From: Eledone cirrhosa
Lineage: Eukaryota
DNA length: 64,000 nucleotides
Reading direction: 5' to 3'
Assembly: GCA_964016885.1 (NCBI GenBank)
Contig: OZ024741.1
Span: 111,600,001-111,664,000, forward strand
Below are positions 1-64,000 of the stretch, piece after piece. Below the pieces are notes generated by a model. It saw nothing but the letters and a program-made list of their open reading frames with translations. It searched no databases and was not told the DNA's origin. The stretch's first letter is position 1, and every line of letters starts with the position of its first letter. The position numbers were made by a program, and so were the translations under genes.

Positions 1-322
1 ATTTTGTTGAAAGATGGGTGAGAGAAGCAAGTATGGCCCGAGTGAATGGGCCTACTCTGAGTATGTGTCTGTAAATTAAAGGTGGAAAACTGGGAGAGGG
101 CACTTGCCCTGGTGGTCAGGGTCACTGTGGCCTTTTAATGGGCTTTCTCCACAAATGTCCCTCGGAAGTCTACCCCTATTGGGGAATTTTCCATTGTTAT
201 TTTTTGTTACATCCTGTTTTTGTTTTTTTTACATGCAGAAATGCCCATTTGTACCGTCCTGTATTGTCCTGTACTGATCTTAATGTCTACTTAATGTAAA
301 CCCTTGTGGTTAATAAAGAAAG

Positions 323-323
<1 letters not shown>
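1..323 (+). mobile_element. Tx1-clade LINE 3' end (ORF2 C-terminus plus 3' UTR) running into (TTA)n
   Basis: 3-74 translates FVERWVREASMARVNGPTLSMCL*, matching the C-terminus FYERWVKVARMARVNGPSLYMSL of the Tx1 at 36832. Ends CCCTTGTGGTTAATAAAGAAAGCA(TTA)n. Confidence 0.85.
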
Positions 324-357
<34 letters not shown>

Positions 358-409
358 GTAGTAGTAGTAGTAGTAATAGTATTGATAGTTTTGACATTAA
401 ATATAATAA

Positions 410-615
410 TTATCGAATCTTCTACTTCTTGTCGAGTATCAACAAAAACCTTTGACATGAAGTATTTGTCTGAGTATATGTGCAGTGCCCACCAGGGCAG
501 TCATTTATAGGAGAACATTTTATGATTTGAGGTCTATTTGCTTAAGGCACTCATTCAGTTTTAGTGCTATCGAATTCAAATCTCCGATGACATTTGAAAT
601 TATGATGAGGCTGTA
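410..615 (-). mobile_element. R4/Dong-like non-LTR retrotransposon 3' fragment (restriction-like endonuclease C-terminus), degraded
   Basis: Minus strand gives IISNVIGDLNSIALKLNECLKQI..MTALVGTAHILRQIL, resembling the R4/Dong PIVIGALG..LLGTAxILR motif. It is followed by (AAT)n. Confidence 0.6.
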
Positions 616-1619
616 ACTAGAGGGGAGTCTTGTACTCTCAGCCACTGAACGCTCATGAATTGGGATAAGCTGCAAGCATGGAACAAAAGGTCGTAAAATG
701 ATAGCTCTAACACAATTACAAAAAGAAAACAGATTAATAGGTGTTATTTTCACTTATCAATTCCGTACCACTTTGTGATTATCAGACGACACTTTGTTAC
801 GTAGCAAATTGTCTTTGAGAACTTCGGGTAAACATTAAAATATCAATGTTCTAGATGTATAAATGTCAAGTCATTGCAGGTAGAGGATAAGAAATGCAAG
901 CGCTCAAATAAATTATATGCAACTTTGTTAAATATAAATAGAATGTGTTGAAGAATCTTAGAAATACTTCAAAGAAATAACACATTCTGCTTCCTTTGAA
1001 ATACTTAGATTGTCACATCCTCAGACTCAGGTGTTGTTCAATGAAAACATCCATAACGATAAGCCTCTTTGGGATAGAATGCATACTACACACAAAAAAA
1101 TGGGTAATCAGAGAAAAATTTCCAAGCAAAAAAGTAGACTTCTTTTGAGCTAAAAAGTCAGTACAAGAGCCTTTAAAAAGTATAAAGGAAAGATGGCGAT
1201 CACAGAAAGAATCTGATAGCAGATCTATAGTAGATAAAAAAGATATTCCAAAAATAGTATAGTACAGTTTACATATTAAATCAATGAAATCTGTAAAGTT
1301 TCCGTAATTTGTGCAGCCCGTGCTTTGGGTGCCATTTAAACTATCCCAAAGAGGCTTATCTTTATAGATGTTCATCCTGATATTTCGCTGGGCTTTAGAA
1401 ATGTATGACGATGCACATCTACCTTCCAAGCCTTACATATCAACATACGCTTAATGAAGTTCATGCATGAGGACAAACAATGCCTGGAAAATCACCTAAT
1501 TAGAATAGTTCGTGAAGACTGTAAACAGGAGAAAAAAAAGAGAGTGAAAACAAGGGAAAGAGGGAGTGAGTGGTAAACTCTACATCTCAGTCTTGCGGTA
1601 TACCTGAGTTGCGCCATGT

Positions 1620-1880
1620 GGACAAAATTGTGTAGACATTGCCGGGAAGAACAGCCAGTTACACACCCTACTTTAACCAATCCACCCAAGAGATGCACTC
1701 TTCCCAAACGGCAGTTCGGGCTCCGAGGACACGGCAGGTCTTGACGGTGACCGACATGAAAAGGAAACTGTCGGTCAAGTCCCGATATATGGTTATCATC
1801 CTCTCCTCTCCGTTACGTGTGGCAGAGCTAAGGTTTGTGGCTGAAGCGGCAAGGTTGTAAATATAGCGGCAAGATATTGA
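1620..1880 (-). mobile_element. CRE-clade non-LTR retrotransposon RLE-domain relic
   Basis: AASATNLSSAT..GEERMITIYRDLTDSFLFMSVTVKTCRVLGART resembles the CRE motif AE.RK..KY..L...F.F.PVAVET.GVLG. Confidence 0.5.
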
Positions 1881-2236
1881 ATTGCAGATTCTTGGAACTA
1901 CTTTCACTATAATAGAGCAACTGGCTTATTCTGCAGGACTTGGAAGACTTTTCCACTACAAAAGGGCAATAAAATAATTTGTGTTAACTATAGTGGCATT
2001 TCTGACTTTGATTTTGTAGTTTATCAATAACCGCATCAATGATTCTATCACTGTTCATAAGAAACGCTCTGATAATTTTACCCAGTTAAACCAGTAACAG
2101 AATAAAATACGGTGGTAGTGGTAATGGTGGTGGTAAGTTGTTATGGCAATAGCAGTTGTAGTAGTAGTGGTAGTAGTGATGGTAGTGAGTATGGTAGTAA
2201 TGAAGAGTTGTAATGGTAATACTGACACTAGTTGTG

Positions 2237-2293
<57 letters not shown>

Positions 2294-2437
2294 ATGGGGC
2301 TGGTACAGAGTTGTAATTGTAGTAGTGACAGTAGTTGCGGTCGTAGTAATAGTGGTGGTAATGTTGGTGGGAGGAGTTATATTATAGTAGTAACGGTAGT
2401 TCATATGTATTAGGAGAAGAAGAGATATACGTTATAC

Positions 2438-2513
<76 letters not shown>

Positions 2514-2517
<4 letters not shown>

Positions 2518-5500
2518 TGCTGCAAACTCTGCCAAAAGTATTGCAATCGCTTGTCAGATTCAGATGTGTTGACGCTCGGATATGGCTTTTCAAGCCTGCT
2601 AGAGACTTGCACTCCTTCACACACTGTCGACAACTATGGATCTCCCTGGCTTGAGGTCCTGCATCAGGTTGCCCGTGAACCCTCACAACACCGTGGAGAT
2701 CATAGTTCACTGGTTCTCTTTGAACATGGCTGCGAATGTGGCTCCTGAGACCAGATTTGCTCAAGCAAATTTTTCCACACTCAGGGCACTTCAATTCAAT
2801 GGAGACACCGATCGTTTCGAGAGATACACCAGGGCATTGCTTACGCTCATACCATTTGATCTTCTCGTGCTCTATGCGTTTGTCCTCAAAATTATGGACC
2901 CCATCATTCATCATTCCACGCCAAGTTTCTCTTTCAAGAGCTTCTATCTCGCAGTCAGCTATCATCAAACCAGTTTTTTTCAATGAGTCTTTTACACAAT
3001 TCTTGAATCGGAGCTTTAGTTTGTGAGGTTGTCTCTTACCCTCACAAAGCTCGCCATACAAGAGTTGTTTTAGGATTTGATCATCCTCCATTCTGCAGAG
3101 GTGTCCGGTCCATCGCAAACGCTGTTGGTGGATGATACTCTCAATGCTCCGACACTCACTTCTCTCAAGGACCTCAACATCACTCACATGCATCTGCCAT
3201 TTGATACCGAGCGTCTTTCTGAGACACTGCTGGTGAAACCGTTCCAGTCTGTGGATATGCCGTTTGTAGGCAACCCATGTCTAACATGCATACAGCAAAG
3301 CTGACAGTACACATGCAGCATACACTCTCACCTTGGTCCTCATTGTGATTCCTCGCCTGCACCAAAGATGGTCGTTGAGCCTTCCAAATGACTCACTTGC
3401 CTTACTAACACGTAGACCAACTTCTGCATCCAGAGAGTAGGCCACACTCAGAGTACTCCCCAAATACACAAATGTGTCAGCAGTCTTCAGCTTTTGACCG
3501 TATACGTGTATGAAGGGTTCATTGAAAACTTTATCCAGAGCAAGTTGGTACATGACAACAGACTTCTTCAGACGGATTGTCAGCCCCAAAGCATTGCATG
3601 CATTGGAAAAAGAATCCATAAGGTGTTGCATATCACTCAGGGAGTGTGCAAAGAGATCACAATCATATGAATATGAAAATTCTCTGATCAAGGTACTCAG
3701 TAACTTAGGGTTGGCAGTGAAATGCCTATGGTTAAACAACTTGCCGGAAGTGCGATATCTGAGATAGATACCATGTTGACAATCCTTGAAGGCCATGAAG
3801 AACACCATCACGAAATACAAGGCAAACAAAGTTGGTGCAGGTATATCACCCTGCTTGACACCATTTTCAACCGAGATTGGCTCAGACAGTTTACCTCCAA
3901 CATTCACCCATGCCTGCATTTCATCGTGGAAGAGTTTCAGAATGTTCACAAACTTTTCAGGACAGCCCAATCTCGCCAGAATAACCCACAAATCCTTCCG
4001 ATTAATGGTGTCAAATGCCTTGGTCAGATCGACAAAAACTTGGTATAAGTCCATGCACTGCTCAATGTATTTCTCTTGAAGTTGTTTGGCGGAGAAGATC
4101 ATGTCAACAGTGCCTCTGCCATTCCTAAAGCCACATTGGAGTCAGGAATTACCTCAACAGCAATGTGCTGTATCAATCTGTCCAACAATATCCTGCACAA
4201 GATGTTCCCAGCCACAGATAACAGTGAGATACCTCTGCAGTTGCCACAGTCATCGTTGGCTCCCTTTCCTTTGTAAAGTACCACCATCAATGTATCTTTC
4301 CAATCCTGTGGCACATCTTCATTCCAAACATTCACAAAGAGATCAGTGAGGCGGTTTAAGAAGTTATCACCAGCACACTTGAAAATCTCGGCACTCAGTC
4401 CATCCATTCCAGGTGACTTGCCACTGTTTAATTTGGCAATGGCCTTCGCCACCTCATCAAATTAAGGAGGATCAGCCATTGCCAGCTTTGTAGGTCTGGA
4501 TGGAATCGAACGGATGAACTCATCATCAATTTCTGATGGTCTGTTGAGAAGTTCATCAAAGCGGTCATGCCACCTGATCAGGATTTCCTTCGGATCTCTG
4601 AGCAATTCCTTGCCGTCCCCGGAGCGAAGTGGTGATATTTGTGAACCAGTCGGACCATACACTTCCCTGAGCAGACTGTATAGGAGCTTTGTATCATGTC
4701 TATCTGAGGCCTTCTGGATTTCATCGGCCTTTTGGCTCCACCAGGTTCCTTGATCTGCCTGAAGGTCCGGTCACTCCTGTCAGAACGTGTCTCACACAAC
4801 TATGATGTCAGCACTTTTTGTTTCTTTTCAAACAAGGTCTGGATCACTGGATCATTTTCATTGAACCAGTCTTTATACTTTCTATTGGTATGACCCAAAA
4901 CTCCAGCACTAACATCATAGACGGTTTTCTTCAATGATTCCCATGTGTTTTCACATTCCATGGACTCAAGGGACCTCGACAGCTCAGCTCCGACTTTCTC
5001 TGTTTTCAGACGAGCCACGTTTAGTTGTTTTGGAAGTGCAACCTTCTCCCCCCATACTTTGGGCTTCACAACAAATTGAAACTTGGCGCGCACCAGATGA
5101 TGATGAGTCCAACAGTCCGCGCCTCGCAATACACGAACCAATGTGATATCCCTGATATCACGTTTTCTCATTAAAACGAAGTCAATAAGGTTCTTGGAAC
5201 CTGGATGCATCCAAGTTGTCTTATATTTGTCTTTCTGCTGATAGAGCGTGTTCCCAACAAGATCCATCTCAGTGCACATCTGCAACAGAAGTAGGCCATT
5301 GTTATTGCACTTACCTACTCCATGCTTGCCCATCACACTCCAAGCCACCCATCCATTACCAACACGTGCATTAAAATCACCAAGGATGACAATCTTGTCT
5401 GCATAGGGTATACCATGGATGACCTCTCTCATAGACATGTAGAAACTTAGATTTTCATCAGCACTGGCACACATAGTAGGAGCGTACACACTGACCAGAG

Positions 5501-6224
5501 TCACAAAGCGGTTTTGAATCAAAGGGACTCTCATGGACATTATCCGATCATTGAATCCTCAAGGAAGATTTTCCAGCTTTGAGACGATTTCATTCCTGAC
5601 TGCAAATGCGACCCCTGCCTCTCTCCACTCCAATAGAAGGTATATCCTCTCTTCTGTTCTGTGAATTGACCCTCACCTTGCAATCTCGTTTCTAAAAGAG
5701 CAACGATGTCCATGGTATAGCGATCGAGTTCCCTCGACACCAAAGCAGATCTTCTTTCAGGGCGAGTTTTACTGGACTGGGAATCTAGTAAAGTTCTTAC
5801 ATTCCAACAGCCAATATTCAAAGGTTTGAACCTCCTTGCAGTTGTAGGATGACGACCGGGCCCACGCTGCGGTGCCATGGGACACCTGCCGGACCAGACC
5901 CCTTCACAATAAGTTCCAGAGCCCTTACTGCCATTGACTTCAAAGTTATCATCTGTCATCATAGAGTTTGGTGCACCTTTAGGCTACGGCCAGCCACACG
6001 AACCTGTAACAGATCCTGAACAAGCGATGCCTGTGCTTTGAAGGTTATTTAAGTGGGGAAAAGGCCTTGCACGCAACAAATCCCACTCTCTGAGCATCGA
6101 AAACACTACCCAAAAAGAATAACTGGTCAACATCATCGGATGCTTCCAAAGCCGCAGGTTTTTTTTTCAGAGTTTCCCTCTCCTAGAAAGGTGTTGTACA
6201 ACAACAGGGGGCCCTTCACTCCCA

Positions 6225-6227
<3 letters not shown>
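2514..6227 (-). mobile_element. RTE-clade LINE, near full length, frameshifted (5' UTR, APE, RT, C-terminal C2H2 fingers)
   Basis: Consecutive minus ORFs: IGCWNVRTLLD, LVSVYAPT, ILGDFNARVG (APE); FVDLTKAFDT, GVKQGDIPAPTLF, YSYDCDL (mutated YADD) (RT); CPECGKICLSKSGLRSHIRSH. (TA)n lies on both sides. Confidence 0.95.
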
Positions 6228-6278
<51 letters not shown>

Positions 6279-6396
6279 GGTGATTAAATTAATTACTGGT
6301 TGTGGTACAAAAACAAGCACTCTATGCACAGGCACAGTGTATATATTAAAAAAAGGATGAAGTGTCGTTTACATGTATTAGATTCTTATTGTGTAT

Positions 6397-6490
6397 CGAT
6401 CTGTTACGCGCGTTTCGCAGAGGATTGGCTCAGGGTCACGCATATGAGTTATGAACCCGACTCCATTATCGATCTGCTCTTCAGATTGGC
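6397..6490 (-). ncRNA. Hammerhead ribozyme core, stem I poor
   Basis: Minus strand: CTGAAGA-GCAGA..TCTGC-GAAA-CGCGCG-TA. The stem I strands do not pair canonically. Confidence 0.55.
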
Positions 6491-6502
6491 GATTATATAT
6501 AT

Positions 6503-6617
6503 AATTGTTTCTACCTTTGGCACAAGGCCAGCAATTACCCAGTGCATTACTGGTCCTTTATTTTATCGACCCCGTAAGGATGAAAGGCAAAGTAAACCTC
6601 GGCGGGATTTGAACTCA
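6503..6617 (-). mobile_element. tRNA-derived SINE, 5'-truncated, with 25-bp flanking duplication
   Basis: SINE core and tail. TCAGATTGGCGATTATATATATAAT occurs at 6481-6505 and 6615-6639. Confidence 0.85.
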
Positions 6618-6871
6618 GATTGGCGATTATATATATAATGAAGAATAAGGCAGTACGTTGGGATCTTATAGAAAATCAGGTAAATAACTCTATTAGGCGG
6701 ATAAAATGGCCAGCAGCCTGTGAACCAAAATCTGTACTTCTCAAATTCTAGCTGAGCGCTTTGTATCATTGAGCTAAACGTCTCCTGACGAGGGTTACCT
6801 TCCTAAATACCTAAAACTTGAACCGTTAAGGTGTCATTCCTGGATATGTCAATATTTATAAAACAAAGTTT

Positions 6872-6934
6872 GTATTTTATCTGATGAGAGCGTACCAAAG
6901 TTTTGGTACACTTGAAATATATATAATAGAATAC
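6872..6934 (+). ncRNA. Type I hammerhead ribozyme
   Basis: GTATTTTAT-CTGATGA-GAGCGTACCA aagttt TGGTACACTT-GAAA-TATATA-TA-ATAGAATAC: 9-bp stem I, intact core, palindromic stem III. Confidence 0.85.
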
Positions 6935-7065
6935 ATATGGTTTTATAAATATAGTTTCCATTTATTAATATCATTGATATTATACTCCAGAAAACTTGTC
7001 GAGTGCTTCGAATCTGTTATAAATATATATATTTGTTGAATTACCAACAAATTAAATATCCCTTT

Positions 7066-7133
<68 letters not shown>

Positions 7134-7362
7134 ATATATATATATAGTAAAAGAGTGAAGAATAACGTGGTCGGCTGTACAATAGGGTTTATTTAAAATA
7201 TTAACAATTGTTTCAATAGATCGGTGTGTCTAATTGTTAATTGATTTATTAATTATATTAATTACGCCAGTCTCTTTGTTCGATTATTACCATCCCACTT
7301 CTATCTCTAAATGAGTATGCCCTGATTCCACAATTTATTTCAGTTATCATTGAGCAAGTTAA

Positions 7363-7543
7363 TTGGCAGTATCGGTAGAGAGTCGGACGCGATGCTTCGA
7401 CGCATAGAGTTACAGCCCTTGCCATTCTGAGTTCAAATCCCGCCGAGGTTAACTTTGCCTTTCATCCTTACAGGGTCGATAAAATAAAGTACCAGTAATA
7501 TACTGGGTAATTGCTGGCCTTGTGCCAAAAGTAGAAACAATTA
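7363..7543 (+). mobile_element. tRNA-derived SINE (dominant family, short-tail form)
   Basis: A-box-like TGGCAGTATCGG, B box GAGTTCAAATCC, core GCCTTTCATCCT..GGTCGATAAAATAAAGTACCAG, tail AATTGCTGGCCTTGTGCC. Confidence 0.9.
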
Positions 7544-8186
7544 TATGCACTACCCGGATAACCAGATCATCGAGTGGCAGTGTGATTTCGTAAAATATAT
7601 CTGTATATTTTACTCCTAGTAATTGATCTAGCTGAGTGCTCATTCAAAGATGTGAATGAATTTCTCCTTAACTTCTCGCTTTACTACACAGGGATGCCAC
7701 TTGCTGCGAGACGTTCTCCACCTCCAACTTAGTTTCTTCGACCACAAACCCTTGCATCGCGGCTCACCTCGCAGAAGAACGTAAAATACACAGACCTCTG
7801 GCGTACTTGGACTCCGTACTGCCGAGCTCCTCCGCAAGATCGGAACGTCGGCGGCCCGTCTGGGGAGGGAGCATGACTGCTAAAATATGTACTTATGTAT
7901 CTAACTATAACAAACAGTTTAACTTCGATGAACCCACGTGATGTGGGTATATATATATATGTATTGATTTAATAATTTGTTGATACCAAATTTATTAATT
8001 TTGTTGATTATCCCAATCACTTTGTTCGGCTATTGCCATTCCACTAATAAATCTAAATGAGTATGCTTTAATTCCGAATTTTATTTCAGTTATCATTGAG
8101 AAAGTTAGTATGTGATACAATTTTCACAACCCGGGTACCAAGAGCTTCGAGCGGTAGTGTTACATTTCGTAATAAATATATATATA

Positions 8187-8715
8187 TGCCAGATCTCTTT
8201 TTAGCGCTACTGGTACCATGTATCCCAGTACAACTTGTGCGTGGTCGAGTCGTCGGTTACTAAATCAGCAACCCCACCAAGCTTGCTTGGTGAGGAGGGC
8301 GATTTTGGACACCCTACAGAATGAAAAACCAAACCAGTCAAAGGGCGGAGGAAATCAGGAAGTCAACGGCCATCCAATAAAGTTTTGTGGAGCGAGTGAC
8401 TCCTAGTCTTCATTAAGACATCTTTTAAGGTGAAGCTCGCTGCGACATCGTTTGCATCCAATGATGTAGACTAGTTCTTCTTTTTGGGTAAACGCATTCG
8501 ATGTTCAGAGGGTGGGATTGGCTTCGTGCCAAGCCTATCCTCACTTAAAATAGTTTCAGGCACAGGCATCGCTTAATATGTGACATTTCTTTTGCGATGC
8601 ATGGAATTGCTGGCCATGGGCAGGTTCCTGGTGGGATTGAAGAGCCACGTCTGGGATGCTCAAGCTTGAGTGAGTGTCAAGCGATGGTATCGCGCGAAAT
8701 CGAGTTGCAGCCATC
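8187..8715 (+). mobile_element. Non-autonomous bipartite RTE derivative (5' UTR plus short 3' end)
   Basis: The head matches 46860-47040(-). 8507-8575 matches the RTE 5' UTR at about 6020-6092(-). The 3' end CGAAATCGAGTTGCAGCCATC resembles 13210-13245(-) and 10375-10411(-). Flanked by TA repeats. Confidence 0.7.
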
Positions 8716-9385
8716 ATATATATAGCTAGACGATAATACTCGGAACGGCTGACACGTCCTTAGGGCAGGGCTGGCTGGGGTCCGCAGTCGTCACTGGTTA
8801 TTGACCGCTAAGCAAGGGCCTAATCTTTACTCTATATCCTACCCTGAAACTTTATCGTGACTATCTATAATACACTTAAACTTTTTCATAAAAGCCTCCT
8901 TCTGTAAATTCTTTAACTAAATCTCGTAACCTTAAGCCTGAAACCTTATTTTTCTAATTTCATTTCTAATTCTAAAAATAAGTTTAACATTTCTAATTGT
9001 TAATCGAAATTTCTGTCCATACATTATACCATACAGACGCCCACTATATATGTTTTTATTGAAGATATATGTTCTTTGAAAAAATATTTTCGCGGCACTT
9101 TCTAGCACGCATGATCAGCTTGATTGTGGCCTGACATAAACGCAGGCCTCTTTCTTTGACAGAGAGGTAGTAGCACACTATAAACCTACGCCCCTTCACC
9201 AGATGGTCATAAGTAGACATAATAATCAACACTTGAGGGCGGCCGACCGAGGTAGAAGCTGGTAAATATTCGCTCGTCTTCATGTCTCTGATTTTCAACC
9301 CCATGGATTTTATCTATTATATTCCTTTGTTATATTTTGAAGTCCAGTCCAGTCCAGTCCAGTCCAGTCCAGCCTCCTGTTATTT

Positions 9386-9416
<31 letters not shown>

Positions 9417-9433
9417 ATGAGTGTGTCGTTATA

Positions 9434-9519
<86 letters not shown>

Positions 9520-9740
9520 ACATATATATATATAAGTATGTATTATACATACATATATGTATACAGACGTACAATAGTATGTATATATATACATACATGC
9601 ACACATATATATATATATGTACGTATGGATTCACCGAACATTTATTATAATGCTCGGTATGTTTGTAAACAAACATCCCGAATTAAGCCGTACATGGTCT
9701 AGCAACCATCGTTGCTCATTTGTTCAACATTGACAAAAAA

Positions 9741-9783
9741 ACGCTGTACTAGTTTCAAGCTTATTAGCTATCGTCAGCAACGT
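9741..9783 (-). ncRNA. Minimal type I hammerhead ribozyme (left arm)
   Basis: Exact reverse complement of 9881-9923. Confidence 0.85.
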
Positions 9784-9880
9784 ATACCTTCCTGCCAGAT
9801 GATTGAACGTCTGCTCAGCCGTTAATATGCATAAGGAAAGTATATACTTTCAGACGTTCACTCATCTGGCAGGAAGGTAT

Positions 9881-9923
9881 ACGTTGCTGACGATAGCTAA
9901 TAAGCTTGAAACTAGTACAGCGT
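9881..9923 (+). ncRNA. Minimal type I hammerhead ribozyme (right arm)
   Basis: ACGTTG-CTGACGA-TAGCT aata AGCTT-GAAA-CTAG-TA-CAGCGT: 6-bp stem I, GUA cleavage triplet, palindromic ACTAGT stem III. Confidence 0.88.
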
Positions 9924-10253
9924 TCCTTTGTCAGTGTTGAACAAATGAGCAACGATGGTTGCTAGACCATGTACGGCTTAATTCGGGATGTTTGTTTACA
10001 AACACACCGAGCATTATAATAAATGTTCGGTGAATCCATACGTACATATATATATATATATATATATGTGCATGTATGTATATATATACATACTACTGTA
10101 CGTCTGTATACATATATGTATGTACGTATACATACTTATATTTAAGTAACAGCCGTACTAAGAGTGAGAAATGAAATTTCGTTTCATTTTTCCGTTTATA
10201 TATATATATATATAAATAAATTATAACGACAAACACACACACATATATATACT

Positions 10254-10363
<110 letters not shown>

Positions 10364-10428
10364 GATATATATATGATGGCTGCCCCCTCGTTATCGAGTA
10401 TGGCCATTGCACGAGAAAAAAAAAAAAG

Positions 10429-10489
<61 letters not shown>

Positions 10490-10559
10490 CATACATACAT
10501 ATATACATACACACATACATACACATACACACACATATACACACACATACATTAATAAC

Positions 10560-10591
<32 letters not shown>

Positions 10592-10699
10592 CAATAATAA
10601 TAATAACGACAACAACAATAATAATATACATATTCATATATATATACACACACACGCACGCACATAAGCATATCTACACACACACACACACACACACAC

Positions 10700-13182
10700 G
10701 ATAGCAACTAACAGTGCTGCGATCGAATGTGGCTTTTTAGCCTAGCCAATGATCTAAAATGTCTTGCACCAGAGTCGGCAACCAAAACATTCACTGGGAA
10801 TTGTCGGCTGTGGTTGGAGTTCGTGTACTTTTGCATGTCGCTTGAGCCCTCCTGCTGATTTACATTCTCTACCACATGTTTGGCAAGCATGATGAGTAGC
10901 ATCTCCAACAGCAGCCTGGTAGTCAACCACTGGTCTTACTTTATGACTGCGAAGATGACTTTGGAGTCCAGCTTTGCTTAGGCAGAGCCTCGCACAGACG
11001 CTGCATGTCAGCACCATAGGAGGACCCTCGCCGTCTGGAAGTGCAACAGCAATGCCCTTCCTCACATCCCGCTTTACTTTCTCGTGTGCGATTCGAGATG
11101 CCTCAAAGGCAACTTTTCCCTCATATACAGTCTTTCTCCATTTATTACGATCAGCAGCAATATTTTCCCATGTATCAGCAGAGATGTTAGCGTCTTTCAG
11201 AGAGGCTTTCAAGGAATCCTTATACCTCTTTTTTGGTTTATGTGGCGGTCGTTTTCCTTTAACCAACTCCCCATAGAAGAGTTGTTTTGGTATTCTAGAA
11301 TCCTTCATCCTGGCAAGGTGACCACTCCAACGGAGTTGTTGCTTAAGCACAAGAGCTTCTATACTGTCACACATAGAGCTTTCCAAAATCTCGGCATCAC
11401 TGATGTGGTCCCTCCAGTGAACGCCATGGATCCGTCTGAGACACATCTGATGGAAACGCTCCAATTGCCTAAGGTGGCGTCGATATGTGACCCAGGTCTC
11501 GCAGGCATAAAGAAGACAAGAGAGTACACATGCCCTGTACACCTTTACCTTTGTCCTCCTGCATATGTTTCGCCGACCCCAGAGTCGCCTTTCTAGCTTT
11601 CCGAAAGCATCACTTGCTTTCCTAATCCTAAGTGAGATTTCACTGTCAAGGTTGCCGTATCGATTGACAGTGCTTCCCAGGTAGACAAACTGATCAACCA
11701 CTCCAAGTCGTTTGCCATACACATAGATGTTTGGTTCAGTGTACTGCTTACTAGGGGCAGGTTGGTACATGACAACGGTTTTCTTGAGACTGACAGTCAA
11801 ACCCAGGGCAGTGCAAGCGTCAGAAAATGCATTCAAAATGTGCTGCATATCACTCTCTGTGTGCGCTACAAGATCGCAATCATCTGCATACAAGAGGTCT
11901 CTTATGATTGATGTAAATACTTTTGTCTTCGCAGCAAAGCGCCTGATGTTAAATATGCTGCCTGAGGTTCGATATCGGATGTAAACACCATGCTCGCAAT
12001 TCCTGAATGCAATACAGAAAACCATTGCAAAGTATATGGCAAACAGGGTCGGTGCTGGAATATCCCCCTGTTTCACTCCATTTTTTACTGAGATAGGTTC
12101 CGACATGTTACCTCCGACATTAACCCAAGCCTTCATGTCGTCATGGAAAGAACTAACTAAAGCAAGGAACTTATCAGGGCAACCAAGTTTCTGGAGAACC
12201 TTCCATAATGCATCTCTGTTGACAGTATCGAAAGCCTTTGTCAGATCGACAAAAACCTGATACAGATCCAAGCCTTGTTCAATGCACTTCTCCTGGAGCT
12301 GTCTAGCTGAGAAGATCATATCAGTAGTGCCGCGTCCAGCACGAAAACCAGATTGACTTTCAGGAAGAACACAATCTGCAATGTGTGTCAGCAGACGGTC
12401 CAGAAGCACCCTACATAAAACTTTCCCTACGACAGAAAGCAATGATATACCTCTGTAGTTCCCACAATCATTCCTGTTACCCTTTCCCTTGTACAAGACC
12501 ACCATTACTGCATCTCTCCAGTCCTCAGGCACGGATTCATTAGCCCATATCCTTCCAAACAAAGAGTGAAGATGTTGCAGGAGTCTCTCACCACCATATT
12601 GTAGGAGCTCAGCATGTATGCCATCCATACCTGGAGATCATCCACTGTTCAGCTTCGAAATAGCCACTGCAACCTCCACAAGCGTCGGAGGTTCTGCGAG
12701 AGCTACTTTCACAGGACTTTCTGGAATGAGATTGAGGAAATCTTCACTGACGACAGACGGCTGATTCAAAAGATCATCAAAGTGCTCTCGCCACCTTCGT
12801 AGAATTCCCTGTGAGTCACGAAGAAGTTCTTTGCCATCCTTGCTGCGAAGCGGTGTCACCAGAGAAGAAGACGGTCCATAAACCTCACGCAAGAGACTGT
12901 ACAACAGCTTTGTGTTATTGGAATCAGACGCAGTTTGTATCTCACCAGCCTTCTCACTCCACCACTGATCCTTCATCTGAGAAAGACTCCGCCTAACACG
13001 TGATTTTACATCCCTGAGCTCCTCATGCAACGTATTCTTCTCCTGTGGTTTTGCCGTCAAGTAGCGTGACAGAGCACGCCTCTTAGCCAACAAGTCTTCT
13101 ATATGTACATCATTCTCATTAAACCAGTCCTGATGTTTTCTCTGCACCAATCCCAGAACACGCCTGCCTACATCATAAACCG
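10700..13182 (-). mobile_element. RTE-clade LINE, 5'-truncated, young (624-aa intact RT stretch, three C2H2 fingers)
   Basis: ORF 10754-12628 has NYRGISLL, QSGFRAGRGTTD, FVDLTKAFD, GVKQGD, LLYADDC. Frameshifts near 12630 and 10755. The 3' end runs into (TG)n and the 5' junction is in (ATGT)n. Confidence 0.97.
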
Positions 13183-13207
13183 ACATACATACATACATAC
13201 ATACATA

Positions 13208-13386
13208 CATGGTGGCTGCCAACTCGTTTTCGAGTACGGCCACTACTTTATATTCATGTAGGAGAACCCCTACCGATACGCTGAACGAGTGTGACCTTTT
13301 AGTCCTGCAGGATGTCCATAGCCACCCTCCTCACCAAGAAACCTTGGTGGGGTTGCCAGTTTAGTCGCCAACGACCCGACCATGAC
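13208..13386 (-). mobile_element. Short non-autonomous RTE derivative
   Basis: GGTCGGGTCGTTGGCGACTAAACTGGCAACCCCACCAAG is shared with 8244-8300 and 46930-46987(-). Embedded in (ATAC)n. Confidence 0.7.
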
Positions 13387-13391
13387 ATACA

Positions 13392-13423
<32 letters not shown>

Positions 13424-14365
13424 AATATATAAACATATATATGCATGTATATATATCATTCACGCACACAAATATACACATACACAGGCTCACCACCATT
13501 GATAGTATCTTATTTAAAACAAGATTATGTTCAAGTTTTAACTTTTGTTTCGTATGTCCTTATTACATGGGGAACTTGTGGCAAATATCATGTAGTCATT
13601 AAGAGTTACGTATGGCTCCCGATTGGCTAAACACTGCGCTTTGTTCGTGGCTATAATTTTTGCTTCCTTATTAATGTTATCATAGATTTTTGTGTTAGTT
13701 TCCTTTAATTTTTTGTGTGCTATTGTCCATTACGAGTTTAACGTGTATACATTCTTTCATATTTGTAGGATTTGTTAGAGTTCCTAATGGCCGTGATGTC
13801 AGATTATATTTTATATTGGAAATAAGGATTGGGAGATTATAGAAGAAATGTAAAAGCTTAATAAAACGTAATATATGTTACTTACCCTGCACCAGTAATT
13901 GACAAATATTTACATTGTTCGTAACACACATTTACAACTACAGCATGAAAGCATGAATAAAAGAAACCAAGTACAGTATATTTTCACACGCCTGCATAAA
14001 CACACTCATAAACACACATACATACATATATATGTATGTATGTGCGTGTGTGCGTGTGTGTATATGTATGTATGTATGTATGTATGTGTATATGTATGTC
14101 TCTCTCTCTCTGTATATATATATATATACACGTTTATTTAAACATACATGTATGTATATATATATGTACACACACAAACATAGATATGGATACATACACA
14201 CACGTACACACACACACGTACACACACACACACACACATATAAATATATATATATATACCACCCCTGTAGGTGTAAACATTATCACATTTCCACGTTTCT
14301 CGTATCTGATGGGCATATTTGATTAAATAATACTTTTCCATTACTAAATTAAAAATAAATAACCG

Positions 14366-14417
<52 letters not shown>

Positions 14418-14474
14418 TCCCGTGTCAGTTACCATGTGTGTTTGAATGTGTGGCATTGGGTGCCTTATATATAT

Positions 14475-14522
<48 letters not shown>

Positions 14523-14652
14523 AGAGAGGGAGTGAGAGAGAGAGGAGAAAGAGAGGTGATAAAGTGAAAGTGACTGAGAGAACAAATTATGTGTACACAT
14601 ATGTATGCATATATATACATACAAATATATATGCATACATATATATGTATAT

Positions 14653-14711
<59 letters not shown>

Positions 14712-14989
14712 ATAGATCGAGATATATATGTTTAATACCCAGTGGATATCAATAGAGGAATATCATTAAATATACACTTTCGAACGAAATATTCAATAAA
14801 CAAATGTCAAATGAACTGACATTATCCGCTTAAAATTCTTGACTGAAGAAGATCTAGAGTACAACTGTTCAATATCCAAGCAGATATGTTATGAATCTTG
14901 ACACAGCCTCTGTTATATATATATATGTCATGTGTTTTATTAGGCCATGTGTATCTAGTTTAAAATAAGTACACCGTATTTCTGCATAT

Positions 14990-15105
14990 CGTAAGAAGCT
15001 ACTAAAGGGTTGGTGTCAGGAAGAGCATCCATCTATAAAACATTGCCTCAAAATGTCTCGTCCAACCCATGCTGGCATGGAAAATTCACCGTATAAATAG
15101 TGATG
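14990..15105 (+). mobile_element. SINE 3' tail fragment (second family)
   Basis: GGTGTCAGGAAGAGCATCC..TCCAACCCATGCTGGCATGGAAAA, an RTE-type SINE tail. Confidence 0.5.
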
Positions 15106-15827
15106 ATTAGTAGAATCGGTAGAGTGTCTTTTGGACTTTTATTGCGTAACTTTTTACGTTCTGATTTCATGTCAGCGATATTGACTTTACTTTTAATCGT
15201 TCCAGAATTCCTGAACATTCTAATTGGATTTGATTCTATTAGTCAGTTCGAGTTATGTGAAGGCGGACTGTGAGACGACTGCTATGTTAGACTGCTATGT
15301 TAGACGGCTGCCGAATGTGTACAATTCTGACGAAATATTGTACATAAGAATATTTACTTTTGTTATCATTAAGAATTCCATTAGATTTTCAGGAAAAGTT
15401 TCGTAAAACTATGAAACGGTACTATCATTTAACAGCTTCTATTAAAAGTGCCGACACATGACGACTTTAAAATGACTTTAAAATGATGAATATTAATATT
15501 TGTTTCGTAAATGTGTTGGCTGATCGTTTTAGATAGTAAATAATTTAGAGAAGATGAAAGCATAAACAAAACAAACCAATTCCATTTTATTGTTAAAAGA
15601 CAAACGATTTATAGAATATTCATTTTAATTATTACCAGTTATATTAACTGCTTTGTATTTTTCATTTTAAAGTTGGCGTTCCATAGTTTCCTCTTTAAAA
15701 AATTTATCGAATATATAATTATTACTTATTTTCTATTATAATTCCATTCACATCTATGCTTCTTTGTACACATTCTAGTGGTTTAAATGATGGAGATGTG
15801 CTATTTAGACAGTTTACTCGGAATAAT

Positions 15828-16001
15828 AGGTGGGGAATTGTCAGAGTGATTAGGACGTCAGATAGAATGTTTTATGGTATCGTTCCGGCTCTCTGTTCTC
15901 TGAGTTCAAATCCCGTCGAAGTCAACTTTGCTTTTCATCCTTTCGAGGTTATAAAAAAATACCAGTCTAGTACTGGGGTCGATTCTTACTCCATATCTGT
16001 C

Positions 16002-16082
<81 letters not shown>

Positions 16083-16225
16083 ACTTTCTATCTTTCGCAG
16101 GAAGAATTATGCTGTACTCAGACCTAGAGAGGGATCCGTCAGGCTTACAATACACAAGAAGCGCCGTATGTCAATACGCCCCCCCCCCCCACGGCTCTAT
16201 CAGGAGTTACGGGACCATACATACA
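15828..16225 (+). mobile_element. SINE with 3' extension (related copy at 61385-61690)
   Basis: SINE core followed by GATTCTTACTCC..TTTCRCAGGAAGA..CTCTATCAGGAG at both loci. Confidence 0.6.
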
Positions 16226-16489
16226 CACACTGTAATATTCTGATGGCTTATTGTATGACCCGGTTTCGATTTTTTGTTGTATTTCCACAGTTTATTCCAA
16301 CAAGACCCTCAGCCATGGTCTATGTAAGAAATAAACTGTTACAATATCATTTTGAAGATGCGTCGCTGTCTAACGCAACACTAACGTGTCAAAATTATAA
16401 TTTCATCCAGAAGATGTTGCCGAGATATTGAAATGTAAAGGAATATAGGAACATTATTGATCCAAAACAAAACATAAATCTAACAGGAA

Positions 16490-17370
16490 AGGAACTTTGT
16501 GAAATCGATTACTCCTTGAAGAATATTTCCTTCCTTTCCAACCGGAAATTCTTGGAAGATGTTGTGAAGCGTCTGAAATGGAAAACACTAGTCTTCGATG
16601 GGAAACACAGGAAAAGCTGACCTATCCAACCTAAACTCTAGAATCTACATTGCCGCATGATTAAATAACTTCGCTCATTTCGAGGCAGATTTTTATTTAG
16701 TCGCCAATATTTCTACCCATAATTACTCCAACTCTTTTCAAAATAAACTTTTTGCTTCTGTAATACTTTCTTCAAAATATCTAACAACCTGTACGAACTA
16801 AATCAAACTAGATATAATTATCTTACACATAAAACCATAACTTCTAAACATAAATAGATATTTCTTAGAACTTAAAATATCGGTGATAAGGCCAAATCCT
16901 TAGCCAGCTCCCTTAACGTAGACAATAAACTAGAATGTTTAGCCAAACATGCAGCCTTCATCACACTAAAAGGCCATAAACCGGATTTCGCAAATAACTC
17001 CACCTGCAGGCTTACCAATCCTGCTTGAACCAAAATAGGCCTATTTAGCAAAATCATACTTAGAAATCTAAACAGATCCACAAGGAAGCAAACCAACCTT
17101 AACCAATGGGATAATAGTCAGATAGTAATAAATTGGTTTAACACGCTTAACACCACTAACGCATCTAGAGTGACCCAGGTTGACATAATATATTTTTATC
17201 CCTCGATTTCCAAAACTTTATTAGACAGAACTTTAGAGTTTGCTAATAACTATATTAGTGTTTACAAGATCGAGCGCCAAGTTATATTCCACTGTAGAAC
17301 AACAAAGTGGGATGAGTTAAAAAGACTTATTCGATGTATCCATGGGATCATTCGATAGAGCGGACGCATA
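16490..17370 (+). pseudogene. Penelope-like element RT relic (Naiad-like)
   Basis: AFITLKGHKPDFANNSTCRLTNPA*TKIG..NQWDNSQIVINWF..QVDIIYFYPSISK..DVSMGSFD; homologous to 49200-49500. Confidence 0.85.
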
Positions 17371-18027
17371 CAACTTTTATATATATATAGCTGATTATTT
17401 ACAAACCGTTTCTCGACTTTCTTGCTGTTTACTTTCATGTGATTTGGAAAAGTGGAACATAGACTTTAGTACATAAAAAAGTAGCACACTGTAGAAGATT
17501 TGAATAATATAGAAGTATTGGTTAGTATTAGAAGAAAATAACAAAGGGATATTAATGATTAATAATATAACTTTTCGTTTAACTGACATTAATCGTTATA
17601 GCAGAAAAATCACTTAATATTATTAAACAATGTGTTTAAAGAGAACGGAAAAATGTGTGTGTGTGTGTGTGTGCGCGCGTGCGTATTGATTTGTTCATAG
17701 CTATCATCAGAGTAAATCCTCTGTTTAAAGGTTAGTTCGTTTCGTGGTCCCAGTAGACAGAATGGAGAAGGCATTATCCCGGGGGATGGTGAAGGAGGAG
17801 CACTGGAACAGCCACTCCAGCTTGCGGGGCTAGCCCTTGCGGGATGCCGGGGGTGACGGGTGGAGGAAGAACACCGGAAGTTCTCACTGCCATAGTTTGA
17901 ATAGTCACACCTTTAACACTTGGTGAAGTAAAAATAATTATGTGGAAATAGTTTGTGCAAAGAAATATATAATATAATATAATGATATAATAATATAATA
18001 TAATATATATATATGTATATATATGCT

Positions 18028-18122
18028 GCAAGCATATATGTTATTTTCTTACAATATTTTTTCATATATATTATATATATATATATATGAAAAATATTGT
18101 AAGAAAATAACATATATGCTGC
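18028..18122. repeat. About 95-bp palindrome centred on a TA run
   Basis: AGCATATATGTTATTTTCTTACAATATTTTT..AAAAATATTGTAAGAAAATAACATATATGCT. Confidence 0.9.
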
Positions 18123-19147
18123 AAGTTAAATAACTTGTAACGATTAAGTATTGTCAATCCCTAAAGCGTGCCGGGATCAAACTACAAAGTTGATATTTTG
18201 TAGAATGTACACAGAAACCAAGAATTTCTGAAAGTACATTTAAACGGTGGCCATTATGAAATATTTTAAACAATTTCTCATCTAAACACATCTCATGCCA
18301 CGTATTTAAATGGAATTTATGATATTATGCTGGTAAGATATGGAATGACTGAGAAACTATCATTGAATTTTAAATCAGATATATTTAGTCAGAGCTGTAT
18401 CAGAACATTATTCAGGTTTCGTAAATTGGTGAAAATGCTAATAAAACCTTGTTTGAAAGAGTTTTCAATTAGGATAATATAAGGTCTGGAGTTAATGTTG
18501 ACGAAGTAAAATTTAAATCAAAGCTTTCCTAAGACAATTAGTCACAAGTGCTCACTTACTAGGAATGATGTAGTTAAAATTAGGAGAAAAATCATTTTGT
18601 TGGCTAATAGGATTTTGGAGGAAAATTGTTTTTGGAACGTGCAAAGTTCTTACAAGAGTAAATGACCATAATTTTATTCTTATTAAAAATGTTATGGTAT
18701 TTATGATTTATCGAGAAATTGAAAGAAATTAAATTTAAGAAGTGTACACTAACTATATGATTATATAATAGAATTCTATAGAGGAGGAGAGACGAGTCAG
18801 TAAGATACGCACTCCGATGGAGGTTACAATGGCAGTACACAATGTATTGGCGATGACAAAGGGAAATATGTAACCATAACTAAAAATTACTAATAATTAA
18901 TCATTTATTACGAAATGTATATTTTTTCAATTAATAGTCTGTTTAAGTTATATATAATACACACATGCGAAGTTTCACATATACTCATACATACACACAC
19001 ACACACACGCGCACAGACACACACAAACACACACATATATAGACGCACAAAACTAAACGAGCGCACACATACATGTACACACCACACACACAAACACAGT
19101 AAAACACTACACAGTTACACAGACACACAGACACACATAGCGTGAAA

Positions 19148-19232
<85 letters not shown>

Positions 19233-19398
19233 AAAGAACGAGGAGAGAGACATAAAAAGACAGAGATAAATAAATGATAAGAGAAATTGATTGAGAGATT
19301 GGAAAATTATATATATATATGTGTGTGCATACATATATATATATACATACATATACATACATATACATATATATATATATATATACATACATATATGC

Positions 19399-19495
<97 letters not shown>

Positions 19496-19929
19496 AAGAG
19501 AGAGAAAGAGAGAGAAACAGAGAGAATGAGAGAAACAGAGAAAGAGAAAGAAAGAAAGAGAGAGAGAAAGAAAAAAGAAAGAAAGAGAGAGAGAGAGGGA
19601 GAGAGAGAAATAATTTAACTCAGTCTTAATCCGGGAGAATTATATTTAATCGTTAAAGCTTCATGTTTCTTTATAGGTTTCGTCTGACTCATGAGGACAT
19701 TGGAATAATCAATTCTCTAGTTCCAACATAGATATTATTAATAGTTCTCGTAAAAAGGGTATTAGAGGTAGTATGGTATACACAGTAGACAGTCGCCTGT
19801 CTAAATAGTCTACACTATTTAGATTTGGGGTTGAAATAGTGAGGTTCAATTCAACCAATTACACTATCTGAGACATTTATGGACCAGTGTCAATGAGATA
19901 TTAACAATAACAACAACAACAATAATAAT

Positions 19930-20178
19930 GCTTTCTTTATTAATCACAAGGGTTGACATGAAGTATAACATTAAGGATAGCACAGGAGGGAACAGGACGC
20001 ATTTCTGCGTCTAAAGAAATAACAAAAAAAAATGAAACAAAAGAAAATTCTCCAATAGTGGGGAGACTTCCAAGAGTCACTCGTGGAGAGAGCCCCCAAA
20101 ACACCTCGGTGACATTGACCACGAGAGCAAGTGCCCTCTCCCAGTTTTCCACCTCCAATCTCCAGGCGCATACTCACA
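19930..20178 (-). mobile_element. Tx1 LINE 3' UTR fragment in (AAT/AAC)n
   Basis: Homologous to 60-323, with the same terminus AATAAAGAAAGCATTATTATT. Confidence 0.85.
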
Positions 20179-20220
20179 ACAACAACAATAATAATTGTAT
20201 TAATAATAATAATAATAATA

Positions 20221-20460
20221 TGAAGTCAAAGTGGTCCCGATTGTCATAGGCGCACTAGGTACTATCTCAAAAAGTTTCCAGAGATGGTTAAAGAAAATTG
20301 GCCCCGCCACGCTTTTTGGAACGGTTCAAAAGGCATGCTTGCTGGGAACAGCAAGAACCCTCCGATACGTCCTGAATATCTGAGGCTGCAGGTAGTGGCT
20401 TGATATTCATTTCAACAAACTTTCCAGTTAACTAACATCAATGACTGAGACTCAAAGAAC
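20221..20460 (+). mobile_element. R4/Dong-like retrotransposon 3' fragment in (AAT)n
   Basis: EVKVVPIVIGALGTISKSFQRWLKKIGPATLFGTVQKACLLGTARTLRYVLNI*, flanked by AAT/AAC repeats. Confidence 0.85.
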
Positions 20461-20507
20461 AATAACAACAAGAATAATACAACAGAAATATAAAATAAAC
20501 AACAATA

Positions 20508-20910
20508 ATAATTGTTTCTATTTTTGGCACAAGGCCAGCAAATACCCAGTACATTACTGGTACTTTATTTTATCGACCCCGTAAGGATGAAAGGCAAAGT
20601 TAACCTCGGCGGGATTTGAACTCAGATCATAAAGGGACGTAACTCTATGCTTCAAAGCATTGTGTCCAACTCTCTACCGATACTGCCACAATAATAATGG
20701 TTTCTGATTTAGGCACAAGGCCAGCAATTTTTGGGGAGAAGAAGTCGATTAAATAGACCCCAGTTCATTACTGGTACCACATTTTATCGACTCCGTAAGG
20801 ATAAAAGTCAAAGCTAATCTCGGTGGGATTTGAACCCAGAACGTAAAAGGCCGTAACTCTATACCGCAAAGCAAGTTTTCCGACCAACCGATACTGTTAA
20901 TCCACCACTT
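20508..20910 (-). mobile_element. Two tandem SINE copies (short-tail 20508-20690; long-tail 20695-20910)
   Basis: Reverse complement of the 7363 family. Confidence 0.9.
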
Positions 20911-21998
20911 TACCAATAACAATAATAATACTCTTCACCATTATCTTCCGCATCATCATTAACATCGTCATCATCCTCCAGCACCATCACCAACATCCCC
21001 ACCATCAAGTCAACCATAACCTCAACCACCACCAAAACCATCCACCAAAACCACCACCACAATCACCACAAACCCCCCCCAACCAAAACCACCTCCACTT
21101 TGTGCCAAATGTAGAAGCAATTATTATTGCTATTATTATTGTTATCATCATCATCATCATCATCATCATTATGCATTTTATTACTTTTAAGTTATTTTAG
21201 GCTCTGTTCTCGTTTGTGTTGTCATTACTGAGAAACCAAGATTTGCCACAACAATCACCATATATCTATGATGTTACAATGAAGCAATATAAAGAATAGA
21301 TTTGTTTTAAATAACATTAACAACAACAACAACAGCAACACGAGTAGCAAATAAAAACAACAACAAAAGTAAAATCAAAACAGCAATAAAACTAACCATT
21401 CCCGCTTTCCCAAAAGAAAGTTTTCAATGGAAAAACAAAGAAAACCAAACCAACAAAAACAAAAGATAAACAACAAACAAAAATACCTACAGAAAAAAAA
21501 CAGTATAACCAAAATAAGGTCAAATGCTTAATGGATTCAGCACAATCCTCTAGGGTTTGAAAGACAGCGGTAAAACAAATGTAAATTAATCACTGGTTTT
21601 ATTTTTCGGGGATTTTTTTAAAGTGTAGTGTGCAGCATATAATGTGTAGTGTGTATCGTGTAGCTTGGAGTGAGTAGGGCATACGATGGTGAAGTGAAAT
21701 AATTATCGAACTTTATAACAGTGCAATAATCACTTCAGTGAACTGATCAATACAGAATATAACATAATGTGGTATCGTTTGTATTGTTATATTTATTATA
21801 TTATCCATCCTTTTGTTTATTGTCACCTCTACTGACATATAATATCTCCACCAGGAGCTACTACCCACTCACACACCAGCCTGCCAATATTTTGTGCAGT
21901 GCACACCACACAAATATTTGTGGTACAAACTCACATCCTAACACAGATATTCACGGGTAGATACGAGTGATATATATACACATACACCCACCCAGTCC

Positions 21999-22104
<106 letters not shown>

Positions 22105-23323
22105 AAAGGTAAACAGAAATACGCAAGCACACGCACACACATATATATTAATTTCTGTACATAAAGTATATGCTTATATTGTATGTATGTGTAAAGGAAT
22201 GTTTTAAAATAATATCTAGATACACACTATTTCGTAAATTACAACGCTTGCATAGCATTTCCTGTCATGACATTACATCAGCTCGCTTTCCTCATTTCTT
22301 ATTCTCCAATCAACAGATTACACTACACCTCTATACTTCCGCAACTAACGCGTGTTGTTATATATCATATGTCATGGCGAAGCACTGACAATTCTAGAAT
22401 CTTCCTGGAGGCAAATATTTAGCTGACGTTTGTTGAATTGGAAACTTTTGAAATTTTCTCATACTCTCAGTATTAATTAAATTCATTTCTATAGAGATAG
22501 ATTGGCGGAATCACTAGAGCGTTGAACAAAATGGGTATATTGAAGAGTTAGATTCCACTTCTCTCTCTATATATATATACACACACACACACATAAATAT
22601 ATATATATATAAACATATACATACATATATAGAGTGTCATTATAGCGCCTTAGTATAAGTGGAAGCACTTTTTATCTTTGTAGATACATATATATTTGTT
22701 AATATTTAGCATGCTTACAGTGATTACATCACACATATTAACGATGATGCGATTTTGAAGTTCTGTGAATGCATTTTGCATCTGATTTTTAGTTACATTG
22801 TGAATCAAATGAATCTTCCTAGCCTGTGTGTCATCTCTAGAACTAAATTTAATTGATTTAACAGTAGTCTTTACATTTTCTCATAAAATATATTGAAAGT
22901 AATTATTAATTAAAAAATATATGATTAAAAGATTATAATAAATCGTTTGATTAATGGCTATAAAATAATAAACGTCAAGCTTTTAAATATTCTTTATAGA
23001 TTAAATCTATTATGTATATATATAGAAGTATACTTACCAAAATAGAATATTCTAATAGCGCACGTGTTTATAATCACGCCCTTTCTCTCCCTTCTTCCTC
23101 TCCCTCTTATATATATACCAGTAATTGGTGCAGGTTGGTAGTTTTTCCGGAAATGTTTGGGTATGATTTTGAAGGACGTGTTTGATGGTTACTTTGTCAT
23201 GTACATTATGTGTTTGATGAGTTGGTTAGAATGAAGGTTTATGGATCGCGTTAGTTGAGTTTGTGGATAGCATTGAATGACTTGGTGTATATTTGTTTAC
23301 GTTCAAGCTAATGCAATTGGCGG

Positions 23324-23397
<74 letters not shown>

Positions 23398-24317
23398 GAA
23401 TAAACAAGAGAGATGAACACTAATATAAACATACATGTGTTCGAATCGTAAGGACTAGGTTTGCTTGGGTGAAAAAATCCTAACTACAACAATATGGTTT
23501 GTCAGACTTAATTTTAAGTAGTAAATTAAGAAAAATAACAGACCTATATCGGGCAATTGCCTGGTAACAACTACACAGTTTTAGAAATTGCTTCGCAACA
23601 TTTTATTAAGCGAAGTCAACACCGAAGTCAACATTTGTTTATTCAATTATATTACACGGCTCGGAAAAGCTTTTTTCATAGAGCTATTCAATTGTAAGAG
23701 ACTACTCTGAGTTTCTAACTCACTATATATTTTTCGGCTCCATCATGTAGAGCTAATCTTAATGTCTTGTTAACCAGGATGCTATTTTTAGTGGCATATG
23801 ATTTCGAGACAAGCTGGGTTCCGAAGACACGTGCGCTAATTCATATCGCACACAATTCAGTCTTCTAATATTTTTAGAAGTGGAGGATCGCTAATTTCTC
23901 AACAACTACTGAGGAGCAGAAAAACGGTGTTGACTTCGCTTAATAAGATGTTGCGAAACAATTTCCAAAACTGTCTAGAAACATTCACAAATGGTGACAG
24001 CGTACCCTGCTGCTTAGTTAAAGTTGGGAAAAGCCGGCATCACGTGATGCGCCGCATCCAATCAGATGGCCGTATCCCGAAGGGGAAAGAGAATGGGCAG
24101 GAAAATCATCGGCTATTACAAAAGATAATTTTTTTCTGTTTTGTCTGTTTAAAAATGTTCAAAAATGTTGCTAATCATTTTTTTTTAAATATTCACAACA
24201 CAGAGAATAACATAACAGAAGATATAAGTTTTTTGTTTATTTGTTTTTGTCTGTAAATGTTCAATAATGTTGATTACCGCTATAGCTTTCAATATATCTT
24301 TCTTTTTTTTTTTATAA

Positions 24318-25565
24318 GTTTCTCTTAGGTAACTGCTTGTTAAAAAATAAGTCAAATGTTTTATCAGAAGGTTGCCATTTAAAAGTGTTCAACGTTCGGG
24401 GTCAACCACGATTACAACGGATCGTGGAAGACAGTTCGAATCAAATTTTTCTCCGAATTGACGAAGATCATTGGCGCTAAACGCATCCGTTTCTCTTAGG
24501 TAACTGCTTGTTAAAAAAAAGTCAAATGTTTTATCAGAAGGTTGCCATTTAAAAGTGTTCAACGATCGGGGTCAACCACGATTACAACGGACCGTGGAAG
24601 ACAGTTCGAATCAAATCTCTTCTTCGAATTGACGAAGATCATTGGCGCTAAACGCATCCGAACAACTTCATATCATCCTGCATCAAATAGAATGGTGGAG
24701 CCCTTCCACCGACAACTAAAAGCCGCTCTACAGACTTCTGATTCTACGCGTTGGAGCGAGTACCTCCCTATTGTGTTGTTGGGGATTCGGTCATCAATAA
24801 AGGAGGACCTTGGGTTCTCCCCGGCCGAATTATTGTATGGTGCTCCTCTAGCGTTACCTGGGCAAATCGTTGACCCTGTCGATCTTGCTGCACAAGATCC
24901 GCTTTCCTACGTATCCCGTCTGCGTTCTTATTTTCAGGCCCTGCCGCCGATGGATACGAGGAAACAAATTGTGAAATCTACAGTCCCGAGGGATATTGCC
25001 TCGTGGACCCATGTGTTCGTAAGAAACGATGCTGTGAGACCACCTCTCACACAACCGTACTATGGACCCTACCATGTATTAGCTCGTTCTGATAAACATT
25101 TCACTGTAGACATTAAGGGATCCAGAGAGACCATTGCGGTTGATAGACTTAAATGGGCTCACACAGATGTTCACACACCTGAGCCACATACTCCCCCATC
25201 TTTTTCTTTCGCACACACACTTGCTTCTTCGGCCCCCCATCACCAAGATATAAGACTACGACCCGTTCCGGTCGGAGGGTTCATTGACCCGAAAAACTGT
25301 GTAGCACTGTATATTTTTAAGCTGTTATGGTGCGGCTCCAGTATTTTCTATTTGAACTATTTGAATTTTTAAAAATTGTATTTACATTTTTTTCTCTCGT
25401 TCATGCATGCTTGTTTCATATATTTTTGAAATTTGATATACCTTTCATGCTTAGTTGGGCTGATTGCTCCTTGTTTTAAATTTTGTGCTAGTGGCTCATC
25501 ATCTGCCTACATACATGGTTCGTTGAACCGATTTTTATTTTTTTTTTAAATCTGGTGGGAGACCA
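24318..25565 (+). mobile_element. Ty3/Gypsy integrase 3' fragment with about 170-bp tandem duplication at its 5' junction, and polypurine tract
   Basis: [50 protein letters not shown] (GPY/F motif). PPT CTGGTGGGAGACCA lies just before the LTR. Confidence 0.92.
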
Positions 25566-25849
25566 TGTAGCAAGATGACGCCACCTGGGGTCTGGCTTTA
25601 AAAACAGACTATTAACTGCCCTTAGTTCTTTCTGACGTCACGTTCTGACGTCATTAGCTAAAGGCTGTCTCTTCCGACATTGACATTCATGCTAACAAGC
25701 CGCGTTTGTTTGCCTGTCGCATCAATAATGCACCATGCGGTGACCGATACATTTCAACGCATTCCCTTGTGATAATATCTGACATGAAGTCAAGGAGTAA
25801 CATATGTTTTAACCTTTCTCGTTGGAAGAGCCGAATGCTACTCGTTACA
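25566..25849 (+). repeat. 3' LTR of the Gypsy element
   Basis: Starts TGTAGCAAG immediately after the PPT and ends CTCGTTACA (imperfect TG..CA terminal inverted repeat). Confidence 0.65.
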
Positions 25850-26123
25850 ATGCTTTTGTCCATTCTTTATTTCAGTGATAAAAAGGCCTATATATATATA
25901 ACTCATCGAGGTATGTCTTTAATGAACTGTTTATCGTGCATACACCTTACAAAAAAACTATGTATCAACATGTACAAAGACATATTGTAAATACCTGGAG
26001 TCATTAAACTATTCATTTAGTATCAATCCATTTTTTGTACTCAATGTTTCCTTGTTAAATTCTTCCAAATACAAAGAATAGAGAGATGTTCATTTAACCA
26101 AACTAAGGACGGAACATCCCTTC

Positions 26124-26204
<81 letters not shown>

Positions 26205-26313
26205 GAGGAATTCCAACTTTGTCTGATTTACTCGTTTTATTTACAATCCTTTAAAATTTATAATGGTATTATAATGAAATAGTATGATGGAATATTAAAT
26301 TCTAAGTGTTAAT

Positions 26314-26352
26314 TGAACAAGTACTTTCATGCTTTCGCAATCTTCAGGTTCA
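26314..26352 (-). ncRNA. Minimal type I hammerhead ribozyme (left arm)
   Basis: Reverse complement of 26411-26449. Confidence 0.8.
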
Positions 26353-26410
26353 TAATATGTGGTGACAGTCAACAGTTGAAAATTGCAAACTTGACTGTCA
26401 CCACATATTA

Positions 26411-26449
26411 TGAACCTGAAGATTGCGAAAGCATGAAAGTACTTGTTCA
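26411..26449 (+). ncRNA. Minimal type I hammerhead ribozyme (right arm)
   Basis: TGAAC-CTGAAGA-TTGC gaaa GCAT-GAAA-GTAC-TT-GTTCA: 5-bp stem I, GNRA-capped stem II, palindromic AAGTACTT stem III, CUU triplet. Confidence 0.82.
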
Positions 26450-26601
26450 ATTAACACTTAGAATTTAATATTCTATCATACTATTTCATTATAATACCAT
26501 TATAAATTTTAAAGGATTGTAAATAAAACGAGTAAATCAGACAAAGTTGGAATTCCTCTTATTAATATAATCTTCTATACACAATCATACACACCCGTGT
26601 A

Positions 26602-26660
<59 letters not shown>

Positions 26661-26767
26661 TCATCTTTTTCCATTTATCTGAGGATTCTAAACCCCACTA
26701 TCAGTCTAAAATTCCTTTAGTTAAAAATACGGTGAAAGCTATTCTCTCTCTCTCTCTCTCTCTCTCT

Positions 26768-26857
26768 CAAGACACAATGCAAAGCGCTGTCCGAGAATCG
26801 AATTCACAATCTCACGATTGTAAGCCCGACGCTCTAGCCACTGAGCCATGCGCCTTC
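26768..26857 (-). mobile_element. tRNA-derived SINE head (other family)
   Basis: GGCGCATGGCTCAGTGGCTAGAGCG (A box)..GAATTCGATTC (B box)..TTGTGTCTTGAG. Confidence 0.7.
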
Positions 26858-27214
26858 TGTGTGTGTGTGTGTGTGCGTGCGTGCGCGCTTGTGTGTGTGT
26901 GTGTGTGTATTAATCTCTTTCTCGATTAACAAGGATTTTAATTTAAGGATTTAATTGATTTACGACTGTTTTGTTAGACTAACAAAAATATTCCATTCCT
27001 GTTAGATTGGAATATTACCGATTGGAATAAACTCTGAACTGTTTTCTACCTATCTTGCTGTGGACTATAAAATCACATTGGGCTTTAAAAATGTTTTTTG
27101 CCTTATATGGTTGTATTATCATCTCATTTAAACTTGTTTGAAAAGTGCCCTAAGCCAGAAACTTCTCACCCACGGGCTACGCTTATAGCTTCACAGTTAT
27201 ATTATAATACATAG

Positions 27215-27275
<61 letters not shown>

Positions 27276-27302
27276 CGTGCGTGCATATTTTTATTTATTT
27301 AT

Positions 27303-27416
27303 CGCGTGGCTTAGTCGTTAGGGAGTTGGATTCGCAATCGTGAGGTTGCGAGTTCAATTCTCTGACTGGGTGATGTGTTGTGTCCTTGAGTAAAACACTT
27401 TATTTCACGTTGCTCT
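27303..27416 (+). mobile_element. tRNA-derived SINE head (same family as 26768)
   Basis: TGGCTTAGTCGTTAG..GAGTTCAATTC..TTGTGTCCTTGAGTAAAACACTTTATTTCAC. Confidence 0.7.
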
Positions 27417-28509
27417 TTCTGTCAGGAGTTGCGACCGGTAGATAGTATGAACAATAGAAAGACCAATGGCAGCATTGTTTCACTGGACAGATTTGACGAG
27501 GTCTACACCACTCAGCAAGAGAATGAGATCTGGGATCTTGTTGATCGATCAGAGCAAGCGATTATACAGAAAGAACGACCGCGGATTGTCAAATTTCTAA
27601 CATGTACTAGATACTAGAGTTAATATATGAAGTAGTGATATTAGCAGTATAAAGAAGGAAAGTACAGTGTTTGCCTATTTCTAGTTTTATTAACAGTAAA
27701 CGTCTAAAGGTCTATGAGTAGTGGAAGAAAGTCAACTCTATTTTGGCAATAAATGTATTCTTTCTAAGAAACAAAATGGTAGACTATGTTTTCTGTATTA
27801 GAAATTTGATGTTATATAGAAATGGAACGGTGAGATGAATACTATAATATGTGCAAAATATTATGGTATCAATGAATATTAACTTGCTAGATTCAAGCTG
27901 AGCATCTAAATACCAACGACCACCCAAGACCACATAGACTTATCCTATCCCTGTCTAATCATTGATATTTAGACAAAACAACCATTGCTTTTATTATTTT
28001 TATGTATAATCTAATATACTGACGTTCTTGTTTGTTGTGCTCTCAAACTAATGTCGCCAGTGTAATTAATGATGTCGACTAATAATTCAACTTTATGCTA
28101 AAGCTAAATTAGTTTTGCAATCCCAAAAGGAAGATTGGTTACTTCAAAAGCATACTATACACATACGAACAAAATACACACTAATATATTTGTACATAAA
28201 ACAAATAAACATACAAACGTATTAGTACAACTATACATACATCATCCATCCATACATACATATACACATATATACATACGTACATACTTACATACATACA
28301 TTCATAAATACATACATACATATTTACGTACATGTAAAAATACATATAGTTATAGAAATACATATATGACACAAATATATATAAATCTACACACGCACTT
28401 ATATATAACCAAGGAAAAACACACATGCACACACAAAACAACACATATCTCTTTAGTTTGGTAAAAAACAAAACAATTCAATTTTACACGTAGTATTTCC
28501 TAGCTAAAG

Positions 28510-29250
28510 AGATACATGTATAGAGATGGCGGACTGTTATTCTCACATAACCTGAATGGCCAGGAATTATATAGACTTAGAAGAGATCGTATAAAGAAAT
28601 TTAGTGAGATACTTTAAAGATCACAATGGAGACAATCTTTGTATCGTTAATTTTTTATAATATTACTTGAATTTTAATGACAAATAGAACCTGTCCTATG
28701 AGAAAGTACACAAGAGAATATTTTATGTCAACCAGAATTCTAATCATCCACCAAATATTATTTGGAATTTAATGTTTAATACAGTAAGTATAACTTTTAA
28801 TTCTTATTATGCTGTAATGTTTTGGTAGAATTGAATCCAAACATTGATAATATATTTATTATGGACAAATTGTTGAGAAAATTTGTAGTATTAGAGTAAA
28901 TACTTAAATCTTTAATGTGATGCAGTCACAGTGGTTTATACTTTTCAAAAGTATCTTCCTAATACAGTTTCATGTAGCACAGTATGTTAAGAGTTAAATA
29001 TTTATGGATGAGGCTACGTTTAATACAACCGCAGTTTCTTGGATAAAATCCGGTTTATAGCTTGCCTCAACGTTTCAATGCAATAATCTTATGATTCAAT
29101 TTATACGACAGTCTAAATGTTAAAACTAGTATAGCTGAAGAATTCTTTAATTTATATGGGTATGGACACCATAAGATCTATAAGAGAAACCTGCTAAAAG
29201 TTATTCTGGTAAAAACGTTTCTTCTTTTATTAACTGTTATAATTCAGCTC
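28510..29250 (+). pseudogene. Highly degraded Penelope-like RT and thumb relic
   Basis: MYRDGGL, YVNQNSNHPPNII and NVKTSIAEEFFNL parallel IYRDDAL, YINFNSNHPLSMI and ISTKLSLSFFKL of the 49-50 kb element. Confidence 0.6.
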
Positions 29251-29396
29251 CTCAATATCCAGCAGCATAATGACATATACCTGGAAATGTGAGTATATAA
29301 TAGTTATTATATATATATAACTGAAGGTAAACATTTCTTTTCATTTGTTTCTATCTAATAAAAAAAAAAGGGAGAACGAGAGGTGATACACTATAT

Positions 29397-29667
29397 CAGG
29401 GGCGTGCAACAGGCGACTCGCGGGCCACAATCCGGCCCGTCAGACCAGTCAGAGTGGCCTGCGCTGACCGTTTTAAATTTTTACCTTGTAGATTTATTTA
29501 GAATTTTTTTCATGACCGTAATACAATTTTCTGTTAGTTGACCTATACTAAAGGGCTTCACTGATAGGGTTATGTGTGTTATAAGTTGGGGTGAATCTTT
29601 GGAATAGTGCTTAATAAATATTAATGGCCGTAATAGTTGTTCCAATAAAATATGTTGCACACCCCTG
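29397..29667. mobile_element. hAT (Charlie-like) MITE
   Basis: TIR CAGGGG(C/T)GTGCAACA; subterminal GCGGGCCACAATCCGGCCCG; 8-bp flanks CACTATAT and CGCTAAAT (6/8 match, likely TSD). Confidence 0.85.
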
Positions 29668-29844
29668 CGCTAAATGATTCACTGAATATCTAATTTATCA
29701 ACTCTAGCAACTGGCCCATTAACCGTTAATTTTAGCGATAACGTTTTGTTATTAATCACGGCTTTTATTAACTATATTTAACTACATATAATTTCCTGAA
29801 ATCTGAAAATCTTGTAAATTTTCTTCATCATAGATATCTACATG

Positions 29845-29990
29845 ACAAGTGGCGAATTGACAGAATTGTAAGAACGCCAGATAGAATGTGTTGCGTTATT
29901 CCTTCCGGATCATTGAGTGCAAATCCCGCCGAGGCCCACTCTGCTTTTCATCACTTCGAGATCGATACAAAACACCTGTTCAATACTGGA
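29845..29990 (+). mobile_element. SINE, diverged copy
   Basis: GAGTGCAAATCCCGCCGAGG..GCTTTTCATCAC..TCGATACAAA. Confidence 0.65.
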
Positions 29991-30179
29991 GTGTTTGTGC
30001 GTCGACGGGGAAACATACTTCTCTTCCATGGTCGCATTGAGCTCATTAACATTCGCCTCGATACAGTCCTGTGTCTTTGTTTGCATTTTCCCGATGGTTG
30101 TCAATGCAGTACTATGGATGGTGTCCCTGAGACAGTCCCATTTGTGCTGAACATACATACACACAGATATAGATATAAA

Positions 30180-30391
30180 TAATTGTTTCTACTTTAGGCA
30201 CAAGGCCAGCAATTTGAAGGGGAGGGGAAAGTCGATTAAATCGACGTCAGTGTGTTATTTCATCGACCTTGTAAGGATGAAAGGCAAAGCTAACACCTCG
30301 GCGGCATGTGAACTTAGAACGTAAGGGGCCGTAACTCTGTGTTGCAAAGCATGGTGTCCGACACTCTACCGATTCTGCCAGTCTACCACCC
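30180..30391 (-). mobile_element. SINE, long-tail form
   Basis: Reverse complement of the family consensus. Confidence 0.9.
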
Positions 30392-31029
30392 TGATATACA
30401 TATAAATAGTTACATATAATATATATACACACACATATATATATATATATATACATACATACACACATATATACATACATTTATACATACATATATATAC
30501 ATACATGCATACACATATATACATGCATATATACATACATACATATATACATACATACACACATACATACATACAAACTTAAATGCATATGTACATATCC
30601 ATATGCACAGATAGTCAGACAAGCACACAAACATAAACATTACCGTAACTCTGTCTCCGTTTCTATCACAGACACCATATAGAAATAGATGAACATTCAC
30701 AGACACAACATAAACCATAGAACTTACCAAAATGATTTAGCATTGCAGAATGTCTTAGAATCTAGTCTAACTGACATAGAATACCCATTATCGAAAGTAG
30801 ACCGAAAATAGCAGCACTGCTTCTATATTTCAAAAAGTAAGAACATTCTTAAGAGACGTTGATAACAAAACAATTGATTTACAGAAAGAATTTCCTCTCT
30901 TTCCTAAAAAAATAAACAAACACTTTATTGCTTCTCCCGCTCCACCAACAAACAGTTTCTTTTCTAAAAAACTTTGTTTAATAGATCTTTAGTCATTCAG
31001 TTGGGTGTGATTGTCTTCTGTCTCAATGG

Positions 31030-34000
31030 ATGAGTAGATAGGCAGCTGGGTAGACAGGTAGCTGGGTAGACAGGTAGCTAAGTAGGCAGGTAGGTGGGTA
31101 GGCAGCTAGGTGGGTAGACAGGTAGGTGGGTAGACAGGTAGGTGGGTAGACAGACAAGTGGGTAGGCAGGTAGGTGGGTAGACAGATAGGTGGTAGACAG
31201 GTAGGTGGGTAGACAGACAGGTGGATAGATAGGTAGGTGGGTAGACAGACAGGTGGGTAGACAGGAAGGTGGGTAGAGAGATAGGTGGGTAGAAAGGTAG
31301 CTGGGTAGACAGGTAGGTGCGTAGGCAGGTAGGTGGGTAGACAGGCAGCTGGGTAGACAGGTAGCTGGGTAGACAGGTAGGTGGGTAGGCAGGTAGGTGG
31401 GTAGACAGGTAGGTAGGTAGATAGGCAGCTGGGTAGACAGGTAGCTGGGTAGACAGGTAGGTGGGTAGGCAGGTAGGTGGGTAGACAGGCAGCTGGGTAG
31501 ACTGATAAGTGGGTAGACAGGTAGGCAAGTAGACAGATAGGTGGACAGACAGATAGGTGCACAGACAGACAGGTGGGTAGACAGGTAGTTGGGCAGACAG
31601 GTAGGTGGGTAGACAGATAGTTGGGCAGACAGGAGGTTGGGCAGACAGGCAGGTGGGTAGACAGGTAGGTGGGAAGACAGACAGCTGGATAGACAGGTAG
31701 GTGCGTAGACAGATAGGTGGGTAGACAGGTAGTTGGGCAGACAGGTAGTTGGGCAGACAAGTAGGTGGGCAGACCGGTAGGTGGGAAGACAGGTAGGTGG
31801 GCAGACAGGTAGGTGGGCAGACAGGTAGTTGGGCAGACAGGTAGGTGGGCAAACAGGTAGGTGGGCAGACAGGTAGGTGGGCAGACAGGTAGTTGGGCAG
31901 AGAGGCAGATGGGCAGACAGGTAGGTAGGCAGACATGTAGTTGGGCAGACAGGCAGGTGGGTAGACAGGTCGGTGGGTATGACTGGTAGTTGGGCAGACA
32001 GGCAGGTGGGTAGATAGGTAGGTGGGCAGACAGGCAGGTGGGTAGACAGGTAGGTGGGCAGAGAGGCAGGTGGGCAGACAGGTAGTTGGGCAGATGGGTA
32101 GGTGGGTAGACATGTAGGTGGGTAGACAGGTATTTGGGCAGACAGGCAGGTGATTATACAGGTAGGTGGGTAGACAGGTAGGTGGGCAGACAGGTAGTTG
32201 GGCAGACAGGCAAGTGGGTAGACAGGTAGGTGGGTAGACAGGTAGTTAGGCAGACAGGTAGTTGGGCAGACAGATAGGTGGGCAGACAGGTAGGTAGGCA
32301 GACAGGTAGGTGGCCAGACAGGTAGGTGGGCAGACAGGTAGTTGGGCAGACAGGTAGGTGGGAGGACAGGTAGGTGGGCAGACAGGTAGGTGGCCAGACA
32401 GGTAGGTGGGCAGACAGGTAGTTGGGCAGACAGGTAGGTGGGCAGCAGGTAGGTGGGCAGACAGGTAGTTGGGCAGACAGGCAGGTGGGCAGACAGGTAG
32501 GTGGGCAGACATGTAGGTGGGCAGACAGGTAGGTGGGCAGACAGGTAGGTGGGCAGACAGGTAGTTGGGAAGCCAGGTAGGTGGGCAGACAGGTAGCTGG
32601 GCAGACAGGCAGGTGATTAGACAGGTAGGTGGGTAGACAGGTAGGTGGGCAGACAGGTAGTTGAGAAGACAGGTAGGTGGGTAGACAGGTAGGTGGGTAG
32701 ACAGGTAGGTGGGCAGAGAGGTAGTTGGGCAGACAGGAAGGTTGGTAGACAGGTAGGTGGGTAGACAGGTAGTTGGGCATACAGGCAGGTGGTAGACAAG
32801 TAGCTGGGCAGACAGATAGGTGCACAGACAGACAGGTGGGTAGACAGGTAGTTGGGCAGACAGGTAAGTGGGTAGACAGATAGTTGGGCAGACAGGTAGT
32901 TGGGTAGACAGGTAGTTGGGCAGACAGGCAGGTGGGCAGACAGGCAGGTGGGTAGACAGGTAGGTGGGTAGACAGGCAGGTGGGTAGACAGGTAGGTGGG
33001 CAGACATGCAGGTGGGTAGACAGGTAGGTGGGCAGACAGGTAGTTGGGCAGACAGGCAGGTGGGTAGACAGGTAGGTGGGTAGGCAGGTAGTTGGGCAGA
33101 CAGGCAGGTGGGTAGATAGGTAGGTGGGCAGACAGGCAGGTGGGTAGACAGGTAGGTGGGCAGAGAGGCAGGTGGGCAGACAGGTAGTTGGGCAGATGGG
33201 TAGGTGGGTAAACATGTAGGTGGGTAGACAGGTAGTTGGGCAGACAGGCAGGTGATTATACAGGTAGGTGGGTAGACAGGTAGGTGGGTAGGCAGGTAGG
33301 TGGGTAGACAGGTAGGTGGGTAGACAGAATGTGGGTAGACAGGTAGGTGGGTAGGCAGGTAGGTGGACAGAGAGAAAGGTGGGTAGACAGATAGGTGGGT
33401 AGACAGGAAGGTGTGTAGGCAGGTAGGTGGACAGACAGAAAGGTGGGTAGACAGATAGGTGGGTAGATAGACAGGTGGGTAGGCAGGTAGGTGGGTAGAC
33501 AGGCAGCTGGGTAGACTGATAGGTGGGCAGACAGGTAGGCAGGTAGACAGATAGGTGGACAGACAGATAGGTGCACAGACAGACAGGTGGGTAGACAGGT
33601 AGTTGGGCAGACAGGTAAGTGGGTAGACAGATAGTTGGGCAGACAGGTAGTTGGGCAGATAGGCAGGTGGGTAGACAGGTAGGTGGGCAGACAGGCAGCT
33701 GGGTAGACAGGTAGCTGCGTAGACAGATAGGTGGGTAGACAGGTAGTTGGGCAGACAGGTAGTTGGGCAGACAAGTAGGTGGGCAGACAGGTAGGTGGGC
33801 AGACAGGTAGGTGGGCAGACAGGTAGGTGGGCAGACAGGTAGTTGGGCAGACAGGTAGGTGGGCAGAGAGGCAGGTGGGCAGACAGGTAGTTGGGCAGAT
33901 GGGTAGGTGGGTAGGCATGTAGGTGGGTAGACAGGTAGTTGGGCAGACAGGCAGGTGATTATACTAGTAGGTGGGTAGACAGGTAGGTGGGTAGGCAGGT

Positions 34001-36510
34001 AGGTGGGTAGACAGGTAGGTGGGTAGACAGAAGGTGGGTAGACAGGCAGGTGGGTAGGCAGGTAGGTGGACAGAGAGAAAGGTGGGTAGACAGATAGGTG
34101 GGTAGACAGGAGGGTGGGTAGGCAGGTAGGTTGACAGACAGAAAGGTGGGTAGACAGATAGGTGGGTAGAAAGACAGGTGGGTAGGCAGGTAGGTGGGTA
34201 GACAGGCAGCTGGGTAGACTGATAGGTGGGCAGACAGGTAGGCAGGTAGACAGATAGGTGGACAGACAGATAGGTGCACAGACAGACAGGTGGGTAGACA
34301 GGTAGTTGGGCAGACAGGTAAGTGGGTAGACAGATAGTTGGGCAGACAGGTAGTTGGGCAGACAGGCAGGTGGTTAGACAGGTAGGTGGGCAGACAGGCA
34401 GCTGGTCAGACAGGAAGGTTGGTAGACAGATAGGTGGGTAGACAGGTAGTTGGGCAGACAGGTAGTTGGGCAGACAAGTAGGTGGGCAGACAGGTAGGTG
34501 GGCAGACAGGTAGGTGGGCAGACAGGTAGGTGGGCAGACAGGTAGTTGGGCAGACAGGTAGGTGGGCAAATAGGTAGGTGGGCAGACAGGTAGTTGGGCA
34601 GACAGGTAGTTGGGCAGACAGGCAGGTGGGTAGACAGGTAGTGGGTAGACAGGCAGGTGGGTAGACAGGTAGGTGGGCAGACAGGCAGGTGGGTAGACAG
34701 GTAGGTGGGCAGACAGGTAGTTGGGCAGACAGGCAGGTGGGTAGACAGGTAGGTGGGTAGACAGGTAGTTGGGCAGACAGGCAGGTGGGTAGACAGGTAG
34801 GTGGGCAGACAGGCAGGTGGGTAGACAGGTAGGTGGGCAGAGAGGCAGGTGGGCAGACAGGTAGTTGGGCAGATGGGTAGGTGGGTAGACATGTAGGTGG
34901 GTAGACAGGTATTTGGGCAGACAGGCAGGTGATTATACAGGTAGGTGGGTAGACAGGTAGGTGGGCAGACAGGTAGTTGGGCAGACAGGCAAATGGGTAG
35001 ACGTGTAGGTGGGTAGACAGGTAGTTAGGCAGACAGGTAGTTGGGCAGAAAGGTAGGTGGGCAGACAGGTAGGTAGGCAGACAGGTAGGTGGCCAGACAG
35101 GTAGGTGGGCAGACAGGTAGTTGGGCAGACAGGTAGGTGGGAGGACAGGTAGGTGGGCAGACAGGTAGGTGGCCAGACAGGTAGGTGGGCAGACAGGTAG
35201 TTGGGCAGACAGGTAGGTGGGCAGACAGGTAGGTGGGCAGACAGGCAGTTGGGCAGACAGGTAGGTGGGCAGACAGGTAGGTGGGCAGACATGTAGGTGG
35301 GCAGACAGGTAGGTGGGTAGACAGGTAGGTGGGCAGACAGGTAGTTGGGAAGCCAGGTAGGTGGGCAGACAGGTAGCTGGGCAGACAGGCAGGTGATTAG
35401 ACAGGTAGGTGGGTAGACAGGTAGGTGGGCAGACAGGTAGTTGGGAAGACAGGTAGGTGGGTAGACAGGTAGGTGGGTAGACAGGTAGGTGGGCAGACAG
35501 GTAGTTGGGCAGACAGGAAGGTTGGTAGACAGGTAGGTGGGTAGACAGGTAGTTGGGCATACAGGCAGGTGGTAGACAAGTAGCTGGGCAGACAGATAGG
35601 TGCACAGACAGACAGGTGGGTAGACAGGTAGTTGGGCAGACAGGTAAGTGGGTAGACAGATAGTTGGGCAGACAGGTAGTTGGGTAGACAGGTAGTTGGC
35701 CAGACAGGCATGTGATTAGACAGGTAGGTGGGTAGACAGGTAGGTGGGCAGACAGGTAATTGGGCAGACAGGCAGGTGGGTAGACAGGTAGGTGGGTAGA
35801 CAGTTAGGTGGGCAGACAGGTAGTTGGGCAGACAGGCAGGTGGGTAGACAGGTAGGTGGGTAGACAGGTAGTTGGGCAGACAGGCAGGTGGGTAGACATG
35901 TAGGTGGGCAGACAGGCAGGTGGGTAGACAGGTAGGTGGGCAGACAGGAAGGTGGGCAGACAGGTAGGTGGGCAGATGGGTAGGTGGGTAGTCAGGTAGG
36001 TGGGCAGACAGGCAGGTGGGTAGACACGTAGGTGGGCAGACAGGAAGGTGGGCAGACAGGTACTTAGGCAGATGGGTAGGTGGGCCACTGGCAGGTGGGC
36101 AGATGGGTAGGTGTTGTAGGTAAGCAGACAAGTAAGTTGGTAGACAGGTGGGAGCTGTAGGTAGATGGGTTGATAGATAGTTAGGTAGGTATAGTTAATA
36201 ATAAGTCAGGTAGATAGACAGGTAGATAGTTACACAGGTAGGTGGGAACACTGGTAGGTGTTTTAGGTAGGTGGGGTGACAAATATATAGGTAGGTATTG
36301 TAATAGGTATATAGAGAGGTAGATGGGTAGGTAGGTAGCTGTGGTAGGTGGCTATATAGTCAGGCAGGTATAGTATGTAGATATATTGACAGGTGGATGG
36401 GTAGAGAGGTAGGTGGGTAGAGAGGTAGGTGGGTAGAATAATATGTGGATAAACAGGCACGTGGGTAGTTAGGTTCATAGGTGGATTGGTAAGTGTGGTA
36501 GGTAAGTAGA
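31030..36510. repeat. G-rich 16-bp satellite (ACAGGTAGGTGGG[C/T]AG)n, about 5.4 kb
   Basis: Direct tandem repeats. The 16-aa periodic pseudo-ORFs correspond to three units. Confidence 0.97.
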
Positions 36511-36514
36511 TATG

Positions 36515-39500
36515 TTTCTTTTATTTGCCACAAGGGCATCAAAAGTGGGACAAGTACAATGGGGGGAGTTTACAAAACAAGGCGTCCTCAATAGGGAGGA
36601 GGCAATAACAATATATAAAAATAAAATAAAATATAACAAAAAATAGAATTATAACAAAATCCTCAATAGAGGATTTTGTTATAAAATATAACAAAAAATA
36701 AAATTTATAACAAAATCCTCAATAGAGAGGAGGCGCCTTGGGGGGTCGCACACACCCCCGAAAAAAGTGTGCAACCCTTTTCCTCAGGAGCACAGAGAGG
36801 GGGTGCTCCCTCGTTCCTTCCTCTTTTCCACCTACAGGCTCATGTAAAGAGAAGGCCCATTCACACGGGCCATTCTCGCCACTTTCACCCACCTTTCATA
36901 AAAACGACTGGGGTGCAGCACCTCCCTCTCCATCCTGATCCTTCTTCCGAAATGATATCGGAAGAAACGGACCAGTTGTTGGCCAGAGAGAAAGGTGCCT
37001 GACCTCAGTCCTTTCAGACGCGTCCACCATACAACCTCTTTCGCCATGGCTATTACGCACAGAAACACCGCCTCTGCTTCATCTTTGAAGGGGGGAGGCG
37101 GCTTGATCATTACAATAGACTCGGTGGTCAACCGGATCGGTCCCACCCTTGACAGCAGTTGTTCGACATAGCCCCACAGATCGGCTACGCCCGAGCAGTG
37201 TACCAATGCGTGTGCAACGGTTTCCTCGTCGCACACGCATCTGGGACAGATCTTTTTGGCGGGGTCCCTACCCGGGCGCCCGTGTCTGTAGAGCCTTTCT
37301 CGAACGGGTAAAGCCCCTCGGTAGCACTGCCAGGCCAGGGACTTCTGGAAGTTGTCCATAGGTCCCGGGCTGAATGTCCTACCGAACAGGCTGGCCAGTT
37401 CGTCCTCCTCCATGTCTAGGGCTTCTCCGAGGGCGTCGTCGCACCTGCTGCGTACCAGCCCTCTATAGAATGTTGCGGTGGAGTCTCCACTGATAACCGG
37501 ATCCGCCTGCCAGAGGGCGGTGAGCGCCTGGGCACACCCAGTGTGCCAGGCGCCCAGTTTTCTCGGTCTTTGCTTGACCCAGGATTGCAGCTCGGTGAGT
37601 GAGACGAGTCTGGAAAGGTTCGTCTCACAAACGAGGCCCACACCGGTTGTCCAGTGAGGAATACGTAGAGGTGCCGTAGCCTTAATGCGTGTTTACGCAT
37701 CATTAGCCGCGGCATCCCCAGCCCCCCTTTCGAAGGGTGTTGACAGCAGATGGATCTCCTCACCATAGGAGCCCGCCTCTTCCAAAGGAATTGGAAGAGC
37801 GCGCGCTCCATCTTGGTGAGGGTTTCCCTTGGGCAGGGCACTACGGTCAGGCGGTAGTAGATGACGGACGCTATGTAGGTATTCGCCACCTCCGCCCGAC
37901 CTTTCAGGGATAGTTTGCAACTGGCCCACTTCTGGGTCAGTGCAAACACCCTGTTCGTAACCTCCGCCCAGTTTTTCTCCACCTGGAGGTCCGGTCCGAA
38001 CCAGACCCCGAGCAACTTCACCGGGCCCTCCGTCCAGCGTCCGACGACGCCATCGGAGGGCATCGGTCTGCCCCTCCACGTGCCGAGTTGCAAACCGATC
38101 GACTTGTCCCGGTTCAGCTTAGCCTGTGAACTTTTCGTACTCCTCCAGTAAGGTGCCGACCGCCTCGATTTCGGAGGCCGTCGACACCATTACTGTCACG
38201 TCATCGGCGTAGGCCGACACCGCTTTCCGCAATCCCGGTTCCAAAGGGATGCCCTGCAACAACTCCAACTTCCGCAGTAGTGGCTCGAGAGTCAACACAT
38301 ACAGAAGGGAGGAGAGAGGGCACCCTTGTCGGATGGACCGCGCGATTTTGAACGGCTCCGAGAGGTAGCCGTTCACCTTGACCCTAGAGCAGATACGGCT
38401 GCTGTGCATAGCAGTGATCCAGCCCCTGAAAACGGGTCCGAAGCCTGCCGCCGCTAGCACCGCATCCAGGTAACCATGGTCGACCCTATCGAACGCCTTA
38501 GATTGATCCAAGTTGATCAGAGCCCCACCAAAGCCGGGTTCGTTCCCAACCCTCTCTATGATGTATCGCATGAGGTGGAGGTTGTCATGGATGGACCTGG
38601 ACGGGATAGCGCATGTCTGCGCATCTCCCACCAGGTTGCCCACGACAAACGCCAACCTCTTTGCTAGCACCCTGGCCAAAATCTGTAACTCTGTATTTAG
38701 CAGAGTTATGGGCCTGAAGTTACTTATTTCGTCCCCCTTGTTCTCGTCCTTCCTCACTAGCGTGACTACGCCCTTGGTCACAGTACAGGGAATTCTCCCG
38801 TTCTGTTGCCAGTTGCAGTAGACCGCCTCGAGGAGATCGGGGAACAAGTCCGGCATAGCTAGATATAATTCGTAAGGAAGACCATCGAGACCCGGGGATT
38901 TGCGTTTGCCGCATTGGCTCAGCACGTCCTCTATCTCAGCGGCCGAAATCGGCTCCTCGCAGGACTTCGCCTCCCTGTCCGAGAGGCGCGGCAGGCCGTC
39001 GAGGTATGGACCGAAGTCCACGTTCCCAACCGGCTCCCCGCCCCTCCCGAACAGTCGGGCAAAGTGCCTTTGAAAGGCCTCACACATCTGCTTAGGCTCA
39101 AGAATCGCCCGTCCATCCAGGTCTCGCAAAGACCGGATGGTGGATTTAGTTCCACTGTTGGCCTCTGTCACGCGGGCCCAGCTAACAGCTTTGGTCCCCT
39201 CGTTCCCTAGAGCACGTATTTTACTTCGGACAACGCAGCCTTCGTGCTTCGCGTCGAAAAACTGGCTCAAAGCCGTTCTCGACGCTAGCACTCTGGCCAC
39301 GTCGCCGCTTCTAATTGCCTCTTCTACTCTATCTATTAGCTCCCTTTCCTTCCTATTCCTATCCGCAGCTAGAACCTTACTAAATTCTATCGAGACTACT
39401 CTAATCTCTCTCTTTAGAGATACCCACCACCTGCTGTTGACGATCGCTCCAGTCAACCGTTCCTTAACTAACGTACTAATCCGATTCCTGTAGGCTCTAC

Positions 39501-40720
39501 TTGCCGGCAAGGACAAGTTGAGCTTCCAGTAACCGGGGCCCTGTCTATGAGTTCTGTCAAGGTTGACCATGCAGGTCACTAATTTGTGGTCTGAATAGCC
39601 AACCATGCGCATTTTTGGACAACTTAAAAAGTCCTTATCCTTAATTCTAACTAAGAACCTATCTAGGTACGACCTAGATGATCCGCTACGATTTGCCCAA
39701 GTCCAGGTTGGCGCAGTCGGAAAATCTAGTCGATATCTATCGGCCAGGTCAAATCGACCGATTAACCCTTTGAGGCTATTACACCCCTCTCTATCGGGGC
39801 AGGCCCCTACGTAGTCCCAGCGTGCATCTAGGATACCATTCCAGTCCCCCACTAATAGCAAGGAGCGGGACGTCCCTAGAAAAGTCTCCAGACGATGGAA
39901 GAAGTCCGGCCGCATTGACCCGAAAGGGCCGTAGGCGGCTACCAACCTAAACGCTCCGCCTTTACCACTGCCAAGGTCCAGAACCACTAGTCGACCCTCC
40001 GGGTCCAAATGTACCATCTGTGTTGCGAGACCCAGATGTTTTTGCAGCAGAACGACAACTCCACCCCCACCTCCGGGCTGACAGAGAGATGCGTGCATCT
40101 CAAAGTCATCAAAGGTGGGGGCCAGCTGTCGCACGTTGCTGATCCGGGCCTCGCAAATAACCATCACATCTATACGTTGTGACCTGAGGTCATTTAGAAG
40201 CATTGCTTGCTTCCAAGTTGAGCCCAGGCCACGCGCATTTAAACAGCCTACTCTTAGCTTAGCCATGTTGGTGGTGAAGAGAAAAGGCACTTACCTCTCT
40301 GCGTCCCGGGTATCGGGCTGCACAATTTCCATTAGGGTGGGGGATGGGTTGTTGGGTGGGGTGGTGGTTTGTGGAAGTGTGGGGGCATCAGTGTGTTGTG
40401 TGGTTGGGGAGCTTGGAGTTGTGTGGGTGTTTGGGGAGGGGGTGGGATAGTTTTTTAGGAGGACGCGGTTAATGGGCCCGACGCAGGGGGGACCCAGGTC
40501 CTCTTTAAAATTGTTTTTTAAAGTTTTATAGGTGTCCTGTGGGGCCTTAATCATTTTGAGGTGGGGGAAATCCCCTGCCTGGGTGAAGTTAGGCCCTTGT
40601 GTTTTTATTAGATTGTTGTTGTACACAATGTTTAACAGTTTTTTGTTTCTTGTATTTATGTATGTGTATGCATGTTTTTGTTTTTGTGTGGTGTTTTTTG
40701 TTTGCTGTTGTTGTGAGCTC
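36515..40720 (-). mobile_element. Tx1-clade LINE (ORF1 C-terminal part, ORF2 APE-RT-CCHC, 3' UTR), about two frameshifts
   Basis: VGCLNARGL, LVGDWNG, YSDHK, GPGYWKLN, KSPGLDGL, NFRPITLLN, NLDQSKAFDRV, IRQGCPLS, AYADDV, GGLGMP, CPRCVCDEETVAHALVHC. Terminus CCCTTGTGGCAAATAAAAGAAA. Confidence 0.96.
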
Positions 40721-41940
40721 ATAGATAGTTAGGTGGGTAGACAGTTACGTGGGTATATATGTAGGAGTGGTTAGTGGTATATATATATACACTGCTAGGT
40801 ATGTTGATAAACACACAGGTAGGAAGGTGTGTAGATGGGTGGGTGGGTATATAGGTGGGTGGGTATATAGGTAGGTGTGTAGATAGGAAGGTGTGTAGAT
40901 AGGTAGGTGTGTAGATAGGAAGGTGTGTAGATAGGAAGGTGTGTAGATAGGTAGGTCTGTATATAGGAAGTTGTGTAGATAGGAAGGTGTGTAGATAGGT
41001 AGGTGTGTTGATAGGAAGGTGTGTAGATAGGAAGGTCTGTAGATAGGTGGGTGTGTAGATAGGTAGGCGTGTAGATAGGTGGGTGTGTAGATAGGTGGGT
41101 GTGTAGATAGGAAGGTGTGTAGATAGGTAGGTGTGTAGATAGGAAGGTGTGTAGATAGGAAGGTGATAGATAGGAAGGTGTGTAGATAGAAAGGTGTGTA
41201 GATAGGTAGGTGCGTAGATAGGTAGGTGTGTAGATAGGTAGGTGTGTAGATAGGAAGGTGTGTAGATAGGAAGGTGTGTAGATAGGTGGGTGTGTAGATA
41301 GAAGGTGTGTAGATAGGTAGGTGTGTAGATAGAAGGTGTGTAGATAGGTAGGTGTGTAGATAGGTAGGTGCGTAGATAGGTAGGTGTGTAGATAGGTAGG
41401 TGTGTAGATAGGTGGGTGTGTAGATAGGAAGGCGTGTAGATAGGTAGGTGCGTAGATAGGTAGGTGCGTAGATAGGTGGGTGTGTAGATTGGAAGGTGTG
41501 TAGATAGGAATGTGTGTAGATAGGAAGGTGTGTAGATAGGAAGGTGTGTAGATAGGAAGGTGTGTAGATAGGTAGGTGTGTAGATAGGAAGGTGTGTAGA
41601 TAGGAAGGTGTGTAGATAGGAAGGTGTGTAGATAGGAAGGTGTGTAGATAGGAAGATGTGTAGATAGGAAGGTGTGTAGATAGGAAGGTGTGTAGATAGG
41701 AAGGTGTGTAGATAGGAAGCTGTGTAGATAGGAAGGTGTGTAGATAGAAAGATGTGTAGATAGGAAGGTGTGTAGATAGGAAGGTGTGTAGATAGGTAGG
41801 TGTGTAGATAGGAAGGTGTGTAGATAGGAAGGTGTGTAGATAGGAAGGTGTGTAGATATGTAGGTGTGTCGATAGGTAGGTGTGTAGAAAAACACAGACT
41901 GATAGGTAGAAAAGTTGATAGGTAGGTAACATAGATGAGT
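40721..41940. repeat. 16-bp satellite variant (GTGTGTAGATAGG[A/T]AG)n
   Basis: Tandem repeats at 40815-41890 with degenerate (GTAG)-like edges. Confidence 0.96.
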
Positions 41941-42255
41941 AAGTAAGCAAATATGTTAATGTACAGGTTGCTGGCAATAGACTGGAATCCGCCGAAGACA
42001 CCCAAGAACCATGTGGTCGTTTCACAAGAGGCAATATATTAAATTTAACACCCAAGTAGGCCACAGCGGGATTTGAACTAAGAACGCAAAGAGCCGGAAT
42101 AAATACCGCAAGGCATTTTATCCTACGCTCTACCGATTCTGCCAGTCGATGCCTAATGTAGTGCTGTGTACATTAGGCGTTGAGTGTGTGTATTGAATAT
42201 AATTTGACTGGGTGTAGTGTGTGTTGTGTATATAGTATGGTTTGCATATGTGGGT

Positions 42256-42287
<32 letters not shown>

Positions 42288-42297
42288 AGTGCAGGTG

Positions 42298-42385
<88 letters not shown>

Positions 42386-42732
42386 CCATAGTGGGAGATA
42401 GATAGATACACACAAACGTATATGTGCATGCATGTGTTTACGTGTGTGTGTGTGTGTGTGTCTGCGTGTTGCATATTTAAAGCTGAAAGTTGATTTTGTT
42501 ACAGTTTAGTGTGATTGAGAGACTAAATCGATAGAGTTTGGTTGGTAGAACAACTTTTTACTGGCTTGTTTGGTTTGATGTAATACACACACTAGTGTAA
42601 TGGTATTATCTAAGGAGATAGATAGACAGATAGATAGAGAAGGAAGCCCGAAATAGTATCATTGTTGTAATAATGTTATAGTAGTAGGAGAGAGAGAGGT
42701 AGAGGTAGAGAGAGAGAGAGAGAGAGAGAGAG

Positions 42733-42790
<58 letters not shown>

Positions 42791-42880
42791 ATATATATAT
42801 ATATATTAGTGTGTCAGACCCGGGTTCAATCGGGGGTAACCACAGTAAGGTACTCAATACATTAGTAGAGTATATACATG

Positions 42881-43011
42881 AAATTTAATATAGAAATGGC
42901 TTCTACAGGACTAGAACTGTTTCATTCGAAGGAAATCATCAGGAAACCTCTGATGATTTCCTTCGAATGAAACAGTTCTAGTCCCGTAGACGCCATTTCT
43001 GTATTAAATTT
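42881..43011. repeat. Fold-back element with 62-bp arms, each beginning at a hammerhead core
   Basis: 42881-42942 is the reverse complement of 42950-43011. CTGATGA-TTTC cttc GAAT-GAAAC on both strands; the stem I 5' strand is absent. Confidence 0.85.
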
Positions 43012-43012
43012 G

Positions 43013-43076
<64 letters not shown>

Positions 43077-44026
43077 GAAAGTATGAAACTTGTAGTGGTA
43101 TGGCTCTGGCAGATATATAGTGATAATGCGATAGATAGAAAGAGGAAGTATGAGGGAGTATTACTGATGTAATGGAATAGTAGTGAGAGTGAGAGTTAAA
43201 TAGAGAGTGTCTGTGTGTGTGTGTGTAACAGAGAGAAAGAGAGAGAGAGGAGGGAGAGAGAGAGAGTGGGAGGGAGAGAGAGAGAGAGAGGGAGAGAGAG
43301 AGAATGAACCAATCAAAGAAAGGAAATAGAGGGAAAGTGAGAAAGTGAGTGAAGGGTAGAGAAAGAAATAAGTTTGAGAGAGAGAGGGAGGGAGAGAGAG
43401 AGAGAGAGAGAGAAGGAGGGAAAGAACAATTTTATAATGGTATATTTTGTATAACTAAATATAAACTGAAGACAAATTTGGGCGGTGGGATTGTGTGTTA
43501 TACACACACATATACTTACACACATACATACACACACATGCATTCACTCACATACACATACGCATATATGCACACACATAAACACACACATGTACATTCA
43601 CTTACATACAAGCACATACATAAACACGCATACACATACATACATGCAAACACATACACCTCCAAACCCACAATATGCGCACACATATGAACACACATGC
43701 GCACCTGCATGCACATACATATGAACATATACTCATATGAACATGCAAACGCATGTACATATATACACATGAAAATACACGCACACGAACATCTATATAT
43801 GAACATACTCACACTTAAACACACATGTATATAAACATATACACACATGAACACACTCGCATAAACATACATACATATTTACACACACAAAAGCAGGAAC
43901 ATACACACACATGAACGTACACACATATGGATATACACATATATGAATACACACAGATGAATATACACACACAAAAGTCACACACACGCATGCACATACA
44001 CACTCATGAGTATGCTCGCATGAACG

Positions 44027-44071
<45 letters not shown>

Positions 44072-44260
44072 CTACATACAAACGCACAAACACATGATCA
44101 CTCACAAACACATGCATATAAACACACACGCACACAAAAAAACAATATACACAAACAAAAATATTTATTTTTATAACCAATACAAACATTCCTTTCTGTA
44201 ATTTAAAATTTAAATTGTATTTTCATTGTTAAAATCTGCGAGTAATGCACTTTAATGTAA

Positions 44261-46226
44261 ACTAGCTGACGTACCCAGCTTCGCCCGAGTAAACAGATGA
44301 TAAGGGAAGACAGGTAAAAGAGAAAATGACTGTATTGGATGTTTGTCTGGTTACAGTATGAGGCGAGTACGTCGTGTCTGTGTGATACCCAAAACAGTAA
44401 AAAAAATCTTCCAGATATACCAGATTCTTCGTTGTACCATTTGTGCATAGTATATGAACAATTCTAGGTGCTCCCACCTAGAATAGTGACCTCTAGGAGA
44501 TGGTTCATCTTCTGCCTGACTGTAAAACGTGTATCATTGCATAGACGTGGTTGTTCCACGTTTCTCAAAAGGATGATGGAAGTTCCAATCTTTTATATTA
44601 TATGTAGATATAGATATAGATAATTAATATAAAAGATGATGCTCAGCCAGTTTGTCTTCAACAATCGCAGCATGCCGTCGCCTCTTGGCTCCAGTGTTTT
44701 GTTGGCGTTGTTCAGCCAGCTCCTCTTCATTCACGGCGGCACGTCTTCGCCTCTAAAGTTCGGCGTTCCGATGGCGCTGTTCGGCCCGTTTTGCTTCATT
44801 CCTGGCTGCGCACCGTCGCCGCTGTAGTTCACTGTTTGATAAAGTCTAATTGCTTTTATTATCAGTATTCATTTCGAGCAATTGTCAAAATAATGACACA
44901 ATAATAATTATAAAAGATGTCCGTCAATGTAAAAAGGTCCCTATTTACTCCCTTCACAACTCTGTGTATATTAGACTGACAGACAGGCACACAGACAGAT
45001 AAACTGCGTGGCGAATGTGGTACGCCGCACGTTCACACACATACACGCATGGAAACACGCACACGCACGCAAACTTACACACGCACCCGTGCACTTACAC
45101 ACACGCACACACTCACACATGTTGATAGTTTTTACTTTCTGTGGAACGCTGCACGCACACACACATAAACATACGCGCACGTACATACACACGCACACAT
45201 GGTAATAGTTACAGCGTTCACTTTGCCTCGCTGTTTCTTACTCTCCCCTCTCACTCCCTCATTGGCATTATGCATATTAATTTAAGTTTGGCGTCGTTGA
45301 GGTGGGCGAAGTCGTTTGAAACCTATGAACCAATTATAATCGAGAATTATGACACACGGAATAATGACATTGTTGAAATTAATATATAGACTAGCTGACA
45401 TACCCAGCTTCGCCCGGGTAAACATGATAAGAGAAGACAGGTAAAAGAGAAAATGACTGTATTGGATGTTTGTCTGGTTACAGTATGAGGCGAGTCCGTG
45501 GTGTCTGTGTGATACAGAAAACAGTAAAAAAAATCTTCCAGATATACCAGATTCTTCGTTGTACCGTTTGTGCATAGTATACGAACAATTCTAGGTGCTC
45601 TCACCTAGAATAGTGACCTCTAGGAGATGGTTCATCTTCTGCCTGACTGTAAAACGTGTATCATTGCATAGACGTGGTTGTTCCACGTTTCTCAAAAGGA
45701 TGATGGAAGTTCCAATCTTTTATATTATATGTAGATATAGATAAAGATAATTAATATAAAAGATGTCCGTCAATGTAAAAGAAGGTCCCTATTTACTCCC
45801 TTCACAACTCTGTGTATGTTAGACTGACAGACAGGCACACATACAGATAACCAGCGTGGCGATTGTGGAACGCCACACACATGGAATCGCTCACACGCAC
45901 GCAAACTTACACACGCACACATGTTGATAGTTTTTACTTTCTGTGGAACGTTGCACACACGCACACACACATAAACATACGCGCACGTACATACACACGC
46001 ACGCATGTTAATAGTTATTGCTTTCCTTCACCTCTTATTTCTACACACATCACGCACACACATGTCTCTACATTGACACATATAGCGTTCACACTCTCCC
46101 CCTCTCACTCCCTCATTGGCATTATGCATATTAATTTGGCCGGAGTCGTTTGAAACCTATGAACTAATGATAATCGAGAATTATGACACACGGAATACTG
46201 ACGTTGTTGAAATTAATATATAGATG
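44261..46226 (-). mobile_element. Composite non-autonomous Helitron array
   Basis: 3' ends (hairpin AC(C/T)CGGGCGAAGCTGGGT plus CTAGT) at about 44261 and 45390. TC-starting 5' ends at about 44636, 44918, 45389, 45763 and 46225. 44261-44636 is about equal to 45390-45763, and 44919-45389 to 45764-46225. Confidence 0.85.
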
Positions 46227-46415
46227 TCTTACTCACAGAGGCCAATGAACGTTTAATTACAAATGTTTCGGCTTTGCTTTCCACATTCGCCAGTGTATAA
46301 AATAAACAAAAAATCTGCTGCTCTACGCTTCACATATGGGTCTCCTTGCCAATCACTGATGAAACAAACACAGGCATATATTTTTATTGGTGTTAGACAT
46401 AGTGAGTGAGTGAGT

Positions 46416-46505
<90 letters not shown>

Positions 46506-46599
46506 TACATGATATTCCGAAGGGATATATGGCAATATGATGGCTGCAAACGTAACTAAGAGTACTGCAATCGCTTATCAGATTATAGAGTTTTCTGCT

Positions 46600-47041
46600 C
46601 TCTTAGGCTATGGCCAGCCACACGAACCTGTGAAATAACCTGAACAAGCAATGCCTGTGCTTTGAAAGTTATTTTAAGTGGGGAAAGGCTTTGCACTCCA
46701 CCAATCCCACTCTCTGAGCATCGAAAACACTACCTGAAAAGGAGAACTGGTCAACATCATCGGATGCTTCCAAAGTCGCAGGTTTTTTTTCAGAGTTTCC
46801 CTCTCTTAGAAAGGTGTTGTGACAACAACTGGGGGCCTTTCATTCCCAGGTGAAAAAAAAAGGTACTATTTGGATGACCATTGACACTGCTGAGTTCCTC
46901 CGTCCTTCGCCGGGTTTTCAAATATCACCCTCCTCACGAAGCAAGCTTGGTGGGGTTGCCGGTTTAGTCGCCGACGACCCGACCACGAGACAGGTTGTAC
47001 TGGGTTACATGTTACCAGTAGCACTCAAGAGCGACCTGACA
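46600..47041 (-). mobile_element. RTE LINE 5' UTR (solo)
   Basis: 46603-46851 is highly similar to 5979-6227 and extends about 190 nt further 5' to GTCAGGTCGCTC. Confidence 0.9.
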
Positions 47042-47101
47042 TATATAGCAATATACAAACATACGTACACACGCATACCCCCCCCCCCCACACACACACG
47101 C

Positions 47102-47141
<40 letters not shown>

Positions 47142-47874
47142 GTATATATACTTATATCCACCTATTTATGGTGGGACCGATAGCGTGGTTAGAACTCAAT
47201 GTAGTCTTGAAGAGATGATTTCAACGAGATCATGCAGTGAGAGCTATAGATTTGTAGTAGGCTATCATCGCATAAGGTCCTGAAACGTAGCGTTTCGAGA
47301 AAAAAAATCAGTGATCGATATATTAAGTATCAGACTGGAAAACATGTCGACAGTCTGGTCAATTAAATCTTACCAAGGCGGTACCATACATGGCCACAAT
47401 TTAATAACTGACAAAGAATAAAGGAATATTTGTAGTAGATGTTTTGTTGAAAATTAAAACGAAAAAAAAAAAAAAAATGTTTAAATGTGCAGGCTAGAAA
47501 TTGAAGGAAGTTTTAATGCATTGTTGCATAAATCAAATATTTGCTGCTTTGGAATAAAATCACTAAATTTGTTGAGTGCATTTCAGTCATATGATTCACT
47601 TTGAAGTTGTAATGATACATTTTAATACCTGATAGGCTCCACCGCATACCAAACAAACTCAGTATATGTGTGATTTAACTTATTCTGCACAACTAGCTAC
47701 ATTTATACATGGAACCCTACTATAAAATAGAGACAATTTAAAGTGCATATGATGTACTTATATGAAATGAGATGAAACTTTCATGTCGATGAAACAGGAT
47801 GGTAGCGGTTTTAGTAATAATATGTGGCTATTGTTACTTCGATGATCATATTAATAAAGCAACAACAATAGTTA

Positions 47875-48085
47875 TGGTTTCTGGTTTAGGCACAATCATT
47901 TGGAGGAGGGGAAAGTCAATTAAATCGACGCCTGTGCATTACTAGTGCTTTATTTTATCGACCTCCATAAGGATGAAAGGCAAAGCTTAGCTAGGCGGAA
48001 TTTGAATTCTGAACGTAAAGAGCCATAACTCTATGCCGCAAAGCACGTTGTCCGACGCTCTACCGATACTTCTAATCCACCACCT
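47875..48085 (-). mobile_element. SINE, long-tail form
   Basis: Family consensus. Confidence 0.85.
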
Positions 48086-48267
48086 TTAATAATAAAGAAG
48101 AACAATAGCGACAACAAGAATAACAATAATGCTGATAACGATGATGATCATGATGCAAGAGCCGAAGGCATTGGGGACAACACAAGGTCAAAAACAATAC
48201 AGAGTGAGGTGTATATCATGTAAAGGAAAGGGGACATGACCCAACGGAAAAAAGAGGGTATAACAAT

Positions 48268-48488
48268 AATGATTTCTAGTATAGGCACAAGGCCAGTAAT
48301 TTGAAGGCGAGGGAAAAGTCGATTAAATCGACCCCAGTGGATTACTGGTACTTTATTTTATCGACCTGGTAAGGATGAAAGGCAAAGTTAATCTCGGCGG
48401 GATTTGAACTCAGGCCGTAAAGGGCCGTAACTCTTTGCTGAAAAGCATGGCATCCGACCCTCTACCGATACTACCAATCCACCGCCCT
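48268..48488 (-). mobile_element. SINE, long-tail form
   Basis: Family consensus. Confidence 0.9.
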
Positions 48489-48681
48489 AACGATAATGCC
48501 GAAGGAGATGATAATGTGGATGATAGCAACGTTGACAGTCATGATGATAATGATATCTTGAATAAGTCTTTTTCTTTTATAGTTTTGGGTTGACCAATAC
48601 CTTATAATTAGAATTTGGTAGAGGGATACTATAAAGAAGTCCATCGTATATGCATATATACACACACACACACATATATAC

Positions 48682-48725
<44 letters not shown>

Positions 48726-48728
<3 letters not shown>

Positions 48729-48943
48729 TGGCGAAGGGTAACCTGGAAAGCAGGGCATGCAGTCCAATCGCCATGGTGGAAAGTGGGGCTGTGCAGCCTT
48801 ACCCCTCCCCCCAATTCCCTCTAAATGACCCTCCCGGTGAAAGCCACATGTAGTGTTATCTAGTGTGTATGTGTGTGTGTGTGTTATCTTTTTGTGTGTC
48901 TACGTTTTAGTAAGCAGTCAAAATTCTGCTTGCCCCAAAGCTG

Positions 48944-48978
<35 letters not shown>

Positions 48979-49084
48979 CTTTTTTGTGTCTATACGTTTT
49001 AGTAAGCAGCCAAAATTCTGCTTGCTTCAACCGACGCAATTGATCAACTCAACATTTTATAACGCATGCACGGACCCTCCGCCC

Positions 49085-49087
<3 letters not shown>
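48726..49087. mobile_element. hAT-like MITE in (TA)n with internal tandem duplication
   Basis: TIRs CAGTGGCGAAGGGT and CAGGGGCGGAGGGT. An 80-90 bp internal duplication spans 48865-49028. Confidence 0.75.
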
Positions 49088-49176
<89 letters not shown>

Positions 49177-49179
49177 TAT

Positions 49180-51555
49180 ATTATGGGGCAACACTATTAA
49201 ATTATGGGGCAACACTAGCGAAGCAATTCGCTGGTTTAATAACGTTAAGAACAAGAATAAGTCTAAGTTTATACAATTTGACATAGAATAATACTACTCT
49301 TCAATCTCACCCAACACTTTACGTAAGGCCCTATCGTTTGCCAAAGTCAATTCCGACCTAACGGAGAACGACATTAATATTATTCTATAGGCTAGGAAAA
49401 CTATTATCAAGTTTGATAACTGCTACTGGGAACGTAAGGACAGACCTACAAACTTCGACATTACCATGGGCTCCAACGACTCAGCGGAGGTCACCGATCT
49501 TGTAGGAATTTACATAACCCACATACTACATGGAAAATTTAGTAATCTACAGGGGGGAATATATAGAGATGACGCGCTTTTATTAGTTAATAACTTAAAT
49601 AACCAAAATCTTGAAAGGCTACGGAAAAAACATTAGAAAATCTTTTAGTGAACTGGGTCTAAAAATAACGTACGAATACAATCTTAAAGTAGTAAATTTT
49701 CTAGACGTAACTCTTAATTTAAATACCAGACTGATACGACCCTTCCACAAGATATATGAGAACCTTACCTATATCAATTTTAACTCAAACCACCCACTTT
49801 CCATGATCAAATCAGTTCCCCGTAGTATTTCTCTTAGAATCTCTCGCCTATCGTCTAACTCTGAGATTTTCAGTGAACATGCTGAATACTATAATAGTGC
49901 ATTAAGGAATGCCGACCACCGGGATACAATAGAATACATTGATAAGAATCTCCATAACACACATAGTTCTACATGAAATCAAAGAATACGTAACCGGGGT
50001 ACAGAAATACAAGCGCATACACGCAGTACCACCAGACATACTAATAATAGAAAATCATCACCAAATAAATCACGTTGTAGAAAGTATATCTGGTATAATC
50101 CCATTTTTAATGCTTCGATTAGTACAAAACTATCTCTTTCATTCTTTAAGTTAATCAACAAGCATTTCCCTAGTTCCCATAAATACAGTAAAATTTTGAA
50201 CTCTAAGACTATTAAGCTATCATACTCCACTGCACCAAACCTTGAAGCATACATAAAAAACTTAACTTAAAGCAATTAAACAACACTACAAAACAAAATA
50301 TTTTAATAGCAGATGAGCATAACGTAGTATCGGCCTCCCAACCACTAAATAGGAGACGGGTATTACACAACCCACCTGTACTGTTATCCCAACCTATCCA
50401 TGGTATACCTGCTACCCACAATAAAAACTGTAACTGTCACCTACCTGAAAGATGTCCATTGAAGAATAAATGGTTAAAGTCCAACATTGTTTATCAATGC
50501 ACTGTTGAATCGAACGACCAGAAATGGTATTACATTGGGTCTACCACTAACTCCTTTAAATCTCACTGGTATCGCCATCGATTCTCAATTAAACATCCTA
50601 ATCACCGTTTTGTGACCACGCTCGCCAACAAGACCTGGCAACTCCGCGAACGCAACCAACAGTTCACCTTGAAATGGAATACACTTTCCAGCGCTAGTGC
50701 ATATCGGAGTGGATTGAAGTACTGTAGGTTATGTAACCTTGAACTCTTTTACATCTTAAAATCCCAAAATAAATTACTAAATGATATAATCGAACGATCA
50801 TTATACTGCAACCACAAACTGAAGGCTAAATTCTCTCACTATAAAATAACTTAACATTCGAACCCGTAACTATAACATTGCTTTCTCGCTAACTACTTTC
50901 TCTCAACAACTTCTTAACTATATCCTCCACACTACAAGACAATACCCTGCTTATCACTATAAATGGATACTTAAGTGCAATTTGTAGCCTACAACTATGA
51001 ACTCAATGTACACCCATCCCATAGCTTTCGTCTGTCCCCTCTCTACCTCTATCTCTATCTCTTCCTCTCTACCCCCCTCTCTCTCTCTCTCGCCATCGGT
51101 CCACCTCCCTCCCTCTCCATATCTATGAACCTGCCCTCTGTGGAAATAAATAATTCCAACCTTAACTATCAACGCATCGCTTAAGGTTGTCGCTTTGAGA
51201 GTAACCAGTATAATAAAACCCTTACCACAACATTTTGATTAAGATATCTGTATTCTACAAACCACTCTCTCCCATTTCTCCAACCCCTGCATATATATAT
51301 CTCTCTCCCTCTCCCCTTCTTTCTCTCTTCCTTTTCTACTCTATCTTCCCCAATAACTTCCCTTATGGGTATTTACATTTTACATTTTAACCATTCTGCT
51401 CTGAAGATTCAGTGGTAACGGCATTTGATAATTGAGTTTTGCAAATAGTTATAAATTTGCACATAGCATAACTAGGCTGTATAACCACCGTGGAAACATT
51501 TGTAAGCACACGGAATAAATTACCTTTTTATGATGTCTACCTGTTATTATTCATT

Positions 51556-51560
<5 letters not shown>
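49180..51560 (+). mobile_element. Penelope-like element (Naiad-like), 5'-truncated: RT, CxCx5C linker, GIY-YIG endonuclease, 3' pLTR
   Basis: FIQFDIE*YYSSIS, FDITMGSNDSAE, IYRDDAL, VNFLDVTLNL, IWYNP, CNCHLPERCP, NIVYQCTV..YYIGST, CRLCNLE..LLN. (TA)n lies on both sides. Confidence 0.95.
51397..51508 (+). ncRNA. Type I hammerhead ribozyme with extended stem II, in PLE 3' UTR
   Basis: TGCT-CTGAAGA-..GTGGT (long loop) ACCAC..-GAAA-CATTTG-TA-AGCA, followed by AATAAA and (TA)n. Confidence 0.72.
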
Positions 51561-51597
<37 letters not shown>

Positions 51598-51709
51598 TTC
51601 AGCTGTAGAAATGAGTTGCGACGTCGCTAGTGGTAAGCTGTAGCTGCTTTTGCCTTTCCCCTGAACGACATCGGTGGCATCACGTGCCATTGTGTTCAAT
51701 GAGCAAACT

Positions 51710-52700
51710 TCGTGATATCCTATTTCACCGCCCTTTATCCTCCGACCCCACTCCTGGCTACCAACAACTCATGTCCTCCACCCTTCACTAAATCATCTCC
51801 TCCTTTTTCCTACTCCCCACCCCTACAGCCATCAACTTTATAGTACGCACCACTCGCATACCCACCATCTACTTCCTCCCCAAACTATACAAACCAAATA
51901 ATCCCGGCCGTCCTATCGTTTCCGTGCGCAAATGTCCCACCGAAATCATCTCAGAATACTTAGATACCCTCCTCGCCCCATTAGTCGTCAACCTCCCCTC
52001 CCACATCCACAACACCAATCATGCCCTTAGATTATTCAACTTCTCCTTCCCTCCTGGCCCCTCTCGCTTTCTCTTCACCCTAGACATCACCTCTCTATAT
52101 CGTCATCCCTCATGGTGACTGCCTCCGCGCTCTCCGACACTTTTTAGACTTACGCCCTACCTCATACCCCAACACTACCACTTTTCTTCGTCTGTCTGAG
52201 CTTGTTTTGACCCTCAATGGATTTTCTTTTTCCGGTGAATTCTATCAGCAGGTCTCTGGCGTAGCGATGGGAACCAGAATGGGCCCAAACTATGCCAACT
52301 TGTTTGTTGGCTACGTCGAAGCCCAGATCTCCCAGTACGCTGGACCAACTTCTGAGCTATATAGTCGTTATATCGACGACTGTATCGGTGCCACCTCTCT
52401 ATCACGAGAACAACTCGACTGCTTTCTATCTTTCGTTCAATCTTTTCATCCCGCTCTCACCTTCACAACCTCCGTCTCCGATTCTTCGGTCCCTTGTCTT
52501 GATATCTCTCTATCTATCGATCACTCTCATCACACCCTCTGTACCTCCATCTTCTATATAACCGACTGAATCCAACTCTTACCTCCCATTCGCCTCCTCC
52601 CATCCAAACCACACCAAATTCTCCATACCCTACTCCCAATTCCTCCGTCTTCGTTGGCTCTGTAGCCTGGACCACGATTCCGAAACCTATTCCCTATTTA
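51710..52700 (+). pseudogene. Penelope-like RT relic (Neptune-like)
   Basis: IYFLPKLYKPNNPGRPIVS, FTLDITSLY, YQQVSGVAMGTRMGPNYANLF, SRYIDDCIG, SIPYSQFLRL. Confidence 0.92.
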
Positions 52701-53157
52701 TATTATGTATTATGTACAAATAGTTTAGTTTATTACAATATAATAAAGAAACGAAGTCCAATTCTTCTAAATACCATAACACTGTACACACTGTTGTAGA
52801 TCTGGCAAGAATTTTCTCACTAGCTGTTCTTACTAGCAAGAGTTAATTGTGTTGTTACTACCAGATGTTTTTAGCTTGATGGATGATTGTTGCAACACAA
52901 ATAAATGTCAAATCCAAAACACAGACAATGCCCTTACATTATATTACTGTAATAAAGTACCAGTAATGCACTGGGTAATTGCTGGCCTTGTGCCTAACGT
53001 AGAAACAATTATATTACTGTAATATTGTTTAATAAAAATAAGTCAAAGCTATTTGCATTGTATTTCATTTTTCAATCTAAGCCACATAAATCTACTTAAC
53101 TCATCTGAACCAGCTGGAACATAATTTCACTGATAAAACACCTTTCAACAGCATAAT

Positions 53158-53345
53158 AATTGTTTCTACTTCTGGCACAAGGCCAGCAATTATACCAGTG
53201 TATTACTGGTACCTTATTTTATCGACCCCGTATGGATGAAAGGCAAAGTTAACCTCGGCGGGATTTGAACTCAGACCATAAAGGACCGTAACTCTTTGCT
53301 GCAAAGCATGGCGTCCGACCCTCTACCGAAACTGCCAATCCACCA
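53158..53345 (-). mobile_element. SINE, short-tail form (a tail-only piece also lies at 52950-53010 on +)
   Basis: Family consensus. Confidence 0.9.
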
Positions 53346-53394
53346 GCTTTAATAATGGTTTAGAAGAAATATCCAGCCAGAAGAAAAATGCAGA

Positions 53395-53425
<31 letters not shown>

Positions 53426-54294
53426 CAAATCAAAAACAAAACAAAGAAAGAAACAATCAAGCCCTGACACACATTTGTTTAATTTATATTCTAACTTGCA
53501 CATTTCTCTGAAACCACACCTATCCCCTCCACAAATAAGGAATACATTTGAAAATGTGTTGCTAGATATACAAAAGGTAGAATGATCATGGCTTTAATCA
53601 TGGGTTTCTCAGTGAGGGCTCATCGGGGATCTGGAACAACAATAAAGTACATCCAAATGAGGTGTGTTATAACGAATCGTTTGATATGTTAGAAATAATA
53701 GTTCAATCCCCGTCATATCACACTGTAATTTAAATGAAAGACATATTGGATCACGTAATTTCACGGTACATTATTTGTTATACATTTCTGAAAGATTGTG
53801 TGCGAATGTTCATCATGTAAATGCTTTAAGCATCTCTTCTTATTACTCATTACATTGAACTCCTTTTTCACTATTTTTTATGTAGCTATCGCCGATTTCC
53901 CTGCTGCCACCAGCGTGTTAAATCGCTGTTTTAATTTTTTACGTCTTTCTTTTTAATCATTGAAAAATTCGTTGTCTGACGTTGTCACCTCCTCTAGTTT
54001 ATCGTCTGTCTTTTTATTCTGCTCCTTTTCATTGCTTTCACCTTCAATTCCAGATGGAGAGAAATTTAAAACGATATGTTTCCATATTAAATGTATATTC
54101 ATAGTCATGATCTCCCAGACAGAGTTTTCGCTATAAAACCGAGGAAGAGGATGGATTTCATTACTATGCGTCAAATGTCTGGGCTGGTCAAATGAGAAAT
54201 TTATATCATAGAATGGGCAATATGAGATTTGCCAATAGACGCATCTAGATCTGGTTAATAAATAGGATTCATTCCGATGCAATTTATTCGGTCA

Positions 54295-54655
54295 TATCAG
54301 TGGAGCTTCCAGACCCTGTCAGAGACAAAGAGCTCTCCAATATTGTTAAAAGCCAGATGATTCATAGTCAAAATGTTTCTATTAACAGGAATTCACCTTG
54401 CACGGAAGAAAAAAAATACACCAGATAGTTTCTAGGACTAGTTTTTGTGAATGCGACCCAAACAAACAAGTGATGCTTATACTTTTAACACAAAAAGGTC
54501 ACCAGAGTATTGAAACTTCCAAACCTTCGTTGAACCGTATAAAGTTAAAGACAAGAGATAACTGCTTTCTAACCAATGCATCAATGTTGCAGTCTGCAAT
54601 CCAATAGAGACTATAATAAAACATGTCAACAAATGTGTCAACAAAGTTTCTGACG
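54295..54655 (+). pseudogene. Helitron Rep-domain relic
   Basis: ISVELPDPVRDKELSNIVKSQMIH..NSPC..INVAVCN..KCVNKVSD resembles RepHel ISAELPDP..MIHGPC..INVE.C..KYVNKGSD. Confidence 0.7.
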
Positions 54656-55208
54656 ATATATAAGCCGTAATAAGTTCTGGGATTATGTGTGGAGATAGAA
54701 CAGGTTTTGAGTGGGAGTGTGGAACTGGGCTATGACATGTGTCTGAGTATAAATGCCCCCATTCACTTTCCCAAACCCTACACGACAACTACGCTTTTTC
54801 TTTCTTAGTTTCTCTCAGACGAGTGACCATGATCCAAAAGGTTGGATGCTATACACATTATAGTGATCATGTACTTCTTCTTTCAAGTTGAAATGTATGT
54901 TCCAGTTACACTTTATTGTCAAAAGAGGCTAGTTAAGTCTTGATAGCATAAAAACACACACACAACGGAAAAGGATATTTGAATAGTTTTCCTTAAAAAT
55001 TCTGACATCTTATATCATTAATTAATGAATGCGTGTGGATGGGTGGGTAGTGTATTTATATGTATGTATAAGTACAGGTATCTGGTATATATATATACGT
55101 ACATATATAAATTCGTAAGTAATCATATATGTGCACCAACACATTTACACTCGTACATGTTTAGTAAATTATATTTAAATAAATAAATAGGCATGCATAC
55201 ATGTGTAT

Positions 55209-55306
<98 letters not shown>

Positions 55307-55661
55307 GTATGTGTATGTACGTGTGCGCGTGCGATAGAATATGTGTATTTCGTATTTGTTTACGATATACATACATGCATAGATACTTACATACATACAT
55401 ACACGCATACATACATAAACATACATTATATGTTTAGGCAAATATACATATATGCACACATATTTTACACTTCTACATAAATAATATACAAAATATTTGG
55501 ATATATAGATAGGGATGCATGTGGTTATGTGTGTGTGTGTGCATTTTATAGTCATTGGACAGTCTGTCTTTAGTGGTAGATGAATATTTAATCAAGTGAC
55601 TTCAGCACTCGAAGGAACTAGAAAAAATGAGTGTAAACCAATAAAAAGAAAAGAATACACA

Positions 55662-55716
<55 letters not shown>

Positions 55717-56400
55717 AGTGGAAGCTTAGTAAAATCGAAGCTTTGGCTGTGGGCAAGCAAAGTCGACCTACAATAGGAATGAGTTAGCAAACCGCTCAAT
55801 AAGAGTAGGTCGTTGGAGTAATAACATACGTTTAAATAGCTTGACAAATTGAACATTGCGGTAGGCAAAACCCAACCACACAATACCAAAGTAACGAAAG
55901 AACTAACAGGTTAAAAGATACACCTGGACAAATCAAACGATATATGTCTAAAGTGTTTCTATGAATCCGAAATCATTTATCCAACTTACGTAACACGCAC
56001 GCTCGTGGTATTCCATGATCGAACAGAGGACACATTTCATCAACAGGGATTACGTTCTGCTTCAAAGCGGTGTGAACAAACAAAATGCGGCCGCTAAGAA
56101 TGCAGCCAGCGAACACTTCGTTGTCACGTTTTTGGCGGGTAAATTCAAAGTGTTAACAAGGGAAATATGTATATATATTATTCAAAATGTTAACAAATGA
56201 AAAATATTCTCATAATCAAAATATATACTTTATTATATATATTTCAAAGGTACTGTGTTGTTTTTTCAGTACGTCCTCATCAGACAAAATATATGATTTG
56301 ACATATGACATACCGTTACGGTCTTGATTATTCAATTCCAGTATTGGCAGCACTGGGTTACATGTTACCAATAGCACCCGTGAGCTACCTGACACACACA

Positions 56401-56452
<52 letters not shown>

Positions 56453-56482
56453 AACAAAAGATGGTTAAAAGAGTTCCATGTA

Positions 56483-56549
56483 TTTTATTATGCGCATTTC
56501 AAAAACAAATATCATCATGCAATAATATTTGTGTTTTCATCAGATAAAA
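56483..56549 (-). ncRNA. Type I hammerhead ribozyme
   Basis: Reverse complement of 56704-56770. Confidence 0.85.
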
Positions 56550-56703
56550 CAGGAAGACATGATATGAAGGTTAAAAAACACTTGTGGATAGTGCAGTTTT
56601 AAATCAACATATGTTGATTTAAACATATGTTTAAATCAACATATGTTGATTTAAAACTGCACTATCCACAAGTGTTTTTTAACCTTCATATCATGTCTTC
56701 CTG

Positions 56704-56770
56704 TTTTATCTGATGAAAACACAAATATTATTGCATGATGATATTTGTTTTTGAAATGCGCATAATAAAA
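56704..56770 (+). ncRNA. Type I hammerhead ribozyme
   Basis: TTTTAT-CTGATGA-AAACACAAATATTATT gcat GATGATATTTGTTTTT-GAAA-TGCGCA-TA-ATAAAA. Confidence 0.87.
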
Positions 56771-56895
56771 TACATGGAACTCTTTTAACCATCTTTTGTT
56801 CTTATATATTATGTATACTCCAGTCCTACAAACTGTAGAGTGCTTCTTATCCGATATCTGCATTGCTTTATTGTACTACAATAAAACTCACCTCC

Positions 56896-56949
<54 letters not shown>

Positions 56950-56957
56950 TGTGTATG

Positions 56958-57054
<97 letters not shown>

Positions 57055-57067
57055 GTGTATATATATA

Positions 57068-57165
<98 letters not shown>

Positions 57166-57288
57166 GGAGGTGAGTTTTATTGTAGCACAATAAGGCAATG
57201 CAAATATCGGATAAGTAGCACTCTACAGTTTGTAGGACTGGGGTATAAATAATATAAGATCAAAAGATGGTTAAAAGCGTTCCAAGTA

Positions 57289-57355
57289 TTTTATTATGCG
57301 CATTTCAAAAACAAATATCATCATGGGATGATATCTGCGTTCTCATCAGATAAAA
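57289..57355 (-). ncRNA. Type I hammerhead ribozyme
   Basis: Reverse complement of 57768-57834. Confidence 0.85.
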
Positions 57356-57767
57356 TAGGGAGACATGATATGAAGCTTAAAAAACACTTGTGAATAGTGA
57401 AGTTTTAATTTAAGTCTTAATTTAATACTATTCTTAATTCCTTTTTCTTCATGCATAAACCTCATTAACTTTTAATTTCAAAATCTTTTAAATTATCTAT
57501 TATCTTCCAACGGCTTTTTAATTTCTCTCAGTGAGACGATATATATTTTTTCTCTCAGTTGTAAAGGCTATCTCTCGCTCTCTATCACCCATCTCTCCTC
57601 CTCACTCATCCTTCCTTCTTATACTCCTCCCCCAGCATCCTTTACCTTTTCCAACCCCACCTCACTTTTTCACAATCTCATACATCAATCTTAATTTATT
57701 TTTCATATGTTCATTTAAAACTTAACTATTCACAAGTGTTTTTTAAGCTTCATATCATGTCTCCCTA

Positions 57768-57834
57768 TTTTATCTGATGAGAACGCAGATATCATCCCAT
57801 GATGATATTTGTTTTTGAAATGCGCATAATAAAA
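57768..57834 (+). ncRNA. Type I hammerhead ribozyme
   Basis: TTTTAT-CTGATGA-GAACGCAGATATCATC ccat GATGATATTTGTTTTT-GAAA-TGCGCA-TA-ATAAAA. Most stem II changes relative to 56704 keep pairing. Confidence 0.87.
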
Positions 57835-57866
57835 TACTTGGAACTCTTTTCACCATCTTTTGATCT

Positions 57867-57899
<33 letters not shown>

Positions 57900-58692
57900 C
57901 AAAGATCGGAATTAAGAGTATTCCGCAGTTCACTGTAATAATAATAATAGTATTAGCTCAAAGAAGACATAGAGAATTTCCTTCTGAGCTCAAATGCAAG
58001 TATATATTACACAAAGAGAAGTGTGTCACACAGTGAGATGTGTGTAAAGAATTATTACGAGTGTTTTTACCGTTACTGTATAGAGAACAATATCTACAGG
58101 TTAGCAATTAAATAGAAAAAAACCAATTCAGAATCAAATCTGTGGATTAGAGTTTGAAATCACAAACCTTATAACTATATTTTGCTGATACGAATCTCGC
58201 TTCGTTTCACCACCTATATGTGAAGTATCAGGTCACAGGATCCTGAGTCAGCAAATGCGAACACTGAACACTACACATCTAACCTCGTGGATAGAGAGAT
58301 TGCTAATAGACACGCTGGCCAGAGTAGGGCGAAATCACGTGTTATTTGCATCAAATAACGGCTCTCATGGATTGGGGAAGACGCTAGAAAGTGCAGCCCA
58401 ACCATTCGAATTTATTAGCTCAACAATTTGGAGCTCATTAAGTATATAAAGATCGGAATTAAGAGTATTCCGCAGTTCACTGTAATAATAATAATAGTAT
58501 TAGCTCAAAGAAGAAATAGAGAATTTCCTTCTGAGCTCAAAGTCAAGTATATATTACACAAAGAGAAGTGTGTTACACAGTGAGATGTGTGTAAAGAATT
58601 ATTACAAGTGTTTTTACCGTTACTGTAGAGAGAACAATATCTACAGGTTAGCAATTAAATAGAAAAAAACCAATTCAGAATCAAATCTCTGG

Positions 58693-58697
<5 letters not shown>
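57900..58697 (-). mobile_element. Partial-tandem (1.5-mer) PLE pLTR or retrozyme-like element
   Basis: About 250-bp direct repeats at 57900-58150 and 58447-58697 enclose a variant hammerhead at 58181-58255(-). TA repeats flank it. Confidence 0.7.
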
Positions 58698-58743
<46 letters not shown>

Positions 58744-58936
58744 GAATATATTTTTGGGGACACCCTGTGTGTATATATATATATGCATATATATATATAT
58801 ATATGTGTATATATATACATATATATATATGTATATATATATATATATGTATATATATGTATATATATGTATATATATATACATATATATGTATATATAT
58901 GTATATATATATATATATATATATACATATATATAC

Positions 58937-58981
<45 letters not shown>

Positions 58982-58982
58982 C

Positions 58983-59043
<61 letters not shown>

Positions 59044-59160
59044 CATATATATATACATATATATATATACATATATATATATATACATATATACATATAT
59101 ATATATACATATATATATATACATATATATATATACATATATATATATACATATATATAT

Positions 59161-59227
<67 letters not shown>

Positions 59228-59295
59228 TATACATATATATATACATATATATACATATATATATATATACACACACATATATATATATACACATA
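58698..59295. repeat. Long interrupted (TA)n/(TATACA)n microsatellite, one of many SSRs in the window
   Basis: Direct reading. Confidence 0.95.
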
Positions 59296-59392
59296 CAGGG
59301 TGTCCCAAAAAATGTGTACACACTTCAACAACATTCTAATAAATATTGTCTGTACTGGTAGTCAAAGTGTGTATACATTTTGCGTCACCCTG
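59296..59392. mobile_element. 97-bp Tc1/mariner-type MITE
   Basis: TA|CAGGGTGTCCCAAAA..TTTTGCGTCACCCTG|TA. A solo TIR lies at about 58752-58767. Confidence 0.85.
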
Positions 59393-59408
59393 TATATATA
59401 TATATATA

Positions 59409-60296
59409 CGAGATGTATCAGAAAAGTTCCAGGACTGATGTCACAAAAGATTTATTTCAAACCCAAACTTCACACTAAGTGTTTTCTCCTTCAAAGTAAT
59501 CCCCCCTGGAGTATATAACTGTAATCTTAGCTTTCTGCAGCGATCAAACTTTTTTCTTCATAATTTTATATACATGTCCTCTGTTTCAGGTCGTCAAGAA
59601 ATGAGCACAGAGCAACGAACAAACTTGAAGTTTCTGGTACGGTTGCTGCAGCAAGTGTATGGAGATGAGACGATGTCACGCTCACGTGTTTTTGAGTGGT
59701 GCAAGAGGTTTAAAGAAGGACGCGAGGACGTGGAAGATGACCCCAGGAGCGGAAGGCCCTCAACAACCAGGACTGAGGTCAACGTTGAGCGCGTCAGGCA
59801 GATGGTGCGTAGCGATCGTCGGCTGACTGTTCGACTTATGGCAAATGAGCTGGGAATGAATCGGGACAGCGTCTGGAAGATTCTCACTGAAGATTTGGAC
59901 ATGCGGAAAGTCTGCTCGGAGATGGTGCCAAAACTGCTGAACGATGACCAGAAGGGTCGACGCATGCAAGTGTGCCAGGACATCCTCGAGGGTCTTGAAA
60001 CCGAACCAGACTTAGTAGGGACAGTCATCACCGGTGATGAGTCATGAATCTTCTAGTACGACCCAGAGGGGACCCGTTTTGAAGACGTGGACGACATCAA
60101 AAAGGCCGTGACGACGGAACTGCGGAGGATCCCGGAAGAATCCTTCAAGGAGTGCATGCAAGCGTGGCAGAAGAGGATGGAAAAGTGCATTGGACTCCAG
60201 GGGGGTTACTTTGAAGGAGAAAACTCTTAGTGTGAAGTTTGGGTTTGAAATAAATCTTTTGTGACATCAGTCCTGGAACTTTTCTGACACACCTCG
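59409..60296 (+). mobile_element. Mariner (irritans-like) transposon, internally deleted
   Basis: About 70-bp TIRs and TA TSD. EQRTNLKF..VFEWCKRFKEGRE..PRSGRP..VPKLL..ITGDES*IF*YDP is joined directly to GTRFEDVDDIKK..GGYFEGE. Confidence 0.96.
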
Positions 60297-60935
60297 TATA
60301 TATATATGATAAACGGCATACGGTATATTTATAATATTTATAAATAAACATTTAGAAAGCCTTTAGCTATGGATTTGAAAACTGATAGCTTATCGCCATC
60401 TAACGTGTTCCAACAGAAGCTGAGTACGGGCAACCAGTGATGACGTCATCATTTCTGACTTTTGGTCGTTATCAATCTGGCGCTCCCGACCGTTTACTTT
60501 TGGAAATTAATATAAGCTAAAACATAGTTTAGAAGCCTATTTATTTTGACTGATCAGCTAAATTTGTAACGGCTGGCTCTGCCATATATATATATATATT
60601 GGTATTAACACGAAGATAGCGTTAAGCATAATGGGGGTGTATATGAAAGCATATACTATATGTTTATATACAATAAATATATATTTGAGCCTCACTATCA
60701 AAGAAAAAAATATTTTCGTTACGGGAAAGTAACTTTTCTTTTTTACTCTACGAACCTGTCACAGATATATCATTAGCTGTTCAGAGTGCCAAATTGGTGT
60801 TTCAAGATTCGTTAATCTCTCATCAATGACATTTACTCAGCTGGTACAGAGATGAAAATAGCCTAAAGCCTATATACACTTTGCTTACTAAACACTTGTT
60901 GCAGATACTCATCTGCATAAATACTCCCTCTCTCT

Positions 60936-61014
<79 letters not shown>

Positions 61015-61789
61015 GCACGCACGCACACACACACACACGCACGCACGCCCCCCCCCCCGCACATATATATATTTGTTTGTGTGTTTTTATTGACGAAGGC
61101 TACGCAAAAAATAAAAGATGTACAAATATACCAACAATAAAGTTACATATATAATTTCTCTATTTCTCTTTATTCTCAACGTGCAGCCAGCAGTGTGCAC
61201 ATGAATTTAATCAAACAGCACGTATTTTTCCAATGGCTGTGTAATATATATAGAGCTAAGAGTAGCATACTTATTTGGACAGTAATTCATTCATAGGCGA
61301 TTAATATGTTTCGATATACAGCATTAATAAATTTTATAGCTTAGCATATATTTATACAAATCAAATAAATAATTTATGCGTTGTGGATAGAATGCTTTAC
61401 GGTATTTATCCCAGCTTTCTGCTCTCACTGAGTTCGAATCTCACAGAGGTCAACTTTGCCTTTCATTCTTTCGATAAACAAATGTATAAGTCCACTACTA
61501 GAGTAGATTCTTACTCCTTACTCTATATCTCTTTCCCACTTCTCTCTCTCACCCCCCCCCTTTCACAGGAAGACACCGGCTGTGTTTAAATGGTAAGAGA
61601 GGACGGACGCCGGTAGTTTTAAAGTGCCCAAGACACTTCATATTTCACGACAGTGCAACTACGACTCTATCAGGAGACGGGTCTATACATATATAAATAG
61701 TATTATTAGCATAAGTGATGTGGCGAAAAGGGTTAATGCCATGTGCTTCATCAGTTTAATTGTGTCCCATATTGACACCAACAGAAAAA

Positions 61790-62160
61790 ACTCAAGAAAA
61801 CCGTTAGACGACATGACAATCTTCCTGTTCCGCGGGGGTAGGCCCCTCACCTGGAATGCCACATGTGACACCTTCTCTAGCTGCAATCGGGTGCGATCGG
61901 CTACCAGCCTAGGCTTCACTGCTCACCAGGTCGAAGGGGCTAACTGGCAAAGCATCGGCCGCTCTCCGACAGGTTGCGGTTGAGCCTGTGGCAGAGAAAC
62001 CTTATGGTGTCCTTGGCCCCGGGACCACATCCATGCTCATTGTTATCGTAGAGAAGTTGGCTACCCGCAAGTGCGAGCCTCACGGTGTAGAGTGGATGTT
62101 TCAGCGCGGCTCCCTCACCGACCCCCGGGGAAATTTCTTCTTCATCTAATCGGCCGGGAC
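61790..62160 (+). mobile_element. CRE-clade retrotransposon RLE-domain relic
   Basis: DDMTIFLFRGGRPLTWNATCDTF..EPVAE..YGVLGPGT..EWMFQRGSLTDPRGN. Confidence 0.8.
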
Positions 62161-62171
62161 CACGCAACGGA

Positions 62172-62535
62172 CTAATCCCGCCTAGGTTAACTTTGCCTTT
62201 CATCCTTACGGGGTCGATAAAATAAAGTACCAGTCACGTACTGTGGTCGACTTAATCGACTTTCCCCTCCCCCAAAATTGCTGGCCTTGTGCCTATATAA
62301 GAAACCATTATTAGTTAGATCACTCAAGGCAGCAGGTTGATAGAATCATTAGAGCGTCAGACAAAATGCTTTGCGGTATAGTTATAGCCTTTTACGTTAT
62401 GAGTTCAAATCCTGCGGAAGTTAGCTTTGCCTCTCATTATTTCGGGGTCGATAACGTAAAGTATCAGTATTGCACTGGATTCGACTCTTCTTTCCCTCAA
62501 CATTGTTGGCATTGTGTCTAAATCAGAAACTATTA
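62172..62535 (+). mobile_element. Two SINE copies (62172-62312 truncated; 62328-62535)
   Basis: Family core and tail. Confidence 0.85.
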
Positions 62536-62787
62536 GGTAACTAATCCAATCATCAGTTAGTTTAATGAGAGGATCATATAGTTTCATAATTGTCAAAGCT
62601 CTTTCGTCACACACTTTGTGACTTTTTCAATGACTATACTTGCTTCTCTGTGTCTCCTCTTCGTTTATATGTTGTTTTATTTACTCCATCATGTCTTTCT
62701 GTGATGTGTATCACGTAATTAAACATGATAATTAAATAACTACCCGATTACTTAACTAATCGAGTAATGCATTAGATACCTAACTAA

Positions 62788-63055
62788 TAATTGTTTCTAC
62801 TTTTGGCACAAGGCCAGCAATTACCCAGTGCATTACTGGTACTTTATTTTATCGACCCAACAATTTTGGGAGAAGGGGAAAGTCGATTAAATCGACCCCA
62901 CTGCATTACTGGTGTTTTATTTTATCGATCCCATAAGAATGAAAAGCAAAGCAACCAACCTCGGCGGGATCTGAACTCAGAACATAAAGGGCCGTAACTC
63001 TATGTCACAAAGCATGTTGTCCGACGTTCTACCCATACTGCCAAACCACCACCCT
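62788..63055 (-). mobile_element. Chimeric SINE (short-tail piece fused to long-tail copy)
   Basis: The CATTACTGGT..TTTATTTTATCGA segment occurs twice. Confidence 0.8.
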
Positions 63056-63944
63056 AGGTTACCACCATCCAAGGTTACCTATCTAATAACAAAATCGAAG
63101 TGAAACACAAGATGTACATGTGTTTTTAGAAGGGTGCATGACCCCACCAAATTATAAAAATATCTCTTTCGACAAGAAACTTGCAAAAAACCCCCCCAAA
63201 ATAACAACATAAAAACCCAATCCAAAACGACTTACTTTAAGATATTTGTTCAGCAACAAGTTGCCAACAGACTTTTGTAAGTGTTGCTGGCAGAAATAGG
63301 ATGGAGCAAGACTTTGTCTATTGGAAACATGCATTCAGCGATGTTATTGTTTCTCAATTGCAACATTAAGTAAAGGAAAATAGTAAAAGGAGGTGGGTAG
63401 GACGATAATAGATATAGACAGCCATGTAATATGAAGACAGTCACTAAATTTATTTAATCAGTCCCATATGTCAACCACAAAGTTAATAAATTAATGGCAT
63501 ACCAATAATTAACATTCATATATCGATTATAGATTTTATACGGTATTCAAGTTTAAATATATCTAAGTGAATGTATGCTTTCATTAAAATATCTGTCTGA
63601 TGGAGATTCAGAACTAACGAACAATTATTTAATTTAGCATGCTGCACTGGATTTATGTGACAGACAGACAGATATATATAAGTTATTGATTGGAGGAGGA
63701 GAGTTTATTGCAGATATTATCAACTGCTGCTGATCTCTCCATATCATGACTGGTTGGATGATAAGCTTCATGTTTTGTCTGGCTAGAATATACACATACT
63801 ACAAAACAGAATAGTATTACATACAAACATGCACACGCACACATTACACACACACACATACACATACACACTTACAAACACACACATAGAAACACACAGA
63901 AGCACAGACAAGACAGACAGTTACATATGTAATTATGTATGAAC

Positions 63945-64000
<56 letters not shown>

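What the first reader, a model, noticed from the sequence alone, without database searches (positions are those of the whole stretch)
56449..57872. Concertina array with four hammerheads in alternating orientation
Seen: (TA)n, perfect 356-bp palindrome, tail, (TA)n, inverted tail, then a second inverted pair (57253-57407 and 57717-57872) with a pyrimidine-rich spacer of about 310 nt, then (TA)n. The two pairs are sequence variants whose stem II differences mostly preserve pairing (A-U to G-U, U-G to C-G), supporting selection on structure. The spacer resembles in composition the PLE 3' UTR at 50860-51395. The first axis is a nest of three CATATG palindromes, suggesting repeated snap-back synthesis. 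Each strand holds two sense HHRs about 0.8-1.1 kb apart, which could excise a defined RNA and allow intramolecular dimer cleavage (inference).
Basis: partly seen in the sequence, partly recalled or inferred. Interest (0 to 1): 0.75.

Follow-up and report, generated by a model that had tools for sequence, protein, structure and literature searches.

The report
Two Penelope stubs in one microsatellite
The four ribozyme motifs are real but ordinary: they are broken-off ends of a Penelope-type jumping gene whose ribozyme end occurs over ten thousand times in this genome, likely two separate insertions lying back to back in one TA repeat, and RNA read through them is predicted to fold so that none of the four can cut.

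Summary
The anatomy is confirmed: four type I hammerhead motifs (-,+,-,+), a perfect spacer-less palindrome, two tails and three (TA)n tracts. It is not one functional array. Each ~170-bp arm is the pseudo-LTR of a Penelope-like element with Hydra-clade protein motifs; a 32-mer of its ribozyme has 10,984 exact matches in the genome. The tail is the element's 5' leader and the spacer its own 3' UTR. The locus is most likely two head-to-head insertions (56446-56898, 57163-57872) of two subfamilies (90% identical, each with closer relatives elsewhere) meeting tail-to-tail in one (TA)n. Spacer-less fold-backs at the same point occur at 563 places, and two other four-arm arrays were found. Inverted pLTR, one-sided tail and (TA)n targeting are published. 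Folding predicts that antisense arms sequester every ribozyme (+95 kcal/mol to form the dimer), so the proposed 1064-nt product is unlikely. Junction fillers (an extra C at arm ends) and one-sided tails favour two independent primings running off a capped RNA start. This scan reached that reading before on other DNA of this genome. Reads could not confirm this locus's own junctions.

The parts
56400..56450 (.). (TA)n target tract, left
56446..56613 (-). Insertion 1, tail-less pLTR arm (subfamily A1), identical to the right arm
   Evidence: 170 of 170 identical
56489..56543 (-). Type I hammerhead motif 1; predicted cut after 56489
56598..56655 (.). Nested head-to-head junction: the common CATATG fold-back plus a 32-bp symmetric insert built from the first bases of the pLTR
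   Evidence: 1 place in genome vs 563 for the simple form
56640..56807 (+). Insertion 1, tail-bearing pLTR arm (A1); ATATG at 56641 is the inferred RNA start
56710..56764 (+). Type I hammerhead motif 2; predicted cut after 56764
56808..56898 (+). Tail 1 (~88-91 bp) = 5' leader between pLTR and ORF of the full-length element
   Evidence: L100 and L106: pLTR-tail-ORF
56899..57162 (.). (TA)n tract shared by the two insertions
57163..57250 (-). Tail 2 (82 of 88 identical to tail 1)
57251..57408 (-). Insertion 2, tail-bearing pLTR arm (subfamily A2), cut short 11 bp before CATATG
57295..57349 (-). Type I hammerhead motif 3; predicted cut after 57295
57409..57703 (+). Inversion junction (about 7 bp) and 5'-truncated 3' UTR of the family (the 'spacer')
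   Evidence: 85-88% to L046/L003, follows the endonuclease ORF in L045 and L100; UTR likeness starts at 57416 (loose ends)
57704..57872 (+). Insertion 2, tail-less pLTR arm (A2)
   Evidence: 156 of 159 identical to the left arm
57774..57828 (+). Type I hammerhead motif 4; predicted cut after 57828
57867..57899 (.). (TA)n target tract, right

Best explanation
The four arms are pseudo-LTR ends of one abundant Penelope-like retrotransposon family, likely laid down as two separate head-to-head insertions that met tail-to-tail in one (TA)n tract and are predicted to be inactive as ribozymes in any read-through RNA. Shown: identity of arm, tail and spacer; copy number; recurrence of every module; two subfamilies. 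Inferred mechanism for each insertion: the element's endonuclease cuts both strands in (TA)n; each 3' end primes reverse transcription of uncleaved element RNA at one of two internal start sites ~88 nt apart (one gives the tail, one does not); the two cDNAs run toward the RNA 5' end, stop at the capped start (ATATG) or earlier, and are joined head to head through short complementarity. In insertion 1 both ran to the start and the join stuttered once (32-bp nest); in insertion 2 one stopped in the pLTR and one in the 3' UTR.
For: Family: 47 matches to one arm; 5,520+5,464 exact ribozyme 32-mers. Parent: L100 = (TA)n, tail+arm inverted, arm, tail, 738-codon ORF, 3' UTR, arm, (TA)n; L045 likewise. 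Module recurrence: 563 exact spacer-less junctions; of the 50 listed, 46 have two full arms, 45 of 46 a tail on exactly one arm, 21 of 46 no substitution between arms; 22 of 27 neighbouring hits under 10 kb are head-to-head. Two origins: pairs 152 of 168 identical; A1 arms 100% identical to L074 and 88 of 112 other loci are closer to them than the window's other pair; A2 arms 97-98% to L117. Four-arm arrays with diverged inner arms at L140, L141. Two primings: in insertion 2 only the left arm has the tail and only the right has the UTR, so neither is a DNA copy of the other. RNA-start run-off: 589 further junctions end at ATATG with 1-4 filler bases; C follows an arm end in 23 of 24 multi-base fillers, templated run-through GA in 0 of 48 ends. 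Two RT start sites bounding the tail, double-strand cutting of AT-rich DNA and use of uncleaved RNA are reported for an anole PLE (PMC11167929). Folding: 71 of 71 bases of each motif pair with an antisense arm; forced dimer +95 and +105 kcal/mol.
Against: AU test did not reject the four window arms as one clade (p 0.47, 98 rows of ~168 bp). Like-to-like neighbours across (TA)n are in excess genome-wide (tail-tail 29, tail-end 19, end-end 21), so some double arrays do arise by mirror duplication (L124, L122 have identical inner arms). Single-base C/G fillers (25 of 50) cannot tell an added C from a templated base. No target-site duplication can be read in (TA)n and no empty or single-insertion allele was seen. 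Folding is equilibrium prediction; co-transcriptional folding was not modelled. Reads did not bridge this locus's junctions.
Confidence: 0.82

Rival explanations
1. Same element and two insertions, but each inverted pair forms by self-priming (snap-back) on an antisense template rather than by two primings on the target DNA.
For: Proposed for rotifer PLEs from palindromes at inversion junctions (PMC3846280 Discussion passage). The nested axis here and at L123 shows template stuttering at the join.
Against: Arms with mutually exclusive sequence (tail on one, UTR on the other: insertion 2, L101, L110, L115); loop-less perfect junctions at 563 places; C bias at arm ends.
Confidence: 0.15
2. One concertina event: repeated fold-back synthesis, including a hairpin in the central (TA)n, made all four arms.
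For: Like-to-like excess 50 of 69, p 1e-4; identical inner arms at L124 (206/206) and L122 (178/179); AU test not significant.
Against: Here inner arms differ at 16 of 168 and tails at 6 of 88, while arms within a pair are 100% and 98% alike and match different copies elsewhere.
Confidence: 0.05
3. A functional four-ribozyme cassette that cuts out a 1064-nt (or 806-nt) RNA by intramolecular dimer cleavage and perhaps circularises, like a retrozyme.
For: All four cores are intact, stem III is palindromic and a nested dimer fold is geometrically possible (0 crossing pairs); dimers of such motifs cleave weakly in vitro (PMC4209133).
Against: Antisense arms win by about 95-105 kcal/mol; no tandem direct repeat unit; intact cores are expected of young copies; no RNA evidence either way.
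Confidence: 0.02
4. The spacer-less palindrome or its nested centre is an assembly artefact.
For: Arms are 100% identical; nested 32-mer occurs once; no listed read or contig spans it.
Against: 563 simple equivalents, 25 of 46 with arm differences, and the tail on one arm only; different flanks on each side; a second nested axis at L123.
Confidence: 0.05

Closest known systems
EN+ Penelope-like element insertions with inverted 5'-truncated pLTR and one-sided tail (PMC8557442 passages and Fig. 2 legend; PMC3846280 passages)
   Same: Head-to-head inverted pLTRs, optional tail on one arm, palindrome at the inversion junction, hammerhead in the pLTR, microsatellite target.
   Different: Tail is ~88 bp rather than 30-40 bp; here two ORF-less stubs share one tract; nested junction.
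Hydra clade of C-terminal EN+ PLEs (PMC8557442 section 11)
   Same: DKT, CxCX5C linker, CxxC and CxH around the EN end, canonical HHR, (TA)n insertion.
   Different: RWI instead of RWK; unit about 3.3 kb (clade 'generally <3 kb'); no phylogeny against reference Hydra proteins was run.
PAc (anole Poseidon PLE) in vitro mechanism (PMC11167929, parts 1-2 of 4)
   Same: Tail = sequence after the pLTR; two RT start sites; both strands of AT-rich DNA cut; uncleaved RNA used.
   Different: There the tail lies inside the ORF start; the paper's parts read do not address how inverted pairs form.
Minimal type I HHRs of PLEs and non-LTR retrozymes (PMC4209133 parts 1-2 of 4; bioRxiv 10.64898/2026.07.22.740005 part 1 of 5)
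   Same: Palindromic stem III needing a dimer; dual HHRs 100-700 bp apart on opposite strands already reported.
   Different: Retrozymes are direct tandem repeats; here copies are inverted and so predicted to block each other.
L1 twin priming (PMC11702581 passages)
   Same: Second target end primes a second cDNA; join by microhomology or untemplated bases.
   Different: In L1 the second priming is internal at a variable site and gives non-overlapping pieces (recalled); here both arms repeat the same pLTR from two fixed sites.

Membership tests
EN+ Penelope-like element | Single ORF with RT then GIY-YIG endonuclease | tested here: met
   Parent copies L100/L045: YRDD RT motif, C-terminal EN motifs; EN part 35% identical (E 3e-13) to a window ORF with a sub-threshold GIY-YIG hit. 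Pfam itself gave no RT or EN hit on L100. The locus itself has no ORF.
EN+ Penelope-like element | pLTR at both ends, direct or inverted | tested here: met
   L100, L106: pLTR-tail-ORF-UTR-pLTR plus inverted arm
EN+ Penelope-like element | Optional tail on one arm | tested here: met
   45 of 46 fold-backs; both insertions here
EN+ Penelope-like element | Hammerhead motif in the pLTR | tested here: met
Hydra clade | DKG changed to DKT | tested here: met
   HSDKT in L100, L045
Hydra clade | CxCX5C linker | tested here: met
   CNCPIKNKC
Hydra clade | CxxC and CxH near the EN end | tested here: met
   CNLC and CLH in L045 translation
Hydra clade | RWK motif | tested here: inconclusive
   RWI here; RW in 5 of 5 aligned homologues
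Hydra clade | CCHH motif absent | tested here: inconclusive
   Judged by eye only; no reference alignment
Hydra clade | Insertion into (TA)n | tested here: met
Hydra clade | RT phylogeny groups with Hydra families | not tested
Type I hammerhead ribozyme | CUGANGA / GAAA / UH core with stems I-III | tested here: met
   4 of 4 motifs; stem III is the 8-nt palindrome AUGCGCAU; only shared core variant is at N7
Type I hammerhead ribozyme | Self-cleavage | not testable with these tools
   Folding prediction only
Non-LTR retrozyme | Direct tandem units each with a type I HHR | tested here: not met
   Adjacent units are inverted; definition
Non-LTR retrozyme | Circular RNA | not testable with these tools
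   No RNA run with raw reads listed

The most novel reading that the evidence does not exclude
The locus is ordinary, but its family is a natural record of how PLEs make inverted ends: both broken ends of a (TA)n target prime on uncleaved, capped sense RNA at two fixed sites, the cDNAs run off the cap (extra C) and anneal head to head, against the published antisense self-priming proposal; a minority of neighbours then arise by hairpin self-priming inside (TA)n, giving true mirror concertinas.
Probability: 0.55. Interest if true: 0.5.

Novelty: new member of a known kind. Interest (0 to 1): 0.22.

Why it matters
As a locus it does not: it is transposon debris with a published layout. The family's junction census bears on a stated open question, how PLEs form tandem/inverted structures and tails (PMC8557442), and gives sharp predictions (RNA start at ATATG, two primed ends, 88-nt offset) for the existing in vitro PLE assay. 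The thousands of head-to-head copies would also yield long double-stranded RNA when read through (inference).

Tried and rejected
1) An apparent rule that the two arms of an insertion differ G/T at 56781 was an ascertainment artefact: the query arm carried G and the search skips common words; G was in 0 of 46 pattern-selected pairs and absent from L099-L118. 2) DNA searches with the tail and with arm+tail returned nothing, not even self: uninformative. 3) Rfam showed no hammerhead row. 4) Pfam and PDB gave nothing for the parent ORF; 4 unnamed homologues at 31-42%. 5) Reads: no RNA holder listed; contigs and RAD reads cover the family deeply but no listed piece spans the nested axis or the 57408/57409 junction; these runs may be other individuals, so inconclusive. 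6) AU test inconclusive. 7) Spacer homology to the neighbouring PLE's UTR rejected. 8) Intermolecular cofolding was scripted but the script stopped before it and it was not repeated. 9) Paper searches: none of the listed papers holding 'pLTR' also held 'twin priming'; this does not cover Repbase/Dfam or unread supplements, where this family may already be listed.

Full report
Observation. The window lies at G000:C2:111600001-111664000 of a 3.0-Gb assembly; the host was not identified. The region 56400-57900 reads (TA)n, a perfect palindrome with 183-bp arms centred at 56626/56627, an ~90-bp tail, 264 bp of (TA)n, an inverted tail, an inverted arm, ~295 bp of pyrimidine-rich DNA, an arm, (TA)n. 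Four hammerhead cores alternate -,+,-,+ and would cut after 56489, 56764, 57295 and 57828. Each is type I with a 12-bp stem II and the palindromic stem III AUGCGCAU. Rfam showed no hammerhead among the 150 rows listed of 157.

What the parts are. One arm retrieved 47 matches and 30 loci in the genome. A 32-mer of the ribozyme's 3' half has 5,520 + 5,464 exact matches, control 0; these count arms, not insertions. Extending 17 of those loci showed the spacer directly downstream of an endonuclease frame and upstream of the arm. L100 is nearly complete: (TA)n, inverted tail+arm, arm, tail, a 738-codon ORF that ends early at a frameshift, 3' UTR, arm, (TA)n. So arm = pLTR, tail = 5' leader, spacer = 3' UTR. 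The protein has YRDD, DKT, CNCPIKNKC and, in L045, CNLC and CLH: the motif list given for the Hydra clade (PMC8557442 section 11), except RWI for RWK. Pfam and PDB found nothing; clade placement rests on motifs, not on a tree. The spacer is not homologous to the UTR at 50860-51395, which belongs to a distant PLE (35% identity in the endonuclease).

The modules recur. The simple spacer-less junction at the same CATATG occurs at 563 places. Of the 50 places listed, 46 have two full arms; 45 of the 46 carry the tail on exactly one arm and 21 have no substitution between arms. Among the first 100 ribozyme hits, 27 neighbours lie within 10 kb: 22 head-to-head, 4 direct, 1 tail-to-tail. Tail-(TA)n-tail with a 6-36-bp gap occurs at 29 places; in 24 loci covering 25 of them, L140 and L141 are four-arm arrays like this one with inner arms about 91% and 89% identical (one arm in each is truncated), and L124 has six arms. 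The nested triple axis is unique as an exact 32-mer; a doubled axis exists at L123. The literature describes inverted truncated pLTRs, one-sided tails, junction palindromes, (TA)n targeting and opposite-strand hammerheads 100-700 bp apart (PMC8557442 passages; PMC3846280 passages; PMC4209133 part 1).

Two insertions, not one array. Arms within pair 1 are 170 of 170 identical, within pair 2 156 of 159, between pairs 152 of 168; tails 82 of 88. Pair 1 is identical to L074, and 88 of 112 other loci are closer to it than pair 2 is; pair 2 is 97-98% identical to L117. Against this, an AU test on 98 short rows did not reject a single clade (p 0.47), and like-to-like neighbours are in excess: tail-tail 29, tail-end 19, end-end 21, where independent orientation predicts about 49 mixed. 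Some double arrays are therefore mirror duplications (L124, L122); those have identical inner arms, which this locus lacks.

Selection. In 94 loci (one arm each; 20 of them chosen by an exact match to the ribozyme's 3' half, so biased toward intactness) all 8 shared variants at paired positions keep pairing, all as one-sided wobble changes, and the only shared core variant is at the free N7 position. Rare variants fall at 0.006-0.009 per site in core, stems and flank alike. Structure is thus conserved in source lineages; inserted copies decay neutrally. This says nothing about function at this locus.

Would it cut? In full-length transcripts of either strand, 71 of 71 bases of each motif pair with an antisense arm. 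Forcing the dimer helices costs 95 kcal/mol (+) and 105 (-). These are equilibrium predictions. Even unobstructed minimal PLE hammerheads cleave weakly (PMC4209133 part 2).

Mechanism (inferred). An anole PLE cuts both strands of AT-rich DNA, starts reverse transcription at two internal sites that bound the tail, and uses uncleaved RNA (PMC11167929 part 2). Two primings, one per broken end, explain the one-sided tail and head-to-head polarity. In insertion 2 each arm holds sequence the other lacks, so neither is a DNA copy of the other. Earlier notes of this scan suggested that fold points mark the RNA start; I tested that. In L099-L118, 8 of 46 arms end within 4 bp of CATATG, 11 inside the pLTR, 27 run into the UTR. 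Another 589 junctions have both arms ending at ATATG with 1-4 filler bases. Of the 50 listed, 26 fillers are single (25 C/G, ambiguous); of the 24 longer ones 23 have C right after an arm end, 29 of 48 ends start with C (p 2e-7 against 0.25) and none starts with the templated GA. An added C opposite the cap is my reading, recalled from L1 and retroviral RT work; the passage seen only reports untemplated G at L1 5' ends (PMC4729875). The standard junction needs only ATAT annealing of two run-off ends; the nest here would be that join with one extra round of slippage. The published alternative is antisense self-priming (PMC3846280).

Limits. No read or contig listed spans this locus's own junctions, no RNA run was available, and supplements of the cited papers were not opened; they may already list this family.

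Verdict. Real, correctly described, but an ordinary by-product of a high-copy PLE: new member of a known kind, interest 0.22. The value lies in the family-wide junction census, which this scan has partly noted before on other DNA.

Noticed in passing
window 56234-56283 (-): A fifth hammerhead motif of another family (stem III AUAUAUAU), 160 bp left of the array and next to the same (TA)n; a related motif lies at 6881-6925 (+).
   Followed up: partly
window 6405-6484 (-): Hammerhead motif with long stem II and palindromic ACGCGCGU stem III beside (TA)n, probably another PLE stub.
   Followed up: no
window 49205-51560 (+): 5'-truncated, frameshifted PLE between (TA)n tracts with CNCX5C linker and GIY-YIG (sub-threshold); hammerhead-like core with long stem II near 51400-51505 that does not fold as such in prediction.
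   Followed up: partly
G000 genome-wide: Like-to-like neighbours across short (TA)n are in excess (50 of 69), suggesting hairpin self-priming in (TA)n or oriented re-targeting; L124 is a six-arm example.
   Followed up: partly
L107 676-1248 and 7230-7802: The same insertion, with the same junction, appears twice in mirror orientation 6 kb apart: a larger inverted duplication or an assembly effect.
   Followed up: no
window 57896-58696: Direct duplication, 254 bp at 97% identity, 547 bp apart, starting at the right (TA)n.
   Followed up: no
window 51760-52690 (+): A second, different RT fragment (RVT_1 E 4e-5), pyrimidine-rich and degenerate.
   Followed up: no
window 59439-60047 (+): Mariner/Tc1-type helix-turn-helix ORF fragment.
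   Followed up: no
window 31036-36113 and 40820-41888: Two 16-bp-period satellites (318 and 67 copies) flanking a LINE-type ORF at 36832-40290.
   Followed up: no
window 9762-9902: Strong inverted repeat with about 45-bp arms; not examined.
   Followed up: no
window 2432-5983 and 10754-13330 (-): Two LINE-type RT/endonuclease fragments with C-terminal C2H2 zinc fingers.
   Followed up: no
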